Shown: positions 1 to 64,000 of the stretch, piece by piece | How positions within the stretch are numbered: position 1 is the first letter of the stretch | Layout of the letters: the number at the start of each line of letters is the position of its first letter | Assembly: GCA_919902495.1 (NCBI GenBank) | Contig: CAKKRC010000018.1 | Location: forward strand, 580-64,579 | Direction: 5' to 3' | Source of the DNA: Nitrospiria bacterium | GTDB taxonomy: Bacteria; Nitrospirota; UBA9217 | Length of the DNA: 64,000 bases | The notes under the pieces: model-generated | What the model saw: the letters and a program-made list of their open reading frames with translations, nothing else | The model's database searches: none | Told to the model about the DNA's origin: nothing | Made by a program: the position numbers and the translations under genes

Positions 1-688
1 TTTTGCCCGGTGCAACGGTGCGGCAGAAGGCATCATATTCCATGCCGGCGATCTCTGAGGGGTCGAGGCATTCTCTCACCACCGCCAGAGTTTCCGAAGG
101 GCCGTAGTGTTGGTCCAGTTCCGGGAAATACTGCGCGATGATGTGATTGCGAATGCATACACTCATGCCGTGTTCCCGCCTCTTCAAGCGCCGTTTGAGA
201 GCGATAAGGATGCGCACGTTCCGCAGCGTCATCAGCGGGTATTCGTAAAACAGGCACTTCCCCTGGGCTATGAGATCGGCGACATTTGCCGCGTCCTTGA
301 CGTCATGCTTGTCCCAGCGGCCGTCCAGGAGCTGCCGGTTGTTCTTGACCGCGACGCCTCCCACGAGAACGACCAGATGCCCGCACTTGACCAGATGCTC
401 CGCCAGGGGCTTGTGGTAGTTTGCCGTCGGCTCGATGCCGAAAACGACCGCCGTCAGGCTGTATTGAACTTTGATACGCTCGACATAAGCGAGCAGCTTT
501 TGAAAGCCTTCAAGCGTGTTGTCAAAGATCAGATTCTTAACCAGCGTTTTGCCGCGGGCTGTGCCAAAAAAGGCATTATGCTTTTCTTTGGCCGCGTCAA
601 TCCCGACTATCAAGTGTTTTTCAGAGCCGCGAATCCCTTTCTTCAGTTGAAGAAACTGCTCAAGTCTGATATCATTTACACAGTTCAT
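1..688 (-). mobile_element. IS110-family transposase, N-terminal 229 codons (C-terminus beyond window edge)
   Basis: Minus-strand translation from ATG 688..686 gives MNCVNDIRLEQ...LIVGIDAAKEKHNAFF...KHDVKDAANVADL..., the DEDD-type N-terminal domain of IS110 transposases. GGAGG RBS at 691-697. The ORF has no stop before position 1, so it is missing from the ORF track. Confidence 0.8.
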
Positions 689-1213
689 AGGGACCTCCTG
701 TTCATGAATTTAGTTCCGTCATAAACTAATTCTTAGCAGGAGGTTTCTATTTTGGATAGTCTTGAAGATACTTTTCCCTATACTTTAATGGGGAAATATA
801 ACTTCATGCTCTACCTATATATAACGTAGTTGCACCCGTTGCGTAGCGGGATTTTGAGTAATATTTGGACGTTCGTTCTCAGAATGCATTGCAGCGGGAT
901 GGATCAAAGGCCAGTTTCTTTGCACGCGACATCGAATTGATTCTGTGAGATGTGAAAAGGCGGCATTCAGATTGCGGATTGCAGATTTCACCCCGCACTC
1001 GCGCTATACACGCCCTGCATTCGCGTAAACACTCATAAGAGCTGTGTGCAGGCTCGTAAACGCCGGGCGCAGGCGGATTACGGAATGAAATGCGCAGTAA
1101 GAAAGGTTGGCATGTCGGATAAGTGCCGCCCACTTGGCGAGGATAAGTCAGGATTTTGTTTTAGCGGGTAAGTGTGCTATCATTTTTTTAGATATGGGCG
1201 TGTTGTGGAGGTT

Positions 1214-1426
1214 ATGAACATGGGACTCAAGGAAACGGTAAAAAAAGATATTGATGAGTTGCGGGCCGACGAACTTGTGGTCCTCTCGGAGCAGATTCGG
1301 CTCCTGAAGCGGGCAAAGGCCCCACAGGGGAAGGCGTTGCCGGTGGAGGAGATACGGAAGATGACAGCCTCGTCGCAGTCAACCTGGTCGGAGGATGTTA
1401 TCAGCGAGCGGCAGGAGCGCGGCTGA
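1214..1426 (+). CDS. small hypothetical protein (70 aa, coiled-coil-like)
   Basis: ORF with GGAGG 5 nt upstream of ATG 1214. I recognise no motif. It sits between the IS110 end and mfd. Confidence 0.3.
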   Translation: MNMGLKETVKKDIDELRADELVVLSEQIRLLKRAKAPQGKALPVEEIRKMTASSQSTWSEDVISERQERG

Positions 1427-1653
1427 TGCAGAGGAACCCGTTAAGGGTCAGACCTGATATGCCGCTATGTTGACATTCTCCTGAGACAGTTGCAGCGGTT
1501 TCATGATCGGTCGGGTTTGACCGGTTGCTCGTCCCGCCTTCCTTACACCTCTCCCGTACCCTACGTGTCAATACAAGAATTTCCCCGAATGAGCACATCC
1601 TCACCGTCCCTCTTGTTGCATAGCCCCTCCCTCCATGTTATAGTTCTCCCGGA

Positions 1654-4600
1654 ATGAAACAACTTCAGGAAATACTCCGCCCGCTTCTCGACAAGCTCCG
1701 AGCAGGCGAAAAGACCATCGAGATCGCCGAGCTTTGGGGCGGGTCGAAGGCCCTTTTTCTCTTCGAGCTGTTCCGGTGCAGCAAACGTCCGCTCCTGATC
1801 GTGACCGCAAACGACGAAGAGGCCGGCACCCTTGCCGAGGACCTTCGGTTCTTTGCCGGTATCCTTTCCGGTTCCGTTGAAGCAGCGGCGAAGCCGGAGG
1901 TCCTGACCTTCCCTGCCTGGGGAGTCCTTCCTTTCGAGGCGGATTCGCCGGACAGCGGCACCGTCGGCGAGCGGATGCGTTTTCTCTATCACCTCACCAC
2001 TCATAGCCGGGGCATCTATATCGCCTCCGTGAATTCCCTGATGCAGAAGCTCCCGCCCTGGGAGCTCTTTGCCGATGCGGTCAAGACGATCGCAACGGGC
2101 CAGCAGATGGACCCCGACGTCCTGAGCAACGCCCTTGCCGCGTGCGGTTATGAGCATGCCTCCCTGGTCACGCGCGTCGGCGAGTTCAGCAGGCGCGGCG
2201 GGATCGTCGATTTTTTCTCTCCCGCCCAGGAGCATCCCGTCCGCATGGAGTCCTTCGGAGACACGATCGAATCCCTGCGGTTGTTCGACCCTGAGACGCA
2301 GCGTTCACTCAATGAGATCGCGCAGGCGGTTGCGCTGCCGGTCCGGGAGCTGATCGTAGATCCAGTGCGGAGTGAAGTAGGGGCGGCCCTATGTGGCCGC
2401 CCTTCATCTGGGCAACCACACAGGGTTGCCCGTACAGGAGTGCGGAAAGAACAGCAGTTCTGCGAAGAAGTTCGTACGCAGATCGGCGAAGGATCGCTTC
2501 CCCCCGGCGCCGAATTTCTTGCGCCGTTCTTCTACGATATGGAAGACCTGTTCCGATATCTTCCCGACCAGACCCTGTGCGCGCTGGTCGAACCTGACGA
2601 TTTAAAAAAGCAGTCTGAGGCATTTTCCGGCAGGATAGAACAGGGCAGAAGCGAGGAATCCGCGGAAGGCAGGACCCTGCCGGAGACAGCATCGTTCTAT
2701 CTGGACCATGACGGCATCATGGCAGGTCTGTCGAAGTTTCCCACAATGAGCCTTGGACTGCTTGGCGCAGATCCGGCGGGCCGTCGCATGGACACGAAGT
2801 CATCTTCATGGCTCGGCGTCCGGCTCCGGCCTTCCCATGCCCTCGGCCATGGAGATGCGACTCCCGAGAACGCCGAGGGTACCGCGAGCGGACTCGCGGA
2901 AAAGCTGAAGGGTCTCCGGCTGACGAACCGGGTGCTGCTCGTCTGCGGCACCGACGAAGCAGCCGAACGGATGCAGCGCCTGTTCGGCGAGTACGGCGTG
3001 CCCCTCGGCCGCAAGGCAACGATCGACCTCGATGATGATGAGCCCCTTCCCGTCGTGGTCATGACCGGCAGGCTGTCCGCGGGATTCGCGTGGCGGGACC
3101 TTTCGCTCGTCGTGATCACCGACGAGGAGATCTTCGGCAGCAAGGTCCACCGTCCGCGGGCCGCGAGATCAAAGGCCGGCCCGTTCCTGTCCACCTTCAA
3201 GGAACTGAAGCCCGGCGACTTCGTGGTCCATGCGGATTACGGCGTCGGCGAGTACCAGGGCCTTTCCCACATCGCCGTTGACGGGTTCGAGACGGATTTC
3301 CTGACGCTCCGGTACGCGCCGGACGCGAAACTGCACGTCCCGCTCTCCGCCCTCGACAAGGTCCAGAAGTACATCGGCGCGGAAGGGGTGCAGCCCAAGG
3401 TCGACCGGCTCGGCGCGCCGACCTGGGCCCGGACCAAGGAGCGGGTGAAGAAGGACATCCTCCAGATGGCCCAGGAGCTGGTGAAGATCTACGCCGCCCG
3501 CGAGGCCATGCACCGCCCGCCGCTCGGCCCGCCGGACAACCTCTACCGGGAGTTCGAGTCGGCCTTTTCCTATGAGGAGACGCCGGACCAGGAGGCTGCG
3601 ATCGAGGATGTGCTCGGCGACATGCAGAAGGAACGGCCCATGGACCGGCTGATCTGCGGCGACGTGGGTTTCGGCAAAACGGAAGTTGCGCTCCGGGCCG
3701 CCTTCAAGGCCGTCGAGGACGGGTTCCAGGCCGCGGTGATCGTGCCGACGACGCTGCTCGCGGACCAGCACTTCCGCACCTTTTCCGAGCGGGTCGGCCC
3801 GTTCTCCATCCGCGTGGATATGATGTCGCGGTTCCGCACGAAGGCGGAGCAGAAGGAAACGCTCAAGGGAATGAAGAGCGGGACCGTCGACATCGTGATC
3901 GGCACCCACCGGCTGCTCCAGAAGGACATAGCCTTCCGGAACCTCGGTCTCCTGGTGATCGACGAGGAGCACCGCTTCGGGGTGAAGCACAAGGAGCGCA
4001 TCAAGGAGTTCAAGAAGCTCGTGGACGTGCTGACGCTCACGGCAACGCCCATCCCGCGGACGCTCCACATGTCCCTCGCGGGGATCCGCGATCTCTCGAT
4101 CATCCAGACGCCGCCCCTGGACCGGCAGGCGATCCAGGTGATCCTGGCGCGGTTCGGCAAGCGCGTGATCCGTGAAGCGGTCGTGAAGGAGATCGGGCGA
4201 GGCGGGCAGGTCTTCTTCGTCCAGAACCGCGTTGCCGGCATCGAGCGCATGGCGGCCACGATCCAGAACCTCGTGCCCGAGGCCAGGATCGGTGTGGCCC
4301 ACGGCCAGATGAAAGAGGGCGAGATCGAGGAGGTGATGGCGAAGTTCGTGGCAGGCAGCCTGAACGTGCTGGTCACGACCACGATCATCGAATCCGGCAT
4401 CGACATTCCCAACGCCAACACCATCATCATCAATCGCGCCGACCGCTTCGGCCTGGCCGAACTGTACCAGATCAAGGGCAGGGTCGGCCGGAGCCGCCAG
4501 AAGGCCTATGCCTATCTCCTGACGCCGGCGGAAGAGGCGCTGTCGGACGTGGCGCGGACCCGGCTGCGCGCCATCCAGGAGCTGTCGGAGCTCGGCGCGG

Positions 4601-5193
4601 GATTCCGCATCGCCGCGCAGGACCTGGAGACGCGTGGCGCCGGCAATCTTCTGGGCAAACAGCAGTCGGGACACATTGCGGCCGTGGGCATCGATCTGTA
4701 TACCCAGATGATGGAAGAGGCCATGGCCGAGCTCAAGGGAGAGGAATCCACAAGCGAGTTGGACACGCAGATCAACCTGCGGGCGTCGGCATTCATCCCC
4801 GAAGCCTATATCGGGGACACGAGCCTCCGCCTCGCAGCGTACAAGGAGATCTCGAGTGCCGGCGACGAGACGGAGCTTTCCCTGATCGCCGCAGACCTCC
4901 GGGACCGGTACGGCCCCCTGCCGGAGCCCGCGGAGAACCTCCTGACGATCATGGGCGTGAAGATCATCGCGCAGGCGGCCCGGGTCAGCCGCATCGACGG
5001 CGGGGCCCGGACGGTCACCCTCACCTTCAGCGAGGACGCCCCCGTCTCCCCGGACAGGATCATGGCCCTGCTGAAGCGGAACCAGGGCAGGATCAAGCTC
5101 GTCCAGGAGTTCACCCTTCAGCTCGCGGTCGCCGATGAAACGCTGCAAACAGCGGCGGCAGCGGTGAGAAAATGCTTGCAGGAGCTCGGGTAG
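1654..5193 (+). CDS. mfd: transcription-repair coupling factor Mfd
   Basis: 1179 aa. UvrB-homology N-terminus, DVGFGKTEVA Walker A, LVIDEEHRFG DEEH box, RecG-like helicase, TRCF C-terminal domain. Confidence 0.95.
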   Translation: MKQLQEILRPLLDKLRAGEKTIEIAELWGGSKALFLFELFRCSKRPLLIVTANDEEAGTLAEDLRFFAGILSGSVEAAAKPEVLTFPAWGVLPFEADSPDSGTVGERMRFLYHLTTHSRGIYIASVNSLMQKLPPWELFADAVKTIATGQQMDPDVLSNALAACGYEHASLVTRVGEFSRRGGIVDFFSPAQEHPVRMESFGDTIESLRLFDPETQRSLNEIAQAVALPVRELIVDPVRSEVGAALCGRPSSGQPHRVARTGVRKEQQFCEEVRTQIGEGSLPPGAEFLAPFFYDMEDLFRYLPDQTLCALVEPDDLKKQSEAFSGRIEQGRSEESAEGRTLPETASFYLDHDGIMAGLSKFPTMSLGLLGADPAGRRMDTKSSSWLGVRLRPSHALGHGDATPENAEGTASGLAEKLKGLRLTNRVLLVCGTDEAAERMQRLFGEYGVPLGRKATIDLDDDEPLPVVVMTGRLSAGFAWRDLSLVVITDEEIFGSKVHRPRAARSKAGPFLSTFKELKPGDFVVHADYGVGEYQGLSHIAVDGFETDFLTLRYAPDAKLHVPLSALDKVQKYIGAEGVQPKVDRLGAPTWARTKERVKKDILQMAQELVKIYAAREAMHRPPLGPPDNLYREFESAFSYEETPDQEAAIEDVLGDMQKERPMDRLICGDVGFGKTEVALRAAFKAVEDGFQAAVIVPTTLLADQHFRTFSERVGPFSIRVDMMSRFRTKAEQKETLKGMKSGTVDIVIGTHRLLQKDIAFRNLGLLVIDEEHRFGVKHKERIKEFKKLVDVLTLTATPIPRTLHMSLAGIRDLSIIQTPPLDRQAIQVILARFGKRVIREAVVKEIGRGGQVFFVQNRVAGIERMAATIQNLVPEARIGVAHGQMKEGEIEEVMAKFVAGSLNVLVTTTIIESGIDIPNANTIIINRADRFGLAELYQIKGRVGRSRQKAYAYLLTPAEEALSDVARTRLRAIQELSELGAGFRIAAQDLETRGAGNLLGKQQSGHIAAVGIDLYTQMMEEAMAELKGEESTSELDTQINLRASAFIPEAYIGDTSLRLAAYKEISSAGDETELSLIAADLRDRYGPLPEPAENLLTIMGVKIIAQAARVSRIDGGARTVTLTFSEDAPVSPDRIMALLKRNQGRIKLVQEFTLQLAVADETLQTAAAAVRKCLQELG

Positions 5194-5250
5194 TATGTTA
5201 TATAATTACGGTATTTTCAGCGCCCACGAGGGCCCATGGAGGGATCACTG

Positions 5251-5952
5251 ATGAACAGGAACATGCTGGTCTATGCGTCACTGGCGATCGTCGTCGCCTT
5301 GACGGGATGCACCAAGAACACCGACACAGCGGTCGTGGCCAAGGTGAACAGCGCCAAGATCACCGCCGCCGATTTCAAAAAGCAGCTTGATGATCTGCAG
5401 CCCCCGATGCAGCAGGCCGTGTCCGCCGATCCCAAGGCAAGGAAGGAGTTCCTTGAGGACCTGATCGGCATCGAGCTGGTGCTCCAGGAAGCGCGGCGGC
5501 TGAAGCTGGACAAGGACCCCGCGTTCATGAAGAAACAGGAAGAGCTCGAGAAGGAGATGAAGCAGCGGATCCAGGAGGCGGCAAAGAACGACCTGTTCAA
5601 CGCGCTGCTCAAGAAAGAGCTCATGGACAAGATCAAGCAGCCGACCGACGAGGACGTCAAGGCATACTACACAAAGCACCGCGAAGAGATCCGGAAGGCC
5701 GCGGGCGGCAAGGACCTGTCATTCAAGCAGGCGGAGGCCCAGGGGCTGAAGCGGTATGTGTTCCAGGTAAATCAGCGCGAGGCCTATCTCGAATATTCCA
5801 AGGCGCTGAAGGCGAAAGCCAAGATCTCGGTCGATGACAAGGCGCTGGATGCCGTCGTCAGCAGCCTCTCCCAGCCATCGACCACGGGCACGCTGCAGCT
5901 CACCCAGCCTGCGGGGAAAGAAGCGACGAAGGGCGCAGAGACCAAGAAATAA
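5251..5952 (+). CDS. SurA N-terminal-domain lipoprotein (chaperone-like, no parvulin domain)
   Basis: GGAGGG RBS 7 nt upstream. Signal peptide with lipobox LTGC. SurA_N-like helical region. No PPIase domain. Confidence 0.6.
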   Translation: MNRNMLVYASLAIVVALTGCTKNTDTAVVAKVNSAKITAADFKKQLDDLQPPMQQAVSADPKARKEFLEDLIGIELVLQEARRLKLDKDPAFMKKQEELEKEMKQRIQEAAKNDLFNALLKKELMDKIKQPTDEDVKAYYTKHREEIRKAAGGKDLSFKQAEAQGLKRYVFQVNQREAYLEYSKALKAKAKISVDDKALDAVVSSLSQPSTTGTLQLTQPAGKEATKGAETKK

Positions 5953-5970
5953 TACGCTAAGAAGAACAGA

Positions 5971-6930
5971 ATGCCCAACAACCGAATCACACATGGTATG
6001 GCCCCGGTGCTCCTGCTGGGGCTTTTGTTTGTCAACTGCACCAGGAGGGAAGAGCCAAAGCAGTCGACACCCTCGCCGGCCGCCGCCCCGGCGATCAAGA
6101 TCCTTGCCACGGTGAACGGCGACCCCATCACCCTGGCCGATCTCCAGGACCGCTTCGCCCGCGCGGGGCTCAAGCCCGAGAAAGAGGCGGAGTTCCAGGT
6201 GAAGGAGGAGTTCCTGAACCGCCTCATCGAGCGGAAGATGATGCTGCGTGAGGCCCAGCGCAGGCGGATCAAGGTCGGCCTGCCGGAGATCAACCAGCGC
6301 ATCGAGGCCATGCGCACCGAGCCGGGCAAGGACGTGAAAGAGACGCTGGGCGGAATGGGGATCGACTATGAGAAGTGGAAGTCCGATATCTGGGAAGACA
6401 TGATGATCGAGAAGCTCCTCGCGCGCGACGTGATCCGGAACGCGCACGTGTCGGCTGCGGAGGTGCGGCGGTACTACAACGAGAATCCCCAGGAGTTCGA
6501 ACGGCCCGAGCAGGTCCGCGTCAGGCAGATCGTCACGGCCACCGAGGACGAGGCCCGGGTGGTCCTTGATCAGCTCCAGAACGAGAAGGCCGATTTCGCC
6601 ACCCTTGCCCGTCAGAAATCAACGGCGCCCGAGGCCGAGGAAGGCGGGAGCCTGGGCTACTTCGCCATGGGAGAGATGCCGGGCGAGTTCAACGTGGTCT
6701 TCGGTCTGCCGAAGGGCGGCATCAGCGGCGTCGTGAAGAGCCCGTATGGATATCATATCTTCAAGCTGGAGGAAAAGCGGCGCGCCGGGAGGGCGGGGCT
6801 CGAGGAGGTCTCCCGGACAATCGCCGAAAAGCTCTCGCGCCAGAAGCAGGATGTCCGCTACAAGCAATGGCTGGGCGAGCTCCGGGGAAGGACCAAGTTC
6901 GTCGTCAATTACCAGGGGCTCCGGCAGTAA
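5971..6930 (+). CDS. peptidyl-prolyl cis-trans isomerase, SurA/PrsA (parvulin) family lipoprotein
   Basis: Signal peptide with lipobox FVNC. SurA-like N-domain. Parvulin domain ...GGSLGYFAMGEMPGEF...SPYGYHIFKLEE. Confidence 0.7.
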   Translation: MPNNRITHGMAPVLLLGLLFVNCTRREEPKQSTPSPAAAPAIKILATVNGDPITLADLQDRFARAGLKPEKEAEFQVKEEFLNRLIERKMMLREAQRRRIKVGLPEINQRIEAMRTEPGKDVKETLGGMGIDYEKWKSDIWEDMMIEKLLARDVIRNAHVSAAEVRRYYNENPQEFERPEQVRVRQIVTATEDEARVVLDQLQNEKADFATLARQKSTAPEAEEGGSLGYFAMGEMPGEFNVVFGLPKGGISGVVKSPYGYHIFKLEEKRRAGRAGLEEVSRTIAEKLSRQKQDVRYKQWLGELRGRTKFVVNYQGLRQ

Positions 6931-7969
6931 GGTCGATGAACCCGCGGCCGTTCCGGATGGTCAGCATCGTCTTGAATTTTGCCGACGCGGCATTGATCTC
7001 ATCAAGCACGCTTTCCGCCTTTGTTCCCGCCAGGACCTTCGGCTGGTACGCCACCCGGTAGTTGTTCACGTCCAGGGGCACTGCCTCGATCCGCACAAGG
7101 GCCTTTCCTTTGAAGGTGCAAAGGAGTATCATGCTCGAGTTCGTTTTATCGCTTTCCGAGCCGAAGACGAAGTTCCCGAGGCTGTAGGCGATCAGCCGGC
7201 CCCGGTAGAGCTCCAGCTCCTGCAGGATATGGGGATGGTGGCCGAGGACGAGATCGGCGCCCCAATCGATGGAACGCCGGCCGAGCTCCCGCTGGTAGTC
7301 CTTGGCGGTGGTCATGAGCTCCGCGCCCCAGTGGAACGAGACCACCACGAGGTCGGCCCGGGGCCGCACCTTCTCGATGTCCCGTTTGACGAACTCCCGG
7401 TATCCGGGGGCGGTGCCGGGCCTTCCTGCCGCGGCGTAGAACTCGATCGGGAAGGTGAGGGAGTAGGACAGGAACGCCAGGGTCAGGTCGCCGACCTTGA
7501 GGAATGCCGGCGCCCGCGCGTCATCGAGATCCATGCCGGCGCCAGCGTAGAGGATATTGTTCTCGCCCAGGGCCTTCAGGGTGTCCTGGAGCGCCAGGGG
7601 CCCGAAGTCCATCGTATGGTTGTTGGCGAGGGACACGACACGGACCCCGGCCGCCTTCAGCGCTTCGACGGCCGCGGGGGCGGCGCGAAGCGTGAACTTC
7701 TTGTTCTCCACCGCGGTACCCCGCGAGGAGATCGGGCTTTCCAGGTTCCCGATGACGAGATGGGCCTGCTGCAGGACGGGCAATACGCCCGCAAAAGGAT
7801 ATCCGGGTCCTTCCCGGGCGAGATAGGGTTCGGCCCGGTGGCCCAGCATGATGTCGCCGACCGCGGCGATGGTGATCTCGTCAGGCGCCGGCAGCCGTTC
7901 CGACGCGGCAACCGCCGCGGCGAGCAGGACGAACACAAGGACCGGGAAAAAGGATCTTCGGAGCGCCAT
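6905..7969 (-). CDS. CapA/PgsA-family metallophosphatase-like protein (poly-gamma-glutamate-synthesis-type)
   Basis: Signal peptide MALRRSFFPVLVFVLLAAAVAA. Motifs GDIMLGH, NLESPIS, SLANNHTMDFG, GHHPH typical of CapA. Convergent with the preceding gene; the 3' ends overlap by 26 nt. Confidence 0.75.
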   Translation of the reverse strand: MALRRSFFPVLVFVLLAAAVAASERLPAPDEITIAAVGDIMLGHRAEPYLAREGPGYPFAGVLPVLQQAHLVIGNLESPISSRGTAVENKKFTLRAAPAAVEALKAAGVRVVSLANNHTMDFGPLALQDTLKALGENNILYAGAGMDLDDARAPAFLKVGDLTLAFLSYSLTFPIEFYAAAGRPGTAPGYREFVKRDIEKVRPRADLVVVSFHWGAELMTTAKDYQRELGRRSIDWGADLVLGHHPHILQELELYRGRLIAYSLGNFVFGSESDKTNSSMILLCTFKGKALVRIEAVPLDVNNYRVAYQPKVLAGTKAESVLDEINAASAKFKTMLTIRNGRGFIDLTAGAPGN

Positions 7970-8022
7970 GACCGTATAGTAATCAGCGCACGGTGAAAAG
8001 GCAACAGAAAAGGACAAAGGAC

Positions 8023-8964
8023 ATGATCAGGACGAGAACAGCGGCTTTATTTCTTTTTGCAGCGTGCGCGTTCTGCGCGATCACCGGCAGTTCCGATGCC
8101 GCGACCGGGCCGGTCGTGGTGGACCGGGTCGTCGCCGTGGTGAACGACGATATCATCACCATGAGCGACCTGCAGCGGGAGCTGAAGAAACGCACGGAGA
8201 TCATCGATCAACGGTTGATGCTCGAGAGCATGATCGACCGGAAGCTCCAGATGATAGCCGCGAAGCGGAGCGGCATCGAGGTTACGGACCGGGAGCTCAC
8301 CGAGGGGATCGACGACATCATGAAACGGAATAATTTGGCCGCGGCGCAGTTCGAGCTGGCCCTGGCGAAGGACGGTCTGACGCTCGAGCAGTACCGTGCC
8401 GAGTTGAAGGAGCAGATGATGCTCTCGCGCCTTTTCAATAAATATGTCCGGACCGGGCTTTCCGTGAACGACGCAGAGGCCCGGGCATACTACGACCTGA
8501 ACGCCAAACAATACTCCCTTCCTGAAGAGGTCAAGGTCCGCCACCTCGTGGCGGCAGTGCCGGAAAAGGCATCTTCCGCCCAGGTCAAGGCCGCCCAGGA
8601 GAAGGCCGCCGCCCTCATGGAGCGCATCCGAAAAGGGGAGGATTTCATCCGCCTTATCCGGGAGCATTCCGGCAGTCCAACGGCCAAGCAGGACGGCGAC
8701 CTCGGCTTCCTGCAGCGCGGCCACGCCATACCGGAGCTGGAGGAAGCGGCAAAGAGCCTCAAGCCCGGCGAGTTCGCCGGCCCGGTCAGGTGCGACGACG
8801 GTTTCCATATCATTCGCGTGGAGGACATCCGCACGCCGGTCCAGCCCTTCGAAAAAGTGAAGGAAGACATCACCCGGATGCTCTTCGAGCAGAAGATGGA
8901 GAACACCTATCGGGCGTTTCTCCAGTCCCTTCGGACCGAATCGCACATCGAGAATCGGCTGTAG
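8023..8964 (+). CDS. peptidyl-prolyl cis-trans isomerase, SurA-like (parvulin)
   Basis: ATG 8023 preceded by AAAGGA. Signal peptide. Parvulin domain ...DGDLGFLQRGHAIPELEEAA...GFHIIRVEDIR. The GTG at 7993 in the ORF track is less likely because it has no RBS. Confidence 0.7.
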   Translation: MIRTRTAALFLFAACAFCAITGSSDAATGPVVVDRVVAVVNDDIITMSDLQRELKKRTEIIDQRLMLESMIDRKLQMIAAKRSGIEVTDRELTEGIDDIMKRNNLAAAQFELALAKDGLTLEQYRAELKEQMMLSRLFNKYVRTGLSVNDAEARAYYDLNAKQYSLPEEVKVRHLVAAVPEKASSAQVKAAQEKAAALMERIRKGEDFIRLIREHSGSPTAKQDGDLGFLQRGHAIPELEEAAKSLKPGEFAGPVRCDDGFHIIRVEDIRTPVQPFEKVKEDITRMLFEQKMENTYRAFLQSLRTESHIENRL

Positions 8965-8966
8965 GA

Positions 8967-9072
8967 CAGACAACAGAGCACAGACGGACAGACAGCAGAC
9001 TGGAGCAAATACGACTTATACAAAATACTGCCAGGTCCGTCTGTTGTCTGAACGTCTGTAGTCTGACGTCTG
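8967..9072. repeat. mirror array: 5x CAGAC (8967-9000), 38-nt spacer, 5x GTCTG (9039-9072), all at 7-8 nt periodicity
   Basis: Read directly: pentamers at 8967, 8974 (CAGAg), 8981, 8989, 8996 and GTCTG at 9039, 9046, 9054, 9061, 9068. The pentamers are conserved but the spacers between them are not. Confidence 0.6.
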
Positions 9073-9083
9073 CTTCCCTTCCC

Positions 9084-10247
9084 ATGAGAACCATAAAACT
9101 GAAAAAGAAAGAAGAGCGCCGCGTCCAGCGCGGACACCCCTGGGTGTTCAGCAATGAGATCCAGGACCTGGCCGCAGACGCCGTTCCGGGCGAACTTGTC
9201 GAGGTCCGTGCGGCCTCCGGCGGGTTCATCGGCAGGGGCTATATTAATCCGCGCTCGCTCATCGCCGTGCGCATTCTGACCAGAGAACAGGAAGACCTCG
9301 ATGCCGCGTTCTTCGCCGGGAGGATCGGCCGGGCGCGTACGCTCAGAACCTCGCTCGGGTTCGGCGATTCGTTCCGCGCTGTCTTCAGCGAAGGGGACGG
9401 GCTTCCCGGGCTCATCGTGGACAAATATGCCGATACGCTCGTGGTCCAGTCGCTCACCGCGGGGATCGACGGCATGCTGGACATCATCCTGAACGCGCTC
9501 CGTGAAGTGTATGATCCGAAGGCCATCGTCCTCAGGAATGACACCGCCTCCCGGGAGATCGAGGGCCTTGCGCTGGAAAAGCGGGTCGCCTTCGGCGAGA
9601 CAACAGGCCTCGTGACCATCGAAGAGTCGGGGATCCGGTATCAGGTGGACGTGCTCGAAGGCCAGAAGACGGGATTTTTCTTCGACCAGCGCGAGAACCG
9701 TCTGGCGCTCCGTGATCTCGTACAAGGGCGGAGGACGCTGGACTGCTTCTGCTATGTGGGGGCGTGGGCGCTCTCAGCGGCGAAGTACGGCGCGACCGAG
9801 GTCGTCGGCATCGATTCCTCGGAGAGGGCGGTGAAGCTCGCGACCGCGAATGCCACACTGAACGGCCTTTCCGCGCGGTTCGTTGTCGGTGACGTGTTCG
9901 AACACTTGCGGGAGTTCGAAAAGAGGAAAGAACGATTCGGGTGCATCATCCTCGACCCGCCGGCGTTCGTGAAGAGCAGGGCCAAGGTGCGGGAGGCGCT
10001 CAAGGGATACAAGGAGATCAATCTCCGCGCCATGCGGATCCTCGAGCCGGGCGGGATCCTCGTCACCTGCTCCTGTTCGCACCACATTGACCAGGAATTG
10101 TTCCGGGAGATGCTGATCGACGCGGCCCATTCCGCCAACAGGCAGGCGCGGCTCCTGGAGATGCGCACCCAGTCCCGCGACCATCCCATGCTGCTTGCCG
10201 CGAAAGAGACCCAGTATCTCAAGTGCGCGATCCTGCAGGTCGATTGA
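9084..10247 (+). CDS. rlmI: 23S rRNA (cytosine-C5)-methyltransferase RlmI-like (PUA + class I SAM MTase)
   Basis: Starts MRTIKLKKKEERRVQRGHPWVF (PUA-like). MTase motifs VVGIDSS and ILDPPAF. The ORF-track start at 8790 is an artefactual N-terminal extension that overlaps the previous gene. Confidence 0.8.
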   Translation: MRTIKLKKKEERRVQRGHPWVFSNEIQDLAADAVPGELVEVRAASGGFIGRGYINPRSLIAVRILTREQEDLDAAFFAGRIGRARTLRTSLGFGDSFRAVFSEGDGLPGLIVDKYADTLVVQSLTAGIDGMLDIILNALREVYDPKAIVLRNDTASREIEGLALEKRVAFGETTGLVTIEESGIRYQVDVLEGQKTGFFFDQRENRLALRDLVQGRRTLDCFCYVGAWALSAAKYGATEVVGIDSSERAVKLATANATLNGLSARFVVGDVFEHLREFEKRKERFGCIILDPPAFVKSRAKVREALKGYKEINLRAMRILEPGGILVTCSCSHHIDQELFREMLIDAAHSANRQARLLEMRTQSRDHPMLLAAKETQYLKCAILQVD

Positions 10248-10375
10248 CGGGGCACGGTCTTTGACACTGAAGACATTGAGAGAGGCTATGAAAAGGCATG
10301 ATCAGGCCACTTCGTATTTTTCATCCGCCAGTATCGGCGCAACAGTCTTCGGTTCCCGGCAGCCCCAATTTCTTC

Positions 10376-10404
10376 TTGACTATAACCAGACCGGCAGGTA
10401 ATAT
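10376..10404 (+). promoter_or_regulatory. sigma70-like promoter for tRNA-Val (TTGACT-17-TAATAT)
   Basis: -35 at 10376-10381, -10 at 10399-10404, about 12 nt upstream of the tRNA 5' end. Confidence 0.5.
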
Positions 10405-10416
10405 AGCACCGTTTCC

Positions 10417-10491
10417 GGGCGCTTAGCTCAGCGGGAGAGCACTGCCTTCACACGGCAGGGGCCACTGGTTCAATCCCAGTAGCGCCCACCA
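10417..10491 (+). tRNA. tRNA-Val (anticodon CAC)
   Basis: 75 nt folded by hand. Acceptor GGGCGCT/AGCGCCC. Anticodon arm CTGCC-TTCACAC-GGCAG. T arm ACTGG-TTCAATC-CCAGT. Encoded CCA. A hairpin plus T-run follows. Confidence 0.9.
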
Positions 10492-10504
10492 TGAATTACA
10501 AGGA
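10467..10504 (+). repeat. attL-like copy of a 36-nt direct repeat spanning the tRNA-Val 3' end (second copy at 11514..11552)
   Basis: TTCAATCCCAGTAGCGCCCACCATGAATTACAAGGA is identical at 10469-10504 and 11517-11552. The second copy keeps the T-arm but has no 5' half of a tRNA. Confidence 0.85.
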
Positions 10505-10597
10505 CTTAGCCTGCCAAGGCCAGGTCCTTTTCTTTTTTTATAATTATCGAATACACTAATTCTGTCCAGGGTGCCAACGCCGTCCCGCAGGTTTTTC

Positions 10598-10625
10598 TTG
10601 ACATGTAGCCACGATATTATATAAT
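10598..10625 (+). promoter_or_regulatory. strong sigma70-like promoter for vapBC (TTGACA-16-TATAAT) with overlapping 10-bp palindrome ATTATATAAT
   Basis: -35 at 10598-10603, -10 at 10620-10625. GAGGAG RBS before ATG 10653. Confidence 0.55.
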
Positions 10626-10652
10626 GTATATACAGTCAGAGAGGAGAAAACC

Positions 10653-10850
10653 ATGCAGACAACAACCAAGAAGACAGCCAAACATTTCAGGCTCGATGAA
10701 ACCATGATCAAGAGCGCCCAGAAGATACTCGGCACCAAAACAGCGACAGAGGCGATCGAATCAGCGCTTGCCGAGGTCGTTTACCAGGATAAGATGAGAA
10801 AGCTTATTGAGCAGACGGCCGGGAAATTCAAGTTTGAGGGCCTTCGTTGA
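10653..10850 (+). CDS. vapB: type II antitoxin, VapB-like (65 aa)
   Basis: Small protein immediately upstream of a PIN-domain gene; its stop overlaps the next start (ATGA). Typical antitoxin size and position. Confidence 0.65.
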   Translation: MQTTTKKTAKHFRLDETMIKSAQKILGTKTATEAIESALAEVVYQDKMRKLIEQTAGKFKFEGLR

Positions 10851-11263
10851 AACCAAAAGCCGTTCCTGACACGTCCTTTCTCATTGAGCATTTCAGAGGG
10901 GATACCGTTCAAGAAGCCTTTCTGAGCCTTACCCGTTATTATCATGTTGCATTCAGTTCCGTCGTGCTCATGGAACTGCTTGCTGGTGCCTTTGAACCAA
11001 AGGAGCAAAAACTTATCGACCAGATAGCGAGGAATTTCACCGTTCTATCCGTTACCGAGCGCCAATGGTTCCTCAGCGGCGAAATCATGATGAAGCTGCG
11101 AAGAGACAAAAGAATTGACCGCGAGCGGATCAAAGGACTCCTGGCTGATATCTTGATCGCGGTATCAGTCAGAGACACGGGCGCGGTTCTCATCACGAAA
11201 AATGAAAAAGACTTCAGGCTTATCCGTGAAGTGTACGATTTTAAGTATGTCGCGATTGCATGA
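10847..11263 (+). CDS. vapC: PIN-domain ribonuclease toxin VapC
   Basis: 138 aa. PIN-like acidic residues: D near the N-terminus (PDTSFLIE), ME, and D in ITKNEKDF. Translationally coupled to the upstream antitoxin. Confidence 0.7.
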   Translation: MKPKAVPDTSFLIEHFRGDTVQEAFLSLTRYYHVAFSSVVLMELLAGAFEPKEQKLIDQIARNFTVLSVTERQWFLSGEIMMKLRRDKRIDRERIKGLLADILIAVSVRDTGAVLITKNEKDFRLIREVYDFKYVAIA

Positions 11264-11513
11264 TGTCTTTGCATGATCATCGTGACGAAGGAAGGTGCTA
11301 ATAAAGGAGCGCAAAACTGAAAAGCGGAGAGATGCCGTCAAACAATGATGCAGATTTTAAGGCGGCGGTACGTGTTCTTAAACGGCGGCCAAGCGAGCAC
11401 AGGAAACTGCACATCGGTTCAAGACTCCGGTGGTAATATGGAACAATGGTCGTGTCAAGACCGTAACACCAAAGATGAGCGCAGAGAAATCAAGGTGAGA
11501 GCCGCTTGCTCCT

Positions 11514-11552
11514 GGATTCAATCCCAGTAGCGCCCACCATGAATTACAAGGA
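11514..11552 (+). repeat. attR-like partial tRNA-Val 3' end (direct repeat of 10467..10504)
   Basis: See the attL entry. Followed by an imperfect hairpin plus T-run (11553-11580). Confidence 0.85.
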
Positions 11553-11648
11553 GTTGGCAGAAATCTGCTGACTCTTTTTTGGCCAATACAGGTACTTTCA
11601 TGATATATTTATCACTGAAGGCAACAACCTACAAACGATATTCATTTC

Positions 11649-11969
11649 ATGGCTAAATCGATACAAAAAACATTTCTCCTGTTGATTACCGCCAGCATGG
11701 TGTGTCTTGTCCCGGCGGGCTGCGTATTTCTCAAGACCCCCCCTCCTCCGAAATCACCTGCCCGGCAGCACGTGGATTCCAGGGCCCAGCAGCAGTATTA
11801 CGACCTGGGCCTTCAGCAGTACACCAGGGAGAACTACGGGGAGGCCAAGGAGGCGTTCGAACAGGCCATCGAGCTTGGCCCGAACACGGCGCTGGGTCAG
11901 AAGGCGCAGGAAAATCTCAAAAAGATACAGCGGATACTGAAAACCCTTCAGGAAATAGAGTCTAAATGA
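11649..11969 (+). CDS. TPR-like lipoprotein (106 aa)
   Basis: Lipobox LVPAGC. Single TPR-like segment YGEAKEAFEQAIELGP. Its stop overlaps the start of the next gene (ATGA). Confidence 0.5.
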   Translation: MAKSIQKTFLLLITASMVCLVPAGCVFLKTPPPPKSPARQHVDSRAQQQYYDLGLQQYTRENYGEAKEAFEQAIELGPNTALGQKAQENLKKIQRILKTLQEIESK

Positions 11970-13822
11970 CTGACAGATCCGAAAAAAAGAATAACGGAAC
12001 CGCGGAAGCTGTGACTGCAGAATCGCAGTCGGTGCCTGAAACAAAAAGCGCCGCCGTTCTTCCGCCGCCGGCGAAACCGGACAACGCTCCGCCATCGATT
12101 CCGGGTATCCTGTTGAACCGCCTCTCCTCGCTCAGCGTCCGCTACAAGATCGCCGGAACGCTCATCATGGTGCTGGGCCTGGCGGTTACGTCTCTCGGCA
12201 TCGTGACCTTTGCCCAGCAAAGCATGTCCCTGAGACAGGAATTGAAGAACCGCGCCGAGATCCTGGTCCAGCAGCTCGCGAATGTGGGCAAGGAAGGCCT
12301 GCTGACGAAAGAGGAGCTGCCGGTCTATTCCACCATCACGGACATCCAGAAGCGGAATGACGTGGTCTATGCCATGGTCATGGACGATGAGGGAAAGGTA
12401 TTTGCTCACAATGATATTACCCGGAAGGGAACCGTCCTGACCAGCTCGGTCGACCTGGCGGCGCTCCGGGCAGATGCCCTGTTGTTCCAGGAGACGGGCT
12501 CCGGGGACAGTTCCGTTCTGGATGCAACCATTCCCATCGTTCTGAAGGCGAAGGGTCTCAAGATCGGCGTAGCGCGGATCGGGCTGTCCGAACAGGCGTT
12601 GAACGAGTCGCTGAGCAGGCAGAAGAACCTCTACCTCTGGATCGCCCTGGGATTCGTCATCGGCGGACTTCTCGTTTCCTTCGCGCTCGCCCGCATGATC
12701 ACGCAACCCCTTGATTCCCTGGCGGCGGGGATCCAGATCGTTGCGCGGGGCGATCTGCGCAGGCTGGTCGCCGTGAGCTCGAACGATGAGATCGGGAAAC
12801 TGACGAATGTTTTCAACCAGATGATCCTGAGCCTCCGGGAAAAGCTCCTGATGGAAAAATACCTTTCCCAGCCGACGGTCCAGAGCATCAAGGAACATCG
12901 CGACGTGACGCAGCTTAAGCTAGGAGGCGAGCGGAAGTATGTTACAGCTCTTTTCTCCGACGCGCGCGGCTTTACGTCGCTGTCGGAAAAGATGAGTCCC
13001 GAGGACGTGGTCAGGCTGATGAACGTGTATCTGAACCTGCAGGCGAAGGTCATTCACCAGTTCGGCGGGACCATCGACAAGTTCGTTGGCGATGAGGTCA
13101 TGGCCATCTTCGAAGGGCGGGGCAATGAGATCAACGCGGTGCGGGCCGCGGTGGAGATCCAGAGCTACTGCAAGGCATTGAACGCGGCACGGGTCGCGTC
13201 CGGGGACAAGGCGATCAGCATCGGCATTGGCCTGAACAACGGAGAGGTCGTTATGGGCAACATGGGTTCAGAAGATCATATGGATTATACGGTGATCGGC
13301 GACAACATCAATATTGCCGCACGGATGTGCGGGATCGCGCAGCCGGGAATGGTGCTGGCCAGCAAAGCGATCGCCGAGGCGATCGGCGACCAGGCGTCGC
13401 TGAAGGACCAGCATCCGGTCATGGTAAAAGGGAAGGACCAGCCGATCGGCATCGCCGAGGTGGTAAGCGTCAAAGGCGGCGCCAGGCAGTATATGAGAAA
13501 GACAACGGACGCGCCGGCGACCTATTCGCTCGCGGGTTTTTCCGATGAGACCTTCGCGGCCATCGTAAAGAACGTCAGTCCTGCCGGATGCCTGTTGGTC
13601 GTCGGTGCGCCCATCGGCATTGGTTCAAAATTGATCGTACATCTGGACCTGCTTGAGCTGGACGACGTCGCGATCCATGCTTCGGTCTACCATGCGCGTA
13701 AACAGGATACGACCTATTATGTCGGGCTCTGTTTCGAGGACCTGCCGGAGGACGTAACATACCGCGTTGTCCAGTGGGTGCACCAGGTGAACTCGGAGAT
13801 CGCTGAAGGACTGATGCTCTGA
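11966..13822 (+). CDS. membrane sensor / HAMP / class III adenylate-guanylate cyclase with C-terminal PilZ domain
   Basis: Two TM segments flank a ~200-aa periplasmic domain. HAMP (GDLRRL...IGKLTNVFNQM). CHD cyclase (ALFSDARGFTS...KFVGDEVMAIF...IGLNNGEVVMGNMGS). C-terminal PilZ motifs RQYMR (RxxxR) and NVSPAG ((D/N)xSxxG). Confidence 0.8.
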   Translation: MTDRSEKKNNGTAEAVTAESQSVPETKSAAVLPPPAKPDNAPPSIPGILLNRLSSLSVRYKIAGTLIMVLGLAVTSLGIVTFAQQSMSLRQELKNRAEILVQQLANVGKEGLLTKEELPVYSTITDIQKRNDVVYAMVMDDEGKVFAHNDITRKGTVLTSSVDLAALRADALLFQETGSGDSSVLDATIPIVLKAKGLKIGVARIGLSEQALNESLSRQKNLYLWIALGFVIGGLLVSFALARMITQPLDSLAAGIQIVARGDLRRLVAVSSNDEIGKLTNVFNQMILSLREKLLMEKYLSQPTVQSIKEHRDVTQLKLGGERKYVTALFSDARGFTSLSEKMSPEDVVRLMNVYLNLQAKVIHQFGGTIDKFVGDEVMAIFEGRGNEINAVRAAVEIQSYCKALNAARVASGDKAISIGIGLNNGEVVMGNMGSEDHMDYTVIGDNINIAARMCGIAQPGMVLASKAIAEAIGDQASLKDQHPVMVKGKDQPIGIAEVVSVKGGARQYMRKTTDAPATYSLAGFSDETFAAIVKNVSPAGCLLVVGAPIGIGSKLIVHLDLLELDDVAIHASVYHARKQDTTYYVGLCFEDLPEDVTYRVVQWVHQVNSEIAEGLML

Positions 13823-13883
13823 CGAGCCTCACGCCGCAGGAGCTTCGGTCCATGCATCCCGTGAAAGCACATCGCAACAAAAG

Positions 13884-13920
13884 GGCCTGAAACCATGCAG
13901 GCTCTTTTTTCATTGTTGCG
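13884..13920 (+). terminator. rho-independent terminator after the cyclase gene
   Basis: agGGCCTGaaaccatgCAGGCtc followed by TTTTTTC. Confidence 0.5.
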
Positions 13921-14117
13921 CGGAACGGATGTGCGCGCTGTCTGGATACGGTCACCGGTTCGATCCTGTTCTCCAACCTCGCCGTTCCGGGAGTTCGGCA
14001 CATCCCGTCCTTTCTCGATCCCGTTCTGCCCGTACCTGACGCCCCTGTGAAACAAAAAGGCCGACCGTTTCCGGTCAGCCTTATATTTATTAATGAAGTA
14101 ACGTGCCCGCGCCGACA

Positions 14118-14480
14118 CTATCCCGTCTGGCGCTTTTCGCTCTCTTCCTGCTCGGTCTTGCACTCGATGCAGAGGGTCGTGACCGGACGCGCTTCAAGAC
14201 GCTTGAGGCTTATCTGTCCGCCGCAGGACTCACATACGCCGTAGGTCCCTTCGTCGATCCTGGCAATGGCCTCGTCGATCTTTTTCAGGAGCTTTTGCTC
14301 CCTTCCGCGGAGCCTGAGCAGGAAATTGTTGTCCAGCTCCGCGGCGGCCTGATCCGTGGGATCGGGGAAGCTCTGTTTCTCGGCGCCCAGTTTCGTGCTG
14401 ATCGTATGTTCTGCTTCAGACAAGAGCTCATCCCGCTGGACCATGAGCCTCTTTCGGATGACATTGACCTTATTGTTCAT
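14118..14480 (-). CDS. DksA/TraR-family C4 zinc-finger protein
   Basis: CESCGGQISLKRLEARPVTTLCIECK four-Cys finger with an N-terminal coiled coil. Start at MNNKVNV is preferred. A hairpin plus T-run terminator lies 3' at ~14053-14090. Confidence 0.7.
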   Translation of the reverse strand: MNNKVNVIRKRLMVQRDELLSEAEHTISTKLGAEKQSFPDPTDQAAAELDNNFLLRLRGREQKLLKKIDEAIARIDEGTYGVCESCGGQISLKRLEARPVTTLCIECKTEQEESEKRQTG

Positions 14481-14654
14481 GCTGACGACCTCTGCTCCCC
14501 CGGGATAATAATGAAAAGGCGAACGGAATGTTCGACCCGTTCGCAAGCAAGTGGTATACTATAACAAAAAAGCACACGTGAGTCAATTAAGAAAAGGCGA
14601 CCTTGCCCTTCCTCGATTTGACAAAGCAGTGTTGCCGGGAGTATTATCAACCAT

Positions 14655-15884
14655 ATGTTGACCGAGAAACAGAAGTTTGGAAAGATCATCAACCTCGGTG
14701 TCGAGATCACCCAGGTGAAGGACCTCGACGTGCTCCTGGAGCGCATCCTGAAAGAGGCGAGGCTTCTGGTAAATGCCGATGCAGGGTCCATCTATGTCAA
14801 AGAAGAGGACAAGCTCAAGTTCAGCTACAGCCAGAACGACACGCTGCAGCTGCGCCAGCCGGGCAGGAAGCTGATCTATTCCACCTTCAAGATGCCCATC
14901 AACAACCAGTCCATCGCGGGCTACGTGGCGAACACCGGGGACCTGCTGAACCTGCAGGACGCCTACAAGCTCCCTTCGACCCTTCCCTTCTCGTTCAATC
15001 GCAAGTACGACGATCTCTCGGGGTATCGCACCCAGTCCATGCTCACGTTCCCGCTGAAGACCAACCGCGGCGACACGATCGGCGTGCTGCAGCTGATCAA
15101 CGCGAAGAACGCCAAGGGAAAGCCGGTCGCTTTTTCGAAAAAGGACGAACCGCTCATATTGCACTTTGCCAATATGGCCGCCGTTGCCATCGAGCGCGCC
15201 CAGATGACCCGCGCCATGATCCTCCGGACCATTAAAATGGCGGAGCTGCGGGACCCCAAGGAGACCGGCGCCCACGTGAACCGCGTGGCCTCCTATTCTG
15301 TTGCGATCTACGAGCACTGGGCAGCGAAGCGCGGCGTCCCCCACGAGGTCCTCGAAAAGAACCGCGATATCCTGCGCATGGCGGCCATGCTCCACGATGT
15401 CGGCAAGGTGGCCATCGCGGACGCGATCCTCAAAAAGCCCGCGCGGCTCGATGATGCGGAGCGGGAGATCATGAAACAGCACACCTACATGGGCGCCCGG
15501 CTTTTTTCCGAACAGTATTCCGAGTTCGATGACGCGTCGGCCAGCGTGGCGCTGAACCACCACGAGAAATGGGACGGCACCGGCTATCCGGGCCATATCA
15601 ATCCCTTCGATGCAAAGGTGCTCCCCGGCTACGAGAACAGCGACGGCACGCCCCGTCCCAAAAAAGGGGAGGAGATCCCGGTGTTCGGCCGGCTCGTTGC
15701 GCTGGCCGATGTGTACGACGCGCTGAGCTCCAAGCGGGCCTACAAGGAGAAGTGGGACGAGGTGCAGGTCCTGGAAGAGCTCAAGATCGGCTCCGGCACC
15801 CACTTCGATCCGGAAATGGTCGAGACCTTTTTTACCTGCATTGAGACGATCCGCAACATTGCCGAACGGTATCCCGATCATTAA
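14655..15884 (+). CDS. GAF-domain HD-GYP c-di-GMP phosphodiesterase
   Basis: N-terminal GAF. HD-GYP core: HVNRVASY, MLHDVGK, HHEKWDGTGYPG. Confidence 0.8.
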   Translation: MLTEKQKFGKIINLGVEITQVKDLDVLLERILKEARLLVNADAGSIYVKEEDKLKFSYSQNDTLQLRQPGRKLIYSTFKMPINNQSIAGYVANTGDLLNLQDAYKLPSTLPFSFNRKYDDLSGYRTQSMLTFPLKTNRGDTIGVLQLINAKNAKGKPVAFSKKDEPLILHFANMAAVAIERAQMTRAMILRTIKMAELRDPKETGAHVNRVASYSVAIYEHWAAKRGVPHEVLEKNRDILRMAAMLHDVGKVAIADAILKKPARLDDAEREIMKQHTYMGARLFSEQYSEFDDASASVALNHHEKWDGTGYPGHINPFDAKVLPGYENSDGTPRPKKGEEIPVFGRLVALADVYDALSSKRAYKEKWDEVQVLEELKIGSGTHFDPEMVETFFTCIETIRNIAERYPDH

Positions 15885-15892
15885 GCACTGGA

Positions 15893-16699
15893 GTGCGACA
15901 CCATACCCCGAAAACAGACTCTCCTGCATACAATGATTCCGCCCCGCTCACTAATTCCATGACCAGGAACAGCAGGAACAAAAAGCATGAACAGGGGACC
16001 GGCGCCTTTCAGAACACGCCGTTCAAGGCGCTGAAAGGCATTGCGCCGAAGGCATCCGTTCCCCCCGCCCCCCCCACTGCACCGAAGGCCTCATCGAGCG
16101 AAGAGCTGGTGGACGACGACGAGCTTTTTCTGCGCTCCATGAGCGGCACCAGGCGGATCGATCCCGCGGGCGAACAGGAGCCGGTGCCGCTGTCTCCGGT
16201 GAAAGCGGTACCGCAGCCGGGTGATGAGGAAGACAACCGGGAGCTCTTCCTGCGTGCCATGGGCGCGCTCACTACCGCGACGTTCCGGCCAGAGGCGCCG
16301 GAGCCGGACGAAACGGAACCAACCCGGTCGCCATCAAGCCGGATGCGCCAGCTCAAGCGGGGGACCATTCGCATCGGCGACGAACTCGACCTGCACGGAT
16401 TCCTGAAGGATGAAGCGCTCAAGCGGCTCGAGCATTTTATTGCGGGCGCGTATGCCCGGGGATTGCAGGCGGTCCTCGTAATCACGGGAAAGGGGATCAA
16501 TTCGCCCGAGGGACCGGTCCTCCCCGGAGCGGCGGCCGCATGGCTCCGGGAAAAGGGGAAGGCAATGATCGCCGAGTCCCATCCCGCCCCCCGCGACAAG
16601 GGCGGCAGCGGCGCAATCGTGATCTTCCTGCGGAAGCGGGAGGGAATTGATCTATACATACCGCAAATACATATGGACGGCGGTCGCAAGAAGAGGTAG
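15893..16699 (+). CDS. Smr-domain protein with Pro-rich disordered N-terminus
   Basis: C-terminal Smr motif IRIGDELDLHGF...VLVITGKG. Start uncertain: GTG 15893 or ATG 15959. Confidence 0.55.
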   Translation: MRHHTPKTDSPAYNDSAPLTNSMTRNSRNKKHEQGTGAFQNTPFKALKGIAPKASVPPAPPTAPKASSSEELVDDDELFLRSMSGTRRIDPAGEQEPVPLSPVKAVPQPGDEEDNRELFLRAMGALTTATFRPEAPEPDETEPTRSPSSRMRQLKRGTIRIGDELDLHGFLKDEALKRLEHFIAGAYARGLQAVLVITGKGINSPEGPVLPGAAAAWLREKGKAMIAESHPAPRDKGGSGAIVIFLRKREGIDLYIPQIHMDGGRKKR

Positions 16700-16727
16700 C
16701 ATGTAAATTGTCGTAACGAGTAACGTA

Positions 16728-18668
16728 ATGACAGACATGACAACACCATCGGCCTTCCAGCCGATAAAGAACAGATTTCGCATTCTCTATCTCCTTTCCC
16801 TGGTATTTCTGCTCCAATCCCTGGCTGTACGGATAGTACTGTTCGTCAAGGCGTTGCCTGGCATGACGCACGACCCGCTCGTTCTGGTCGAAATGGTCAG
16901 CGTCGGTTTCCTGTATGACTGCATCACGTTCGCGTACTGTGCGATTCCCTTCACGCTGCTCCTGGCGCTGCTCCCTGAGAGGGCATATCTGCACCGCTCC
17001 TTCCGGTTCTTCATGCACGGGGTCTTTTTCGCCGTTCTGTTCATTCTCCTGTTCGATGCCGCGGCCGAATACCTCTTTTTCGACGAGTTCGAGACGCGCT
17101 TCAATTTCATCGCCATCGATTACCTGGTCTATACCCGGGAGGTCGTGGGCAATATCCGTGAATCCTATCCGCTGAACAAGATACTGCTCGGCATTGGTAC
17201 GGCCGCTGCAGCGCTCTATCTCCTCCTCAGAAAACGGATTGATCGCGCTGTTGCCCCCGCTACGAGCACGTTCGTCATGCGGCTGCGCCAGGGGATCGTC
17301 TTTGCCGTGCTGCCGCTCTTCGCTCTGTTGTTCGTTGACCAGTCATGGACGAACATCTCACGGGACAACTACGCCAATGAGCTTGCCGGGAACGGCATTT
17401 ACGACCTGTTCGCCGCTTTCCGGAACAACGAGCTCGATTTTCAGAAGCTCTACCTCACCATGGACGAAGACAAGGCGCTTCATCACCTTCAAGAGCTTGT
17501 GTCGGAAAAGAACGGACAGCGCGTCGGCGCCGATCGGCGGGATATCGAGCGGGTCGTTGCCAACGCCGGCCCTGAAAAAAAGCTGAACGTCATCGTTATC
17601 ATCGAGGAAAGCCTCAGCGCCGAATATCTGGGATCGTTCGGAAACAGCGAGGGGGCCACGCCGAACCTCGACCGGCTTGCGAAAGAGTCCCTCTTCTTTA
17701 CCCATGTGTTCGCCACGGGCACGAGGACCGTGCGCGGCCTCGAGGCCATCACGCTGTCCCTGCCGCCGCTGCCCGGGACCTCGGTTGTCAAGCGGCCTAG
17801 GAACGAGGACCTTTTTTCCTGGGGGACGCTCATGCGGTCCAAGGGATACGACACGCGGTTCATCTACGGCGGTCACGGATATTTCGACAATATGAACTAC
17901 TTCTTCGGTCATAACGGCTTCGCCGTGACCGACCGGAGCGATCTTGCCCGTGACGAGATCACCTATGCCAATGTCTGGGGGGTATGCGACGAGGACCTGT
18001 TCCGGCGCGTTGTCCGGGAAGGGTCGCGGTCCCATGACGAGGGGAAGCCGTTTTTCTTCGAGGTGATGACCACCTCGAACCACCGGCCCTACACCTACCC
18101 CGAAGGCAAGATCGACATCCCTTCGGGAGCGGGGCGCGGCGGCGGGGTTAAATACGCTGATTACGCCATCGGACGGTTCATCGACGAAGTGAAACAGCAG
18201 CCCTGGTTCAAGGACACGGTCATCATCATCGTGGCGGACCACTGCGCGGCCAGCGGCGGCAAGGTCGACCTGCCGGTCAAGCGGTACGAGATACCCCTGC
18301 TTGTCTATGCGCCCGCCCACGTCAGCCCCGGGAGGGTCGACCGGATGATGAGCCAGATCGACATCGCGCCGACGGTTCTGGGCATCCTGAACATGAGCTA
18401 CCGGTCCCGGTTCTTCGGTCGGGACGTTTTGAGGTCCTGCTCCGCCCCTGATCGGGCGTTTATCTCGACCTATCAGAAGCTGGGATATCTGACGGGCGAC
18501 CGGCTCCTGGTCGCGGGACCGAAAAAGCGCCTGGACTCGTACGTCATCGCCCGGGCGGACGGGAGCGCGAGCGAGATCAAACCTCGCGAGCAGGACGTTG
18601 CCGATATGCTGAGCTATTTCCAGGGGGCGAGCACGATCTACAAGAACAGGCGGAACATGCTCCCTTGA
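16728..18668 (+). CDS. LTA-synthase/phosphoglycerol-transferase-like membrane sulfatase-family protein
   Basis: N-terminal multi-TM region followed by an alkaline-phosphatase-superfamily domain ([39 protein letters not shown]). Confidence 0.7.
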
Positions 18669-18819
18669 CGGGCGATCACCCTCCTCTTCCGCATCTTTCC
18701 GGCGGGGCATGCCCCGCCTTCTCTCCACAGCATGTCTCCTGTTGACAATTCATTCCGGCCGCTTTAAAATCATGCTTCACATGCATCATCAGTTGTTCGA
18801 CGGAAGGAGCGCCCTGTCC

Positions 18820-19236
18820 ATGGAAAGGACCTTTGCCATCATCAAGCCTGACGCCTGCAAGAGGAACCTTGCCGGCAAGATCCTGGCGAAGATCGAGGAA
18901 AAGGGCTTTCGCGTCATCGCCATGAAGAAGATCGCGATGACCAGGAAGCAGGCTGAAGGGTTCTACGCGGTGCACCGGGGAAAGCCGTTCTTCGACAGCC
19001 TTGCGGACTTCATGTCGTCCGGCCCCTGCATCGTGATGGTGCTGGAAAAAGAGAACGCCATTGCGGCATGGCGCACGCTCATGGGCGCGACCAACCCGGC
19101 CAATGCGGACCCGGGGACGATCAGAAAAGAATTCGCGCAGAGCGTGGAGGCGAATTCCGTCCACGGGTCGGACGCGCCGGAGACCGCTGAATACGAGATC
19201 AAGTATTTTTTCAGCGCTCTGGAGCTCACTGCCTGA
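18820..19236 (+). CDS. ndk: nucleoside diphosphate kinase
   Basis: [12 protein letters not shown]...NSVHGSDA (catalytic His). 138 aa. AGGAG RBS. The ORF-track start at 18709 is an upstream extension. Confidence 0.9.
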
Positions 19237-19366
19237 GCTGCCGGAAGACGCACACAGAACACCGGCATTGCGCCCGGCGTGCAGATAGTGTTCAACACAA
19301 AGGTTCGATCGAAGCGTTATCGCATCGTCAATTGCAGCGAACGAGCATTTCCAAGGAGACGGCACC

Positions 19367-20569
19367 GTGCCTATTACCGTGAAGAACCCCATCGTCGAGA
19401 TGGACGGCGATGAAATGACCCGGATCATCTGGAAGATGATCAAGGACAAGCTGATCCTGCCCCATCTCACGATCGACCTCAAATACTTTGATCTCGGTAT
19501 GAAGCACCGCGACGACACGGACGACAAGGTCACGTTCGAAGCGACCGAGGCCATCAAGCAGTATGGTGTCGGGGTCAAGTGCGCCACGATCACGCCGAAC
19601 GCGGCACGGGTGAAGGAATACAATCTCAAGAAGCAGTGGCCGAGCCCCAATGCCACGATCCGCTCGGGACTGGACGGCACGGTCTTCCGGAAGCCCATCA
19701 TTGTCCGGAACATCCCACCGGCCGTACGGTCCTGGACGAAGCCGATCATGATCGGACGCCACGCCTACGGCGATATCTACAAGAACAGCGAACTTGTCGT
19801 GGACGGTCCGGGAAAGGCCGAGATCGTGTTCACGCCTGCCGGCGGCGGAACGCCGCGGACGGTCCCTATTCACGACTTCAAAGGCCCGGGCGTGGTCATG
19901 GGGATGCACAACACCGAGAGCTCCATCCGGAGCTTCGCGAAGGCCTGCATCCAGTACGCCCTTGCCGAAAAGACGGACATCTGGTTCGGCGCGAAGGACA
20001 CGATCTCCAAGCAGTATCATGGCCGCTTCCGCGACATCTTCGCCGAGGAGATCGCGACGGCGAAGGCCGACCTCGAGCGGGCGGGGATCCAGTACCGGTA
20101 CATGCTCATTGATGACGCCGTAGCGCAGATCATGAAGGCTTCCGGAGGCATGCTCTGGGCCTGCATGAACTATGACGGCGACGTGATGAGCGATATGGTC
20201 GCTTCGGGGTTCGGCAGCCTGGGTCTCATGACCTCGGTGCTCGTTTCGCCCGACGGCAAGTACGAGTTCGAGGCGGCGCACGGCACGGTCATGCGCCACT
20301 ACTATGAACACCTGAAGGGAAATCCAACGTCCACGAACTCGGTAGCCTCGATCTTCGCCTGGACCGGCGCGATCGCCCGCAGGGGAACGCTCGACGGGAC
20401 GCCGGAGGTGGTCGAGTTCTGCCGCCGGCTCGAATCCGTCGTGCTCAAGACCATCGAGGGCGGCGTCATGACCAAGGACCTCGCGGCCATTGCCGAGCCC
20501 CGTCCCGGCAGCCACGCGCTTACCGAGGAGTTCATCGATGCCGTTGCGAAAGGGCTGGCCGCGTCATGA
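19367..20569 (+). CDS. icd: NADP-dependent isocitrate dehydrogenase, eukaryotic-like (~400 aa) type
   Basis: Conserved across its full length: [35 protein letters not shown] start with AAGGAG RBS. Confidence 0.9.
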
Positions 20570-20603
20570 CCTGTCGGCACATTGCACACCCCGGAGCCAT
20601 TCC

Positions 20604-21509
20604 ATGAACGGTAAGTACCTGTCGGCACTTCTGTTCCTTGCGGTAAGCGCGCTGAGTACGCTCACGTTGCTCGTCGAGGCAGTGTTGCAGCTCTACGGGA
20701 AGAGCATCTGCGCGACCGAGGGATGCAAGGTCGTGGCGCAGGTCACGCGGTTCGGCGACCTCACGATGGTCCTGCTGGGCCTCGGCACGATCGCGCTGAT
20801 CACCGTCCTCGCGGCGCAGGAGATGCGGTCGGTGAGCGCGCGCAGTGAACGGGTCATCAACTTCCTTCTGGTGGCGTCCCTGGCAGGTGAAGGCTTCTTC
20901 GTGGGATACCAGCTCTTTCGCCTCGACGCGGTCTGCGTGTTCTGCCTGGGAGTGTTCGGCATCTTTGTCGTGCTCGGTGGGCTCCGCATCCTTTCCGGCC
21001 AGCGGGAGGTCATCGCCGGGTTCGGCGCGCTCTTCGCGGTCCTGAGCCTCTTCTACCTTATCCTGCCCGCGGGCGGCACGGCGCTCCCCCGGGACGCGAA
21101 ATACATCCTGTTCACCAGCGCAGACTGCAAGTACTGCTCCGAGATCCGCAAGGAACTTGACGAAAAGAAGATCGATGTGCGGTACGTTGCGATAAAGGAA
21201 CATGCCGCGACGCTCAAAAACCTGGGGATCGAGCACGTACCGACCCTGATGGTGAACGGGCCCCAGGAAAAGATATTTCTAACCGGCACCGGCGCCATCC
21301 GACGCCATCTCCTCACCTGCGAACAAGCCCAGCCCGCTCCGCAGAAAAAACAAGCGTCTCCGGCCGCGCCCCGACCGGGAAAAACACGGGCGACCGCTGT
21401 TCCGGGAGCCGGCACGCTGGCGCCTTTGTCGCCCGGTGGCGCGTCGAACCTGATCTTCAGTCCTTTGCCGGACACCGGCATATGCAAGGAAGACATCAAG
21501 TGCGACTGA
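20604..21509 (+). CDS. vitamin K epoxide reductase (VKOR)-family membrane protein fused to a thioredoxin-like domain
   Basis: Five TM segments. Loop Cys pair CATEGC. Membrane CVFC redox motif. C-terminal Trx-like DCKYC. GGAG RBS at 20593. Confidence 0.7.
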   Translation: MNGKYLSALLFLAVSALSTLTLLVEAVLQLYGKSICATEGCKVVAQVTRFGDLTMVLLGLGTIALITVLAAQEMRSVSARSERVINFLLVASLAGEGFFVGYQLFRLDAVCVFCLGVFGIFVVLGGLRILSGQREVIAGFGALFAVLSLFYLILPAGGTALPRDAKYILFTSADCKYCSEIRKELDEKKIDVRYVAIKEHAATLKNLGIEHVPTLMVNGPQEKIFLTGTGAIRRHLLTCEQAQPAPQKKQASPAAPRPGKTRATAVPGAGTLAPLSPGGASNLIFSPLPDTGICKEDIKCD

Positions 21510-21674
21510 TCGCCCTGCGTTTTTCCCGTCGTTCCCCGACAAATTCAGCTATCATGTACGAAAGAACAAGGCCAGCATACAACAACATGCGGGATGTGCC
21601 GCCAGGGGGCGGCGATCCTGTCAGCGGGATCCGATAGCGGCCGGCGCGGCAGGAAGGCCCCGGAGGAGGAAGCA

Positions 21675-22568
21675 ATGGAAAAGATCGATGACGAGATGCT
21701 CCTAGAGGAGCTTAAAAAAAAGTTTGAGGAGAGCCGGATCGCCGTAGCCAATCTCCGGACCATGACGCAGAACCTGGAGGCGGTGAACGAGAAGCTCCGG
21801 CAGTCAGAATCGCTCAAAACCGATTTTTTGTCGAACATCCGGAACGAGATCAACAATCCCCTGACCTCCATCATGGGACTGACCAAGCAGGTCGTCGATA
21901 AAAAAGCCGACGGTGACCGGGCCCGCGAGATCGCCGGAATGATCTACCATGAGGCCTTCGATCTTGATTTCCAGCTCAGGAACATCTTCGCGGCCGCCGA
22001 ACTCGAAGCGGGAGAGACGACCCCCAGTGTGGCCCTGGTGGACGTGGCCGCTCTTGTCCGGAATCAGCTCGCGGCGTTCGGTCATAAGGCCGCCGAGAAA
22101 AAGGTCTCCCTGGACTATCAGTGCGTCTGCCCGGACGGCGACGGGATCACGTTCAAGACGGACCCGGAGTGGCTCCAAAAGGTCACAGCCAACCTGCTCG
22201 CCAATGCCATCGAGTTCTGCCATGAGGGGAAGAGCGTGGCCCTCCGCGTGTGGCAGGAGGGGGGCCGCCTGAACATTTCTATTGCCGATGAAGGCCCCGG
22301 GATCCCCGAAGCGGACCGAAAGAAGGTGTTTGACCGGTTCGTCCAGCTGGACACCGGGGTGCGCAAGCGCCACAAGGGCCACGGGCTTGGCCTCAGTATC
22401 GCGAAAGCATTGGTGGAGATGCTGAATGGAAGCATTGTGCTGGCCGGCAATAAGGGCAACGGGTGCGTGTTCACCGTGTCCCTGGCCGAGATGGAGACAG
22501 GACAGCCGGTCGATGTAACATCGGGGGACGGGAACGAGTTCATATTCGGGGACGGAACGAAGTTCTAA
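21675..22568 (+). CDS. soluble sensor histidine kinase (coiled coil + HisKA + HATPase_c)
   Basis: H-box FLSNIRNEINNPL. N, G1 and G2 boxes (LLANAIEF, DEGPGI, GHGLGLSI). No TM segment. GGAGGAGG RBS. Confidence 0.8.
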   Translation: MEKIDDEMLLEELKKKFEESRIAVANLRTMTQNLEAVNEKLRQSESLKTDFLSNIRNEINNPLTSIMGLTKQVVDKKADGDRAREIAGMIYHEAFDLDFQLRNIFAAAELEAGETTPSVALVDVAALVRNQLAAFGHKAAEKKVSLDYQCVCPDGDGITFKTDPEWLQKVTANLLANAIEFCHEGKSVALRVWQEGGRLNISIADEGPGIPEADRKKVFDRFVQLDTGVRKRHKGHGLGLSIAKALVEMLNGSIVLAGNKGNGCVFTVSLAEMETGQPVDVTSGDGNEFIFGDGTKF

Positions 22569-22622
22569 GCGTGCTTTCGCCGTACTGTCTTTGTGATCGC
22601 GGCGCCGCAGGGAAATTCTGCA

Positions 22623-23114
22623 ATGCTTTATAATCCAGACGAGAACAGCCACTACCTCCTTGCCGGCAGCCTCTTTGTACATGAGGAGCGGCATTTCGTC
22701 ACGACCGTTCTCGGCTCCTGCGTATCGGTCTGCCTCTGGGACTGCGTGCGGAACCGGGGCGGCATCAATCATTACATGCTGCCTTTCTGGAACGGCGAGG
22801 GGCTGGCTTCGCCGAAATACGGGAACATTGCCATCGCGAAGCTGATCGAAAAGCTGCTGCAGCTTGGTTCGGACAAGCGCAATCTGCGCGCCAAGGTCTT
22901 CGGCGGGGGTGTCGTCCTGAACGTTACGAACCCGTTCATGAATATAGGCGAGCGCAATATCCAGCTTGCGGACGACATGCTCAAGAGCGAGAACATTCCG
23001 ATCGTCGGCGCCGACACCGGCGGCAAGTTCGGGCGCAAGCTCATCTTCAACACCGAGACCGGATCGGTCTTTTTGAAGAAACTGACAAAACAGATCGATG
23101 ATATCAGGCTTTGA
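22623..23114 (+). CDS. cheD: chemoreceptor glutamine deamidase CheD
   Basis: Conserved across the length: GSCVSVCLWD, NHYMLP, GGGVVLNV. Confidence 0.8.
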   Translation: MLYNPDENSHYLLAGSLFVHEERHFVTTVLGSCVSVCLWDCVRNRGGINHYMLPFWNGEGLASPKYGNIAIAKLIEKLLQLGSDKRNLRAKVFGGGVVLNVTNPFMNIGERNIQLADDMLKSENIPIVGADTGGKFGRKLIFNTETGSVFLKKLTKQIDDIRL

Positions 23115-23260
23115 ACCCAGGAGCGAGCAATTAGCATTCGATACCATCCTTCTTTTCGCCCTCCTCAACGCTTTCCCGTCCCCCTTGGATACCGCCGTCC
23201 CCCTACCCGGGGTCCGCAGGGTATCAGTCGAGAAACCTGCTGTATTTCCTGGTTAATTTA

Positions 23261-23290
23261 TTGACATTTCCTTTTCTGCCATGCTATTAT
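23261..23290 (+). promoter_or_regulatory. sigma70-like promoter TTGACA-18-TATTAT upstream of the REC-DUF4388 gene
   Basis: -35 at 23261-23266, -10 at 23285-23290, about 30 nt before ATG 23320. Confidence 0.45.
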
Positions 23291-23319
23291 CATTGCGTAT
23301 CGAAGCACAGGGGTAACCA

Positions 23320-24630
23320 ATGGCCGGGGAGAAAATCCTCAACATAGATGATAGCCCTACCGTTCAACGACTGATCGAGATGATCCTTTCGTCGCAGGGG
23401 TATCAGGTCGTGCTTGCGTCCGATGGGGAAGAGGGCATTCAGAAGGCGAAGTCCGAGAGGCCCGCGCTCATTCTGGTCGACTTCGTCATGCCGAAGATGA
23501 ACGGCTACCAGGTCTGCAAGACCTTGAAAGAGGACCCGGAGTTCAGGGATACACCGATAATCCTGGTTACGTCAAAAGGCGATAAGGTCGGCAGCAAGTT
23601 CGTCGACGTTCTGGGTATCAGCGAATATTTCACCAAGCCATTCCAGCCGGAAGAGCTCCTTTCCAAGATACGCGAGGTCCTCGATAAAAAGGCCGAGGAG
23701 GCGGCGGCGGCAAAGGCAGCTGCTGCGAAGGCCAGGTCCGCGCCTGCTCCGGCCCGCGGCGCCGCGGCAGCAACGGCACCTGAAGGCCTCGAGGCCATGG
23801 TCACCACGATCGTGAAGCGCATCCTTGATGATTTCGTGCAGAACACCCTCCCTGCGCTCATCAGCAAGTTGCCGGGCGGCAAGGGTGGGGGCAGCGCCTC
23901 CATTCAGGGGAACCTGGCGGCCTTCCGTATCGTCGAACTCATGCAGATGCTTTCCCTTCAGCGTCAAAGCGGCAGACTTGTCATCACCCGCCGCGAGGGA
24001 GAGGCTGAGGTCTTCGTCAAGGATGGAGCGATCGTTTTTGCCGGCACCACCATGAACGGGAGCATCGGCGGCATCGAGGGCCTGCTCAAGAAGTCCTGCC
24101 GCGTCGCCGAGGACGGGCTGCAACACGCGCGCCGGATCGCCGAGATGACCGGCCAGCCGCTTGACGGCGTCCTTGCCCAGGAGAAGATCCTGGACCAGAA
24201 GACATTCGGGGCCTGCCTGAAGCGTCATACGGAATCCGTGGTCTTTAAAGCAATGGAGTGGAAGGACGGAGATTTCTTTTTTGACAGCACGCTCGCCCCT
24301 GTCTTCGCCAATCCCGTAGCGCTTAAAGTGGACGATCTGATCCTGGAAGGAACCCGAAGGTCTGACGAGTGGGTACTGATCCAGCAGAAAATCCCCAATT
24401 TTTCCATGGTATTCGAGCCCCTTATCGGAAACGCCGAGGAGCTCACCCGGCGGGGCCTGAGCGATATGGACCTGAAGGTGTTCGCGATGGTGGACGGCAG
24501 GAGCACGGTCCAGGAGGTCATCGAACGAGCCATGCTCTCTGATTTTGACGTCGCAAAAAGCATGTTCATCCTGCTCTCGGTGAATTTGATCAGGAAGAAA
24601 AGCAGTCCGAAGATGACCGCAACTCTGTGA
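23320..24630 (+). CDS. response regulator: REC domain + Ala-rich linker + C-terminal DUF4388 (PATAN-like) domain
   Basis: REC (ILNIDDSPT...LVDFVMPKMNG...TSKG). Ala-rich low-complexity linker. C-terminal ~250 aa that I recall as DUF4388. Confidence 0.65.
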   Translation: MAGEKILNIDDSPTVQRLIEMILSSQGYQVVLASDGEEGIQKAKSERPALILVDFVMPKMNGYQVCKTLKEDPEFRDTPIILVTSKGDKVGSKFVDVLGISEYFTKPFQPEELLSKIREVLDKKAEEAAAAKAAAAKARSAPAPARGAAAATAPEGLEAMVTTIVKRILDDFVQNTLPALISKLPGGKGGGSASIQGNLAAFRIVELMQMLSLQRQSGRLVITRREGEAEVFVKDGAIVFAGTTMNGSIGGIEGLLKKSCRVAEDGLQHARRIAEMTGQPLDGVLAQEKILDQKTFGACLKRHTESVVFKAMEWKDGDFFFDSTLAPVFANPVALKVDDLILEGTRRSDEWVLIQQKIPNFSMVFEPLIGNAEELTRRGLSDMDLKVFAMVDGRSTVQEVIERAMLSDFDVAKSMFILLSVNLIRKKSSPKMTATL

Positions 24631-24710
24631 TAAAACGAAAGAAAACTTGACAATACCAACAAAATATGTTAACTTTGCACAGCATTGTGTGACATAAAAA
24701 GGAGATGACA

Positions 24711-25070
24711 ATGGCCAAGATACTGGTAGCAGATGACAGCCTGGCGGAGTTGCAGATCATCCAGCAGACGTTGCAATCGACAGGTCATTCCATCGTGACC
24801 GTTATGGATGGCGAGGCGGCCGAGGCGAAAGCAAAGTCTGAGAAGTTCGATCTTATCATCCTTGATGTGATCATGCCGAAGAAGAACGGGTTCCAGGTAT
24901 GCCGAGAGATCAAGACCTATGAACCCACCAAGAACGTCCCGATCATCATGGTGACCTCGAAGGACCAGGAGAGCGATAAGTTCTGGGGAATGAAGCAAGG
25001 CGCCGATGAATATCTTACCAAGCCCTTTAAGCCCGAAGACCTGCTCAAGACCGTGAAGAAATACATCTAA
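24711..25070 (+). CDS. cheY: single-domain CheY-like response regulator
   Basis: KILVADDS...ILDVIMPKKNG...VTSKDQ...YLTKPF. AAGGAG RBS 6 nt before ATG 24711. Confidence 0.8.
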   Translation: MAKILVADDSLAELQIIQQTLQSTGHSIVTVMDGEAAEAKAKSEKFDLIILDVIMPKKNGFQVCREIKTYEPTKNVPIIMVTSKDQESDKFWGMKQGADEYLTKPFKPEDLLKTVKKYI

Positions 25071-25094
25071 CGACCATTCTGGAGGAGAGCCTGG

Positions 25095-25595
25095 TTGGCC
25101 GATATCAACACTGAAGTCACCGCCGAGGTGTTACAGCATGCGACCGCGGAAGAGGAAGTTCGTATATGCCTCTTCAGCATAAGCGGGGACACCTATGCCG
25201 TGACGGTCGATCTCCTGGCCGAGATCATCATTCCCCAGAAGGTCTTTCCCGTACCCACGACCCCGTCCCATGTTATCGGCATTATAAACCTGCGGGGCAA
25301 TATTGTTCCGATCGTGGATATCCGCCCCGCGTTGTCCCTGCCTTCGTCCACCGTACTCAACCAGGTCGCCATTATCCGGCATGAACAGATGACCATCGGG
25401 ATCGTTGTGGATGCTGTTGCCGATGTGATCTCGGTGCCCCTGAGCAGCGTATTGCCTCTTCCCGCGGAGATCGCGGTGCAGGAATCGGACACCAAGAGCC
25501 GGAGCCGGTATCTTAAGGCGATCGTGCAGCGGCCGAACGGCGTTGCGGCCTTGCTGAACATTGACCGTCTGCTGGAGACGATACGTCTGTCATAA
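25095..25595 (+). CDS. cheW: chemotaxis coupling protein CheW
   Basis: CheW fold motifs: GIINLRGNIVPIVD and IVVDAVADVISV. TTG start with a GGAGG RBS. Confidence 0.7.
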   Translation: MADINTEVTAEVLQHATAEEEVRICLFSISGDTYAVTVDLLAEIIIPQKVFPVPTTPSHVIGIINLRGNIVPIVDIRPALSLPSSTVLNQVAIIRHEQMTIGIVVDAVADVISVPLSSVLPLPAEIAVQESDTKSRSRYLKAIVQRPNGVAALLNIDRLLETIRLS

Positions 25596-25648
25596 CGTGC
25601 GGTCCGCGCGGCCGCGTGAAGCTATTATCTGGGTAAAGGAGTTCCTCC

Positions 25649-27532
25649 ATGAAAAGCGATGATGCCGTACAGAAAGCCCCTCTATTACGCCATATCAGCA
25701 TCAGGACCAAGGTCGTGCTCATGATCGTGGCAATGTCCGCCGTGTTCGGGTCGGGCATCCTCGGTTTCATCTACTATCAGCTTCAGAATACGCTCCGCGA
25801 CGAAGCGCTGAACAAGGCCCTGATCCTGGCAGACGGTCTGAGCGTCAAAGCAGCAGAGCCGGTCCAGGTCGAAGACCTGAACGCGCTCCAGTTCATCCTG
25901 GGCGAGGCCATTGGCCAGGCCGACGTGGCATACGCGTTCATACGCGATTCCCGCGGCCGGGTCCTCTCCTCGTCATTCGAGGGCAACGTGGTCCCGGCGG
26001 AGCTCCAGACCATCAACCAGTTGCAACCCAACGTTCCCTTCGGCACGGAGAACGCGAACTTACTGCTCAAGGACACGGTCATTGAGGTGACGGACATCGC
26101 TTCTCCTGTCGGCGGCGGCGCCCTCGGCAGTATTCATATCGGCCTCAACATCACCCAGATCAAGCTGAACATCCGGAATATCCTTCTGAACATCCTGTAC
26201 GTCGGCGCGGGGGGCCTACTTGTCCTTGCCATACTGACGATCGTTATCGTTGCCATTATCATCGCACCGGTGAGAGACCTCATGGAGGTGTCCGAGGCCC
26301 TCGGGCGCGGCGATCTAACGAAGAAAGCGAACGTGAAATCCAGCGACGAGCTTGGCCAGCTGGGAACGACACTGAACACCACCATCGACCGTCTGCAGGG
26401 TCTGGTGCAGACCGAATCCGACCGGGACAAAATGCAGCACCAGGTCATGGACCTCCTGTCCATCGTGAGCGGCGCCGCGGAAGGCGATCTCACGGTCAAG
26501 GCGGAAGTGACCGCCGACGCACTGGGGTCGGTGGCGGACGCGTTCAACCTCATGATCAACGGTCTTACGGCGCTCGTCTCGCAGGCGAGCGATGTGGCAA
26601 GCGAGATCCAGCATTCCACCAGCGACATCCTGAAGGCGTCCGACCGCATGCGACGGGGAGCCGAGCAGCAGACGGCCCAGATCCAGGGAGCATCGGGCGC
26701 GGTGAACGAGATGTCCCATACGATCCAGCGCATGGCGGAGAACGCTGAGGCCGCCACCCAGGCATCCCTCCGTGCCACCCAGGCCGCCGTGAAGGGCGGC
26801 GCCTCCGTGGCAGAGACGATCAAAGGTATGCAGCGGATCCGTGCCGCGGTGCAGACCACCGGAAAGAAGATCAAGGGACTTGGCGAACGCTCCCTCGAGA
26901 TCGGCGCTATCATTGAGGTGATCAACGAGATCGCCACCCAGACGAACCTGCTGGCCTTGAACGCCGCGATCGAAGCGGCCCGCGCCGGAGAACAGGGCAG
27001 GGGTTTTGCCGTGGTTGCCGACGAAGTCCGGAAGCTGGCAGAACGCGCAGCCCGTGCGACCAAGGACATCACGAGCCTCATCAAGGGCATTCAGGTGGAG
27101 ACCAGCGAGGCCGTGACGGTCATGGAAGAGGGAACCCGCGAAGTGGAGGAAGGGACGAAGCTTGCCGACCAGGCGGGTGCCGCACTCCGCGAGATCGAAC
27201 AGATCGTTAAGCAGACCTCCGGTCTGGTGACGGACATCACCAACTCCGCCGTGAACCAGGTGAAGGTTTCGGAGGGTATCGTGACCTCCATGGACAGCAT
27301 TTCCAAACTGACGCAGGAAACCACGGTCGGCGTTCGCGATACCGTGGAGACCATCAGCAAACTGGCCGAACTTTCGACACGGCTCACCGTCGCGATCGGC
27401 CGGTTCAAACTGGGCAAGGAGCAGCAGCCAGCCGCTGAGGCGGGACTTCCCGTCATGGAAGGCAGCTATCCACAACTTGCCGAGGAAGTGACCACCAGTG
27501 ATGAGGAGATCAAGCTGGGCTTCATTGAATAG
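25649..27532 (+). CDS. methyl-accepting chemotaxis protein (2 TM, periplasmic sensor, HAMP, MA domain)
   Basis: Highly conserved MCP hairpin tip: [36 protein letters not shown]. Confidence 0.9.
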
Positions 27533-27538
27533 AATCCT

Positions 27539-30277
27539 ATGGCAGGCTCCCTCGATAAATCCGGCATAATTGAATTCTTCCTGATTGAGGCCAGCGAGCA
27601 TATTCAGAACCTCAATACGGGACTGCTCGCCCTCGAAAAGGATCCGACGAACCGCGAGGTCATCGACGAGCTTTTCCGCGCGGCGCACACGCTCAAAGGG
27701 TCCGCCGCCATGATGGGCTTCCAGGGGATCAGCGATGTCGGGCATAAGTCCGAAGACATGCTCGGGCTGTTCCGCTCCGGGTCCATCCCGATCACCCGCG
27801 AAACGCTGAACTTCCTCTTTGACAGCGTTGATGCCGTGAAGCTCATGGTCGACGGGATCGCGTCCAAGAAGCCCGAAGATCCGCTTATCATCGAGAACAT
27901 AAACCAGTCCTTCACGAGTCTTGTCGAGAACCTTCGCGGCAAAGCCGCCTTACCTCCATCGACGGGAGCCGCACCTGCAGAGAAGTCCGAACGTCTCGCC
28001 GCGCCGCCTGCGTCTCCCGTGCCCGTATCTGCTCCGCCCGCTGCAAAGGCGCCGGAGAAACCCGCGTCCCTTCCTTCAAAGGAAGAGCTTGACATGGCAT
28101 GGGAGAAGGCGTTCGCTGAGGAAGCGGGGGAGTCACCCAGGCCCGATAAGACCGCCGCCCAAAAGGCGCCGGTGTCCGCTCCGAAAAATGCCGCGCCTTC
28201 GGCCCCGCAGAAACCGGCGAGCACGGTCCCGTCGCCGGCCGCACCGCAGCCTCCCGTGCCACCGAGGCCGTCGGCGGCACAAGCGGCCGCAGATGCCGCG
28301 GCTATGGAAGCTGCCGCGGAAGCATCGCTCCAGCAGGAGATCGAAGATGCAAAGCGGGCCGGTGTCGTGGAGAAGCGCGGCGTCGGCAGGCGGGCCGCGG
28401 ACGCCCCCGATATCGAGAAACAGTTCATCCGGGTCAACATCGAGCGGCTCGATAATCTCATGAACCTCGTGGGCGAGATGGTCGTGAACCGCAACAAGCT
28501 CACCCGCCAGGTGGACCTCATCAAATCCCTTCGCGATGAGCTTTCGTTCAGTCAGAACCGCCTGCTGTATGAGATCCGGAAATTTGAAGAGAAGTATGAA
28601 TACACCATGAATTACCAGGCCCCGACGCCTGCTGTCCCCGAGCAGCGTCCGGCAGAGCAGTCGGGAGATTTCTTCGAGCTGGAATTCGACCGGTATGACG
28701 ATTTTAATCTGCTTTCGCGCAAGCTGACGGAGATCACGAACGACACCAACGAGATCATGATGGAGTTTTCCGGCTTCTTTGACTCCTTCGAGCTTGATAC
28801 GGCCAGGATCTCCACCATCACCTCCAACCTCCAGAACGAGATCACCATGGCGCGCATGGTGGAGATGGACCGCCTGTTCCAGCTGTTCCAGCGGCCGGTG
28901 CGCGACATGGCCCAGTCAGAGAACAAGAAGATCAATATGGTGGTGACGGGCGGGGACACGAAGATCGACAAGACGATCTTCGAGATCATCTCCGATCCTT
29001 TAATGCACATGGTGCGGAACGCCATATCCCACGGGATCGAAGGACCTGAAGAGCGCACGCGGAACGGGAAGGACCCGAGCGGGGTGCTCATCCTTTCAGC
29101 ACGGCATGACGGGAGCAGTATTGTTCTTCAGATCGAGGATGACGGCCGCGGCATGGACCCGGAGCATCTGCGGCGTTCAGCAGTGGAGAAGCGGTTCATC
29201 ACGCAGGGTGAAGCGAAGGCGATGTCCGATGCCGATGCCCTGAACCTGATCTTCCGCGCGGGTTTTTCCACGGCCGCCACGGTCGGCAAGGTGTCCGGTC
29301 GGGGCGTGGGAATGGACGTCGTGACGACCCAGCTCGGGAAGATCAACGGACGCATCGAGATCAAGACGGAAAAAAATGTAGGCACCCGTTTCATCATACG
29401 GCTGCCGCTCACCCTGGCCATCGCCCAGGCGCTGATCGTCAAGGTGAAGGACCAGGAGGTTGCCATCCCCATGAACCTCGTGGAGGAGACCACGCGGTTC
29501 TCCGACAAGGACATCCAGCGGGCGGCCGGCGAGGAGATGGTGAACCTCCGCGGCTCTCTCATGCGCCTCATGCGCCTGAACACCCTTCTGGCGGCAGGAA
29601 AGCTTCCGAAGAAGGGAGAGGACTATCGCTATCCCACCCTGATCCTCGTCCTTGCAGAGAAGCGGGTCGCCCTCATGGTGGAGGACATTGCCGGCCGGGA
29701 AGAGATCGTGGTGAAGTCCCTCGGAGAGTACCTGAAGAACGTGCGGATGTTCTCCGGGGCAACGATCTCCGGCGAAGGCGATGTTCGTCTCATTTTGAAC
29801 GTTGCGCACCTGTTCGGCGAGGAGACCATCAGCACCAAGACGAGCTACATCGGCGGGCGGGAAACGGCCGCCGCAGAAACGGCGCGGCGCAAGCCGCGCG
29901 TTCTGGTGGTGGACGACTCCATCAGCATACGAAAATATGTTCAGCGCTTCCTCGATCGAAGCGGCTATGAAGTGGAGACAGCGACCGACGGCATGAACGC
30001 GCTCGAGGTGCTGGGCAAGACGAAGGTTGATGCGGTGATCACGGACCTCGAGATGCCGGTCATGCATGGGTATGATCTCATGGCCGAAATGAAGCGCAAC
30101 CCCGTGTTCATGAACATTCCTATTATTGTGCTTACCTCGCGAGCAGGCGAGAAGCACCGGCAGAAAGCTATCGACATGGGGGCCCAGGACTATCTCGTGA
30201 AACCCTTCGAAGAGCAGGAAATGATCGAAGCGCTGAAAAAGCTCCTGAGCAACGCCGCCCTGGCGTCACGCGCATAG
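27539..30277 (+). CDS. cheA: hybrid CheA histidine kinase with C-terminal receiver domain (FrzE/ChpA-like)
   Basis: Hpt domain with HTLKGSAAMMGF. Long Ala/Pro-rich linker. HATPase G-boxes (GRGVGMDVV). CheW-like P5. C-terminal REC (VLVVDDSISIRK...DLEMPVMHG...LTSRAGE). Confidence 0.9.
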   Translation: MAGSLDKSGIIEFFLIEASEHIQNLNTGLLALEKDPTNREVIDELFRAAHTLKGSAAMMGFQGISDVGHKSEDMLGLFRSGSIPITRETLNFLFDSVDAVKLMVDGIASKKPEDPLIIENINQSFTSLVENLRGKAALPPSTGAAPAEKSERLAAPPASPVPVSAPPAAKAPEKPASLPSKEELDMAWEKAFAEEAGESPRPDKTAAQKAPVSAPKNAAPSAPQKPASTVPSPAAPQPPVPPRPSAAQAAADAAAMEAAAEASLQQEIEDAKRAGVVEKRGVGRRAADAPDIEKQFIRVNIERLDNLMNLVGEMVVNRNKLTRQVDLIKSLRDELSFSQNRLLYEIRKFEEKYEYTMNYQAPTPAVPEQRPAEQSGDFFELEFDRYDDFNLLSRKLTEITNDTNEIMMEFSGFFDSFELDTARISTITSNLQNEITMARMVEMDRLFQLFQRPVRDMAQSENKKINMVVTGGDTKIDKTIFEIISDPLMHMVRNAISHGIEGPEERTRNGKDPSGVLILSARHDGSSIVLQIEDDGRGMDPEHLRRSAVEKRFITQGEAKAMSDADALNLIFRAGFSTAATVGKVSGRGVGMDVVTTQLGKINGRIEIKTEKNVGTRFIIRLPLTLAIAQALIVKVKDQEVAIPMNLVEETTRFSDKDIQRAAGEEMVNLRGSLMRLMRLNTLLAAGKLPKKGEDYRYPTLILVLAEKRVALMVEDIAGREEIVVKSLGEYLKNVRMFSGATISGEGDVRLILNVAHLFGEETISTKTSYIGGRETAAAETARRKPRVLVVDDSISIRKYVQRFLDRSGYEVETATDGMNALEVLGKTKVDAVITDLEMPVMHGYDLMAEMKRNPVFMNIPIIVLTSRAGEKHRQKAIDMGAQDYLVKPFEEQEMIEALKKLLSNAALASRA

Positions 30278-30292
30278 TCACCGGGCATCCCT

Positions 30293-30703
30293 ATGGACGA
30301 TAAAACACGGTATCTCATCGTATCGATCGAAGGTGAAAGCTTTGCCATTCCGATCACCAGCCTCCTGGAGATCACCGTTCCGAGGAACATCCAGAAGGAC
30401 CAGAAGCTATCGGAGATCTTCGAAGGGAAGCTCGATTACCGGGGCAAAATGATCCCGGTGGTCAATTTGAAAAAAGTCCTGAAACTGCCGGGGAATCCCG
30501 GCGGCGGTCTCATCGTCGTGAAAAGCAGCAAGGGTGTTCTGGGTCTGTTGGTTGACACGGCGAAAGAGCTTCTGGAGACATCGCAGAAGCCTGTGCCCAT
30601 GCCGCGGGGTGTCCTGAATCCCAGTCTGAATTACTATGCTGGCATCCTGCGGAACCGGGAGGACCTGGTTGTTCTCCTGAACGAGGACGGGTTGCTGCCA
30701 TGA
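30293..30703 (+). CDS. cheW: CheW-like coupling protein
   Basis: YLIVSIEGESFAIPI..DYRGKMIPVVNL..LLVDTAKELL. Confidence 0.7.
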   Translation: MDDKTRYLIVSIEGESFAIPITSLLEITVPRNIQKDQKLSEIFEGKLDYRGKMIPVVNLKKVLKLPGNPGGGLIVVKSSKGVLGLLVDTAKELLETSQKPVPMPRGVLNPSLNYYAGILRNREDLVVLLNEDGLLP

Positions 30704-31155
30704 TGCACAACTACCTGTTGTTTCGGATCGCGGAACGGCTCCTCGGCGTCAAACTGCAGGGGGCCATCGAGATCCTGCCCTGGCGCCGTTCGCGCCCTGT
30801 TCCGCTGTCCTATTCGTATATCGAAGGCGTTATGGAATACCGGGGGGCCATCTATCCCGTGTTCCACCTTGCCCAGGTACTGGGTCTTTCCCGGACGGGG
30901 CCCATCGGATTCACCGCACCCGCACCGGGAGGCGACGACCTGCGCAAAGGACAAAGCATCATTCTGCTTGAAGAAGGCGGTAAACCGTTCGGCATAACCG
31001 TGGATAGCGTCGTGAAAATGGCGCGTTTTGAGGACCCGAAGGACCCGCCTTCCGAGATCAAAGGCATCGACATGAAGCTGGTCAAAGGGATCCAGTTCGA
31101 CGACGACCAGGAAATCACACTGCTGAACTTCGAAAGGTTATTCCATGCCGGTTAA
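30700..31155 (+). CDS. cheW: CheW-like coupling protein
   Basis: YLLFRIAERLLGVKL..EYRGAIYPVFHL..ITVDSVVKM. Start overlaps the upstream stop (ATGA). Confidence 0.7.
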   Translation: MMHNYLLFRIAERLLGVKLQGAIEILPWRRSRPVPLSYSYIEGVMEYRGAIYPVFHLAQVLGLSRTGPIGFTAPAPGGDDLRKGQSIILLEEGGKPFGITVDSVVKMARFEDPKDPPSEIKGIDMKLVKGIQFDDDQEITLLNFERLFHAG

Positions 31156-32503
31156 AATACTGCTTGCAGACAAAAGCATCACGATCCAAAAAGTGGTTGA
31201 GATGCTGTTCTCGGGTAAGGAATATGAGGTGGTGTGTGTCAGCGATGGTGACACGGCCCTGGGAGAGGCGTCCCGCATTGTGCCAGATGTCATCTTAGCC
31301 GATGTGGACCTGCCTCGCATCGACGGCTATCGTTTCGCAGGCCGCCTGAAGGAAACCCCTGCCCTCGCAAAGGTACCGGTCATCCTGATGCTTTCCCGTG
31401 ACGACGTGTATGATGCCGGCAAGGGGAAGTTGGCGGGCATCGTGGACAACATCGCCAAGCCGTTCGAGTCCCAGGACCTTATCGGTAAGGTGAAGAAAGC
31501 GCTCACCGGCGCACCGGCCGGCACGCCGCCGTCTCCCGCACCTGCCGCCCATAAGGCGGCACCGGTTCCACCGGCTCCGCCGAAACCTGCTGTTGTGCCG
31601 TCTTCACCTCCGCCGCCCCCGAAACCGAAAACGCCGCAAGCGGTCCCTTCAGACATATTCGATATCATTCAGGAGGCGCCGGCGCAACCCGCGGTTCGCA
31701 CAACCCAGACGCCACCCGCCCCTCTCAAGATGGAGAAGATCGAGGAGGAGACATTCGAGGTCGAGCCGGAGTTCGAGGTCGAACCCGAGGTAGAATCAGA
31801 GCAATCCGCTCCGCCGGAGCAGCCGAAGCCTGCCCCTGCCGTCGCAAAGACACCAGAGGAAGAGGACGCGGAATGGGCACGGTTGGCGGAAGAGACCGAA
31901 GTTGAAGCGAAATCGAAGCCTATGCCCGGACCCACAGAGGCGGTTCCTGATGCATTCGATACGGACCAGTTGTTCGGCCGCGAGCTGCCCCCTGCCGAAG
32001 AGAGCATAGAAAAAACCGAAGCCAGTGAGGTCCCGCCGGCGGGGCCGGTCGAGATGCCTTCGTTCGAGTTCGGGATGCCGCTGTCATCGGAAGAAGAGAA
32101 GGCCCTGCCTGTCGGTCAAAAAGCGATGGACGAAATGCGCGAGGGGCTCGGGCTGGCCGGGGAGGCGAAGGGCGCCGCCGCCAGGCATCCTGATATTGTG
32201 AGCTTTGAATCACTCGACATGGCATCGAGGGCCTCCCATGAAGATTACGCTTATACGCCGCCGGTGACCAAGGCACCGCCGGCTCCGGCAGCACAAATAC
32301 CGTCCGCGCGCGAGCCCGAACAGCCCTTCAGTGCGCTGTCCCGTGCTCCCGGGGTATCCGACGAAATGCTCAAGGGTGTTGCCCGGGAAGCCATCGAGAA
32401 GGCCGTGCGAGAGGTCCTGGAGCGGGTGGCCTGGGATGTCATTCCTGACCTCGCCGAACGTCTGATCAGGGAAGAGATCGAGCGGCTCAAAGCGGAGAAA
32501 TAA
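31145..32503 (+). CDS. response-regulator receiver protein with long Pro/Ala/Glu-rich region and conserved helical C-terminal tail
   Basis: N-terminal REC (ILLADKSITIQ...LADVDLPRIDG...LSRDD). About 250 aa of low complexity. C-terminal ~50-aa helical segment. Confidence 0.65.
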   Translation: MPVKILLADKSITIQKVVEMLFSGKEYEVVCVSDGDTALGEASRIVPDVILADVDLPRIDGYRFAGRLKETPALAKVPVILMLSRDDVYDAGKGKLAGIVDNIAKPFESQDLIGKVKKALTGAPAGTPPSPAPAAHKAAPVPPAPPKPAVVPSSPPPPPKPKTPQAVPSDIFDIIQEAPAQPAVRTTQTPPAPLKMEKIEEETFEVEPEFEVEPEVESEQSAPPEQPKPAPAVAKTPEEEDAEWARLAEETEVEAKSKPMPGPTEAVPDAFDTDQLFGRELPPAEESIEKTEASEVPPAGPVEMPSFEFGMPLSSEEEKALPVGQKAMDEMREGLGLAGEAKGAAARHPDIVSFESLDMASRASHEDYAYTPPVTKAPPAPAAQIPSAREPEQPFSALSRAPGVSDEMLKGVAREAIEKAVREVLERVAWDVIPDLAERLIREEIERLKAEK

Positions 32504-32504
32504 A

Positions 32505-32640
32505 GAGAAGCGCCAATATTCAAGAACCAAATCCCAAATACATCCCAAATATCAAGAACCAATGTTCAAACCGTTTTGAGTTTGAACATTGTGAATTGGG
32601 TATTATTTGGGATTTGTAATTTGTGATTTGGAATTTCAAT
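32505..32640. repeat. AT-rich imperfect long palindrome; core AATGTTCAAAC-cgttttga-GTTTGAACATT at 32561-32590
   Basis: The core 11-bp arms are perfect. Flanking CCCAAAT-type repeats on the left mirror TTTGGGATTTG on the right. Confidence 0.6.
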
Positions 32641-32793
32641 GCAGGGAACACGCTCCCCTCTTTTTATTGTATCACCGGTCTCCGCTGCGGCCCAACCAGC
32701 GAAACAATCACAGCCGGGCCGGTGATCATTCTCTTCTGAAATTCCCATGCCCCTGATCGCGTTCTCATGATGTGCATATGAAGGAGTTGTCGG

Positions 32794-35490
32794 ATGTCCG
32801 TGAATGAGCTTTCAAAATCCTACGAGCCAAAGTCGGTCGAAGAGACCTGGTACGCTTTCTGGCTTCAGAAGAAGTATTTTCATGCCGATGAGAACTCGCG
32901 CGCCCCGCATTATTCCATCGTGATCCCGCCGCCCAATGTTACCGGACAGCTCCACATCGGCCATGCGCTGAACTCCACGCTCCAGGACATCCTCGCTCGG
33001 TGGATGCGCATGTCCGGCAGGAATACGCTCTGGGTCCCCGGTACGGACCACGCGGGTATTGCGACGCAGAACGTAGTGGAGCGCATGCTTGCCAGGGAGA
33101 ACATCGATCGTCACGCCATGGGACGGGAGGCGTTCATTGAAAAGGTCTGGGAGTGGAAGAAGGAATACGGGGGGCGGATCATCGGCCAGCTCAAGCGGCT
33201 TGGTGCCTCGTGCGACTGGGACCGCGAGCGGTTCACCATGGATGAAGGTCTTTCGAAGGCCGTCCGGGAGGTCTTTGTCCGGCTCCACGAGGAAGGGCTC
33301 ATCTACCGCGGCGAGCGGCTCATCAACTGGTGCCCCCGCTGCCACACGGCGCTTTCCGACATAGAAGTGGAGCATGAGGACGAAAAGGGCAAGCTCTACC
33401 ATATTTCCTATCCCCTGAGCAACGACCATTCGATACGCCTCACCGTAGCCACAACGCGGCCCGAGACCATGCTGGGAGATACGGCGGTGGCTGTGCATCC
33501 GCTGGATCCCCGCTATAAGGCACTGATCGGCAAGACCGTCGACCTTCCGCTCACGAACAGAAAGATCCCCATTGTGGGCGATTCCATCCTCGTTGACCTC
33601 GAGTTCGGCACCGGCGCCGTGAAGGTCACCCCTGCCCACGACTTCAACGACTATGAAGCGGGCTTGCGACAGGACCCCGAGCTCCTTCGGATAAAAATGC
33701 TGAACGACAAGGCCGAGATCCTGACCGACATCCCGGACGTGCTTCCCGAGGTGCTCCGCCAGATAGCGGGGAAGCCCGCCAAAAAGGCGCGGGGCATGGT
33801 CGTGGAACTGCTCAAGGAGCAGGGGTACCTGGGCAAGACGGATGATCACAGCCATTCCATCGGCAAATGCTATCGTTGCAGGACCGTTGTGGAGCCGTAT
33901 CTGTCTCCCCAGTGGTTCGTCAAGACGAAGCCCCTGGCGGAACCCGCGATCAAGGCCGTCGAGGACGGCACGATCACCTTCTATCCCAAAGGCTGGGAGA
34001 ACACCTACTTTGACTGGATGCGGAACATCAAGGACTGGTGCATCTCGCGCCAGATCTGGTGGGGCCACCGCATACCGGCATGGTACTGCGATCAGTGCGA
34101 CGTCATTACCGTCAGCCGGACCGACGCCGTCTCGTGCTCGGCGTGCGGGAGCACAAACATCCGGCAGGAGACCGATGTGCTCGATACGTGGTTCTCGTCC
34201 GCGCTCTGGCCCTTTTCCACGCTCGGCTGGCCGGAGAGGACAAAGGACCTCGCGACCTACTATCCCACGTCCGTGCTCGTTACGAGCTTTGACATCATCT
34301 TTTTCTGGGTGGCGCGCATGATCATGATGGGTCTCCACTTCATGAAGGAGGCCCCGTTCAAGGACGTCTATATCCACGCGCTGGTCCGCGACGCCGAAGG
34401 TCAGAAGATGAGCAAGTCCAAGGGGAACGTCATCGACCCTCTGGAGATGACCGAACAGTTCGGCACCGACGCGTTCCGGTTCACGTTGACGGCCTTTGCC
34501 GCCCAGGGCCGCGACATCAAGATGTCCGCGGAGCGTATCGAGGGCTATCGGAACTTCGCGAACAAGATCTGGAACGCAAGCCGGTTCGTGATGATGAACC
34601 TCGAAGAAGTGTTCGTCCCGAACAGCGATATCGTGGTGAAGGAGTCGTCGCTGGCGGACCGCTGGATCGCATCGCGCCTGAACTCGGTCATCCAGGAGGT
34701 CCAGGCAGCTCTGCAGGAATACCGTTTCAACGACGCGGCGTCGACGCTCTACCAGTTCATCTGGCACGAGTACTGCGATTGGTACGTCGAACTTTCCAAA
34801 CCGGCGTTGAAGGATGAACATCCGGGCAGGAAAAAGGCTGCGCAGACAACGCTCGTCATGACGCTGGAAACGTCATTACGCCTGCTCCATCCGATCATGC
34901 CTTTTATTACAGAAGAGATCTGGCAGAAGCTTCCCCGCGAGATCAAAGGGCCGGAAGAATCGATCATGGTATCATCCTTCCCAACATCGGACGGCACGTA
35001 TATCGACGAGCCAGTTGAGCGGTCGATGCGGTTGCCTATGGATGCGATCCTTTCCATAAGGAACATCCGTGGCGAGATGAATATATCGCCTCGCGAGAAG
35101 GTCAGGGCGGACATCCGAGCCGAGAACGAGGATGTCGTTAAGAACTTCGAACAAACAGCCGGATATGTGACGTCATTATCCGGATTGTCGCACCTGGCGA
35201 TCGCCCTCGACACCGCAAAGCCGGAGGGATCGGCTACCGGTACGATCCGCGGCGCAGAGATCTATGTCACTTCGGACCAGACCATTGATAAAGGCGCCGA
35301 GCGCGATCGGCTGATGAAAGAGATAGCAAAGACGTCCAAGGATGTTGAAATGTTCTCCAGAAAACTGTCGAACAAGAGCTTCGTGGATAAGGCGCCGAAA
35401 GCCGTTGTTGAGAAGGACTCTGCGCGGCTCGAGGAGCTGAAGGCAATGCGCGAGAAGCTGGAGCAGAGCCTCGCGACGCTGGGTACGTGA
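32794..35490 (+). CDS. valS: valine--tRNA ligase
   Basis: 898 aa. HIGH motif (PNVTGQLHIGHAL). KMSKS (GQKMSKSKGN). C-terminal coiled coil. GAAGGAG RBS. Confidence 0.95.
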   Translation: MSVNELSKSYEPKSVEETWYAFWLQKKYFHADENSRAPHYSIVIPPPNVTGQLHIGHALNSTLQDILARWMRMSGRNTLWVPGTDHAGIATQNVVERMLARENIDRHAMGREAFIEKVWEWKKEYGGRIIGQLKRLGASCDWDRERFTMDEGLSKAVREVFVRLHEEGLIYRGERLINWCPRCHTALSDIEVEHEDEKGKLYHISYPLSNDHSIRLTVATTRPETMLGDTAVAVHPLDPRYKALIGKTVDLPLTNRKIPIVGDSILVDLEFGTGAVKVTPAHDFNDYEAGLRQDPELLRIKMLNDKAEILTDIPDVLPEVLRQIAGKPAKKARGMVVELLKEQGYLGKTDDHSHSIGKCYRCRTVVEPYLSPQWFVKTKPLAEPAIKAVEDGTITFYPKGWENTYFDWMRNIKDWCISRQIWWGHRIPAWYCDQCDVITVSRTDAVSCSACGSTNIRQETDVLDTWFSSALWPFSTLGWPERTKDLATYYPTSVLVTSFDIIFFWVARMIMMGLHFMKEAPFKDVYIHALVRDAEGQKMSKSKGNVIDPLEMTEQFGTDAFRFTLTAFAAQGRDIKMSAERIEGYRNFANKIWNASRFVMMNLEEVFVPNSDIVVKESSLADRWIASRLNSVIQEVQAALQEYRFNDAASTLYQFIWHEYCDWYVELSKPALKDEHPGRKKAAQTTLVMTLETSLRLLHPIMPFITEEIWQKLPREIKGPEESIMVSSFPTSDGTYIDEPVERSMRLPMDAILSIRNIRGEMNISPREKVRADIRAENEDVVKNFEQTAGYVTSLSGLSHLAIALDTAKPEGSATGTIRGAEIYVTSDQTIDKGAERDRLMKEIAKTSKDVEMFSRKLSNKSFVDKAPKAVVEKDSARLEELKAMREKLEQSLATLGT

Positions 35491-35557
35491 TCCGCCTGCG
35501 GTATGACGCCGACTGCAGGCATTCAGTCAAAAATCACCCTGTGAGGAATGAGCGAGG

Positions 35558-36385
35558 ATGGAACATCTCATAGAAAAATTGATCGAAGAGGCGCTTTTTG
35601 AGGATATCGGTCCTGGAGATATCACGTCGGAAGCGGTGATCCCGGATGAGGTCTCGTCAACGGCGGAGATCATCGCTAAGCAGGACCTGGTCCTTGCCGG
35701 CGTGCTGATCGCACGAGAAGTGTTCCGCAAGCTCGATCCGTGGGTCCAGTTCACGCCGCTCGCCCACGACGGCAGCCGGGTGCAGTCCGGCTCCATCATC
35801 GCGCAGGTCCAGGGCAGGACCCGCATGCTCCTTGCCGGTGAGCGCGTAGCGCTGAACCTGATGCAGCACCTTTCGGGCATCGCCACCCTGACCTCCAGAT
35901 TCGTTGATGCCCTCAAGGGATCCCGCGCCGAGATCCTGGACACCCGCAAGACACTGCCGGGACTGCGGGCGCTCGAAAAATACGCGGTACGCATGGGCGG
36001 CGGCCGTAACCATCGTTTCGGTCTGTACGACGGGATCCTGATCAAGGACAATCACATCAAAGCGGCCGGCGGTATCATCAAGGCCATGGCCGGCATCCGG
36101 AAAAAGGTCCATCCGCTGCTCAAGATCGAGGTAGAGGTGAAGACGCTGGACGAGGTGCGAGAGGCGATGGCCGCCGGCGCAACGATGATCCTGCTCGACA
36201 ATATGCAGCCGGCACTCATGAAACAGGCCGTCGGCATCGTCGGCGAGCGCGTTCTGGTTGAGGCCTCGGGCAACGTGACCCTCGACAACGTCAAGGCGAT
36301 CGCAGAGACCGGCGTTGACTTCATTTCCTCGGGGAGCCTGACGCATTCTGCCCCCGCCGCTGACATCAGCATGAAAATAAAATAA
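35558..36385 (+). CDS. nadC: nicotinate-nucleotide pyrophosphorylase (carboxylating)
   Basis: Conserved across the length (LDTRKTLPGLR, GGGRNHRFGLYD, MILLDNM). Confidence 0.9.
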   Translation: MEHLIEKLIEEALFEDIGPGDITSEAVIPDEVSSTAEIIAKQDLVLAGVLIAREVFRKLDPWVQFTPLAHDGSRVQSGSIIAQVQGRTRMLLAGERVALNLMQHLSGIATLTSRFVDALKGSRAEILDTRKTLPGLRALEKYAVRMGGGRNHRFGLYDGILIKDNHIKAAGGIIKAMAGIRKKVHPLLKIEVEVKTLDEVREAMAAGATMILLDNMQPALMKQAVGIVGERVLVEASGNVTLDNVKAIAETGVDFISSGSLTHSAPAADISMKIK

Positions 36386-36400
36386 ATCCAGGAGCGAGCG

Positions 36401-36431
36401 CAATCCCCGTAACCCATTGCGGGGATTGCGA
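36401..36431 (+). terminator. perfect 11-bp stem-loop (CGCAATCCCCG-taacccatt-CGGGGATTGCG) after nadC
   Basis: Read directly. No clean T-run follows. A second 8-bp palindrome GTCCCGCC-ac-GGCGGGAC lies at 36474-36491. Confidence 0.4.
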
Positions 36432-36584
36432 GCGATTAGAATATATATTATTTCTTGAGGATCGAAGACTCCCTGTCCCGCCACGGCGGGACTGTAGGGA
36501 TCTTCAATGGTCGTGGGGCAGGGGACCGGGGTCCGGGAAGTCATCACCCCGCTGTCGCATCCTGAGCCCTTTCTGTCGAGAAAC

Positions 36585-37562
36585 ATGAAAAAGTTCGATG
36601 TGTTGACGCACCTGCGGTCCTCCCGTTCCGGCCACGTGTCGGGGGCCGCGCTTGCCGCTGCTATGGGCGTGTCCCGAACAGCCGTGTGGAAGCATATCAA
36701 GACGCTGGAGCGCGAAGGATACGCGATCGAGGCCGTACCGTCAAAAGGGTACCGTCTCACCGCGTCCCCTGATGTTATCGTCGCCGGCGAGGTGATGCAG
36801 GGGCTGGGAACGAGGACCATCGGCAAAGAGGTCCTGCATTTTGCGGAGGTTGCGTCGACCAACACCGTTGCCATGGACCTCGCCCAGAAAGGCGCCGTAG
36901 ACGGCACCGTGGTGATCGCCGAGACCCAGACCGGCGGCAAGGGAAGGCTGGGCAGGTCCTGGTCATCGCCAGCCGGCAACCTGTACGTGAGCGTGATCCT
37001 CCGGCCGTCCGTGCCGATCTCCAAAGCCCCGCTCATCACGCTCGTGGGAGCCGTCGCTGTCGCCTCCGGCCTCAGGAGGCAATGCGGGGTCCCGGCCGGG
37101 ATCAAGTGGCCGAACGATATCCTTCTGTCCGGAAAAAAGGTGTCCGGTCTTCTCACCGAGATGAGCGCGGAGCCTGACCGGATCAGACATATCGTGCTCG
37201 GGATCGGCGTGAACGTGAACATGGACGGCAGGGCGCTTCCGCCCGATATCCGGAGGATGGCCACGACGCTTGCTGCCGCGACGGGAAAACCGATGGACAG
37301 GACCGCCCTCTTGAGGACCCTGCTGGTCGAGCTCGATCTCTGGTATCACCGCTTTCTTACGGGTGACACAGAGGTTGTTGCCGCGTGGAAAGAGTTGAAC
37401 GTGACGCTGGGGCATCGCGTGGCGGTGGACGGGGGCAGTGTAAAGCTGGAAGGGCTTGCCCGTGGCGTGGATGCTGAAGGCAGGCTTATTCTCAAATTGG
37501 ACGACGGAACGCTCCGGCAGGTCGCGGCCGGGGACGTGACGATCATGAAAGGAAAAACCTGA
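36585..37562 (+). CDS. birA: bifunctional biotin--[acetyl-CoA-carboxylase] ligase / BirA repressor
   Basis: N-terminal HTH (AALAAAMGVSRTAVWKHIKTLEREGY). BPL domain (ETQTGGKGRLGRSW). C-terminal SH3-like domain. Confidence 0.85.
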   Translation: MKKFDVLTHLRSSRSGHVSGAALAAAMGVSRTAVWKHIKTLEREGYAIEAVPSKGYRLTASPDVIVAGEVMQGLGTRTIGKEVLHFAEVASTNTVAMDLAQKGAVDGTVVIAETQTGGKGRLGRSWSSPAGNLYVSVILRPSVPISKAPLITLVGAVAVASGLRRQCGVPAGIKWPNDILLSGKKVSGLLTEMSAEPDRIRHIVLGIGVNVNMDGRALPPDIRRMATTLAAATGKPMDRTALLRTLLVELDLWYHRFLTGDTEVVAAWKELNVTLGHRVAVDGGSVKLEGLARGVDAEGRLILKLDDGTLRQVAAGDVTIMKGKT

Positions 37563-37696
37563 CGCGGGGCCAAAAGTAGACGCTTCTAAGCGACGCGGCG
37601 ACACGGAGACGCGGGGAAAGGGCGGTAGAATCGGTCTTTCTTCGCAGGGTCTCCTTGTCCCCCTGTCACCGTGTCGGACTCTTTTTCGGAGGGCAT

Positions 37697-38461
37697 ATGC
37701 TTCTTGCCATCGACATCGGCAATACCAATGTGGTGCTCGGCGTGTTCGAGGGAGAACGCCTGCGCGAGAGCTGGCGCATCGGTACCAAGGCATCGATCAC
37801 CGCCGATGAATACGCCGTGATCATGAAGGACCTCTTTGCCTTTTCGGGCATCGACTTCAAACAGATCGACGGGATCATCATCTCCACGGTCGTTCCGCCG
37901 CTGCTCTCGATCATGGCCGAGATGTCCCGCAAGTACTTCAAGATCGAGCCCCTGGTCGTGACCAGCGAGCTCAAGACGGGGATCACGCTGAGCTATGAAA
38001 ATCCCCGCGAGATCGGCGCCGACCGCATCGTGAACGCCGCTGCCGCATTCAGGCTCTACGGAGGGCCGCTCATCATCATCGACTTCGGAACGGCAACAAC
38101 CTTCTGCGCGGTCACCGCAAAGGGCGAGTACCTGGGCGGCGCTATCACGCCGGGCGTGAAGATCTCGGCCGAGGCCCTGTACCAGCGCGCGGCGAAACTG
38201 CCCCGGGTCGAGCTTACGCGGCCGCGGACGATCATCGGCCGGGACACGGTCAGCGCCATGCAGGCAGGCATTCTCTTCGGGTACGCCGGCCTCGTTGACG
38301 GGATCGTAGAACGGATGAAGAAGGAGCTTTCCCCCGACGCCAGGGTGATCGCCACGGGCGGGCTTGCCGAGCTCGTTGCCCCCGAGACCAGAAGCGCGAT
38401 CGAGGTCAGGCCGAACCTGACGCTCGAAGGCCTTCGGCTGATCTATGATGCAAACCGTTGA
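37697..38461 (+). CDS. coaX: type III pantothenate kinase
   Basis: MLLAIDIGNTNVVLGVF...IIDFGTATTF...GGAITPG. Sits downstream of birA. Confidence 0.9.
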   Translation: MLLAIDIGNTNVVLGVFEGERLRESWRIGTKASITADEYAVIMKDLFAFSGIDFKQIDGIIISTVVPPLLSIMAEMSRKYFKIEPLVVTSELKTGITLSYENPREIGADRIVNAAAAFRLYGGPLIIIDFGTATTFCAVTAKGEYLGGAITPGVKISAEALYQRAAKLPRVELTRPRTIIGRDTVSAMQAGILFGYAGLVDGIVERMKKELSPDARVIATGGLAELVAPETRSAIEVRPNLTLEGLRLIYDANR

Positions 38462-38592
38462 TATTTAAATGGAATAAGCTGCTGCCAGACTATCGGCCGG
38501 ATCGCAATACCGAAAAACAGATGGGTCTCTACCTTGACGATTCAGGGTTTTTATGATATCTATTGCATTATCATTGCTTTGCGGGAGAATTG

Positions 38593-38970
38593 ATGAAAAT
38601 CCTTGTCGTTGACGATGAAGAGGGCGCGCGGGAGCTCTTTAATACCATATTGACCGATGAAGGCTACGAGGTCACCCTCGCCGTAAACGGGGAGGACGGC
38701 ATCTCGCAGTTCAAGAAGGCGCTGTTCGACCTTGTGGTCACGGACATCAAGATGCCGGGTATGGACGGCCTCCAGTTGCTGCAGGAGATCCGGAAGACGG
38801 GTTCCAAGGCAGACGTGATCATGGTGACCGCCTACGGCGAAGTTGAATCCTACCTCAAGGCCATGAGCCTTGGAGCCGCCGAATATATCAACAAGCCCAT
38901 CCGGATCAAGGAACTCAAACGGATCGTCCACAAGGTCCTCTCCGAGCGGAAGGCAAGACCGGGAGTCTGA
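38593..38970 (+). CDS. single-domain response regulator receiver
   Basis: KILVVDDEEGAR...VVTDIKMPGMDG...MVTAYGE..INKPI. Confidence 0.8.
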   Translation: MKILVVDDEEGARELFNTILTDEGYEVTLAVNGEDGISQFKKALFDLVVTDIKMPGMDGLQLLQEIRKTGSKADVIMVTAYGEVESYLKAMSLGAAEYINKPIRIKELKRIVHKVLSERKARPGV

Positions 38971-39995
38971 TGTCACGACTGCGCAAGGACCCCATCGTCG
39001 GCCGCTGGATCATTATCTCCACCGAACGGCCCAAACAACCCCAAGACTACCATACCGAAGAACCCGAAGACGATGTGGCGCCGGCGGAATGCCCGTTCTG
39101 TGCCGGTAACGAGTCCAAGACCCCTCCCGAGATAGCATCCTTCCGCGCCGAGAAGACCCTCCCGAACAAAGAGGGGTGGTGGGTCCGCGTCATCCCCAGC
39201 AAGTTTCCCGTTCTCCATGTCGAAGGCAGCCTGGAGCGCGAGGGCAGCGGCATCTATGACTGGATGAACGGGATCGGCGCTCATGAGATCATCATCGAGA
39301 CCCCGGAGCATGCCCTGCGCCTCGAAGAACTGCCGGAAAGCCAGGTGGAGAAGATCTTGTGGTCCTACCGCGACCGGATCCTTGACCTTGAGCGCGACGA
39401 CCGGCTGCGGTACGTGCTGATCCTCAAGAACCAGGGCTGGTCCGCGGGATCGGCCCTGAACCACACCCACTCCCAGATCATCGCCACCCCTGTCATCCCC
39501 AAGCTCGTTAAAGAAAAACTGGACGGCGCCAAGTCCTATTATGACTACAAGGAGCGCTGCATCTTCTGCGACATGATCCGGCAGGAACTTGCGGACGCCG
39601 CCCGGGTTGTTGAGGAGACCCGGCATTTCATCGTGTTCACTCCCTTCGCGCCACGGTTCCCCTTCGAGGTCTGGATCTACCCAAAAAAACATTCCTGCGC
39701 CTATGCCGACATCTCCAAGGAAGAGATGATGGATCTTTCCCGCTCGCTCCGGAATACGCTCCAGCGGCTCGGAAAGACCCTGGACAACGCCCCCTATAAC
39801 TACATCCTGTACACCGCGCCGAACCGCGTTCCACGCCACGGCCACTGGCACACCCTGAACGATGATTTTCACTGGCATCTGGAGATCATGCCGCGCCTCA
39901 CCCGGGTAGCGGGCTTCGAATGGGGATCGGGTTTCTATATCAATCCGACGCCGCCGGAAGACGCGGCGAAGCACCTCAGGGACGTGAAGCTCTGA
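38970..39995 (+). CDS. galactose-1-phosphate uridylyltransferase-family (HIT superfamily) nucleotidyltransferase
   Basis: CPFCAGNE zinc motif. HTHSQ active-site His-x-His-x-Gln. Second half-domain present. Start overlaps the REC stop (ATGA). Confidence 0.65.
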   Translation: MSRLRKDPIVGRWIIISTERPKQPQDYHTEEPEDDVAPAECPFCAGNESKTPPEIASFRAEKTLPNKEGWWVRVIPSKFPVLHVEGSLEREGSGIYDWMNGIGAHEIIIETPEHALRLEELPESQVEKILWSYRDRILDLERDDRLRYVLILKNQGWSAGSALNHTHSQIIATPVIPKLVKEKLDGAKSYYDYKERCIFCDMIRQELADAARVVEETRHFIVFTPFAPRFPFEVWIYPKKHSCAYADISKEEMMDLSRSLRNTLQRLGKTLDNAPYNYILYTAPNRVPRHGHWHTLNDDFHWHLEIMPRLTRVAGFEWGSGFYINPTPPEDAAKHLRDVKL

Positions 39996-40058
39996 TCCGC
40001 CTCGCTGCGACCTCTCCGTCCTGACGCGACCCGAGCTCCAATTGATAAGGAGGAAAAC

Positions 40059-40673
40059 ATGAACACGTTGTTCTGGGCTCTTGCGGTGTGTATGACCTTG
40101 GAAGGTACGGCGATTGCGCAGGACAAGATGATCATTACGACGAAGGACGGCAAGATACAGTCCTTTGATACCAATGCCATCCAAAAAATCGAGTTTCAAT
40201 CCGGTCTGCCCTCCGGGGCCGCGATTGCACCATCCCTTCCTGCGCAGACGCGGACCGCTGTGCTGCAATCCTACAATTATCCGACGCACTTTATACGTCA
40301 TGCCAATTTTTCCGGAGAGATCTCGCCGCTCGTGAACGATCTTGACCGGAGGGACGGCACATTCCGGATCGTACCGGGCCTGGCGGACAGCAGGTATGTG
40401 TCCTTCGAATCAACGAACTATCCCGGGTATTATCTGCGGCACCAGAACTTCCGCGTGCAGCTGCACAAGCCGGATGGATCACAGCTCTTTCGGGAGGACG
40501 CTACGTTCAAGATGAAGCCGGGACTGGCTGACGCTTCGTGGTCGTCCTTCGAATCGGCCAATTATGCGGGACACTATCTTCGTCACAGGAACTTCCACCT
40601 GTATATTGAGCAGGGAGCGGATGACCTATTTCGCAAGGACGCGACCTTCAAGCTTGTCGCTCCGCCCTGGTAG
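40059..40673 (+). CDS. secreted protein with three tandem AbfB-like (CBM42/ricin-B-type) repeats
   Basis: Signal peptide. Three ~48-aa repeats carrying YP.H(F/Y)(I/L)RH.NF. Confidence 0.5.
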   Translation: MNTLFWALAVCMTLEGTAIAQDKMIITTKDGKIQSFDTNAIQKIEFQSGLPSGAAIAPSLPAQTRTAVLQSYNYPTHFIRHANFSGEISPLVNDLDRRDGTFRIVPGLADSRYVSFESTNYPGYYLRHQNFRVQLHKPDGSQLFREDATFKMKPGLADASWSSFESANYAGHYLRHRNFHLYIEQGADDLFRKDATFKLVAPPW

Positions 40674-40681
40674 GCGTTGGC

Positions 40682-41080
40682 ATGATCAGGCACGCCGTCA
40701 GGATAGCGCCCAGCTCGATCGAAGGGCGCGGGGTGTTCGCTCAAGCTCCGATCCCGGGCCGGCGAAAGATAGGCGAAGTTACCGGCGAGATCATATCCAT
40801 CAGAACTGCGCGGAAGCGCGCGAAAGGCAAGTGCAGGATCTGCCTCATTGACCTGAGCCACACGCACGCGCTCGACTGCACCGGGGGAAATGCCCTGCGG
40901 CTCCTGAACCACTCCTGCCGGTCGAACGCCTTTCTGCGAATAGTTCGAGACCGGGTAGAGGTGTACGCGAAGCGTGCCATAAGGAAGGGTGAAGAGATAA
41001 CGGTTGACTACGTCGAGTCAGCGCACAGCGGCGGCATGAAATGCGGATGTGGACAGAATGGATGCAGAGACACGATCTGA
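40682..41080 (+). CDS. SET-domain protein (putative lysine methyltransferase)
   Basis: NHSCRSNA (NHSCxPN-like). GEEITVDY. Post-SET Cys cluster CGCGQNGC. Confidence 0.7.
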   Translation: MIRHAVRIAPSSIEGRGVFAQAPIPGRRKIGEVTGEIISIRTARKRAKGKCRICLIDLSHTHALDCTGGNALRLLNHSCRSNAFLRIVRDRVEVYAKRAIRKGEEITVDYVESAHSGGMKCGCGQNGCRDTI

Positions 41081-41379
41081 ACCGATACTATAAATAGAGA
41101 TCAGCAGGTCGCGCAGTTCTTTCAGAAGTAAAACACGATGAACTCGTAAGGACTCATTTTTCACACGGAGGCACAACCAAAAGTAGGCGCTTCTAAGCGA
41201 GGGCACGCAGAAAGACAAATTGAAAAGATTTAGTTCTTTCTTGGTGGCCTCCGTGATGTTTGTAGGAGAATGACTTATTACGAAAGTATCAAACTTGCGT
41301 CATTAATAAATGAAAGCCGCATTCCAAAGGGAGTGCGGCTTTTTGATTTATTATGAGGGCTACGATCAGCGATCGGTGC

Positions 41380-43320
41380 TTACTTCGCCTTCATTTTTGT
41401 GTAGTTCAGCATCCCTCCCGCCAGTAGGATCTCCCGCTGCCTGCCGCTCAGCGAGTACTTCAGGACAATCTGTTTTCTTGCAGTTATGTCCATAAGCGAA
41501 AGGTCGGTGCCACTCGTCAGGGCTGCAACGATCCCGGCGATCTCAAGCTCGTTTCCTGCTTCGACGATGTCGTAGTCCGCATCACGAGAGAACGTGAGGG
41601 GAAGGATGCCGAAGTTGATGAGGTTCGCGGCGTGGATACGCTCGAATGATTTGGCGATCACGGCCTTGACGCCCAGGAACATGGGGCAGATGGCCGCGTG
41701 TTCCCTGCTTGAGCCCTGGCCGTAGCTCGTTCCTGCCACGACGATATTGTGAACTCCAGCCAATTTGTTCTCCAACGACTTTTTTGAGAACAGGGGATCG
41801 GTTCCTTCGAACACGAACTCGGCGTATTTCGGGATGTTTGACCGGTATTTCAGCCGGGACCCCGCCGGCATGATGTGGTCGGTCGTTATCTTGTCGCCGA
41901 CCTTGATAGTGATCCTTCCTTTGATCATATCGGGCAGCGGCTCGCCCTTGGGCGGGTCGCCGATGTTCGGTCCGCGGGTGATGACGACGGAGTCGGGCCG
42001 GTCCGACGGAGGCAGCACCATGCTGTCGTCGATCCAGAACCAGTCAGGCATCCCGATCACGGGATAGTTCGAGCCCAGGTCGCGCGGGTCGGTGATAACA
42101 CCGGTCAAGGCCGCAGCGGTCGCGCTTTCCGGGCTTGCGAGGAAGACCTTCGCGCTCTTGGTGCTGGAGCGGCCTTCGAAGTTCCGGTTGTTCGTGCGGA
42201 TGGAGACCGCGTCGGTCCTGGGCGCCTGGCCCGCGCCGATGCAGAACCCGCAGGTGGATTCCAGTATCCGGCCGCCGGCCGCGATAATCTCGGCAAGGGC
42301 GCCGTTCGACGCGATCATCGCCAGCACTTGGCGCGAACCGGGTGCCACGCCGAAGCTCACGTCGGGATGCACCCGCTTTCCCTTCAGCATGGCGGCGACG
42401 ATCATGAGGTCGCGATAGGACGAATTGGTGCAGGAACCGACCATCACCTGGTCAACCTTCGTTCCCGCCAGCTCCCTCACCGTTGCGATGTTGTCCGGCG
42501 AGTGGGGCTTCGCCATGCGCGGAACAAGCCCTGCCAGATCGATGTCGATGGTCCGGTCGTAGGTCGCGTCGGGATCGGCTGCAAACGCCGTCCAGTGGTC
42601 CTCGCGCCCCTGAGCCTTGAGAAAGGCGCGGGTATTGTCGTCGCTCGGGAAGAGCGAGGTGGTGACGCCTAGCTCGGCGCCCATGTTCGTGATGGTCGCG
42701 CGCTCGGGCACGGAAAGCGTGCCGACGCCGTCGCCGCCATATTCAATGACCATTCCCACGTTTCCCTTCGTCGTAAGGACCTCAAGGATCGCGAGAATAA
42801 CATCCTTTGCCGAAACCCAGGGCGGAAGTTTTCCCGTGAGGTTGATCTTGACGACCTTTGGACAGGTGAGATAGAATGGCCCGCCGCCCATGGCAACGGC
42901 TACATCGAGCCCGCCCGCGCCGATGGCAAGCATGCCCACACCACCGCCTGTTGGCGTATGGGAGTCGGAGCCCAGAAGGGTCCTGCCCGGCCTGCCGAAA
43001 CGCTCAAGATGGACCTGGTGGCAAATGCCGTTCCCCGCTTTGGAATAATGAATGCCGTGCTTTGCCGCCACGGTCTGCAGGTACCGGTGGTCATCGGCGT
43101 TCTCGTAGCCGTCCTGCAGGGTGTTGTGGTCGACGTAGCTCACCGAAAGTTCCGTCTTTACCCGCGGCACGCCCATGGCTTCAAACTGGAGATATGCCAT
43201 GGTACCGGTGGCGTCCTGGGTCAGGGTCTGGTCGATCCTGATGGCGATCTCCGTGCCGGGTTCGAGCTTGCCCTCGACGAGGTGTGCATCAAGGATCTTG
43301 GTGATGATGTTCTTGCCCAT
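41380..43320 (-). CDS. aconitate hydratase (645-aa aconitase-family enzyme)
   Basis: Aconitase catalytic and swivel domains. Fe-S ligand cysteine context (GSCTNSS, ESTCGFCIG). Confidence 0.85.
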   Translation of the reverse strand: MGKNIITKILDAHLVEGKLEPGTEIAIRIDQTLTQDATGTMAYLQFEAMGVPRVKTELSVSYVDHNTLQDGYENADDHRYLQTVAAKHGIHYSKAGNGICHQVHLERFGRPGRTLLGSDSHTPTGGGVGMLAIGAGGLDVAVAMGGGPFYLTCPKVVKINLTGKLPPWVSAKDVILAILEVLTTKGNVGMVIEYGGDGVGTLSVPERATITNMGAELGVTTSLFPSDDNTRAFLKAQGREDHWTAFAADPDATYDRTIDIDLAGLVPRMAKPHSPDNIATVRELAGTKVDQVMVGSCTNSSYRDLMIVAAMLKGKRVHPDVSFGVAPGSRQVLAMIASNGALAEIIAAGGRILESTCGFCIGAGQAPRTDAVSIRTNNRNFEGRSSTKSAKVFLASPESATAAALTGVITDPRDLGSNYPVIGMPDWFWIDDSMVLPPSDRPDSVVITRGPNIGDPPKGEPLPDMIKGRITIKVGDKITTDHIMPAGSRLKYRSNIPKYAEFVFEGTDPLFSKKSLENKLAGVHNIVVAGTSYGQGSSREHAAICPMFLGVKAVIAKSFERIHAANLINFGILPLTFSRDADYDIVEAGNELEIAGIVAALTSGTDLSLMDITARKQIVLKYSLSGRQREILLAGGMLNYTKMKAK

Positions 43321-43485
43321 TCAATACGCTCCTCTTAGAAATATAGAAATAAGTGAACAGCATTATATTTCATACCGGAAGATAAAGGCAACAGGAAATA
43401 GCGGTGCTCCGGTTGAAAAGCCGGATGTTCTATGCTATGCTTTAACCATTCGCGCAGATATCATCGCATAACTGAGGAGGATACA

Positions 43486-43911
43486 ATGGTACAGAAGGCA
43501 AGTCCGAAACTTACGGAAATGATGAACCAGGCGATCGCCGGGGAGCTCCAGGCAATCGTGCAGTACATGTGGCACCACATCATGGTGAAGGGTCTCAACT
43601 CCGCGTCCCTCATGGACGTGTTCGAGGATATCGCCATTGAGGAGATGAAGCACGCCGAGAAGATCGCCGAGCGGCTCTTCTACTTCGACGTCGCTCCCAC
43701 CACCAAGCCGAATCCCATCGCCAAGGGCGGCACGCCGGAGCAGATGCTCAAGGCCGATGTGCAGGCCGAGGAAGAGGCGATCACCCTCTACAAGGACATC
43801 ATCAAGCAGGCTATCGCCGAGAAGGACGAAACCACGCGGCTCCTGTTCGAGCAGATCCTCTCCGACGAAGAGCGCCACCACGATACGTTTACCACGCTGC
43901 TGGGACAGTAG
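43486..43911 (+). CDS. bfr: bacterioferritin / ferritin-like protein
   Basis: Ferritin-like di-iron ligands (E..E..H pattern: EEMKHAEK, EEEAI, ERHH). GAGGAGG RBS. Confidence 0.75.
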   Translation: MVQKASPKLTEMMNQAIAGELQAIVQYMWHHIMVKGLNSASLMDVFEDIAIEEMKHAEKIAERLFYFDVAPTTKPNPIAKGGTPEQMLKADVQAEEEAITLYKDIIKQAIAEKDETTRLLFEQILSDEERHHDTFTTLLGQ

Positions 43912-43991
43912 TTTTACCGCTGACACGATCTTCCGCTTGTGCATAGTGTCCCCATCAATGCGCAGGCCGCGATCAGCAACTTACAATATAA

Positions 43992-44015
43992 AGGCAGGCG
44001 CATGCGCCTGCCTTT
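43992..44015. terminator. bidirectional rho-independent terminator (GGCAGGCGCATGCGCCTGCC + TTTT) between convergent bfr and uspA
   Basis: Perfect palindromic stem followed by a T-run. An A-run on the other side serves the minus-strand gene. Confidence 0.7.
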
Positions 44016-44061
44016 TGCTTTACCGTGTCTCCCTGTCCCCGCGTCCCCGTGTCTGATATTC

Positions 44062-44523
44062 CTACGGCATCTTGAACTCCCTTCCCGCCATCCGCACGGT
44101 GAGCACCGGGCAGGGCGACTTGCGAACGACCTTTTCCGCCGTGCTCCCGAAGAGCATGTGGTCGATGCCCGTCCTGCCATGGGTCCCGATGACGATCATG
44201 TCAGCGTTCTTTTCCTTTGCCGTCCTGATGATCTCCACAAAGGGCACGCCCCGGACGACATCCTTCTCCACATCCTTTACCTTGAAGGCCACCTCTGCGC
44301 CCCATTTTTCCATCTCCCGTGAAGCGCTTTTCTGCATGTCTTCCACGAGGTCCGCGGCCGATATGGATGACGGAATGTACCATTCGGCGATGCTGATGTC
44401 CTGGATCACATACAATAGGATAAGCTTTGCCTTGTAATCCCGGGCCAGGGCGATTGCATACTCCATGGCCGCCCGGGCACCCTGAGAAAAATCCGTCGGG
44501 AAAAGGATCGTCTTGATCTGCAT
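44062..44523 (-). CDS. uspA: universal stress protein UspA
   Basis: ILFPTDFS...ADMIVIGTHGRTG...GSTAEKVVRKSPCPVL. Confidence 0.9.
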   Translation of the reverse strand: MQIKTILFPTDFSQGARAAMEYAIALARDYKAKLILLYVIQDISIAEWYIPSSISAADLVEDMQKSASREMEKWGAEVAFKVKDVEKDVVRGVPFVEIIRTAKEKNADMIVIGTHGRTGIDHMLFGSTAEKVVRKSPCPVLTVRMAGREFKMP

Positions 44524-44760
44524 CGCTGCCTCCTTGGCCTTGTGTCCCTGGCAATTTAATTGTAGCGCTCCTCTCCCGGTCTGTCAAACAATAATAGTCT
44601 TATAAACCAATAGGTTTTGCTTTAAGAGCAGCGATTTGTCATTTTATGTAAAAACTGATAGACTAACAAATAATATACTTCTCTAGGTTGCCTATACTAT
44701 AGAAGGGACACCGTCACCACGGTGCCCGAAAAGAGGAGAATGCGTGAAGGAGAGGTCGTT

Positions 44761-45123
44761 ATGATAAAACGTATGGTTCTGCTTATGGCATTGCTGGCTG
44801 CGATGAGCGCGGGAGACGCAGGCGCCGTGGAAAAATACGGCGTACCTGTTTACCCCGGCGCAGAATACGACGAAGGCACGACCCGCTATCTTGATGATGT
44901 GCAGTATATCGAGGGTGCTGCCTATCGGACAACCGACGACCCTTCCGCGGTCGCCGAGTTCTATGTGAAGCTGGGCTTGACCCCCGTCAAAGGAAAGGCC
45001 AAGGCAACTGCCACCTTCAAGAAAGATGATGTCGAGGTAGCCATTCAGGGCCCGCCGCGGAAGGAAATTGCCAGCGGGAAGAAAGTGGAGGATACGCTCA
45101 TCACCATTACGAAGGAAAATTAG
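44761..45123 (+). CDS. secreted hypothetical protein (120 aa)
   Basis: GAAGGAG RBS. Signal peptide MIKRMVLLMALLAAMSAGDAGA. No recognisable motif. Confidence 0.45.
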   Translation: MIKRMVLLMALLAAMSAGDAGAVEKYGVPVYPGAEYDEGTTRYLDDVQYIEGAAYRTTDDPSAVAEFYVKLGLTPVKGKAKATATFKKDDVEVAIQGPPRKEIASGKKVEDTLITITKEN

Positions 45124-45227
45124 CGGTACTCCGCTGCTCCCTTCCATAGCATATGTCTGCCTCGCGATGAGAACCGATGTTTTGTTTCCCTAGACCCGGA
45201 AACTGCCGAAAACTCCCAAAAAAATCG

Positions 45228-45256
45228 TTGACAATCGCTGCACAGACTGTTATAAA
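45228..45256 (+). promoter_or_regulatory. sigma70-like promoter TTGACA-17-TATAAA; the -10 ends 9 nt before the ilvE ATG (leaderless or near-leaderless)
   Basis: -35 at 45228-45233, -10 at 45251-45256, ATG at 45266. No Shine-Dalgarno. Confidence 0.45.
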
Positions 45257-45265
45257 ATACGCTCT

Positions 45266-46189
45266 ATGCTTCAGGCCACTGAAAAAATCTGGTTGAGCGG
45301 GAAGTTCGTTCCCTGGAACGACGCCAAGGTCCATGTGCTGACACATACACTGCACTACGGCACAGGCGTGTTCGAGGGCATCCGCTGCTACAAGACGGAT
45401 ACGGGCTCCGCTGTGTTCCGACTGAGGGAGCATGTGGACCGGCTCTTCTCGTCGATGCACATCTGCCAGCTGGAGAGTCCCTTCACCCGCGAGCAGGTGT
45501 ACGAGGCGATCCTCGAGACCATCCGGGTGAACAAGATCGACGCCTGCTACATCAGGCCGATCGCCTATATCGGCTACGGCGCCATGGGGATATTCCCCAA
45601 GGAGAACCCCATCGACATTGCCATTGCGGTCTGGCCCTGGGGCAGCTACCTCGGCGAAGAAGGGCTGAAGAACGGCATCCGTGTGAAGATCTCGTCATTC
45701 TGCCGGCCTCATATCAACGCGACCATGGTACGCTCCAAGACCACGGCCAACTACGCGAATTCCCTCCTTGCCAAGCGCGAGGCGCTCAAGGACGGGTATG
45801 ACGAGGCCATGCTGCTTGACACCGACGGTTACGTCGCCGAGGGAAGCGGGGAGAACGTATTCATGGTGCGGAACGGCAAGATCAAGACACCGCCGCTCAC
45901 CGCGATCCTGGACGGGATCACGCGGGACACAATCATCCAGCTGGCGCAGGAGCACGGCATCCCTCTCGTGGAGGAACGGTTCACCCGGGACGAGCTCTAT
46001 ATCGCCGATGAGGCCTTCTTTACCGGCACGGCTGCCGAGATCACGCCGATCCGCGAAGTGGACAACCGGAAGATCGGGACCGGCAAGCCGGGGCCCGTCA
46101 CCCAGAAGCTGCAGGCGGCGTTCTTCGATATCGTCCACGGCAGGGACAAAAAGCACACGGCATGGCTGGCGCCGGTGAAAAAACAATAG
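45266..46189 (+). CDS. ilvE: branched-chain-amino-acid aminotransferase
   Basis: Class IV aminotransferase. Conserved HTLHYGTGVFEGIR, TGTAAEI. Confidence 0.9.
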   Translation: MLQATEKIWLSGKFVPWNDAKVHVLTHTLHYGTGVFEGIRCYKTDTGSAVFRLREHVDRLFSSMHICQLESPFTREQVYEAILETIRVNKIDACYIRPIAYIGYGAMGIFPKENPIDIAIAVWPWGSYLGEEGLKNGIRVKISSFCRPHINATMVRSKTTANYANSLLAKREALKDGYDEAMLLDTDGYVAEGSGENVFMVRNGKIKTPPLTAILDGITRDTIIQLAQEHGIPLVEERFTRDELYIADEAFFTGTAAEITPIREVDNRKIGTGKPGPVTQKLQAAFFDIVHGRDKKHTAWLAPVKKQ

Positions 46190-46244
46190 CAAGCCCCGTA
46201 CATGGCCGCGATCTTCGTACCGGTCGCGGCGATCTTCAGCAAGT

Positions 46245-46329
46245 GCCGAAGTGGTGGAATTGGTAGACACGCACGTTTGAGGGGCGTGTGGGGCAACCCA
46301 TGGGGGTTCGAGTCCCCCCTTCGGCACCA
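46245..46329 (+). tRNA. tRNA-Leu (anticodon GAG), long variable arm
   Basis: 85 nt. Acceptor GCCGAAG/CTTCGGC. Anticodon arm CACGT-TTGAGGG-GCGTG. T arm GGGGG-TTCGAGT-CCCCC. Encoded CCA followed by a T-run. Confidence 0.85.
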
Positions 46330-46470
46330 TTTTTTATCATACCGGAAAGCAGAACGAGAGGGGTGCTTCCCGCCCCGGCCTTCCACCGCGTCAGGCGAAC
46401 TCTGCCTGACTTCTTTTTTTTCGGCGACTCCGCGTCCTGCTCTCCCGGGAACGTTGCTCCTTCGGAACCC

Positions 46471-48079
46471 TATGCTGATACGAACGTTCATGCTCCTTCT
46501 TGCCGTTGTCCTGCTGCCGGTCGCGGCAGCCGCCCAGGAACCGCAGGCCAACGGCGGCAGCCTCGGCATCATCTCCGTCCCCCTTGCCAACGTCCGCGAA
46601 GAGCCTCTGCCCAAGTCTCCGATCGTCACCCAGGTCCTGCTTGCCGACGAGGTGCGGATACTGGAGAAACAGGAGTACCGGTACCGCATCGCCATCCCGG
46701 GCCAGGGGAACCGCGAGGGTTGGATCCAGCAGGAGGCGGTGCAGGTACCCCGCGACAAGGGGCGGTCATATCTCAAGACCGACCGGCAATGGATCGTTAT
46801 CACGGTCCCGAAGACCCCGGCCCTGATCCTCGACAAGCTCGGCAATCACAACGTTTCGCTCTATGCGGGCACGCGGCTTCCGATGCTCGAACGGGACGCA
46901 GACAGATACAAAGTGCAGTTTCCCGACCGGACCGCAGCCGTCATTGCCTCGGCAGACGCCATGCCGGTCAAACCCCGCAATCCCGTACTGGGCGGCGTGG
47001 CGCCCGCGGAGATCGCGAAGACGGCCCGCAAGTTCCAGGGCGCCCGCTACTTCAGCGGAGGGATCACGGCCCAGGGCATGGACACCCGCGGTCTCATCTA
47101 CACGGTCTACCGGATCCATGGTATCGACCTCGACACGGAGCGGGATGTCCTGAAGGCAAAGGCGGTGAAGGTCCCGAAGAAGGACCTGGCGCCCGGCGAC
47201 ATCCTCGTGTTCAACGGTGAAGGGCTCGGGCTCTACGTGAGCAACGGCCAGTTCCTGCACGCCGTCAGAAAGACCACCGTCCAGCTCGGCGGCATCCATG
47301 ACCGCCGGTTCGCCAACGCCTTTCTGTATGGGCTCCGCGTCGCGGGCCCGGAGCCCGACCAGAAGAAGCTCCCGGTGGAGATGAACGCGGACGAGATCAT
47401 GATCGCCCAGGGCCAGGCAGCGGAGCTGCCGCTGGGCAGGCGGATCGTGTATTGGGCCGGAAGGTTCATCGGAACGCCGTATGACACCGATCCCCTGGGA
47501 CAATACGTTCGCACGAACCGTATCGTTGCCGATGAGACAGCCGACTGCATGTATCTCACGTTCCGCGCCGCAGAGCTCGCGTTGTCCGCGACGCCGGGCC
47601 AGGCGATCGAGCAGGCGCTTTCCCTCCGTTTCACGACCCGGGGCAGGCTTGCCGACGGGCTGGTGCAGAACTACGGCGAACGCTTCGAATACGGCGAGGA
47701 CATGGTGTATAGCGGCAAGTGGGGCAGGGACATCACCGGCGACATGGGCGCAACAAAGACCATCTCGGGCTCACGGGGCCGCGATGAGGTTGTCATCCTT
47801 CCCAAGCAGGCGCTTCTGTCCAAGAAGCTCCAGAAGCAGCTTCAGGACGGTGACATCATCTACTGGGTCAAGGACCCGAAGAAACGCGTGGTGGAGGAGA
47901 TCGTTGCCCACCTGTCCTTTGTCCATATAAAAAATGGTAAGGCATACCTCATTCATGCCTCGGGCACCAAGGATAGCGTCACAAAGACCGGCGGCGGCAT
48001 GGTGAAGGAGGTCCCTTTCGCCGACTACGTACGCGATACGAAGTTCATCGGCGCGTTCGTGACCCGGTTCGAGCAGTAG
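46471..48079 (+). CDS. secreted SH3 + NlpC/P60-like protein (catalytic Cys/His apparently substituted) with an extra C-terminal domain
   Basis: Signal peptide. SH3-like region. NlpC/P60-like segment [20 protein letters not shown] in which the usual DCSG Cys is replaced by Thr. The ORF-track start at 46202 is a spurious extension across tRNA-Leu. Confidence 0.55.
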
Positions 48080-48251
48080 CAACTTTCTGACAAATATTTT
48101 TTGACAACCCCTCCCGCCTTTGCTATCCTCTTCTTGAGTACCGGTCAACACCGAAGGAGCCGAGCGTCAGGAGACGTTCTTCTTATCCTGATCCTTTCCT
48201 TACCCACTCCACACTCCGAAATCCGCACTCCGCACTAAAGAAGGAGTCCCC

Positions 48252-49784
48252 ATGCTTGCCAAGGTCATGAGCGCTGCCGTCCTGGGCATCGACGCCTATC
48301 CTGTCGAGGTGGAGGTCGACATCGCGAGCCGCGGCCTTCCGTTCTTCTCCACCGTGGGCCTGCCCGACGCGGCGGTGAAGGAGAGCAAGGAACGCGTCCG
48401 CGCTGCGCTCAAGAACACGGGGTTCGACTTTCCCCTGAAGCAGGTGGTCGTGAACCTCGCGCCCGCGGACATCAAGAAGGAAGGGTCGGCCTTCGACCTG
48501 CCCATTGCCGTCGGCATGCTGATCGCCGAGGGTGTCCTCACGCAGGAGATGGTGGCGGGCTACCTCATCGTGGGCGAGCTTGCGCTCGACGGCAGGGTGA
48601 AGCCGGTGCGGGGCGCTCTCTCCATGGCGGTGTTTGCAAAGAAGGCGGGCTGCCGCGGCATGATCATCCCTGGCGATAACGCGCCGGAGGCGGCGGTCGT
48701 TGAGCCGGTCCCTGTCTTCGGCGTCCGCACTTTGCCGCAGGTCGTGGAGTTCCTGACCGGCGCGGCGACCATGGAACCCGAACGCGTGAACGTCCGGAGC
48801 ACGTTCGAGACATACTCAGTATATCAGGAGGACTTCGCCGAGGTCCGCGGCCAGGAGCACGCCAAGCGCGCCATCGAGATCGCAGCTGCCGGCGGTCATA
48901 ATATCATTATGATCGGCCCTCCCGGCTCCGGCAAGACCATGCTTGCCCGGCGCCTGCCGTCCATCCTGCCGCAGATGAGCTTCGACGAATCCATCGAGAC
49001 CACCAAGATCCACAGCATCATGGGCCTTCTCCGGCAGGGCCAGCCGCTCATCGCGACGCGGCCCTACCGTTCGCCGCACCACACCATCTCCGACGCGGGG
49101 CTCATCGGCGGCGGCCAGGTCCCCAAGCCCGGCGAGGTGAGCCTGTCGCACAACGGCGTGCTGTTCCTGGACGAGCTTCCGGAGTTCAAGCGCAACGTGC
49201 TTGAAGCGCTCCGCCAGCCGCTCGAGGATGGCCACGTCACCATATCGCGCGCCATTACGTCGCTCACCTATCCGGCCTCGCTCATGCTCGTCGCCGCGAT
49301 GAATCCCTGCAAGTGCGGCTTCCATGGCGATCACCAGCACCCGTGCCAGTGCACACCCCACCAGGTACAGACCTACCGCTCCCGCGTGTCCGGCCCGCTC
49401 ATGGACCGCATCGATATCCACATCGAGGTCCCGGCCATCAAGTTCAAGGAGATCACCTCCGACGTTCCCGGAGAGCCGTCGGTCGCGATCCGCGACCGCG
49501 TTACCTTCGCCCGTTCGGTCCAGCAGGAGCGGTTCAAGACCGACGGCATTTACGCCAACGCCCACATGAAACCCCGCCACATCCGCAAGTATTGCAGGAT
49601 CGACGCCGGCTCCCAGCAGCTCATGGAGGCGGCCATGAACCGCCTCGGCCTGTCCGCCCGGGCCTACAACCGCGTCCTCAAGGTCGCCCGCACTATAGCT
49701 GATATCGAAGGCAGCGGCCCCATAGCGACGGAGCACATCTCCGAGGCCATACAATATCGGAGCCTGGACAGAAGGATAAGCTGA
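48252..49784 (+). CDS. comM: YifB/ComM-family Mg-chelatase-like AAA+ ATPase
   Basis: Lon-protease-like N-terminus. Walker A GPPGSGKT. C-terminal ChlI-like domain. 510 aa. Confidence 0.9.
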   Translation: MLAKVMSAAVLGIDAYPVEVEVDIASRGLPFFSTVGLPDAAVKESKERVRAALKNTGFDFPLKQVVVNLAPADIKKEGSAFDLPIAVGMLIAEGVLTQEMVAGYLIVGELALDGRVKPVRGALSMAVFAKKAGCRGMIIPGDNAPEAAVVEPVPVFGVRTLPQVVEFLTGAATMEPERVNVRSTFETYSVYQEDFAEVRGQEHAKRAIEIAAAGGHNIIMIGPPGSGKTMLARRLPSILPQMSFDESIETTKIHSIMGLLRQGQPLIATRPYRSPHHTISDAGLIGGGQVPKPGEVSLSHNGVLFLDELPEFKRNVLEALRQPLEDGHVTISRAITSLTYPASLMLVAAMNPCKCGFHGDHQHPCQCTPHQVQTYRSRVSGPLMDRIDIHIEVPAIKFKEITSDVPGEPSVAIRDRVTFARSVQQERFKTDGIYANAHMKPRHIRKYCRIDAGSQQLMEAAMNRLGLSARAYNRVLKVARTIADIEGSGPIATEHISEAIQYRSLDRRIS

Positions 49785-49889
49785 GCATATCCACCTCGCG
49801 TTTCTTATGTAATTCTCCGCGAAAACCCTACCTACCCGTTCGGGTAGTCGCATCCCCTTAAAATACCCCGACCAAGAACACATAAATAG

Positions 49890-49918
49890 TTGACACTCAC
49901 AATAAAGCTGTATATTAT
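49890..49918 (+). promoter_or_regulatory. consensus sigma70 promoter TTGACA-17-TATTAT upstream of the Rhs gene
   Basis: -35 at 49890-49895, -10 at 49913-49918, in an AT-rich tract. About 130-nt leader to ATG 50055. Confidence 0.55.
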
Positions 49919-50054
49919 CGATTGCACATCACGTAACTACTCACCGCGAAAATTCTTTTCAGCATTAATCAATATCACAGGCATCATCTTAAGATCCATA
50001 TTGCCAGCTAATGACGGCGAATTGCAATCACGCATTGTTACCCGGGGGGGAGAC

Positions 50055-53000
50055 ATGAAGAAGCAAGGCTATGCGTCCGCAGTACTATTGTTCATTCTGT
50101 GCATATCTCAAATGTATGCAATACCTGCCATGGCGAAAGACGGCTACCGCACTGTTGTCATCGATCAGGCCGGCGATCGCGTATTTGCAGTGAACAACGA
50201 CACAGAAGGCATCGACGTCATTGATGCAAAGACAGGGGCGCTTGTTTCCTCTATTCTCTCACGTGCCGATATCGAGGTGTTGGCTCTCGATGAACAGCGC
50301 AAATTGCTCGCAGCGGGAGGAGAGCACGGCGTCAGCATCATTTCAACAGAAACACTTGCTGTCCTGTCGACCATCCGGGTCTCCGGCGAGCCCACTGCCA
50401 TCGCCATTGATCCGACCCTCGGCTATCTTCTGATCGCCGCTGAACATGGAAAACTTTCGATCGTTGATCTCATGGCATTGCGAGTTATTACGGAGATCGA
50501 ACTGCTGGACAAGCCGGTGTCCATCGCTGTTGATCCGACGCTTCATCGCGCAATTGTAGCTCACCACACTTGGGGCAAAGGTTCGGATAGGAAAAAGAGT
50601 GAAGAGGAAAAGATACGCGACAATATATCGATCATTGATCTCTCTACCCTGTCCGTAGTGGCTACTCTTCTTGCCGGAAAAGAACCTGTCGATGTCGACG
50701 TTAATCCCATCACGCACGAAGCCGCAGTCGCGAACGAAAAGAGCGATGATGTCACGCTCATTGATCTTGGGACCGTGAGCGTTAAGGGCACGATCCCCGT
50801 TGATAAGCACCCTTCAGCGCTTTACTACAACAGCTGTCTGAACACGCTCGCCGTAGTCGGCGGAGAAGACAGGTCATGGCTCAGGGTCATCGATCCGGCG
50901 ACACAGGACGTCCAGGTTGTCTCTCGATATCATGATAAGCTTTATGACATAGGGATCCATAACTCGTTGAACAAGGCTGTCCTGGCCGGCAAGTCGAGAA
51001 TCCAATTCGTTGCTCTCCCGAATCCCATACCTCATCTTGACGCTATCTTCCCTAATAAGGCGCTCCGGGGCGGCGGACCATTCGAGATAACGTTAAGCGG
51101 AACAGGGCTTTTGGCTTCAACCGAGGTTTACCTGAACGGCATAAAGGCCGAATCTTCGTTCAAGGCCTGCGGCACGATCACTATTTCGATTTCTGCCACC
51201 CTTCTTGATAATGCCGGAACCATAGAGATCAAAGCGACAAACCCCGCTCCCCAAGGCGGAACGTCGAATATCCTGCTCCTCGCTGTTGAAAATCCTGTTC
51301 CCTCGATCCTGGCGCTCCAACCGACCCAGGCCGCCGCCGGTTCCCTGGATTTAACGCTCACTATCATCGGGAGCGGATTTTTCCCGAATACGCAATTCTT
51401 CATAAACAGCACACCTCGTGCGTTCACGTATCTCAGCGCAACAACGATCCAGACGCAACTGACCGCCGTTGAGCTCGAGACGGGACGCTATATCACCATT
51501 TCCGCGGTCAACCCCCAGCCAGGCGGCGGATCGTCTCTACCGTCCACCTTTACCGTGTTGAATCCCGTTCCAGCGATCTCGTCACTCTCTCCCGCTGAAT
51601 TGACCGCCGGCAGCTCAGACACGACAGTTACGATCACCGGCGACAATTTTGTTATGGGTTCGTCCGTGCTGTTGAACGGACAGCCGATCGCTACCAAATA
51701 CGTCGGAAAAACCAGCATCGAAACCACCCTCGCCGCTGCCCAGCTGGCAAACCCGGGCAGCTTTGCTGTCGAAGTTAGCAATCCCGTGCCCGGAGGCGGA
51801 TCGTCTCCGGCGGTGTCCCTCCTGGTTAAACCGGCAGGCAACAAACCTGACCCGTTGCCCGACGGCAGTTTCGGAAAACAGTACGAGGACCTTGTTCCGA
51901 CGAACGCAACGATCAAAGCCTATGATCCGAAGCGTTTCTCCATCGTGACCGGCCTGATCACCGACAGGACCGGGAATCCCGTTTCCGGTATCCAGGTCTC
52001 GATCCACGGTCACGCCGAATATGGCTCCGCCACGACCGACAATAACGGCAGATATTCGCTTCCCCTCGACGGCGGAACAACATTCACGATGGTCTATCAG
52101 ATGACGGGCCTCATTACGAGCCACCGGCAGGTCTATGTGCCCTGGAACGATATTGCCATCAGCGAGACAGTCACCCTGATCGCCGCGGATTCGAAAGCAA
52201 CCACGGTCACCTTCGACGGTAATCCGACTACGGTGGTGACGCACCGGAGCACACCGGTCACTGATTCCTTCGGCAGCCGGTCCATGACCATGGTATTTAC
52301 CGGCGACAACCACGCGTATGTGACCGACGAGAACGGTTTAGAAACGATCGCAACAACGATTACCACCCGCGCCACGGAGTTCGACACGCCCGAGAGCATG
52401 CCAGCGGTGCTCCCGCCGACCTCGGCTTACACTTACTGCGCCGAACTGTCAGCCGACGGTGCTAAGCATGTTCGCTTCGAGAAACCCGTCGTCACTTATG
52501 TGGAAAACTTCCTGGGCTTTCCCGTCGGCTCGATCGTTCCAGTGGGCTACTACGATCGGGCGAAGGGAACGTGGGTCGCCTCCGACAACGGTGTAGTCGT
52601 GAGGCTGCTTGATACGAACGGCGATGGTATCGTGGATGCCCTGGACAGTACGGGGGACAGCCTGCCGGACGACCTGAACAATGATGGATCGTTCATCGAT
52701 GAGGTAAAGGGCCTCTCCGATGCTGGTATATTCAATCCGGGCGGTACGTACTGGCGCGTTAGCGTCAATCATTTCACCCCGTACGACCACAACTGGCCCT
52801 ATGGACCGCCTGAAGATGCAATTGATCCAAATCCTGAGAGAGATCCGGTCCAAGACAAACAACAACCATGCGATGCCGTTGATTATACCAGCTCCTATTG
52901 CGAGAGAAAGAGCAGAGTGTTTCATGAAGATGTGTCCCTAGCTGGAACAGACATGACGCTGCATTATGCAAGTAACAGAGTACAAGGCTATAAAACGGTT

Positions 53001-56000
53001 ATTTCGATACCCGCAAGCGGACCAACGCTTCCAGGAAGCCTCAAAAGTATTATCGTTCGCATGGAGCTAAGCGGGCGCGTTTTCCAGAGAGTTCTTTCAC
53101 CACGACCGAATCAATCGGTTGAGTTCATTTGGGATGGCCTTGATCATCTTGGGAGACGAGTAATCGGTCCTAAACACGCAAATATAAGCATCGGTTATGG
53201 CTATACATTGGTCTACTATTCTGCGCGGAGTGACGTTCTGTCCTCATGGGCAAGAGTGGGCGATTGGTCACTCGCTATCCCGGGTCGCCAGGACATTATC
53301 GTATGGAAACACAGCAAAATATATGTCCATCGCGATGAGTATCGTTCGGTCGTCAAGGGCTGGACATTGTCTAAGCATCATCATATGACGCCATGGGCCC
53401 CGAATTTGTTGATCAAGGGCGATGGCACAACGATTGACAACCGAGTGCGAACTATTTCGACTATCGCGGGGAATTTCCAACAAGGATACAGCGGCGATGG
53501 TGTTCCTGCCACTCAAGCGAGCTTATATCAGCCTGCGGGTGTAATCGCGGATAAGGCGGGCAACATTTTATTTGCTGATCATTTTAATGATCGGATCCGC
53601 ATGGTGGATACATCCGGAATCATATCGACTGTCGCCGGAAATGGGCGGACGGGATTCAGCGGAGACGGCGGACTTGCAGTAGAGGCGAGCCTGATGTATC
53701 CGACCGGCGTTGCACTGGATAATTACGGCAACCTTTATATTGCAGATGGCGGAAACTCACGAATACGAAAAGTCGACTCTGCGGGAATTATCACAACGAT
53801 AGCCGGCATTGGCCAATATGGATATGGCGGCGACGGAGGCCCAGCTGTGCAGGCGGCGCTCTTTTATCCGAGCGGCGTAGCCGTCGACCGGGAGGGTAAT
53901 GTCTATATTGCCGACTTGGGAAACAGCAGAGTAAGAATAATGGATGCCAGCGGAATAATCCGCACGTTCGCCGGCAATGGAGAGATGTTTTCCTTCAGCG
54001 GCGACGGCGGCCGCGCTGAGGAGGCTGGATTAAGCTATCCCAGCGGTGTAGCGGTTGACGGCAGCGGGAACGTATATATTGCCGATCGATATAACGGACG
54101 GATCAGGAAAGTTGATGTCCGGGGGATAATCACAACCATTGCAGGATCGGGCGACTGGTGGTCCTATAATGGAAATAGCGGAGATGGCGGACCGGCAGTT
54201 GAGGCCTTCATGGTTCCCGAGGCGGTAGCGTTGGATAGCGTGGGGAATATTTATGTTGCTGATCAGGGTCTAAATACAATAAGAAAGATCAATACGAGTG
54301 GAATTATCACAACGATTGCTGGTAATGGAGAATATGGGTATGGTGGGGATGGCGGTCTATCGACGAAAGCTCAGCTCTATTATCCTACAGGAGTGGCCGT
54401 TGATCCGGCGTCAAATGTGTATATCGCGGATTCGTATAGTAATAAAATCCGCAAGATTTCGGAGCTTAACGTCTTCGCGTTACATGTGGTCGAAGGCGAT
54501 ATACCGTTCGCCGATGAAAACGGTTTGGGATACATCATGGGCAGCACCGGTCTGCACAAGAAAACAATCGATCTCGCATCGGGAATTACCCTGCTCGATT
54601 TCGGTTATAATACCAGGGGCGAATTAATATCAATAACAGATCGCTTCGGGAGTCAAACATCGATCCAATGGAATGCAGCAGGAACGATATCGTCCATTAC
54701 GTCGCCTGATGGTATTGTTACCAGCCTGACCGTAGATGGCAACACTCATCTGACAAACATCTCTTATCAGGACGGTTCCTCATATGCTTTCGGCTATACC
54801 GCCGATGGTTTAATGACCGATGAGTATGATCGCAGAAACAACCACTTCATCCACCAATACGCTCCAGCGAGCGGCAGAATCACCTCGATTATCGACCCGG
54901 AGTCCGGCCGCTGGGATTACGAGCACTACACCGATGCAACAGGCACGGTTTTTTCATCAATGCGAACGGCAGAGGGCAATATAATATCCTATCGCGATAA
55001 AGAGGACCTCGCAGGCGCGTACACTTCAGCGCAGACGGACGCTCGGGGTGAAACCACTACGACAACCCTGATGTTGGATGGATTTAGCGCGACGCAAACT
55101 GACGCCTGCGGCGTGAAGAAAGAGACGACCTTTGATATAGATTCGGCTTTTTTCAGCCGATATGAGACCGCATCAGTGGTAACTACGCCAGCAGGGCTTT
55201 CGCGGTCAAGGAACATCAGCAAGTCGTATGCTGATACCAATGCTGACAATATTCCCGATATCAGCATCAAAACGGTTTCCTTGAATGATAAAATATGGCT
55301 GGATGAAATCAATGTCATAGCAGGGACTCGTCGAACGACAACACCACAGGGAAGAAACAGAACGACGATTCATAATCCTTCTAATCTTTTAATTACATCA
55401 ATTGAAACAACGGGTCTCTATTCGGCGATGTTCGGTTACGATTTCCGCGGTCGGCTGACGTCAGCTACCACTGGCAGCAGAACAAGTATTATTGCCTACG
55501 ATGCTTTTGGGCACTACGATTACATCATAACGCCCGATAACCGGAAGTTCGATTATTCTTATGACAGGATGGGGAATCTGCGCTCCCTGCAGCAGCCAGA
55601 CGGTTCCGTGATCAGGTATGATTACGACTTGAGCGGCAATATGACCGTGCTCACGAACGCCAAGAGCGTCACGAATACCTTCAATTACACCGCCAACGAC
55701 CAACGGAAGACCTGGACCACGCCGTTGTCAGGCAGTTATACCTACACGTTCGACAAAGAGCGGAAGCTCAAGACGGTTACCTATCCCTCGGGAAGGGTGC
55801 TCAGCAACACCTATACGAATGGTCTCTTGGCTGGTATGACGACTCCGGAAGGCTCGACTACGTACAGCTATGGATGTTCGGGTCAGCTTTCCGGCGCCGT
55901 GCGCGGTTCTGAGTCGATAGCGTTTACCTATGACGGCTCGCTCATCAAAACCGACTCGCGAGTCGGGACCGTGGGCCAGGCGATCAGCTATACATACAAC

Positions 56001-57431
56001 AACGATTTCAATTTGTCGTCGATTACCTATGCCGGAGTTACGCAGAGCCTCGGCTATGACAACGACGGCCTTTTAATCTCAGCTGCTCCTTACGCCATCA
56101 CCCGGAACGCCCAGAACGGCCTGCCCGAGATGGTTGGAGACGGCAATCTGACACTTTCGAGAACCTTTAGTGGCTACGGCGAGCTTGACCAGAGCGTTTA
56201 TGCCGTGAGCGGAACCCCGCTCTACAGTTGGACCCTTTCACGCGACAACGCAGGCCGGATTACTCAGAAAATAGATGTCATGCCGCTGGGAGGTGTTGTC
56301 TGGGATTACGCTTACGATACCTTGGGCCGGCTGAAGGAAGTGAAGCAGAGCGGCAGTATCGTCGAAAGCTATGAGTACGACGCAAACGGCAACAGGACCT
56401 TCGAAACGAACACTTTCCGGGGAACGAGCAACAGGGCCTATGCCTACTCGCTCGAAGACCATGTCCTGACCGCCGGGCAGGACACCTACCAGTTTGATGC
56501 AGACGGCTTCCTGACGAGAAGAACAACCTCAGCAGGAACGGCTACCTTCACCTATTCATCACGAGGTGAGCTTCTAAGCGCTGCATTGCCTGACGGCAGG
56601 GTGCTCACCTACGACCACGACCCCATGGGCAGGAGAATCGCGAAGCGGGTGAATGGCACGATCATCGAGAAATATCTCTGGCAGGGCGCGACCCGTCTCC
56701 TGGCGGTATACGACAACAGCAACAACCTCGTCATGCGGTTTACCTATGCCGACGGACGGATGCCGGTGTCCATGACAAAGGGTGGTATCACGTACTATCT
56801 CTTCTACGACCAGATCGGCTCGCTCAGGGCGGTTGTGGACGGCAGTGGACAGATCGTAAAGGAAATGGTGTATGATTCCTTCGGGTATATGTATAATGAA
56901 AGCAATCCGGCGTTTACGGTGCCGTTTGGATTTGCTGGGGGGCTCTATGACCGTGATACAGGACTCGTTCGTTTCGGAGCCAGGGATTACGATCTAGCCA
57001 TCGGCAGGTGGACTGCCAAGGACCCCATAGATTTTGCGGGCGGAGACACAAATCTATTTGAGTATGTCTTTTCAAGTCCGATTAATTATACCGATAGTCT
57101 TGGACTAGTGGCTAGATGGCTGGTTCCCGATTCCATAATTAACAACTCACAACAAGTCGTAAATAGGGTAACAAACAATGCTTTTAGCAAAGAGGAATTA
57201 GCGAAATTAACCAATTTGGTCATAAAAAATATTGGGTATCTTGATGCTATACAATTTCAAAAAGTATGGTTTGATACCCAAGGAAATGTTCCGCTCACAA
57301 ATAAGCAAAAAAATATTCTTGACAACTTGTTTAACGAGCTTCTGAATGATGCTGATAATCAGGATTTAATTATGAAAGCCTACGAAGAATATCTTAAAGC
57401 GTTTGAGGAGAAAAAATGCTATCTAAAATGA
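50055..57431 (+). CDS. teneurin-like Rhs/YD-repeat polymorphic toxin (beta-propeller repeats, Ig-like repeats, NHL propeller, YD shell, Rhs core, variable C-terminal tip)
   Basis: GGGGGGAG RBS. Signal peptide MKKQGYASAVLLFILCISQMYAIPAMA. Three ~95-aa tandem repeats each ending NPxPGGGSS. Seven NHL repeats (GDGGxA..YPxGVAVDxxGNVYIAD..RIRK). Many YD motifs. Rhs core end DPIDFAGGDTNLFEYVFSSPINYTDSLGL at 57093-57107, followed by a 108-aa low-GC tip. Confidence 0.85.
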   Translation: MKKQGYASAVLLFILCISQMYAIPAMAKDGYRTVVIDQAGDRVFAVNNDTEGIDVIDAKTGALVSSILSRADIEVLALDEQRKLLAAGGEHGVSIISTETLAVLSTIRVSGEPTAIAIDPTLGYLLIAAEHGKLSIVDLMALRVITEIELLDKPVSIAVDPTLHRAIVAHHTWGKGSDRKKSEEEKIRDNISIIDLSTLSVVATLLAGKEPVDVDVNPITHEAAVANEKSDDVTLIDLGTVSVKGTIPVDKHPSALYYNSCLNTLAVVGGEDRSWLRVIDPATQDVQVVSRYHDKLYDIGIHNSLNKAVLAGKSRIQFVALPNPIPHLDAIFPNKALRGGGPFEITLSGTGLLASTEVYLNGIKAESSFKACGTITISISATLLDNAGTIEIKATNPAPQGGTSNILLLAVENPVPSILALQPTQAAAGSLDLTLTIIGSGFFPNTQFFINSTPRAFTYLSATTIQTQLTAVELETGRYITISAVNPQPGGGSSLPSTFTVLNPVPAISSLSPAELTAGSSDTTVTITGDNFVMGSSVLLNGQPIATKYVGKTSIETTLAAAQLANPGSFAVEVSNPVPGGGSSPAVSLLVKPAGNKPDPLPDGSFGKQYEDLVPTNATIKAYDPKRFSIVTGLITDRTGNPVSGIQVSIHGHAEYGSATTDNNGRYSLPLDGGTTFTMVYQMTGLITSHRQVYVPWNDIAISETVTLIAADSKATTVTFDGNPTTVVTHRSTPVTDSFGSRSMTMVFTGDNHAYVTDENGLETIATTITTRATEFDTPESMPAVLPPTSAYTYCAELSADGAKHVRFEKPVVTYVENFLGFPVGSIVPVGYYDRAKGTWVASDNGVVVRLLDTNGDGIVDALDSTGDSLPDDLNNDGSFIDEVKGLSDAGIFNPGGTYWRVSVNHFTPYDHNWPYGPPEDAIDPNPERDPVQDKQQPCDAVDYTSSYCERKSRVFHEDVSLAGTDMTLHYASNRVQGYKTVISIPASGPTLPGSLKSIIVRMELSGRVFQRVLSPRPNQSVEFIWDGLDHLGRRVIGPKHANISIGYGYTLVYYSARSDVLSSWARVGDWSLAIPGRQDIIVWKHSKIYVHRDEYRSVVKGWTLSKHHHMTPWAPNLLIKGDGTTIDNRVRTISTIAGNFQQGYSGDGVPATQASLYQPAGVIADKAGNILFADHFNDRIRMVDTSGIISTVAGNGRTGFSGDGGLAVEASLMYPTGVALDNYGNLYIADGGNSRIRKVDSAGIITTIAGIGQYGYGGDGGPAVQAALFYPSGVAVDREGNVYIADLGNSRVRIMDASGIIRTFAGNGEMFSFSGDGGRAEEAGLSYPSGVAVDGSGNVYIADRYNGRIRKVDVRGIITTIAGSGDWWSYNGNSGDGGPAVEAFMVPEAVALDSVGNIYVADQGLNTIRKINTSGIITTIAGNGEYGYGGDGGLSTKAQLYYPTGVAVDPASNVYIADSYSNKIRKISELNVFALHVVEGDIPFADENGLGYIMGSTGLHKKTIDLASGITLLDFGYNTRGELISITDRFGSQTSIQWNAAGTISSITSPDGIVTSLTVDGNTHLTNISYQDGSSYAFGYTADGLMTDEYDRRNNHFIHQYAPASGRITSIIDPESGRWDYEHYTDATGTVFSSMRTAEGNIISYRDKEDLAGAYTSAQTDARGETTTTTLMLDGFSATQTDACGVKKETTFDIDSAFFSRYETASVVTTPAGLSRSRNISKSYADTNADNIPDISIKTVSLNDKIWLDEINVIAGTRRTTTPQGRNRTTIHNPSNLLITSIETTGLYSAMFGYDFRGRLTSATTGSRTSIIAYDAFGHYDYIITPDNRKFDYSYDRMGNLRSLQQPDGSVIRYDYDLSGNMTVLTNAKSVTNTFNYTANDQRKTWTTPLSGSYTYTFDKERKLKTVTYPSGRVLSNTYTNGLLAGMTTPEGSTTYSYGCSGQLSGAVRGSESIAFTYDGSLIKTDSRVGTVGQAISYTYNNDFNLSSITYAGVTQSLGYDNDGLLISAAPYAITRNAQNGLPEMVGDGNLTLSRTFSGYGELDQSVYAVSGTPLYSWTLSRDNAGRITQKIDVMPLGGVVWDYAYDTLGRLKEVKQSGSIVESYEYDANGNRTFETNTFRGTSNRAYAYSLEDHVLTAGQDTYQFDADGFLTRRTTSAGTATFTYSSRGELLSAALPDGRVLTYDHDPMGRRIAKRVNGTIIEKYLWQGATRLLAVYDNSNNLVMRFTYADGRMPVSMTKGGITYYLFYDQIGSLRAVVDGSGQIVKEMVYDSFGYMYNESNPAFTVPFGFAGGLYDRDTGLVRFGARDYDLAIGRWTAKDPIDFAGGDTNLFEYVFSSPINYTDSLGLVARWLVPDSIINNSQQVVNRVTNNAFSKEELAKLTNLVIKNIGYLDAIQFQKVWFDTQGNVPLTNKQKNILDNLFNELLNDADNQDLIMKAYEEYLKAFEEKKCYLK
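57108..57431 (+). other. Rhs C-terminal variable (toxin) tip, ~35% GC, no recognisable motif
   Basis: Begins directly after DSLGL. By eye, composition changes abruptly from ~60% to ~35% GC. I recognise no known catalytic motif. Confidence 0.6.
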
Positions 57432-57796
57432 AGAATACAGCAAAAGGATGGCTAGTAACTTTATTGCTAGGCATTTCTTGTGGGACTATATTCTTTTATT
57501 TACTCAAAACACTCCCGTCGAAGTATGCAGATATGTTGTTTTATTTATTTGGCCTCCAATATTTAGTAGCGGCATTAGTTGTCGACAATAGTTCGATTTA
57601 TTACTTATTATTTTCCATATTGCATTTCATTATAATATTTCGATTGTGTTTCTGGTTAGTACGCAAAGAGCTTTCCGTGCGACAGTGGGCATTGGCTATA
57701 TTTGGTTATTTAATTTTTAGCATTTCTATCTTTATTGGATCGGCGTACATTTTTTTCCATTATGTTATGCGAATAGGTGAAACCATTTCGCAATAA
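57416..57796 (+). CDS. 4-TM small membrane protein, candidate cognate immunity protein
   Basis: ATG overlaps the toxin stop codon region. AT-rich like the tip. Four hydrophobic helices. Confidence 0.55.
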   Translation: MLSKMKNTAKGWLVTLLLGISCGTIFFYLLKTLPSKYADMLFYLFGLQYLVAALVVDNSSIYYLLFSILHFIIIFRLCFWLVRKELSVRQWALAIFGYLIFSISIFIGSAYIFFHYVMRIGETISQ

Positions 57797-57842
57797 TTAT
57801 CAAGTATATTTTCTATTCAGAACAGCAAAATCGGATTGATAG

Positions 57843-57874
57843 GTGCGTATGGGGTCCGGTGCGTATGGGGTCCG
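57843..57874. repeat. tandem direct repeat 2 x GTGCGTATGGGGTCCG (16 nt)
   Basis: Read directly: identical units at 57843-57858 and 57859-57874, GC-rich in an AT-rich context. Confidence 0.7.
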
Positions 57875-57896
57875 ACTTGAATCTGTAGTTATTGCT

Positions 57897-58400
57897 TCAC
57901 ACCCGATCATTTCGAGTAAGGAATGACTGTATCCTCTCGATGTTCTTCCTGCTCGGCCGCATCCTTCCGCTCATCCAGTCTGTCAGTTGCTCCGGATCCC
58001 GACCCATCACAGCTCCCAGCCGCTCATAGGACAGACCGTTTACGCGTTTATAGTACTTGAGCCTGCCAATGGTATCCTCCGGGCAGGGGAAGGGGACATA
58101 CCCCAAGAATTGGATCACCGCGGGCATATACTTTAGCTCCGGCTCGGTTCCACGCTCCCAGTTATAAACCGAAGCCTCTGAAACGCCTACCTGTTTTGCA
58201 ACCTGCCGTTGGAATAATCCCAAATCAATTCGACGCTTGCGGATATGGTCTCCGATGGTTCGGGGATTGCCAGTATAACCCCGGGGTGCTATAATCGGCC
58301 GTGGTAATGAAAACCTATATATCGGCCACTCGAAAAAGGTGCCTGAACCCCTGCAAGTGCGGCTTCCATGGCGATCACCAGCACCCGTGCCAGTGCACAC
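57897..58400 (-). CDS. XRE-family HTH regulator; N-terminus runs without a canonical start into the duplicated comM fragment
   Basis: HTH: IGDHIRKRRIDLGLFQRQVAKQVGVSEASVYNWERG. No ATG/GTG/TTG lies within 30 codons upstream of the HTH. The only in-frame Met (58400) is inside the antisense of the comM duplicate, so the 5' end may be disrupted. Confidence 0.5.
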   Translation of the reverse strand: MCTGTGAGDRHGSRTCRGSGTFFEWPIYRFSLPRPIIAPRGYTGNPRTIGDHIRKRRIDLGLFQRQVAKQVGVSEASVYNWERGTEPELKYMPAVIQFLGYVPFPCPEDTIGRLKYYKRVNGLSYERLGAVMGRDPEQLTDWMSGRMRPSRKNIERIQSFLTRNDRV

Positions 58401-58828
58401 CCCACCAGGTACAGACCTACCGCTCCCGCGTGTCCGGCCCGCTCATGGACCGCATCGATATCCACATCGAGGTCCCGGCCATCAAGTTCAAGGAGATCAC
58501 CTCCGACGTTCCCGGAGAGCCGTCGGTCGCGATCCGCGACCGCGTTACCTTCGCCCGTTCGGTCCAGCAGGAGCGGTTCAAGACCGACGGCATTTACGCC
58601 AACGCCCACATGAAACCCCGCCACATCCGCAAGTATTGCAGGATCGACGCCGGCTCCCAGCAGCTCATGGAGGCGGCCATGAACCGCCTCGGCCTGTCCG
58701 CCCGGGCCTACAACCGCGTCCTCAAGGTCGCCCGCACTATAGCTGATATCGAAGGCAGCGGCCCCATAGCGACGGAGCACATCTCCGAGGCAATTCAGTA
58801 CCGGAGCCTCGACAGAAGGATAAGCTGA
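58345..58828 (+). pseudogene. comM: orphan duplicate of the comM 3' end (last 161 codons)
   Basis: Matches 49301-49784 base for base. Exceptions: one synonymous change at the first codon and five synonymous changes clustered in the last 45 nt. The encoded C-terminus is identical. A TATAAT at 58290-58295 and an in-frame ATG at 58307 lie just upstream. Confidence 0.8.
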
Positions 58829-58880
58829 AGCTGCTGTCAATTGCCTTGAAAAAAGAAGATCGATAGCCTATACTTCACGC

Positions 58881-59213
58881 ATGAAAACAAGTGGACTGTC
58901 GGAGCATGAAAAGGCCGCCCTTGCGAAGCTGAAGAAGACGCTTGAAGAGCGGTTTAATCTTATTGATTTCCGCGTGTTCGGGTCAAAAGCGCGCGGCGAG
59001 GCTGTTCCCGAATCCGATATCGATGTGATGATTGAGATCGAAGAGTACAACCCGCTGACGGAGTCAGAAATAGACGAATTGGTGTTTAAGATCAACCTAG
59101 AATATGACTGCTTTATATCGGTAGTCATTTTCGGCAGGCGCGAACTTGAAGAGGGGCCCCTGGGAGAATCTCCCCTGTACCGCGTGATCGAAAGAGAGGG
59201 GATCAAGGTTTGA
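58881..59213 (+). CDS. minimal nucleotidyltransferase (MNT) antitoxin
   Basis: FGSKARGEAVPESDIDVMIE, a Pol-beta-type NTase GS..D.D motif. 110 aa. Confidence 0.7.
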   Translation: MKTSGLSEHEKAALAKLKKTLEERFNLIDFRVFGSKARGEAVPESDIDVMIEIEEYNPLTESEIDELVFKINLEYDCFISVVIFGRRELEEGPLGESPLYRVIEREGIKV

Positions 59214-59608
59214 CTGTCGATGAAAAAAGACACGAGCTTGCGCAATATCGCCTCAAGCAGGCTGCGGAAAGCCTGGAAGAAGCTGAGTTCCTCATGTCCG
59301 GAAAAATGAGTCCCCGCTCCATCATCAACAGAGCGTACTATGCCATGTTCTACGCCGTGTTGGCCCTTCTTGTCAATGAGCCGTATGCTTCCTCAAAGCA
59401 TACCGGTGTTCTTGCCTACTTCAACAAAAACTTCATTAAAAGCGGCCTTCTCCCTGAAGCGCTCGGGCGATCCCTTAACAAGGCTTTTGAGTTAAGACAA
59501 CGCGGCGACTACAGGGAATATATCGAGATGACGCACGAGCAGGTCGCGCCGTTTATCGGCGAGGCCCGGAGCTTTATAGCTGCGGTACGGGCTCACCTCG
59601 ATAAATAG
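59210..59608 (+). CDS. HEPN-domain toxin
   Basis: HEPN R-x4-6-H-type motif region (RQRGDYREY). TTG start overlaps the MNT stop. 132 aa. Confidence 0.65.
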   Translation: MTVDEKRHELAQYRLKQAAESLEEAEFLMSGKMSPRSIINRAYYAMFYAVLALLVNEPYASSKHTGVLAYFNKNFIKSGLLPEALGRSLNKAFELRQRGDYREYIEMTHEQVAPFIGEARSFIAAVRAHLDK

Positions 59609-59652
59609 ATAAATAGCTTGCGATCCCAACGAGATACTATAGTAGGCCCCTG

Positions 59653-61350
<1,698 letters not shown>

Positions 61351-61357
61351 GAAGAAC

Positions 61358-62383
61358 ATGAAAGCCCTCTATTACGACGAGCTCAAGGGGTATCAAGGCA
61401 TCAAGGTCGGCGAGTTCCCCATGCCCGAGATCACGGACAACGAGGTGCTGGTCCGGGTCAAGGCATTTTCCCTGAACCACCTCGATGTATGGGTCATGAA
61501 CGGCACCTATCCCGGAAAGATACCCCTGCCGCATATTTTCGGCTCCGACGCGTCAGGCGTTGTGGAGAAGGCAGGAAAGCATGTGAGCCACGTTGTCCCC
61601 GGCGCCGAGGTGATCGTCTTTCCCGGCCTGTCCTGCGGTCATTGCGGCCGGTGCCTTGCCGGCCGTGACAACGAATGCAGCGAATTCAATGTTCTCGGTG
61701 TGGTCACCCCCGGCGTCTCGGCCGAGTACGTAAAGGTCCCGTCTGCGAATGTCTTCATAAAGCCCGCGGGGATATCCTTCGAGGAGGCGGCAGGCATCGG
61801 CATTACCTACACGACGGCGTGGAACTCACTGGTGCTGCGCGCCAATATTCAGTACGGCGATACGGTCCTGGTCCATGGTGCGGGGAGCGGGGCCGGCACG
61901 GCGGTGATCCAGGTGGCAAAGCTCTTCAGTGCCACGATCATCACTACGGTCGGCGATGACGGGAAGATGCAAAAGGCGCGGGACCTCGGCGCCGATCTCG
62001 TCATCAATCATCGGAGCGAGGATTTCGTCGCGGCGGTGAAGCGGTTCACCGCGGGCGAACTCGCCGACATCGCCGTGGACCATGTCGGCGCCGACACCTT
62101 CAGCCGATCGCTTGCCGCGGTGAAGCGCGGCGGAAGGGTCGTCACCTTCGGCGCCACGAGCGGCGACGAGGCGCCCATCTCCCTCCGGCAGGTGTTCGGC
62201 AAGAACCTCACTATCCACGGCGTGTACGTGGGCCCCAAGGCCGCGGTTGTTCAGTATCTCCGGCTCTTTCCCCGGAAGCTCAGGACCGTCGTGGACTCGG
62301 TGTTCTCTTTCGAGGACGCCCCCAAGGCCTACGAAAAACTCCTGTCCCGCCAGTTCTTCGGCAAGATCATCGTGCGCGTCTGA
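61358..62383 (+). CDS. zinc-type MDR alcohol dehydrogenase / quinone-oxidoreductase-family protein
   Basis: GHCGRC structural-zinc-like motif. Rossmann GAGSGAGTA. Confidence 0.75.
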   Translation: MKALYYDELKGYQGIKVGEFPMPEITDNEVLVRVKAFSLNHLDVWVMNGTYPGKIPLPHIFGSDASGVVEKAGKHVSHVVPGAEVIVFPGLSCGHCGRCLAGRDNECSEFNVLGVVTPGVSAEYVKVPSANVFIKPAGISFEEAAGIGITYTTAWNSLVLRANIQYGDTVLVHGAGSGAGTAVIQVAKLFSATIITTVGDDGKMQKARDLGADLVINHRSEDFVAAVKRFTAGELADIAVDHVGADTFSRSLAAVKRGGRVVTFGATSGDEAPISLRQVFGKNLTIHGVYVGPKAAVVQYLRLFPRKLRTVVDSVFSFEDAPKAYEKLLSRQFFGKIIVRV

Positions 62384-62453
62384 TAAGCGACGGAAAACGC
62401 CTTGCCGGTCCCGCCCGGATATGCAATACTATGTCTGCGGTTGAAGGGAAACC

Positions 62454-63761
62454 ATGACAAGGATCGTTGACCACATAAAGACCTCGCTCCGCCTCCGCAT
62501 GACCCTCGGCATGGGCGTCATGCTGCTGCCGCTCATCATCCTTGGCGTCGGTAGTTTCGTCGCATCGCAAAGCATGATCAACGCGCTGGAACAGGTGGTC
62601 CGGACGGAAGCCGAAGAGCTGCGGCCCGTCACCGAGCTGCAGAAGTTGATCCTGCAGGCGGGGATGCCGCCCAACGACTACATCATCCTGGGCGACCGCT
62701 CCGAGCGGGTGCTGTTCGGCTATCTCGTGCGCGAGATCGACGCGCGGTTCAAGTCCCTGAGCGCACCCGCGGCCTTCGGAGAAGAGAAGGAACGCAAGTT
62801 TATCGAGGCGGCGGGCGCGGAATGGGAAAAGGCAAGGATTATGGGCATGGGGATCCTTGCCATTCCCCATCCCGGGGGAAACGCGACCGCGGCGTCGCGC
62901 ATGAAGGTCTTCGACGCCCACATCGGCCACGCCAGCGACATCCTGAACCTGCTGTACGACGAGGTGCTGCATGAGATCGACAAGCAGCGGGCCCACGCGC
63001 GGTCGGTGCAATGGAATGAGACGGTGTTCCTCATCGCCGTTTTCACCGGCGCCCTGGTCGTCGCCCTGGTCGCCGGGTTCCTCCTGTCCCGCTCCATCAT
63101 CCTTCCCATCCGGGCGCTGCAGGACGGCGTGTTCCGTTTCGGCCAGGGCGATAACTCCTTCCGGGTGGTCTTGGATCGGAATGACGAGTTCGGTCGGCTG
63201 GCCAAGACCCTGAACTCCATGGCGGAGCGGCTGGAATACGACGGCCTCACGGGCGTGTACAACCGGCAGGAGTTCCACCGCAAGCTCAAGAACGAGCTCG
63301 ACCGCTCGCTCCGCTATGGCCACACCTGCACCCTCCTCATGGTTGATCTCGACCACTTCAAACAGGTGAACGACACCTACGGCCATCTATGCGGCGACGA
63401 TGCCCTGCGTGCCGTGACCATGCGGCTGCTCAAGGACGTCCGCAACTTCGACAGCGTGGCCCGGTACGGCGGCGAAGAGCTCGTGATCATCATGCCGGAG
63501 ACCGGCACCGCCGGGGCGCGGGCGGTCGCCGAGCGGATCCGCGAGTCCGTATCAACGCGGCCGATCACGACAACCCGCGGCGCTATTCTGGACCTCACGA
63601 TCAGCATCGGCATGGCGGCTTTTCCCGCGGACGCGCGGTCCGAGGACGACCTCATCGCTGCCGCGGACCAGGCCCTCTACACCGCCAAGCAGCAGGGGCG
63701 CAACCGGGTGGTCGCCTTCGAGCCCGGCATGGATGCCGTGCGGCGAAAGGGCGAACCGTAA
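62454..63761 (+). CDS. membrane sensor diguanylate cyclase (2 TM, HAMP, GGDEF)
   Basis: GGEEL active site (RYGGEELVIIMPET). I-site RxxD upstream. HAMP after TM2. Confidence 0.85.
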   Translation: MTRIVDHIKTSLRLRMTLGMGVMLLPLIILGVGSFVASQSMINALEQVVRTEAEELRPVTELQKLILQAGMPPNDYIILGDRSERVLFGYLVREIDARFKSLSAPAAFGEEKERKFIEAAGAEWEKARIMGMGILAIPHPGGNATAASRMKVFDAHIGHASDILNLLYDEVLHEIDKQRAHARSVQWNETVFLIAVFTGALVVALVAGFLLSRSIILPIRALQDGVFRFGQGDNSFRVVLDRNDEFGRLAKTLNSMAERLEYDGLTGVYNRQEFHRKLKNELDRSLRYGHTCTLLMVDLDHFKQVNDTYGHLCGDDALRAVTMRLLKDVRNFDSVARYGGEELVIIMPETGTAGARAVAERIRESVSTRPITTTRGAILDLTISIGMAAFPADARSEDDLIAAADQALYTAKQQGRNRVVAFEPGMDAVRRKGEP

Positions 63762-63905
63762 CCGGCCCTTTCTGCTATGCCTGCCCGCTACCTGAACCGT
63801 CAATAGGATCTTCCTGCTAATTACCTTGCAGACCCGGCATGTTTATGAAATAATTTGACCATACGGTCTGACGCAGCTGTCCGACATCTCCGCACGGAGG
63901 TCCTC

Positions 63906-64000
63906 ATGAAGGAATCGGATCTGAGCAAATATCGCTATCGGCACCACGGCCTGGACAAGGAGTCCTTCAAAAAGTCCATCGTCAACCTCCTGGTCTATTC
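63906..64000 (+). CDS. 5' fragment of a gene, possibly alpha-glucan/glycogen-phosphorylase-like (runs off window)
   Basis: MKESDLSKYRYRHHGLDKESFKKSIVNLLVY resembles phosphorylase N-termini. Only 31 codons are visible. Confidence 0.3.
   Translation, partial: MKESDLSKYRYRHHGLDKESFKKSIVNLLVY

Follow-up and report, generated by a model that had tools for sequence, protein, structure and literature searches.

The tRNA-Val(CAC) gene in the window (the whole stretch of 64,000 nucleotides that was analysed) is followed by an insert of 1,012 bp, which carries an exact 36-nt direct repeat at both ends and contains, besides non-coding DNA, a consensus promoter and a vapB/PIN-vapC pair that is intact and overlapping. 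We suggest that this islet is probably what remains, streamlined and without an integrase, of an integrative element that targeted the tRNA, and that it belongs to the CIME (cis-mobilizable element) type.

Structure of the tRNA-Val locus

The features of the locus, in window coordinates, are the following:

10417-10491, + strand: intact tRNA-Val(CAC) (ARAGORN; Rfam RF00005, 66 bits)
10469-10504, + strand: left 36-nt repeat (attL-type core), made of 23 nt of the tRNA from the T-loop to CCA and 13 nt downstream
10500-10539, + strand: islet-borne terminator hairpin and T-run (terminator scan), which now ends the tRNA-Val transcript
10505-10584, no strand: left non-coding arm, 80 nt (blastn, tblastx)
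10598-10633, + strand: vapBC promoter TTGACA-16-TATAAT with spacer motif TGTAGCCAC and palindrome GTATATAC (five homologous loci)
10653-10850, + strand: vapB antitoxin, 65 aa (PF09957, 25.4 bits against a cut-off of 23.4, E=1.3e-5)
10847-11263, + strand: vapC-like PIN toxin, 138 aa (PF01850, 43.1 bits against a cut-off of 23.6, E=7.7e-11)
11264-11516, no strand: right non-coding arm, 252-253 nt, with stops in all six frames
11517-11552, + strand: right 36-nt repeat (attR-type core), made of the displaced native tRNA 3' fragment (11517-11539) and the native 13 nt
11548-11580, + strand: native tRNA-Val terminator hairpin (alignment with the empty sites L002, L004, L082 and L103)

The preliminary description of this DNA had reported a 36-nt direct repeat at tRNA-Val, and the 36-mer TTCAATCCCAGTAGCGCCCACCATGAATTACAAGGA is indeed present in exactly two copies, at an offset of 1,048 nt; no match arose in 100 shuffles, and the similarity reaches 42 nt if two mismatches are included. 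The 3' part of tRNA-Val, from the T-loop onward, lies within the left repeat. The right copy, which had been described as the T-arm and the 3' half, holds the T-loop, the 3' strands of the T-stem and the acceptor, and CCA (23 nt), but lacks the 5' strand of the T-stem. It is also not part of a second tRNA gene, none being found near tRNA-Val with ARAGORN or Rfam. The tRNA itself agrees at 75 of 75 positions with that of the empty site L002, and the right repeat is the same 36-mer as the single copy at the empty site L082. This geometry is of the att type, starting in the T-loop and running through CCA into the flank, with the element-side copy bringing a different terminator. The hairpin of the islet is unlike the native one, is the same in L109 and occurs as a compensated variant in L100, and the native terminator is now parted from tRNA-Val by the islet.

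The G+C content of the islet is 46-49%, compared with 58% for the window. Only vapB and vapC in it have family matches, and integrase, excisionase and transfer genes are absent. The earlier statement that the islet lacks an integrase holds, as tblastn with the clade's integrases from L041 and L038 gave only noise and detected no remnant. The possibility that either arm (80 nt on the left, 253 nt on the right) contains an integrase pseudogene was rejected on the same tblastn result, on a blank tblastx search against all fetched loci and on the stops in all frames of the right arm. For the left arm, blastn and tblastx found no homologue outside the three islet-bearing lineages; it is about 89% identical to that of L109 (a count by eye on the alignment) and 80% identical to that of L100. 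The right arm is 94% identical in L098 and deleted in L109. It has no Rfam match, its folding z-scores of 0.03 and 1.29 give no sign of a structured RNA, and no repeated motifs were found in it; possibly it was once an attP arm. The arms share no more 7-9-mers with each other, or within themselves, than shuffles do, and arm-type integrase-binding repeats were thus not detected. A 13-nt tandem duplication at 11256-11281 spans the vapC stop. The islet ends carry no terminal inverted repeats, and the duplication, 36 nt long and tRNA-specific, is not that of a transposon or MITE. Neither the 36-mer nor the VapC protein nor the islet as a whole had a match in phages, plasmids or viral contigs.

Empty and occupied sites in related lineages

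Comparison of the tRNA-Val locus in related genomes, which had been proposed as a check, upheld the reading of the islet as an insertion. This reading is directly supported by empty sites in four related Nitrospirota lineages (L002, L004, L082 and L103/L104), which join the left flank and tRNA of the window to the sequence after the right repeat. It had been considered that the repeat might also be doubled in relatives lacking vapBC, but L082 carries the exact 36-mer once, and in L002, L004 and L103 likewise the 36-mer or its homologue is found only once.

The same islet is present at the same junction in two other lineages, L100/L101/L102 (with L098) and L109/L110, whose host genes are 10-12% different from those of the window (dS 0.26-0.42). 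The three occupied lineages group together relative to those with empty sites, a grouping that is clear for the cyclase gene and weak for the full methyltransferase gene. Divergence along the islet is mosaic. The divergence of its non-coding arms is close to that of the host (identities of 80-94%), and the right-hand repeat has been lost in the L109 lineage. Judged from these comparisons, the islet appears to be old and common to three species-level lineages, and its stripping-down would therefore have taken place long ago. In the vapBC core, however, the window and the L100 lineage share 99.3% identity, against 88% for the host gene (Fisher p=2e-19). The core was thus exchanged recently between lineages by homologous recombination, an exchange limited to the core and not extending to the whole att-to-att unit.

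The perfect repeat of the window has to be set against this age. With 49 repeat positions free of constraint, the probability that none would have changed is 0.09 if each lineage has diverged by 5% and 0.0002 if by 17%. This could reflect maintenance of the sites or a more recent origin of the repeat than supposed. Contigs of the source metagenomes with the identical TPR neighbour are all occupied, or broken exactly at the repeat. In L083, a tRNA-Val in an unrelated context, the 5' part of a tRNA of another type is joined to the islet 3' end and an L100-type terminator; the contig stops 22 nt past the repeat and may be an assembly chimera.

The vapBC operon and its promoter

The vapB and vapC genes overlap by 4 nt (TTGA), the TTG start of vapC overlapping the stop of vapB, and both match their Pfam families above cut-off, in agreement with the overlapping VapB/VapC (PIN) pair first described. 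The toxin scores 37.9 bits with the NCBIfam VapC equivalog NF047959, whose cut-off is 80, and is therefore named VapC-like. Its acidic residues D8, E43, D101 and D122 were picked out by eye on the sequence, and no PDB relative was found by sequence. The homologues of the toxin (n=376) are nearly all 138 aa long, with identities of 82-92%. With dN/dS values against homologues of 0.05-0.14 for vapB and 0.05-0.08 for vapC, the pair is under strong purifying selection, and this range (0.05-0.14), together with the promoter and the conserved length and start, argues that vapBC is functional.

The hexamers of the TTGACA-16-TATAAT promoter, also recognized earlier, score 12/12 (10598-10625). The operator-like palindrome ATTATATAAT that had been pointed out with them is present at 10616-10625, but it is not conserved in the vapBC homologues and was rejected as an operator. 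In the five homologous loci, TGTAGCCAC between the hexamers and the palindrome GTATATAC just past the -10 hexamer (10626-10633) are conserved, and this region is a candidate autoregulatory operator.

Nine contexts of VapC homologues were read (L084-L094); they consist of toxin-antitoxin arrays or of other loci that lack tRNA-Val, and DNA homology in them ends at the promoter and at the stop codon. The close VapC homologues were on these grounds rejected as a pointer to a parent element.

The tRNA-Val to dksA junction

The gap between tRNA-Val and dksA is an insertion hotspot in this clade (class UBA9217). The distance between the two genes is 56-96 nt in eight loci and from 0.3 to more than 5.8 kb in the rest, and extra tRNA 3' fragments are found in seven relatives. 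In L041, a tyrosine integrase of 397 aa abuts the tRNA. In L038, a truncated copy (205 aa, 87% identical; PF00589, E=3.5e-20) sits in a 3.6-kb island whose repeat starts in the T-arm, and weaker integrase fragments adjoin the tRNA in L030, L011 and L013. The left-end sequence of the L041/L038 integrase family differs from that of the islet, and this family is therefore not its parent. Other islets of about 1 kb that consist of toxin-antitoxin genes, with no integrase, are also present at the hotspot: Phd and ParE in L023, and BrnT in L040, where the array reads tRNA, brnT, full tRNA copy, cargo and tRNA fragment. Elsewhere in the window, the 3' end of comM is duplicated over 485 nt on either side of a second island; this island has no L041-type integrase, and no homologue of the L041 integrase was found within the 64-kb window.

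Origin of the islet

According to the explanation we favor, an element would have integrated site-specifically into the T-loop/3' end of tRNA-Val(CAC), supplying its own tRNA 3' end and terminator; the tRNA would therefore have remained intact at the left junction, with the native 3' fragment displaced to the right. The insertion would date from an ancestor shared by at least three species-level Nitrospirota lineages of class UBA9217 and have been inherited vertically since then. Everything would then have been lost, the integrase included, except the vapBC operon and ends of about 80 nt and 250 nt. The operon, transcribed from its own strong and probably autoregulated promoter, would have been kept working by selection, whether through addiction, some other benefit or both. 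One lineage would later have lost the right arm together with its repeat, which fixed the genes in place, and homologous recombination would have moved the vapBC core between lineages in recent times. The data show the insertion itself, the repeat, a vapBC pair that is intact and constrained, the empty sites, the integrases of relatives at this tRNA and the mosaic pattern of divergence. We infer the action of an integrase, the existence of a larger parent element and the role of addiction in the survival of the operon. Since the islet contains no trace of the parent element or of an integrase gene, the decay step is argued by analogy with relatives, which offer a series from a full integrase (L041) through a truncated one (L038) to none (L023). 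The empty sites, the low G+C content and the integrases or integrase fragments at the same tRNA support the insertion, and the earlier reading of an element decayed to its addiction module fits the data.

It has also been proposed that the islet is a small mobilizable cassette. In this form of the hypothesis, a still-mobile miniature unit never needed its own integrase and was moved in trans by a tRNA-Val-specific tyrosine integrase from the genome or from an incoming element, the repeats and arms being functional attL/attR. The clade does have integrases that use tRNA-Val and other toxin-antitoxin islets of about 1 kb at the same tRNA, neither repeat has a mismatch despite long vertical inheritance, the two non-coding arms are comparable in length to attP arms, and L083 joins a tRNA-Val in an unrelated context to the islet 3' end, although that contig may be chimeric. 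However, no copy of the arms was found among 110 fetched loci, viral contigs, phages and plasmids, arm-type repeats are absent, and the islet occupies one locus in all three lineages, with non-coding flanks that diverge like host DNA. Moreover, the recent exchange concerned the vapBC core alone, and every contig of the source population is occupied. We found no evidence of movement of the islet as a unit, and the cassette hypothesis gained no positive support; with both att-type repeats intact, it keeps a low probability. We regard as more doubtful still its extension to all of the att-flanked operons of about 1 kb at tRNA-Val (vapBC here, phd/parE in L023, brnT in L040) as minimal integrase-less cassettes kept mobilizable, with arms and perfect repeats serving as functional attL/attR used in trans by the tRNA-Val integrases of the clade. 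If true, toxin-antitoxin pairs would spread as hitch-hiking "att cassettes" and would not be mere survivors of decay.

The repeat could in principle also have arisen with no integrase in this lineage, if a circular or linear fragment from other Nitrospirota carrying vapBC and a tRNA-Val 3' end was inserted by RecA, either by one crossover of the Campbell type within the tRNA 3' end or by a double crossover involving the flanking genes. Homologous exchange does operate here, as the vapBC core indicates, the comM duplication of the second island has a length suited to RecA, and the spread of toxin-antitoxin islets via recombination at flanking core genes has been proposed (PMC13617665). However, an identity of 36-42 nt is marginal for RecA, and a double crossover in the flanking genes would just move an existing islet; since it cannot create the duplication of the tRNA fragment, an integrase-type event would still be needed at the origin. 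Furthermore, the repeat begins exactly at the T-loop, a classic sublocation of integrase crossover, and we consider the RecA route quite improbable. The idea that the repeat is not an att scar at all is hardly credible. One might envisage that the tRNA 3' end and terminator were duplicated locally in tandem, or that transposition left a very long target-site duplication, with vapBC in between, on the grounds that terminator-like repeats can come from slippage and that a tandem duplication exists at the vapC stop. However, the copies are 1 kb apart across low-G+C foreign DNA, the hairpins behind them differ, the islet has no terminal inverted repeats, a target duplication of 36 nt far exceeds that of any transposase known to us, and integrase-bearing islands of the same geometry exist at this tRNA in relatives.

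Comparison with known systems

According to PMC5704250, CIMEs are elements that have lost their genes for integration and transfer but retain attL/attR. The islet agrees with this in its flanking direct repeats, which include the 3' end of the target gene, and in its lack of integrase and transfer genes, and like CIMEs such as those of Streptococcus (PMC5704250) it lies at a site where other elements integrate and accrete, as in the L040 array. It differs in having no identifiable parent ICE/IME and no tandem partner element in the window, and in belonging to a different phylum, Nitrospirota. With one operon in 1 kb it is at the extreme small end. Compared with a classical tRNA-integrated island, the empty attB in relatives and the atypical G+C content are found, but an integrase beside the tRNA is not.

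A "streamlining" route to islets composed only of toxin-antitoxin genes is described in PMC13617665 (Belot et al. 2026), which also cites the acquisition-streamlining-erosion model of Hayes and Van Melderen 2011. The islet resembles such chromosomal islets as a lone type II operon between two core genes at a high-turnover spot, with no signature genes of mobile elements and with evidence of later spread or exchange by homologous recombination. Here, however, the att-type repeats on both sides can still be read perfectly, as can the displaced tRNA fragment, and the entry route of the islet can therefore be named. It also persists across species-level splits, longer than the short-lived linkage generally pictured in PMC13617665.

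The remnants of Prochlorococcus tycheposons (bioRxiv 10.1101/2020.12.28.424599) are alike in the partial tRNA copies that mark successive integrations at a hotspot and in the fragmented integrases and cargo-only remnants of related genomes. The islet, however, has no tycheposon-type integrase or replication module, clade and habitat differ, and its cargo is a toxin-antitoxin pair, whereas that of tycheposons consists of nutrient-acquisition genes. As a type II system, the operon resembles VapBC in its PIN and VapB Pfam matches, its antitoxin-first overlap, its strong promoter with a palindrome and its strong purifying selection; it departs from it in a toxin below the equivalog cut-off (37.9 against 80 bits) that has no PDB relative detectable by sequence.

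The islet is a clean but ordinary example of an element reduced to its addiction module and reveals no new mechanism. Its value is that of an unusually legible case of a process that is usually just inferred, a lone chromosomal toxin-antitoxin islet with both scars, for which relatives provide empty sites, a full integrase, a truncated integrase, other islets made up of toxin-antitoxin genes and a copy minus the right scar. Together they support the route by which toxin-antitoxin islets are acquired on an integrative element and then streamlined, in an uncultured groundwater phylum with little-studied mobile elements, and they identify the stretch from tRNA-Val to dksA as a hotspot of integration within class UBA9217.

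The predicted junction of the empty attB site reads ...GGGGCCACTGGTTCAATCCCAGTAGCGCCCACCATGAATTACAAGGAGTTGGCAGAAATC..., and the predicted circular attP junction reads ...GAGCCGCTTGCTCCTGGATTCAATCCCAGTAGCGCCCACCATGAATTACAAGGACTTAGCCTGCC....

The tRNA-Val islet is an insertion

One of the two tRNA genes in the window, tRNA-Val(CAC) at 10417-10491 (Rfam 66 bits), shares its 3' end with a sequence further downstream. The 36-mer TTCAATCCCAGTAGCGCCCACCATGAATTACAAGGA is present in exact copies at 10469-10504 and 11517-11552, with an offset of 1,048 nt; no such match arose in 100 shuffles of the window, and the similarity runs to 42 nt with two mismatches. Nucleotides 1-23 of the repeat comprise the T-loop, the 3' T-stem strand, the 3' acceptor strand and CCA. 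The preliminary description had placed the T-arm and the 3' half of the tRNA in the right copy. The T-arm is in fact only partial there, as this copy lacks the 5' T-stem strand, and tRNA and Rfam scans found nothing tRNA-like upstream of this copy. The islet between the copies is made up as follows.

Features of the islet
10500-10539, terminator hairpin with T-run
10598-10625, sigma-70 consensus promoter (12/12 match)
10653-10850, vapB (PF09957, 25.4 bits)
10847-11263, PIN-domain vapC-like gene (PF01850, 43.1 bits), TTG start overlapping the vapB stop
11264-11516, right non-coding arm, 253 nt, without a coding frame

The G+C content of the islet is 46-49%, compared with 58% for the window. The direct repeat, the strong promoter and the overlapping VapB/VapC pair that had been noticed from the sequence are therefore confirmed. 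No Rfam match, unusual folding or repeated motif was found in the right arm.

The lineage of the window belongs to uncultured Nitrospirota. The window matches at 100% identity a stretch of a 257-kb contig recovered from Hainich groundwater (L095, ENA ERZ1292633; L-numbers denote loci used for comparison), and the related MAG that contains L109 carries the class label UBA9217. About 45 species-representative MAG loci share the order of an rRNA-methyltransferase-like gene followed by tRNA-Val(CAC). The nearest of these, L002 (91% amino-acid identity), has a tRNA identical to that of the window at 75/75 positions and a TPR-lipoprotein gene that begins 110 nt past it; in the window, the gene lies 110 nt from the right tRNA fragment versus 1,158 nt from the intact tRNA. 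In the alignment, the left flank and tRNA of the window run, at this empty site, straight into the sequence past the right repeat. Three further lineages without vapBC (L004, L082 and L103/L104) are also empty, and L082 carries the exact 36-mer once. The empty sites and the tRNA scans therefore dispose of the two readings that would have undone the proposal, namely a repeat already duplicated in relatives lacking vapBC and a right copy belonging to a full second tRNA gene. The islet is an insertion, and its right-hand repeat is the displaced native 3' end of the tRNA.

The vapBC operon

As a family, VapC toxins are Mg-dependent RNases that cleave tRNA or 23S rRNA, and their VapB partners neutralize the toxin and repress the promoter. 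The toxin of the islet has 376 database homologues at E<=1e-10, nearly all of 138 aa, and the best 120 of the 376 are 82-99% identical to it. The protein scores under the NCBIfam VapC equivalog cut-offs, and no sequence relative was found in the PDB; we call it VapC-like. In the nine other contexts inspected, the genes belong to toxin-antitoxin arrays, often with a transglutaminase-like gene downstream, or occupy other, tRNA-free loci. In every case, DNA similarity to the window sets in at 10585-10668 (at the promoter in most loci) and ceases at the vapC stop codon or 16 nt earlier. Compared with five of these homologues, dN/dS is 0.05-0.08 for vapC and 0.05-0.14 for vapB. The -35 and -10 hexamers, the spacer motif TGTAGCCAC and the palindrome GTATATAC after the -10 hexamer are kept among homologues, but the operator-like palindrome first pointed out, ATTATATAAT, is not.

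The public gene call on L095 (3322-3615) starts vapC at an internal ATG, giving 97 aa with no Pfam hit on record, and the automated annotation therefore conceals the PIN toxin; the start consistent with the family is the TTG overlapping the vapB stop (10847), giving 138 aa. A 13-nt tandem duplication (11256-11281, TTGCATGATGTCT / TTGCATGATCATC) straddles the vapC stop codon in the window. The unit is single in L098 and L109, where VapC ends in AIA and AVA, respectively, and the protein is neither truncated nor extended. Close vapBC homologues also lie within dense toxin-antitoxin arrays of related Nitrospirota (L084, 3481-8723; L092, 288-2140), together with MazE-PIN, RlaP, Phd-PIN, VapB-PIN, HigB-HTH and Phd/ParE. 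Such arrays are repeatedly found upstream of a large transglutaminase-core gene, suggesting that the clade has a second hotspot for toxin-antitoxin systems.

Age of the islet and exchange of its core

An exact VapB sequence look-up identified three contigs from other studies (L100, L101 and L102) in which the tRNA, the next 13 nt, the promoter and vapBC are arranged as in the window, with a methyltransferase gene 88% identical to that of the window (dS 0.36) and an unalignable upstream spacer. L098 prolongs this lineage through vapC into the right arm. In a third filled lineage, L109/L110, the left junction, terminator and promoter are the same, the host flanks are about 89.6% and vapBC 95.4% identical to the window, and about 255 nt corresponding to the right arm and tRNA fragment are absent, so this copy has lost the right repeat.

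Set against the empty lineages, the three filled ones group together in the cyclase gene (dS 0.26 between the window and L109 versus 0.385-0.41 to empty lineages) and in the 3' part of the methyltransferase gene (0.30-0.38 among filled versus 0.39-0.63 between filled and empty); over its full length, the methyltransferase gene leaves this grouping unsettled. Identity to the window is about 89% for L109 (counted by eye on the alignment) and 80% for L100 in the left arm, and 94% for L098 in the right arm, meaning that divergence of the non-coding arms is roughly on a par with that of host DNA. Most simply, a single insertion took place in the common ancestor, where the islet was already reduced to about 1 kb, with vertical inheritance since and later loss of attR in one branch.

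The operon itself departs from this pattern. Across 10585-11255, which spans the promoter through the vapC stop, the window differs from the L100 lineage at about 5 of 671 nt (vapB 198/198 identical, vapC dS 0.011), compared with 81 of 690 nt in the host gene (Fisher p=2e-19), 16 of 80 in the left arm (p=9e-13) and 6 of 99 in the right arm (p=1e-3). Since synonymous differences are beyond the reach of purifying selection, the vapBC core has been exchanged recently between these lineages. The arms inside the repeats did not travel with it, so it moved as a patch of homologous recombination and not by excision and reintegration of an att-to-att unit. A mosaic pattern is likewise apparent, on few sites, between the window and L109 (vapB dS 0.375, vapC dS 0.10).

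An integration hotspot

The gap between tRNA-Val and dksA is 56-96 nt in eight loci, which looks like the ancestral junction, and 0.3 to >5.8 kb elsewhere. Seven relatives carry an extra tRNA-Val 3' fragment 0.9-5.5 kb downstream. The repeat starts at the anticodon loop in L003, L024, L040 and L052 and in the T-arm in L023, L026, L038 and the window, implying at least two recombinase specificities. L041 encodes a tyrosine integrase of 397 aa, with its 3' end abutting the tRNA. The 3.6-kb island of L038, which has a T-arm-type repeat, retains a C-terminal integrase fragment of 205 aa with 87% identity to that of L041 (PF00589, E=3.5e-20), and weaker integrase fragments adjoin the tRNA in L030, L011 and L013. 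Other islets lack an integrase: that of L023 (952 nt) holds only Phd (E=3.8e-15) and ParE (E=2.8e-14), that of L024 holds XRE-ImmA, an ORF of 169 aa that matches no Pfam family and an IS transposase, and those of L003, L026 and L052 hold unrelated cargo. The array of L040 (7320-9081), also without an integrase, is accretion-like: tRNA-Val is followed by BrnT (E=2.8e-27) and a partner gene, a second full tRNA-Val (8186-8262), a lipoprotein gene and a 3' tRNA fragment, with repeats of about 100 nt and more toxin-antitoxin-like genes downstream. Full, truncated and missing integrases thus all occur at one tRNA, and real integrases use it as a hotspot of integration.

In the sub-clade of the window (11649-14480), with L002, L004, L082, L103 and L109, tRNA-Val is separated from dksA by the TPR-lipoprotein and sCache-HAMP-cyclase-PilZ genes (about 2.5 kb). 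No repeat remains around this segment; it may be an older insertion in the same hotspot, because eight other species have dksA 56-96 nt past the tRNA.

Origin of the islet

A foreign 1-kb segment was inserted at the T-loop/3' end of tRNA-Val, supplying the tRNA with a substitute 3' end and bringing a terminator of its own. The 36-nt repeat on either side of it matches the native attB of a relative exactly, and its sole content is an intact vapBC operon under constraint. A tyrosine integrase would have inserted an element larger than the present islet by attP x attB recombination, with the crossover in or near the T-loop. Deletions would then have stripped all but the operon, whose loss may be penalized by post-segregational toxicity or by forfeiting another benefit. 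The empty sites and the integrases of the hotspot support the main interpretation first given, a tRNA-targeting element that has probably decayed to its addiction module. The islet also matches remnants reported from tycheposon islands, in which partial tRNAs and fragmented integrases occur (bioRxiv 10.1101/2020.12.28.424599), and it agrees with a stepwise model whereby mobile elements bring in toxin-antitoxin systems and the genes linked to them are lost afterwards.

A cassette still mobilizable in trans is an unlikely alternative, although both repeats are perfect and the chance of no change at 49 unconstrained repeat positions is 0.09 to 0.0002 at 5-17% neutral divergence per lineage since the split. 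The 3' end of the islet might also be fused to a foreign-type tRNA-Val in L083 (6859-6968, Ga0137447_1000110). This tRNA has an unrelated gene context with an asparagine-synthase-like neighbor and combines a 'GGGCGAT'-type 5' part with a window-type 3' part, so that A6 and G67 are mismatched in the acceptor stem; it is followed by an islet terminator of the L100 type, and the contig ends 22 nt past the repeat. Either this type of element has integrated into a distant host or the contig is an assembly chimera, which could have formed across the conserved 39-nt tRNA core. Against mobility, no other copies of the arms were found among the fetched loci, viral contigs, phages and plasmids, the unit exchanged between lineages was not the whole islet, and contigs of the source population show no empty sites. 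Recombination by RecA alone is possible for spread between relatives, but as an origin it leaves the T-loop-anchored duplication unexplained; local duplication or transposition is disfavored. Probably a decayed integrative element, the islet is a CIME-like toxin-antitoxin islet of a known kind. What it adds has some educational value: a hotspot, a decay series, survival over a long time with one derivative that lacks attR, and recombination confined to the core.

Other features of the window

A second island, at 48252-58828, is bracketed by a duplicated target 3' end: the last 485 nt of a comM/yifB-like Mg-chelatase gene (48252-49784) are repeated at 58344-58828 with 98.8% identity. Enclosed are the gene of an RHS/teneurin-like YD-shell protein of 2,513 aa (49890-57431) and, on the minus strand, an XRE-type HTH gene (57897-58400); a search with the L041 integrase detected no homologue in the island. 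Just downstream, a HEPN-domain ORF (59210-59608; PF05168, E=2.2e-14) may be a member of a HEPN/MNT-type toxin-antitoxin pair.

Follow-up and report, generated by a model that had tools for sequence, protein, structure and literature searches.

The window analysed here, a stretch of 64,000 nucleotides in all, holds the 3' end of comM, a gene for a DNA-uptake helicase, twice, once within the intact gene and once on the far side of an Rhs toxin gene. How did a housekeeping gene come to have a second end there, and what does the DNA between the two copies represent? The parts of the locus on which the answer depends are listed below.

48252..49784, + strand: intact comM (YifB/Mg-chelatase-like AAA+ helicase, 510 aa; Pfam ChlI, Mg_chelatase, Mg_chelatase_C)
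49300..49784, + strand: repeat copy A, the last 160 comM codons and the stop (alignment)
49302..49309, + strand: putative attL crossover core AATCCCTG, codons Asn351-Pro-Cys (strain-pair breakpoints, junction consensus)
49890..49918, + strand: putative sigma-70-like promoter TTGACA-17-TATTAT, 5' of the toxin gene (consensus scan only, 11/12 matches)
50055..57431, + strand: teneurin-like YD/Rhs toxin (Pfam TEN_NHL, TEN_YD-shell, RHS_repeat, TIG, TTR_TEN1-4)
57025..57431, + strand: variable C-terminal tip of the toxin, about 135 aa, low GC, no Pfam family
57416..57796, + strand: immunity candidate, a hydrophobic multi-pass membrane protein of 126 aa (position and composition only)
57842..57874, no strand: tandem 16-bp repeat GGTGCGTATGGGGTCC, 2.1 copies, between the immunity ORF and the XRE 3' end (TRF)
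57897..58400, - strand: XRE-family regulator with two tandem Cro/cI-type HTH domains (Pfam HTH_3, HTH_31)
58267..58295, + strand: putative outward promoter TTGCCA-17-TG-TATAAT (consensus scan, 11/12 matches plus extended -10)
58344..58828, + strand: repeat copy B, probably a displaced comM 3' end (Pfam Mg_chelatase, Mg_chelatase_C)
58346..58353, + strand: putative attR crossover core AACCCCTG (evidence as for attL)
49300-58343: limits of the island, copy A included, with about 8.6 kb between the copies
Right island edge at XRE: GAAAAAGGTGCCTG
Sequence beyond tail variant A: GCATATCCACC
Sequence beyond tail variant B: AGCTGCTGTCAATTG

A duplicated comM 3' end around a toxin island

Alignment and base-by-base comparison of positions 49300-49784 and 58344-58828 revealed a direct repeat of 485 bp, with an offset of 9044 and six mismatches (98.8% identity), all of them synonymous. 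A preliminary description of this DNA had already recognized the near-perfect repeat bracketing the Rhs island and the same six differences, one in the first codon and five in the tail, but gave its length as 484 bp, one base too short. The first mismatch, at 49304 (T/C, Asn351 AAT/AAC), leaves the attL and attR cores different at one base (T at 49304, C at 58348); the others are located at 49748 (GCC/GCA), 49751 (ATA/ATT), 49754 (CAA/CAG), 49757 (TAT/TAC) and 49766 (CTG/CTC). Identity runs from the TG preceding codon Asn351 through the stop codon of comM (49782-49784) and not beyond it, and the sequences flanking the two copies are unrelated on both sides. Five of the six mismatches fall inside 19 nt (P ~3e-5 if placed uniformly), and the chance of all six being synonymous is also low (P ~1.5e-4). 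The longest identical stretch between the copies extends for 443 bp, and the final 18 nt of the repeat are identical as well.

The data come from short metagenome reads, which the identical stretch of 443 bp exceeds in length, so an assembler might have duplicated a single comM 3' end or chained two strain variants. We consider this extremely improbable: the whole arrangement, including the copy-specific SNPs, was 100% identical in contigs of two separate assemblies (ERZ1292633 and ERZ1292628), and the same architecture recurs in the closed genomes of Trichlorobacter lovleyi SZ (CP001089) and Geobacter sp. FeAm09 (CP042466), as well as in dozens of further contigs. The exact ComM protein of the window was present on six contigs, and two Logan contigs from other runs start at 58762, 30 nt ahead of the first tail SNP of copy B, as expected of a k=31 assembler meeting a true repeat. 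The duplication of the comM 3' end is real.

The 8,559 bp separating the copies have a GC content of 51%, the flanks of 59-60%, and the toxin tip and the immunity ORF together of 34%. The secreted toxin starts with a Sec-type signal peptide (N-terminus MKKQGYASAVLLFILCISQMYAIPAMA), followed by beta-propeller, TIG, TTR, FN-plug, NHL and YD-shell domains; we prefer the ATG at 50055 as its start codon, where the gene caller chose 50130 and the longest ORF begins at 49890. The shell domains of an Rhs/YD polymorphic toxin are clear. The YD-shell Pfam match stops at residue 2378, homology with the toxin of the related locus L175 stops at 57067, and the tip matched no family. The ORF at 57416-57796, which overlaps the toxin stop codon and was missed by the metagenome gene caller, had no Pfam match, and it is a candidate immunity protein for the toxin tip by position and hydrophobicity only. 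Positions 57857-57912, overlapping the 3' half of the 16-bp tandem repeat, are 89% identical in L175. Rhs/CDI toxin loci with displaced "orphan" tips have been described (e.g. PMC3967940), and the cargo of the window resembles them in its YD-shell toxin, its swapped low-GC C-terminal tip and the candidate immunity gene downstream. In those loci, however, the displacement acts on the toxin gene, whereas in the window it is the housekeeping gene alongside that is duplicated, through a different process. The relative L175 retains an orphan shell tip.

The same junction in other genomes

The XRE regulator was the sole gene conserved across the island family, with 162 homologues found. A divergent comM fragment adjoined XRE in 56 of 77 homologues, and it began at residue 351 in 48 of these 56 and at residues 352-353 in six more (54/56 within 351-353). 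This Asn351 junction, located in the motif MNPCxCG, was found at more than 50 unrelated loci, and the hosts belong to the Nitrospirota, Trichlorobacter, Geobacter and one "Deltaproteobacteria" MAG. In many groundwater and sediment bacteria, islands have entered comM at this codon in this manner.

Sites that are differently occupied in relatives part exactly at the att core. The loci L146 and L147 are identical over 12,843 bp and then split at A|ATCCCTG, where L147 has an additional XRE unit; the displaced comM copy of L147 matches the 3' end within the L146 gene at 100% identity. In L087, L088 and L089 a 6.2-kb element, 100% identical, stands on comM' remnants that are only ~75% identical and is followed by unrelated downstream genes. 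The identity switch lies at most 11 nt from the junction in L087 and L088 and at most 7 nt in L089, and the boundary of the identical element falls within ACCCCTG(CCC). Together with the 485-bp flanking repeat and the same insertion point across independent genomes, this is the behaviour of an integrative element. The earlier proposal that an element entered comM in its 3' part and supplied a substitute for that end thus gained support from the shared Asn351 junction, from strain pairs differing by one unit and from an identical element residing on different comM ends.

Tandem units were present at the same site in relatives of the window (L132, L147, L175, L088 and L089), in arrays of two or three with a single orientation, and in L132, L147 and L175 each unit has a different remnant. 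Between loci the remnants showed dN/dS values of 0.03-0.18, with dS of at least 0.5, and they interleaved with full-length ComM C-termini; judging from these comparisons we take them to be former working ends of the gene. The idea that they form a separate conserved paralogue clade, which originated from the best 120 matches to the T. lovleyi remnant being all short, was ruled out by this interleaving.

For the organism of the window, no empty site was found in a ComM scan covering one genome per species, in which the nearest protein had 66% identity, and exact-protein look-ups returned the occupied arrangement only, with no circular form or empty site. Near-identical strain pairs differing by a single unit exactly at this codon came from relatives.

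Origin of the island

Neither Pfam nor a tyrosine-recombinase HMM detected a recombinase in the island or in the 64-kb window, in agreement with the integrase-free window noted earlier, and no transposase domains were found in the island with Pfam. Similarly, no tyrosine recombinase was detected in ten complete islands of 1.9-8.6 kb, which also have no transfer genes and whose cargo is intact (Fic, HipA, AbiE, toxins); no tra/int remnants were seen in the small islands, and in the window, L086 and L172 neither comM nor the last remnant had a recombinase beside it. Of ~90 loci, just one was a conjugative relative and just two bore an integrase. The former is an ICE in Geobacter sp. FeAm09 that shares the XRE end and the junction, its XRE heading an operon with TraL/E/K, TrbI, TraV and TraC; the latter, L133 and L143, have Phage_int_M and Phage_integrase domains ~90 nt from the XRE|core junction, in an integrase that belongs to the neighbouring unit. 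The FeAm09 Tra proteins gave no matches when searched against all loci, the L133 integrase was not found in viral contigs, and no known RNA families or tRNA genes were found at the junctions. The sequence at the right end resembled a XerC half-site by eye only, a likeness that was dropped as there was no supporting XerD arm.

The XRE regulator itself was ruled out as the recombinase, since its confident AF2 model (pLDDT 92.8; nearest structures P22 c2 and 434 repressor) comprises two Cro/cI-type HTH domains only. Its conserved coding part starts at 58340, at the island edge. In relatives its start codon, ATG or GTG, reads as CAT or CAC on the comM strand where Asn351 is encoded; the window has no canonical start codon at the edge, the next in-frame start being a GTG at 58400, within copy B. 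This feature, together with the attL/attR mismatch in the presumed overlap, suggests that the window copy of the island may be immobile. The putative outward promoter lies within the 5' coding region of XRE and is directed into copy B and the host genes beyond; L086 has TTGCTC-17-TACAAT at the matching position. A search for XRE homologues in plasmid, phage and IMG/VR collections found none.

In our judgement, the island is probably a decayed or cis-mobilizable (CIME-like) member of a comM-specific element family, with copies later homogenised by gene conversion; we found no published description of such a family, which is apparently undescribed. The two 485-bp copies would represent attL and attR of a small integrative island, inserted site-specifically by a tyrosine-type recombinase exchanging strands within the 7-8 bp core AAYCCCTG (Asn351-Pro-Cys, in the conserved MNPCxCG motif). 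As the island would bring its own comM codons 351-510 right after the core, the gene would be rebuilt on insertion, and the native 3' end, copy B, would be pushed 9 kb downstream, where it adjoins the start of the terminal XRE. The island would have lost, or never had, an integrase and transfer genes of its own, which would make it a CIME-like derivative of a family that has conjugative large members and, in a few loci, an integrase by the core. Further insertions into the rebuilt comM could stack units, and a related integrase could in principle move them in cis or in trans. Features expected of a CIME were observed: both att cores are kept (with one base different), int and tra genes are absent, and tandem units occupy the same site in relatives. 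As for decay from an ICE, the FeAm09 element shares the XRE end and the junction, but the small islands look like tidy cassettes with no obvious tra/int debris, which is not as simple decay predicts. Other observations that count against the explanation are the absence of a recombinase from the island and the window, the small number of conjugative or integrase-bearing loci, the failure to find a circular form or an empty site for this organism, and the absence of XRE from plasmid, phage and IMG/VR collections.

Regarding the two copies, A is most likely the replacement 3' end that travelled with the island and B the displaced native comM end, so that the window comM is most likely a hybrid of native codons 1-350 and island-borne codons 351-510. 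Homology of the related L175 unit to the window begins exactly at 49300 and continues into the toxin gene, and the sequence past the copy A stop resembles that past the L175 unit copy; the sequence past the copy B stop (TGTCAATTGCCTTGAAAAAAG) matches the comM 3' flank in the relative L099. A comparison of the tail codons with relatives gave no clear answer as to the native variant. The drop in ComM identity at codon 350 between the window and L086 (88% before, 70-77% after) was rejected as proof of replacement; it supports it weakly because in island-free ComM pairs, too, conservation of the C-terminal part is as a rule 5-10 points lower.

Interiors that are homogenised, with divergent edges, were seen in the window, L172, L048 and L146, and copies divergent throughout in L086 and L099. 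Gene conversion after insertion probably erased the divergence save for one core base and a 19-nt patch near the stop, and the tail cluster most plausibly preserves original divergence that later homogenisation spared. Because the final 18 nt are identical, this patch stops short of the repeat end and is no simple unconverted edge. The cluster had been thought to mark a recombination boundary, a view that we abandon as regards integration: the crossover lies towards the left limit of the repeat, inside AAYCCCTG, the core in which the isolated first-codon difference at 49304 sits. Gene conversion, previously offered as a possible origin of the duplication, would contribute through homogenisation of the copies, as a secondary process.

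In our opinion it is unlikely that the units capped by XRE, 2-9 kb long, are genuine cassettes instead of decayed ICEs, taken up and stacked at comM through a recombinase whose gene lies elsewhere in the genome. Capture would then resemble that of integron cassettes by IntI, with the enzyme acting in trans, and toxins, toxin-antitoxin pairs and defence genes would arrive as modules at one comM codon, each with a fresh comM end. All ten complete small islands, which hold intact cargo but are devoid of recombinase and transfer genes, fit this idea, as do the shared orientation within arrays and the fact that the only conserved gene is XRE, never found on plasmids or phages and with its start codon at the crossover site. 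The position of that codon implies that XRE expression could depend on the recombination state; were the units cassettes, the XRE start and the opposing outward promoter would meet on the junction, and expression could report integration. Nonetheless, the arrays are flanked by no conserved recombinase gene, one family member is clearly conjugative, and an ordinary phage-type integrase is found at the same core in two loci, so that the known CIME route suffices and no new system is needed.

A mechanism with no site-specific enzyme at all seems quite improbable. RecA-dependent recombination after DNA uptake could proceed by a Campbell-type single crossover of a circle with a comM 3' fragment, or by homology-anchored illegitimate joining at NPCxCG, the constant left boundary being inherited by descent in the element lineage. 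Exchange by transformation among close relatives requires no integrase, and the near identity of copies A and B, the perfectly identical interiors in four loci and an XRE divergence that roughly follows that of ComM would all agree with it. Against this stand the 100%-identical element on ~75% identical remnants, which switches 7-11 nt from the junction in three hosts even though longer identical blocks lie further inside, the presence of the element in hosts with a comM so divergent that RecA could not mediate crossovers, and the sharing of the same core by an integrase-bearing element. We thus favour the site-specific, CIME-like island.

Known elements and the meaning of a rebuilt comM

The lambdoid phage 21 and e14, integrase-bearing prophage-type elements in E. 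coli icd, carry a substitute icd 3' end and leave the displaced end as a direct repeat of ~165 bp with mainly synonymous differences. The window element would likewise carry a substitute end of its target gene, but it has no integrase, and its repeat is 485 bp long and almost completely homogenised. SXT/R391 elements replace the 5' end of prfC, always contain int and xis, have the cI-like repressor SetR opposite the integrase end and serve the host gene from an outward promoter. The window island is similar in its proposed repair of the target gene, in the cI-like regulator at its end and in a putative outward promoter, and differs in the absence of int and xis and in the proposed replacement of a 3' end.

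The concept of CIMEs and accretion, and the accretion-mobilisation of the Streptococcus thermophilus elements ICESt1/ICESt3 and their CIMEs, which occupy the fda 3' end (reviewed in PMC5704250), come close to what we propose. Common features are the site-specific insertion into the 3' end of a conserved protein gene that is kept intact, the loss of int and transfer genes with attL/attR retained, and the tandem stacking at one site. In contrast, the family of the window targets comM codon 351 in Nitrospirota and Geobacterales, its restoring segment in the window is far longer (160 codons), a terminal two-HTH XRE starts at the junction, and the descent of its small units from conjugative elements is inferred.

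That comM is an island hot spot by other mechanisms, as pointed out in the preliminary description, is borne out by AbaR/Tn6022-type Tn7-like transposons and other elements that target it (PMC12378983, PMC11014353). Those transposons interrupt comM by means of transposases and generate short target duplications, whereas the window family rebuilds the gene with no transposase; the window showed none of TnsABC/TniQ, terminal repeats or a short duplication, its comM being intact and its duplication 485 bp long. With integron arrays the units share the lack of a recombinase, a single orientation and a fixed site. They differ from them in that there is no IntI, no attI by the array and no attC per cassette, and in that units of 2-9 kb have their own promoters and a copy of the target gene end.

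Mobile elements are widely said to break comM, possibly to prevent their own cure via transformation. The window family does the opposite, landing at a highly conserved codon and rebuilding the gene every time, and hence provides a natural contrast for testing this conflict hypothesis; the cultured strains Trichlorobacter lovleyi SZ and Geobacter sp. FeAm09 are suited to recombination tests. In Nitrospirota and Geobacterales, little-studied inhabitants of groundwater and sediment, a divergent XRE next to a comM fragment marks this hot spot, where toxins for competition accumulate along with toxin-antitoxin pairs and candidate genes for defence. In addition, many genes of 160-180 aa annotated as "magnesium chelatase family" or "ATP-binding protein" can be explained as displaced comM ends.

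The duplicated comM end and its recurrence

The features of the island and its edges in the window are listed here.

Features at the comM locus (window coordinates)
48252-49784: comM, intact, 510 aa
49300-49784: first repeat copy (copy A), the 3' end of the intact comM
49890-49918: near-consensus promoter (predicted), 5' of the toxin gene
Toxin gene: teneurin-like YD/Rhs protein of ~2,460 aa, with a Sec-type signal peptide if the start is 50055
Toxin C-terminal tip: last ~135 residues, no family match, 34% GC jointly with the next ORF
Immunity candidate: 126-aa multi-pass membrane ORF, overlapping the toxin stop
57842-57912 region: 16-bp tandem repeat, just past the XRE stop
57897-58340/58400: XRE gene, opposite strand to the toxin, followed by copy B
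58344-58828: second repeat copy (copy B)

The preliminary description held that the 3' end of comM is duplicated around these genes, and base-by-base alignment bore this out: 49300-49784 and 58344-58828 match over 485 bp with six mismatches, all of them synonymous (6/6 by chance, ~1.5e-4). One mismatch lies in the first shared codon, Asn351 (AAT vs AAC, position 49304), within the crossover core AAYCCCTG that spans Asn351-Pro-Cys; the remaining five are packed into 19 nt, 19-37 nt before the end of the stop codon, a clustering expected by chance at ~3e-5. The repeat begins two bases ahead of the Asn351 codon and ends exactly at the comM stop, and the sequences flanking the two copies are unrelated on either side.

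The window is part of a contig of 257 kb that was assembled from groundwater of well H41 at Hainich. An assembly artefact is a very unlikely cause of the repeat, because the island region of a second assembly, made from a replicate sample, shows no base difference, and because two Logan contigs from other runs start 30 nt ahead of the first SNP specific to copy B, the behaviour expected of a k=31 assembler at a real repeat.

A ComM scan with one genome per species found nothing close (66% identity at best) but revealed a second comM C-terminal copy, starting at the same motif and adjoining an XRE gene, in a distant 'Deltaproteobacteria' MAG (L048). The window XRE had 162 homologues at E ≤ 1e-5, and 199 among cluster representatives at E ≤ 1e-30. 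From context look-ups and a metagenome scan we assembled ~90 loci, denoted here by L-numbers, and the junction survey covered the 77 XRE copies for which 300 bp or more of upstream sequence was available. In 56 of these 77 the XRE adjoins a divergent comM fragment, whose first residue is 351 in 48 cases and 352-353 in 6. Among the named hosts are Nitrospirota MAGs, Trichlorobacter lovleyi SZ, Geobacter sulfurreducens, Geobacter sp. FeAm09 and Geomonas. Ten islands are complete from the intact comM to the displaced 3' fragment (remnant) and measure 1.9-8.6 kb, with cargo comprising an SpvB/TcdB Rhs-type toxin, a PLA2-like protein with small membrane proteins, Fic, HipA, AbiEi/AbiEii, an HD-domain protein and MsrAB.

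Behind the XRE of T. lovleyi SZ (L088, CP001089.1:164711-175196) lie Fe-ADH, AraC, a second XRE unit, a sigma-70 factor, three HSP20, DnaJ, MerR and a DegP-like protease, a heat-stress set that is reminiscent of transmissible stress-tolerance loci and that is interrupted by an IS in a second Trichlorobacter genome (L087). One Nitrospirota island (L171:5181-7681) encodes Nmad3, a thymidylate kinase and a radical-SAM/SPASM protein, and looks like an anti-phage nucleotide-modifying system. Public annotations of Geobacterales contain many genes of 160-190 aa named 'magnesium chelatase family' or 'ATP-binding protein', matched by the T. lovleyi remnant; the majority probably represent comM ends displaced in this way.

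Probable site of strand exchange

Loci L146 and L147 are identical over 12,843 bp and part at A|ATCCCTG, past which L146 continues into comM codons 350 and below and L147 into a second XRE. Likewise, L087 and L088 share 6.2 kb (XRE and cargo) at 100% identity; past the junction their comM fragments are only ~75% identical and their downstream genes unrelated. This switch is confined to CACCCCTGCCC; comparison with a third context (L089) reduces the interval to ACCCCTG. Since homologous crossovers would scatter over the 480 bp of homology, the finding of all three switches (3/3) at its edge favours strand exchange within a core of 7-8 bp over homologous recombination.

Some junctions depart from this arrangement. 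At L105:1-330 and L160:3003-4482 the comM 5' part (to Pro352/Cys353) runs straight into an XRE gene of the same orientation, a polarity opposite to all other junctions by which comM would be truncated. This suggests that insertion or inversion sometimes occurs in the reverse direction. Units (XRE-capped segments inserted at the core) lacking a comM replacement end occur at L113:11650-11800, L117:7560-7700, L120:2280-2420 and L125:370-510, where the core CCCCTG is followed by conserved non-comM sequence with a stop ~5 codons on (..PGFAR*/..PEFAR*) and a small hairpin; insertion of such a unit would truncate comM. In a Trichlorobacter-like contig (L107:9026-11457) comM is also cut in its 5' half, starting at residue 216 beside a rolling-circle Rep_trans gene. 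The gene is therefore host to another mobile element, unrelated to the first.

Integrative elements that insert site-specifically and restore the gene they target are of a kind already known: ICESt1/3 in fda, with its CIMEs (cis-mobilizable elements), phage 21 and e14 in icd, and SXT in prfC all do so. That comM is a hot spot hit by other mechanisms in other bacteria, as had been stated, agrees with published insertions, which disrupt the gene (PMC12378983), whereas the present family rebuilds it. We did not find an XRE-capped comM island family described in the searchable literature; the family itself appears new. Its hallmarks are a fixed crossover in the comM NPC codons, a very long (160-codon) restoring segment, a junction capped by the XRE, recombinase-free units that are frequent and stacked in arrays, and a host range of Nitrospirota and Geobacterales.

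Probable native and island-borne copies

The displaced copy of L147 and the in-gene comM end of L146 are 100% identical, and the displaced copy is therefore the native one. Remnants compared between loci show dN/dS of 0.03-0.18 with saturated or high dS, and divergent remnants can adjoin identical elements; they must therefore have diverged when still serving as functional gene ends. Remnants and full-length C-termini also interleave in similarity, the best full-length match per remnant averaging 85% and reaching 100%. In L175 a window-like unit (comM end, homologous toxin, different immunity gene, orphan shell tip, XRE end) has been shifted downstream by a further unit, and its homology to the window begins exactly at 49300. 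The sequence after the stop of copy A resembles that of the L175 unit, and the sequence after the stop of copy B matches the comM 3' flank of a relative, L099. Together with the evidence from the other loci, these matches indicate that copy A is probably island-borne and copy B native.

Across complete islands, the amino-acid identity of the two copies ranges from 67% to 100%. Mismatch maps of the window, L172, L048 and L146 show perfectly identical interiors of 300-470 nt with differences at one or both ends only; in L086 and L099 the copies differ throughout. The simplest account of the near-identity is gene conversion between the copies after insertion, which in the window would leave behind the 19-nt patch and the core base. 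This reading has a weak point, because the final 18 nt of the repeat are identical and the divergent patch is thus internal, not a plain unconverted edge.

Recombinase, XRE cap and neighbouring genes

The absence of an integrase from the window, noted in the preliminary description, was upheld: neither a tyrosine nor a serine recombinase was found in the 64 kb (precomputed Pfam for 15.6-64 kb, Pfam for 0-15.6 kb, and a tyrosine-recombinase HMM over all ORFs). A tyrosine recombinase was likewise detectable in none of the ten complete islands (0/10), and the window XRE was not found in plasmid, phage and IMG/VR collections. The XRE was rejected as the recombinase, as its model (pLDDT 92.8) contains only two Cro/cI-type HTH domains, with P22 c2 and 434 repressor as best matches. 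Over all loci, the HMM detected tyrosine integrases only in L133 and L143 (442 and 446 aa; Phage_int_M and Phage_integrase confirmed by Pfam). They end at a distance of ~90 nt from the XRE|core junction, are convergent with a comM-like stub of ~30 codons and lie beside a cI/S24-type repressor; an integrase-bearing element therefore appears to use the same core. In the closed genome of Geobacter sp. FeAm09 the same XRE, with the same junction, stands at the head of an operon containing OmpA, DsbC, TraL, TraE, TraK, TrbI, TraV and TraC, so that at least one family member is, judged by its genes, a conjugative element.

In the published description (PMC5704250), CIMEs are islands that retain attL and attR, no longer have int and transfer genes, and build up tandem arrays with incoming elements. 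The present islands fit this picture; tandem units occur in L132, L147, L175, L088 and L089. No tra or int debris was seen in the small units when FeAm09 Tra proteins and the tyrosine-recombinase HMM were compared with all loci, and their descent from conjugative elements is putative.

In most relatives the XRE start codon (ATG/GTG) is the reverse complement of CAT/CAC at the Asn351 position, so the regulator begins right at the element's boundary, and the signals upstream of it must fall in antisense comM sequence. In the window no canonical start is present at the junction, and the next in-frame start is GTG 58400, within copy B. An outward near-consensus promoter (TTGCCA-17-TG-TATAAT, 58267-58295) is predicted in the XRE 5' coding region, pointing into copy B; L086 has a similar site. 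It could restore transcription of downstream host genes or oppose that of the XRE. A few bases past it, an in-frame ATG opens a 173-aa copy B ORF (58307-58828; ComM zinc-ribbon, lid and C-terminal domain). Expression of copy B as protein seems doubtful, because this start is not kept in L086, where a stop codon intervenes. In the smallest units (L146:10001-12175, L156:2189-4354) the XRE is followed by a same-strand Fic or HipA gene, a HipB-HipA-like arrangement, and the cap regulator may double as antitoxin in some units.

Positions 57857-57912, overlapping the 3' half of the 16-bp tandem repeat, are 89% identical in L175 though the adjoining immunity genes differ; the repeat may be a terminator or a binding site. 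Upstream of comM by ~2 kb, a tRNA-Leu(gag) gene (46245-46329) without any attached island lies within the mechanically listed ORF 46202-48079, the true NlpC/P60 gene start being near 46490. Copy B is followed by an MNT/HEPN pair, RNase J and housekeeping genes. The pair (58881-59608), a typical toxin-antitoxin module directly after copy B, may be an additional accessory insert outside the island, since its GC (51%) is below that of the flanks.

Follow-up and report, generated by a model that had tools for sequence, protein, structure and literature searches.

Does the long open reading frame at positions 50055 to 57431 (forward strand) of the window, meaning the whole 64-kb stretch of DNA analyzed here, encode a toxin, and is the gene that overlaps its stop codon the matching immunity gene? 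Taken as a whole, the segment from 50055 to 57796 is probably best explained as a polymorphic toxin locus of the bacterial teneurin-like protein (TLP) type. An earlier note on this DNA had described a secreted 2458-aa protein with beta-propeller-like repeats, three Ig-like repeats, a seven-blade NHL propeller, a YD shell, and an Rhs core whose last residues are DSLGL. The frame does encode 2458 aa, its translation begins with a Sec-type signal peptide, and profile matches were found for the named modules (Table 1), with six rather than seven blades counted in the NHL propeller. The DSLGL motif (residues 2347 to 2351, positions 57093 to 57107) forms the terminus of the Rhs core, and the aspartyl autoprotease motif of that core is intact (R2310, D2323, and D2347); the core is predicted to be cut after L2351.

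The arrangement had also been likened to that of teneurins. Domain matches assign the protein to the TLP superfold, and the resemblance is stronger than had been recognized because TTR, TIP-like, and FN-plug modules, all missed in the note, are also present. TIP has no Pfam model, and this region was assigned from motifs (MPAVLPPTSAYTYCAEL, VPVGYYDR, and HFTPYDHNWPYGPP) that match sequences of the published TLP alignment; the motifs of both the TIP region and the core are nearly identical to those sequences (PMC13018210). The teneurin-like character is no longer new, because a 2026 paper (Raoelijaona et al., Nat Commun; PMC13018210) already describes the TLP class, with BiTLP of Bacillus inaquosorum and MfTLP of Methylosarcina fibrata among its bacterial members. 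TLPs end in polymorphic C-terminal domains (CTDs) of about 15 kDa, and an immunity gene follows directly downstream (PMC13018210). The Nitrospirota protein shares with the TLPs a module order (Ig-like, TTR, TIP, FN-plug, NHL, YD shell, small CTD), a Sec signal, the spacing of the Rhs aspartyl protease residues (R2310/D2323/D2347, compared to R2103/D2116/D2140 in BiTLP), a CTD of similar size (about 12 kDa; TLPs average about 15 kDa), a gene directly downstream, and an accessory, island-like status. It differs from them in its extra N-terminal YVTN propeller, in its second motif, which is DSLGL where TLPs have DPxG, and in its host phylum, which lies outside the six listed (PMC13018210). Furthermore, its signal peptide looks SPI, whereas SPII lipoprotein signals are predicted for Gram-negative TLPs, and a polytopic membrane protein stands in the place of the characterized MfTLP immunity protein, which binds an ART toxin. 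Metazoan teneurins have the same superfold of TTR, FN-plug, six-blade NHL, and YD shell but carry an N-terminal TM segment and EGF repeats, neither of which occurs here, and they lack an active cleavage motif, their uncleaved C terminus (ABD plus Tox-GHH) being threaded outside the shell, which is not the case for the Nitrospirota protein. We consider it very likely that this protein is a bacterial TLP and that its C-terminal tip follows cassette logic.

Table 1. Features of the toxin locus and its surroundings (positions in the window)
Feature	Position	Strand	Basis or remark
Intact comM/yifB gene	48252-49784		Pfam Mg_chelatase
Direct repeat, left copy, 485 bp	49300-49784	+	3' end of intact comM/yifB, ends at stop codon
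Sigma-70-like promoter candidate, 5' of toxin gene	49890-49918	+	TTGACA-17-TATTAT, 11/12, consensus match alone
Sec signal peptide, 27 aa	50055-50135	+	MKKQGYASAVLLFILCISQMYAIPAMA|KDG, cleavage AMA|K, read from translation
YVTN-type beta-propeller repeats, N-terminal, about residues 30-330	50142-51044	+	TIGR02276, 39.9 bits (cut-off 27.85); weak YncE/WD40-type matches besides
Three tandem Ig-like (TIG / CoaZ PGGG) repeats, about 90 aa each, residues 322-595	51018-51839	+	NF058597, E 4e-58, 3 stretches; TIG match too
Teneurin TTR, residues 623-708	51921-52178	+	PF25020, 57.3 bits
TIP-like region (teneurin insertion protein domain of bacterial TLPs)	52179-53015	+	Motif matches
Teneurin FN-plug, residues 988-1051	53016-53207	+	PF24329, 25.9 bits, slightly below the 27.8-bit cut-off
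NHL propeller, six blades	53454-54464	+	TEN_NHL PF25021, 176.9 bits; six repeat units counted
YD-repeat shell	54465-56870	+	TEN_YD-shell, 137.4 bits; RHS_repeat, YD_repeat_2x
Rhs-associated core with aspartyl autoprotease motif, residues 2273-2351	56871-57107	+	TIGR03696 (Rhs_assc_core)
Cargo domain (tip), C-terminal, 107 aa	57108-57431	+	108 codons with stop
4-TM immunity candidate, 126 aa	57416-57796	+	Four hydrophobic segments; overlaps toxin gene by 16 nt
Tandem duplication, 16 bp, perfect	57842-57873	.	GGTGCGTATGGGGTCC x2
XRE-type HTH gene, island right end	57897-58400	-	
comM 3' repeat, right copy (displaced gene fragment)	58344-58828	+	

A fall in GC content from about 60% to about 35% immediately after DSLGL had been estimated by eye. 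The drop is sharp when calculated, with GC values of 0.50 to 0.58 over 55400 to 57099 and 0.31 to 0.36 over 57100 to 57899 in 200-nt windows, and 57001 to 58000 is the lowest-GC 1-kb window of the 64 kb (0.376, all others being at least 0.488). The level ahead of the drop, however, is about 0.53, and 0.60 is the genome background. The GC content of the tip is 0.33. Host genes have GC3 values of 0.78 to 0.89 and the TLP body one of 0.59; the value is 0.34 for the tip and 0.35 for the downstream ORF, which shares the low GC of the tip as had been claimed, and the step from 0.59 to 0.34 is located exactly at the DSLGL cleavage motif. In the published TLP alignment, homologous scaffolds diverge completely just past this motif (PMC13018210).

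The tip, given as 108 aa in the earlier note, has 108 codons only if the stop is included. It had been called unclassified, and searches of Pfam, NCBIfam, PADLOC, and PHROGs gave no match, nor did a sequence search of the PDB. AlphaFold2 with a 20-sequence alignment gave a model (pLDDT 90.7, pTM 0.81) with no significant Foldseek match and no known toxin fold, and neither a nuclease, NADase, deaminase, or similar signature nor a match to such a fold was detected. The model confidently indicates a genuine folded domain, mainly helical and hydrophilic, in one compact unit without a separate entry domain. Its GRAVY is -0.42 and its best 19-residue Kyte-Doolittle mean is 0.66, and it contains neither a TM nor a glycine-zipper segment. 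An exhaustive search of 1.84 billion (1.84e9) representatives returned 22 matches, about 20 of them real; the tip is a member of a rare, previously unnamed family. In the family alignment, Q67 is invariant and P7, N13, F26, A47, and L63 are nearly so. No conserved catalytic-type residues were found in it, and the mechanism of the tip is therefore not readable from sequence. Nearly all of the relatives are found directly after DPxGL at the C terminus of a protein. As the note had proposed, a search for the tip on other Rhs scaffolds was productive, with relatives on teneurin-type cores (P0012 and P0016), classical Rhs (P0018, P0015, P0021, and P0023), and DUF6531-Rhs (L094), as well as in orphan core-tip modules (P0024).

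The 126-aa 4-TM protein overlapping the toxin stop is encoded as described, and a Shine-Dalgarno sequence, GAGGAG, lies 5 nt upstream of its start. The orphan tip-immunity pair that the note suggested looking for was found in loci L004 to L006, where a core-tip module in a cassette array has a tip 67% identical to that studied here and is followed by a 128-aa 4-TM partner (40% identity, E 8e-30) whose MLS start and 16-nt overlap match those of the Nitrospirota pair; L008 has this arrangement as well. Other loci carry multi-TM ORFs of 137 to 138 aa with ATGA overlaps (L093 and L094), an unrelated multi-TM family of 156 to 158 aa (L010 and L012), a TM ORF of 64 aa (L096), or, starting 3 nt past the tip, a lipoprotein with an LIGC lipobox (L011). 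The type of partner follows the subclade of the tip. Comparison of the partner families by hhalign did not establish homology, with a probability of 41% for one pair of families and no match for a second. The observation made in the earlier note is confirmed and, with the tip on several scaffolds and the partner recurring in an orphan cassette array, its interpretation as a toxin-tip/immunity cassette is supported, every testable part having held.

From its sequence, the 2458-aa protein would be exported via Sec, and its propeller, Ig-like, TTR, and TIP modules may serve in display on, or binding to, a cell surface. By analogy with the BiTLP cryo-EM structure, the FN-plug, NHL, and YD shell would encapsulate the 107-aa CTD, and the Rhs aspartyl protease, whose motif is present, would cleave after L2351 and thereby leave the tip as free cargo. 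Together with the overlapping 4-TM gene, the tip would form a horizontally exchanged toxin/immunity cassette. Four lines of evidence argue for such a pair: the low-GC cassette structure, the orphan core-tip and partner modules standing in arrays beside other Rhs fragments, the swapping of the tip onto unrelated Rhs scaffolds, and the faster divergence of the partner (40%) than of the tip (67%). Toxicity of the tip and protection by its candidate partner are likely. The putative toxin, non-enzymatic or atypical, might act on the target-cell envelope, most likely at the periplasmic face of the cytoplasmic membrane, either by refolding onto or into the membrane or by binding a membrane-embedded target, and the polytopic partner would shield the producer within the membrane plane. 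We rate action at the envelope or membrane as an even call; it is supported indirectly, because the gene directly downstream of the tip encodes an envelope protein in every informative locus. In the literature, immunity proteins that are membrane or secreted mark toxins acting at the envelope. The loops of the partner are at most about 9 residues long, and binding of a soluble domain by it is therefore hard to envisage. The BiTLP CTD (92 aa) kills E. coli only if directed to the periplasm (PMC13018210).

Other toxins with membrane immunity proteins were compared with this pair. Tse5 (RhsP1) of Pseudomonas aeruginosa has, as here, an Rhs shell and a DPxGL-delimited C-terminal domain of no predicted enzymatic function, and its immunity protein Tsi5 is an integral cytoplasmic-membrane protein, as the partner is a membrane candidate; for Tse5, it was this that led to a membrane-target hypothesis, later confirmed (PMC9637101). 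Conversely, Tse5 is T6SS delivered, and its 149-aa C-terminal domain, Tse5-CT, makes cation-selective pores and is predicted to contain TM and amphipathic helices (PMC9637101), whereas the 107-aa tip is hydrophilic with no TM-like segment. The tip showed no relationship to Tse5 in sequence or fold. Pore-forming colicins are paired with immunity proteins of 3 to 4 TM segments. CDI ionophore toxins, with a predicted five-helix structure, are paired with small, highly polymorphic polytopic CdiI membrane immunity proteins, which are about 30 to 40% identical within a group (PMC11630599), compared to 40% for the partner here. The helices of CDI ionophores and colicins are hydrophobic enough to span the bilayer, unlike the tip, and CdiA-CTs bear a separate entry domain that the tip lacks; no homology was detected between the tip and either group. 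Delivery is by CdiB/CdiA or Tol/Ton import in those systems, and no delivery machinery is known for TLPs (PMC13018210). The CTD family of the tip was not found among those supplementary sequences of the TLP paper that were compared (PMC13018210). In being hydrophilic, the tip differs from the BiTLP CTD, Tse5-CT, pore-forming colicins, and CDI ionophores, which counts against the envelope reading.

A soluble, hydrophilic tip without a TM segment could also act in the cytoplasm, as a stoichiometric inhibitor or an unrecognized enzyme, with the membrane partner blocking uptake or inner-membrane translocation rather than the toxin at its target. For immunity proteins with 2 TM segments (Imm-CdiI and Imm17), a block of toxin uptake at the membrane was proposed by Zhang et al. 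Inner-membrane proteins are hijacked by CDI toxins for entry (PMC11630599). We nevertheless regard this as unlikely, since the 107 aa are modeled as one compact domain that lacks a distinct entry domain, the lipoprotein partner of one subclade (L011) fits better with periplasmic action, and the enzymatic signatures and folds sought were absent. Rather less likely still is a non-toxic tip, a signaling, adhesion, or recognition module freed from the shell with the membrane protein as its receptor or processing partner, comparable to a social-behavior role of TLPs. Neither catalytic residues nor a toxin fold was found, only 3 of 9 TLP CTDs tested inhibited E. coli, and the TLP paper leaves open a role in cell-cell communication (PMC13018210), but the four lines of evidence for a toxin/immunity pair all speak against it. 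A cassette in decay or already inactive, its low-GC segment and downstream ORF having no current function, is highly improbable: the tip family is very rare, the island contains no integrase, and its HTH gene appears 5'-truncated, but both reading frames are unbroken, the geometry of translational coupling and the Shine-Dalgarno sequence of the partner are kept across loci, the fold is confident from a diverse alignment, the catalytic core motif is intact, and three independent read sets gave an identical sequence.

The putative toxin locus belongs to an accessory island of 8.6 kb that, in this Nitrospirota MAG, is inserted into comM within the 3' part of the gene, and the two copies of the comM repeat differ by 6 mismatches in 485 nt. 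The XRE-type HTH ORF extends into the right copy; inside the island, no in-frame ATG, GTG, or TTG precedes its HTH. This gene is also kept in a relative, L097.

Bacterial teneurin-like proteins (TLPs) were first described in February 2026, from 139 genomes in six phyla from which Nitrospirota is missing (PMC13018210). They carry Sec signals and the modules BIG, TTR, TIP (present in 96% of TLPs), FN-plug, NHL, YD-shell and CTD in that order, the CTD being a polymorphic C-terminal domain of ~15 kDa that is cut off at the Rhs motif yet stays enclosed by the shell, with an immunity gene immediately downstream (PMC13018210). The window toxin is a single open reading frame (ORF) whose translation begins with a Sec-type signal peptide (cleavage between AMA and K), and its modules were ordered from profile scans and repeat counts as listed in the table. 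The FN-plug, NHL and YD-shell superfold follow each other in the TLP order in the profile scan. The region between the TTR and FN-plug matches shares the motifs MPAxLPPxSAYTYCAEL, VPVGYYDR and HF[TS]PxDxNW with published TLP alignment sequences, motif matches which indicate a TIP module upstream of the FN-plug, and the core motifs FGFAGGLYD...RFGARDYD...GRWTAKDP are also present in those sequences. The earlier note had likened the NHL propeller, YD shell and Rhs core to the arrangement of teneurins, and the matches to the TEN_NHL, TEN_YD-shell, FN-plug and TTR models agree with this; the profiles also recovered the order it had given, from propeller repeats through three Ig-like repeats, NHL and YD shell to an Rhs core ending at DSLGL. 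Its seven-blade NHL propeller was not confirmed, as six blades were obtained in the repeat count. Every testable defining feature of the class was found, and judged by its sequence the window system is a TLP. Assignment as a T6SS-delivered Rhs effector was rejected since no PAAR, VgrG or DUF4150-type match was obtained for the protein, which carries a Sec signal instead; a Tc (ABC) toxin was rejected on the lack of SpvB and TcdB mid matches (Pfam/NCBIfam) and of a TcA partner gene among the scanned neighbors, and a CDI toxin on the lack of the defining N-terminal domains or partner genes. An exact-sequence look-up identified window proteins as NCBI entries MEK6742768/769/771/774, 'MAG: Nitrospirota bacterium', where the toxin bears no annotation beyond 'RHS repeat-associated core domain-containing protein'; a taxonomic scan with ComM had reached 66% identity at best.

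Features of the toxin gene and its surroundings (nucleotide positions in the window unless given as toxin residues)
Feature	Position	Strand	Details
Toxin ORF	50055-57431	+	2458 aa
YVTN-type propeller repeats	residues ~30-330	+	TIGR02276; YncE/WD40 matches weak
Three TIG/CoaZ Ig-like repeats	residues 322-595	+	~90 aa each; NF058597, E 4e-58
Teneurin-type TTR	residues 623-708	+	TTR_TEN1-4, 57.3 bits
TIP-like region without Pfam model	residues 709-987	+	motif matches to published TLPs
C939, C949	52869-52901		just upstream of FN-plug match
Teneurin FN-plug	residues 988-1051	+	FN-plug_TEN1-4, 25.9 bits, a little short of the cut-off of 27.8 bits
Six-blade NHL propeller	residues 1134-1470	+	TEN_NHL, 176.9 bits
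YD shell	up to residue 2272	+	TEN_YD-shell, 137.4 bits
Rhs-associated core	residues 2273-2351	+	DSLGL end, 57093-57107
Tip (CTD, cargo)	57108-57431	+	107 aa
C2455	57417-57419		sole Cys of the tip
Partner ORF	57416-57796	+	126 aa, four hydrophobic segments
Tandem 16-mer	57842-57873		perfect duplication of GGTGCGTATGGGGTCC
XRE-type HTH ORF	57897-58400	-	extends into comM repeat
comM/yifB 3' end	49300-49784		last 485 bp
comM/yifB direct repeat	58344-58828		six mismatches
NTase/HEPN pair	58881-59608		just downstream of island

The TLP protease motif has been defined as PxxxxDPxG, with two Asp residues 24 residues apart and an Arg 13 residues before the first (PMC13018210). This motif is intact in the toxin core, where the aspartyl autoprotease residues R2310, D2323 (in DPIDF) and D2347 (in PINYTDSLGL) have the same spacing as R2103, D2116 and D2140 of BiTLP, a TLP of Bacillus inaquosorum; Ser takes the place of Pro after the second Asp. 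By analogy with BiTLP and other Rhs structures, the tip would be cleaved off behind L2351 and would remain enclosed by the YD shell up to its delivery. In the published TLP alignment, homologous scaffolds diverge completely directly after the D-x-x-G motif, which is the polymorphism to be expected where the tip lies. A break in composition coincides with this putative cleavage site. The earlier note had judged by eye that GC fell just after DSLGL, from ~60% to ~35%, and the windowed calculation reproduced the break: GC in 200-nt windows was 0.50-0.58 until 57099 and 0.31-0.36 across 57100-57899, which upholds the lower of the two estimates and revises the higher one downward. The interval 57001-58000 had the lowest 1-kb GC of the 64 kb (0.376), all other 1-kb windows being at 0.488 or more. 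The GC content at third codon positions (GC3) was 0.78-0.89 in host genes, 0.59 in the TLP body, 0.34 in the tip and 0.35 in the downstream ORF. Since the body (50055-57107) is foreign compared to its flanks and the tip has a still lower GC3, two nested layers of acquisition are indicated, first of an island and then of the tip cassette. In BiTLP, a plug Cys is disulfide bonded to the CTD and a second autoproteolytic site lies at a conserved FN-plug Ser (PMC13018210). The window toxin has C939 and C949-ERK-S953 just upstream of its FN-plug match, in a region not alignable to BiTLP, and C2455 is three residues from the C-terminus; a comparable plug-to-tip disulfide tether is possible. At least one Cys is present in 18 of 20 tip-family members, and about half of the family has GKC/GRC with a conserved Cys near the C-terminus.

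Searched alone, the tip had no match in Pfam, NCBIfam, PADLOC or PHROGs, and nothing was found in a word-indexed homologue search, which returned no more than three proteins when given a 20-sequence tip profile. The tip family was exposed only when 1.84 billion cluster representatives were searched exhaustively with phmmer, with 22 matches at E<=1e-3, ~20 of them credible; it is a rare family, and neither it nor any of the partner families has a name. Fresh unclassified cargo domains are expected among polymorphic toxins. Nearly all credible matches begin right after DPxGL/DSLGL and extend to the C-terminus, and the tip is reused on unrelated shells. Both settings envisaged earlier, other Rhs scaffolds and orphan pairs, were found: the tip is borne by teneurin-type cores (P0012, P0016), classical Rhs/YD proteins (P0018, of 1200 aa, P0015, P0021 and P0023), a DUF6531-Rhs protein (locus L094) and short orphan core-tip modules (P0024, P0010). 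Core, tip and partner each occur just once in the window itself. No family member was matched by any Pfam family, the tip profile had no match among PDB sequences, and a scan of alignment A2 over genome and metagenome contigs gave no confirmed match. Within the part available of the supplementary sequences listed for the TLP paper (PMC13018210), the family motif was not found. Named toxin domain families (Pfam Tox-/Ntox, NCBIfam, PADLOC) and solved toxin folds showed no significant match to the tip.

A single-sequence AlphaFold2 model of the tip was poor (pLDDT 55) and was discarded, and the model made with the 20-sequence alignment reached a pLDDT of 90.7 and a pTM of 0.81. The predicted fold consists of five helices plus a sheet of two strands, which would pair residues 61-63 with the C-terminal residues 104-106. 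Foldseek comparison of this model to PDB and BFVD gave nothing significant and no toxin fold, and taken with the null Pfam, NCBIfam, PADLOC, PHROGs and PDB results this bears out the first reading of the tip as lacking any known toxin motif. Members of the family are hydrophilic (GRAVY about -0.4) and lack transmembrane (TM)-like segments, the best 19-residue Kyte-Doolittle mean being 0.66 in the window tip and at most 1.56 in any member; the amphipathic helices have hydrophobic moments of 0.40-0.59. Q67 is invariant and P7, N13, F26, A47 and L63 are nearly so, and no set of His, Asp, Glu, Ser or Cys residues suggestive of catalysis was found in the tip alignment.

A GAGGAG Shine-Dalgarno sequence lies 5 nt upstream of the partner ATG, and the partner gene shares 16 nt with the toxin gene; with its low GC3 it is the low-GC four-TM ORF across the toxin stop that had been described from the sequence. 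Two loops of the partner, LPSxYxD and KxLSV, are conserved. The tip followed by this overlapping ORF matches the TLP arrangement of CTD and immunity gene, which makes the partner a candidate immunity protein. In the word-indexed database it was a singleton, matching only itself. The orphan module P0024 at L004-L006 (JGI contigs) bears a tip that shares 67% identity with the window tip. Its downstream neighbor is a 128-aa TM protein 40% identical to the window partner (E 8e-30), which likewise starts with MLS and overlaps by 16 nt. At locus L008, a tip truncated by an IS precedes the same kind of partner ORF. The window tip and partner are a conserved, co-inherited pair in which the partner diverges faster than the tip, as the above identities show; dS was saturated between the window and L004 cassettes, precluding dN/dS. 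Elsewhere, multi-TM ORFs lie downstream of tips P0010 (L093, 138 aa) and P0019 (L094/L095, 137 aa), both with an ATGA overlap, and of P0018 (L010, 158 aa) and P0023 (L012, 156 aa); P0015 (L011) is followed after 3 nt by a 171-aa lipoprotein with a LIGC lipobox, and P0021 (L096) by a 64-aa TM ORF. The partners at L093 and L094 are relatives of one another; when their family (alignment A4) was compared to the window partner family (A3), hhalign gave a weak match confined to the last TM helix (probability 41%). The same comparison of A3 to the L010/L012 partners (A5) found no relationship, these being a separate family. No Pfam family matched any of the partners. The neighbor of the tip was an envelope protein in every informative locus, and partner type tracked tip subclade.

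Immunity proteins are found at the site of action of their toxins. Because they sit where the toxin acts, the location of the partners suggests that the tip would act at the envelope. Tsi5 is a membrane protein, and this was the clue that led to the finding of Tse5-CT as a pore former (PMC9637101); CDI ionophores are paired with polymorphic membrane CdiI proteins (PMC11630599), and the 92-aa BiTLP CTD is toxic only if sent to the periplasm (PMC13018210). Pore-former systems have a small integral-membrane immunity protein directly downstream, as is the four-TM partner at the window, L004 and L008, and the multi-TM partners at L093, L094, L010 and L012 likewise resemble this layout. The likeness to Tse5/Tsi5, CDI ionophores and pore-forming colicins is in immunity logic only: Tse5-CT, CDI ionophores and colicin pore domains have bilayer-spanning hydrophobic or glycine-zipper helices, whereas the window tip has no such helices. 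The hydrophilic character of the tip, unlike that of these membrane-inserting proteins, is a difficulty for action at the envelope, and so are the short partner loops, of at most about 9 residues. The amphipathic helices of the tip might refold on the membrane, or the tip might bind a membrane-embedded target shielded by the partner. A more far-reaching reading, which we put forward tentatively and regard as rather unlikely when taken as a whole, is that the tip represents a new class of polymorphic-toxin cargo that kills at the envelope and is paired with its own membrane or lipoprotein immunity. Such a cargo would be soluble, hydrophilic, mainly helical and without catalytic residues, and could kill by binding an essential membrane-embedded target or, alternatively, by refolding on the membrane like the matrix-protein-like fold that the tip resembles. 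Its immunity would comprise at least two unrelated, almost fully membrane-embedded families and a lipoprotein family, and its mode of action and immunity would fall outside the known pore-former or enzyme paradigms.

Bacterial teneurin-like toxins were characterized only in 2026, and a function is known for a minority of their cargo domains. The window locus adds Nitrospirota as a seventh phylum to the six reported for TLPs, and the presence of one tip family on both teneurin-like and ordinary Rhs shells is direct evidence that cassettes pass between these two kinds of scaffold. It also presents a hydrophilic cargo family with envelope-located partners at every informative locus. If toxic, the tip would be a compact 12-kDa probe of a possibly new envelope vulnerability and a handy cargo with which to follow the release of contents from TLP shells; a non-toxic tip would be relevant to the question whether TLPs have an additional role in cell-to-cell signaling. 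Either outcome would be an incremental advance and would change no paradigm.

The toxin locus is an island of 8.56 kb, bracketed by the two copies of the comM/yifB 3' end, both of which end at the stop codon, with five of their six mismatches clustered in the last 40 nt. It contains only the toxin gene with its tip, the TM gene, the 16-bp tandem repeat, which lies between the partner and HTH genes and whose 16-mer is absent elsewhere in the window, and the HTH gene; no integrase was found in it. Misassembly as the cause of the comM repeat and the GC drop was rejected, as three independent Logan unitigs (runs ERR3858120, ERR3858137 and ERR3858138) were 100% identical to all or part of 49718-58378 and crossed both junctions. 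The sole conventional start of the HTH ORF is a GTG at 58400, within the comM repeat. Since no in-frame ATG, GTG or TTG was found upstream of the HTH motif inside the island, a 5'-truncated or fused gene is possible. Apart from the NTase/HEPN pair, the scanned flanking genes were housekeeping genes (chemotaxis, ValRS, NadC, BirA, aconitase, NlpC/P60 hydrolase, ComM/YifB and RNase J), and none of those scanned was a T6SS, Tc or two-partner-secretion gene.

A second and unrelated island, at L004-L006, carries the orphan tip/partner cassette alongside further Rhs fragments and an IS200-like Y1 transposase that has a DnaA_C-like HTH. On either side of it lies a copy of a 157-bp repeat from the 3' end of bipA (152/156 identical, ending at the stop codon; 3776-3931 and 8995-9150 in L005), in the same geometry as the comM repeat of the window. 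This shared geometry suggests a common route of entry of these islands into the 3' ends of housekeeping genes. A close relative, contig L097 (~87-90% nucleotide identity), retains the HTH gene and the comM fragment. The HTH-comM junction is conserved in it at ~87% nucleotide identity, and the junction therefore predates the split of these lineages. Homology to L097 begins just past the 16-bp duplication, at window position 57903. At the place expected for the cassette, on the upstream side of the HTH gene, L097 positions 1-136 contain what we take to be the 3' end of an IS256-family transposase, its translation ending in WKSALNQFTIIFETRMPAL and a stop, and the contig ends at this IS element before any TLP. 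The toxin-antitoxin and restriction genes downstream differ from those of the window: L097 1373-1880 and 4187-9264 encode BrnT/BrnA, another NTase/HepT pair, a restriction-modification enzyme of MmeI type and a RAMA protein, and comparison of the window to L097 identifies the comM/RNase J side as a variable defense or toxin-antitoxin spot.
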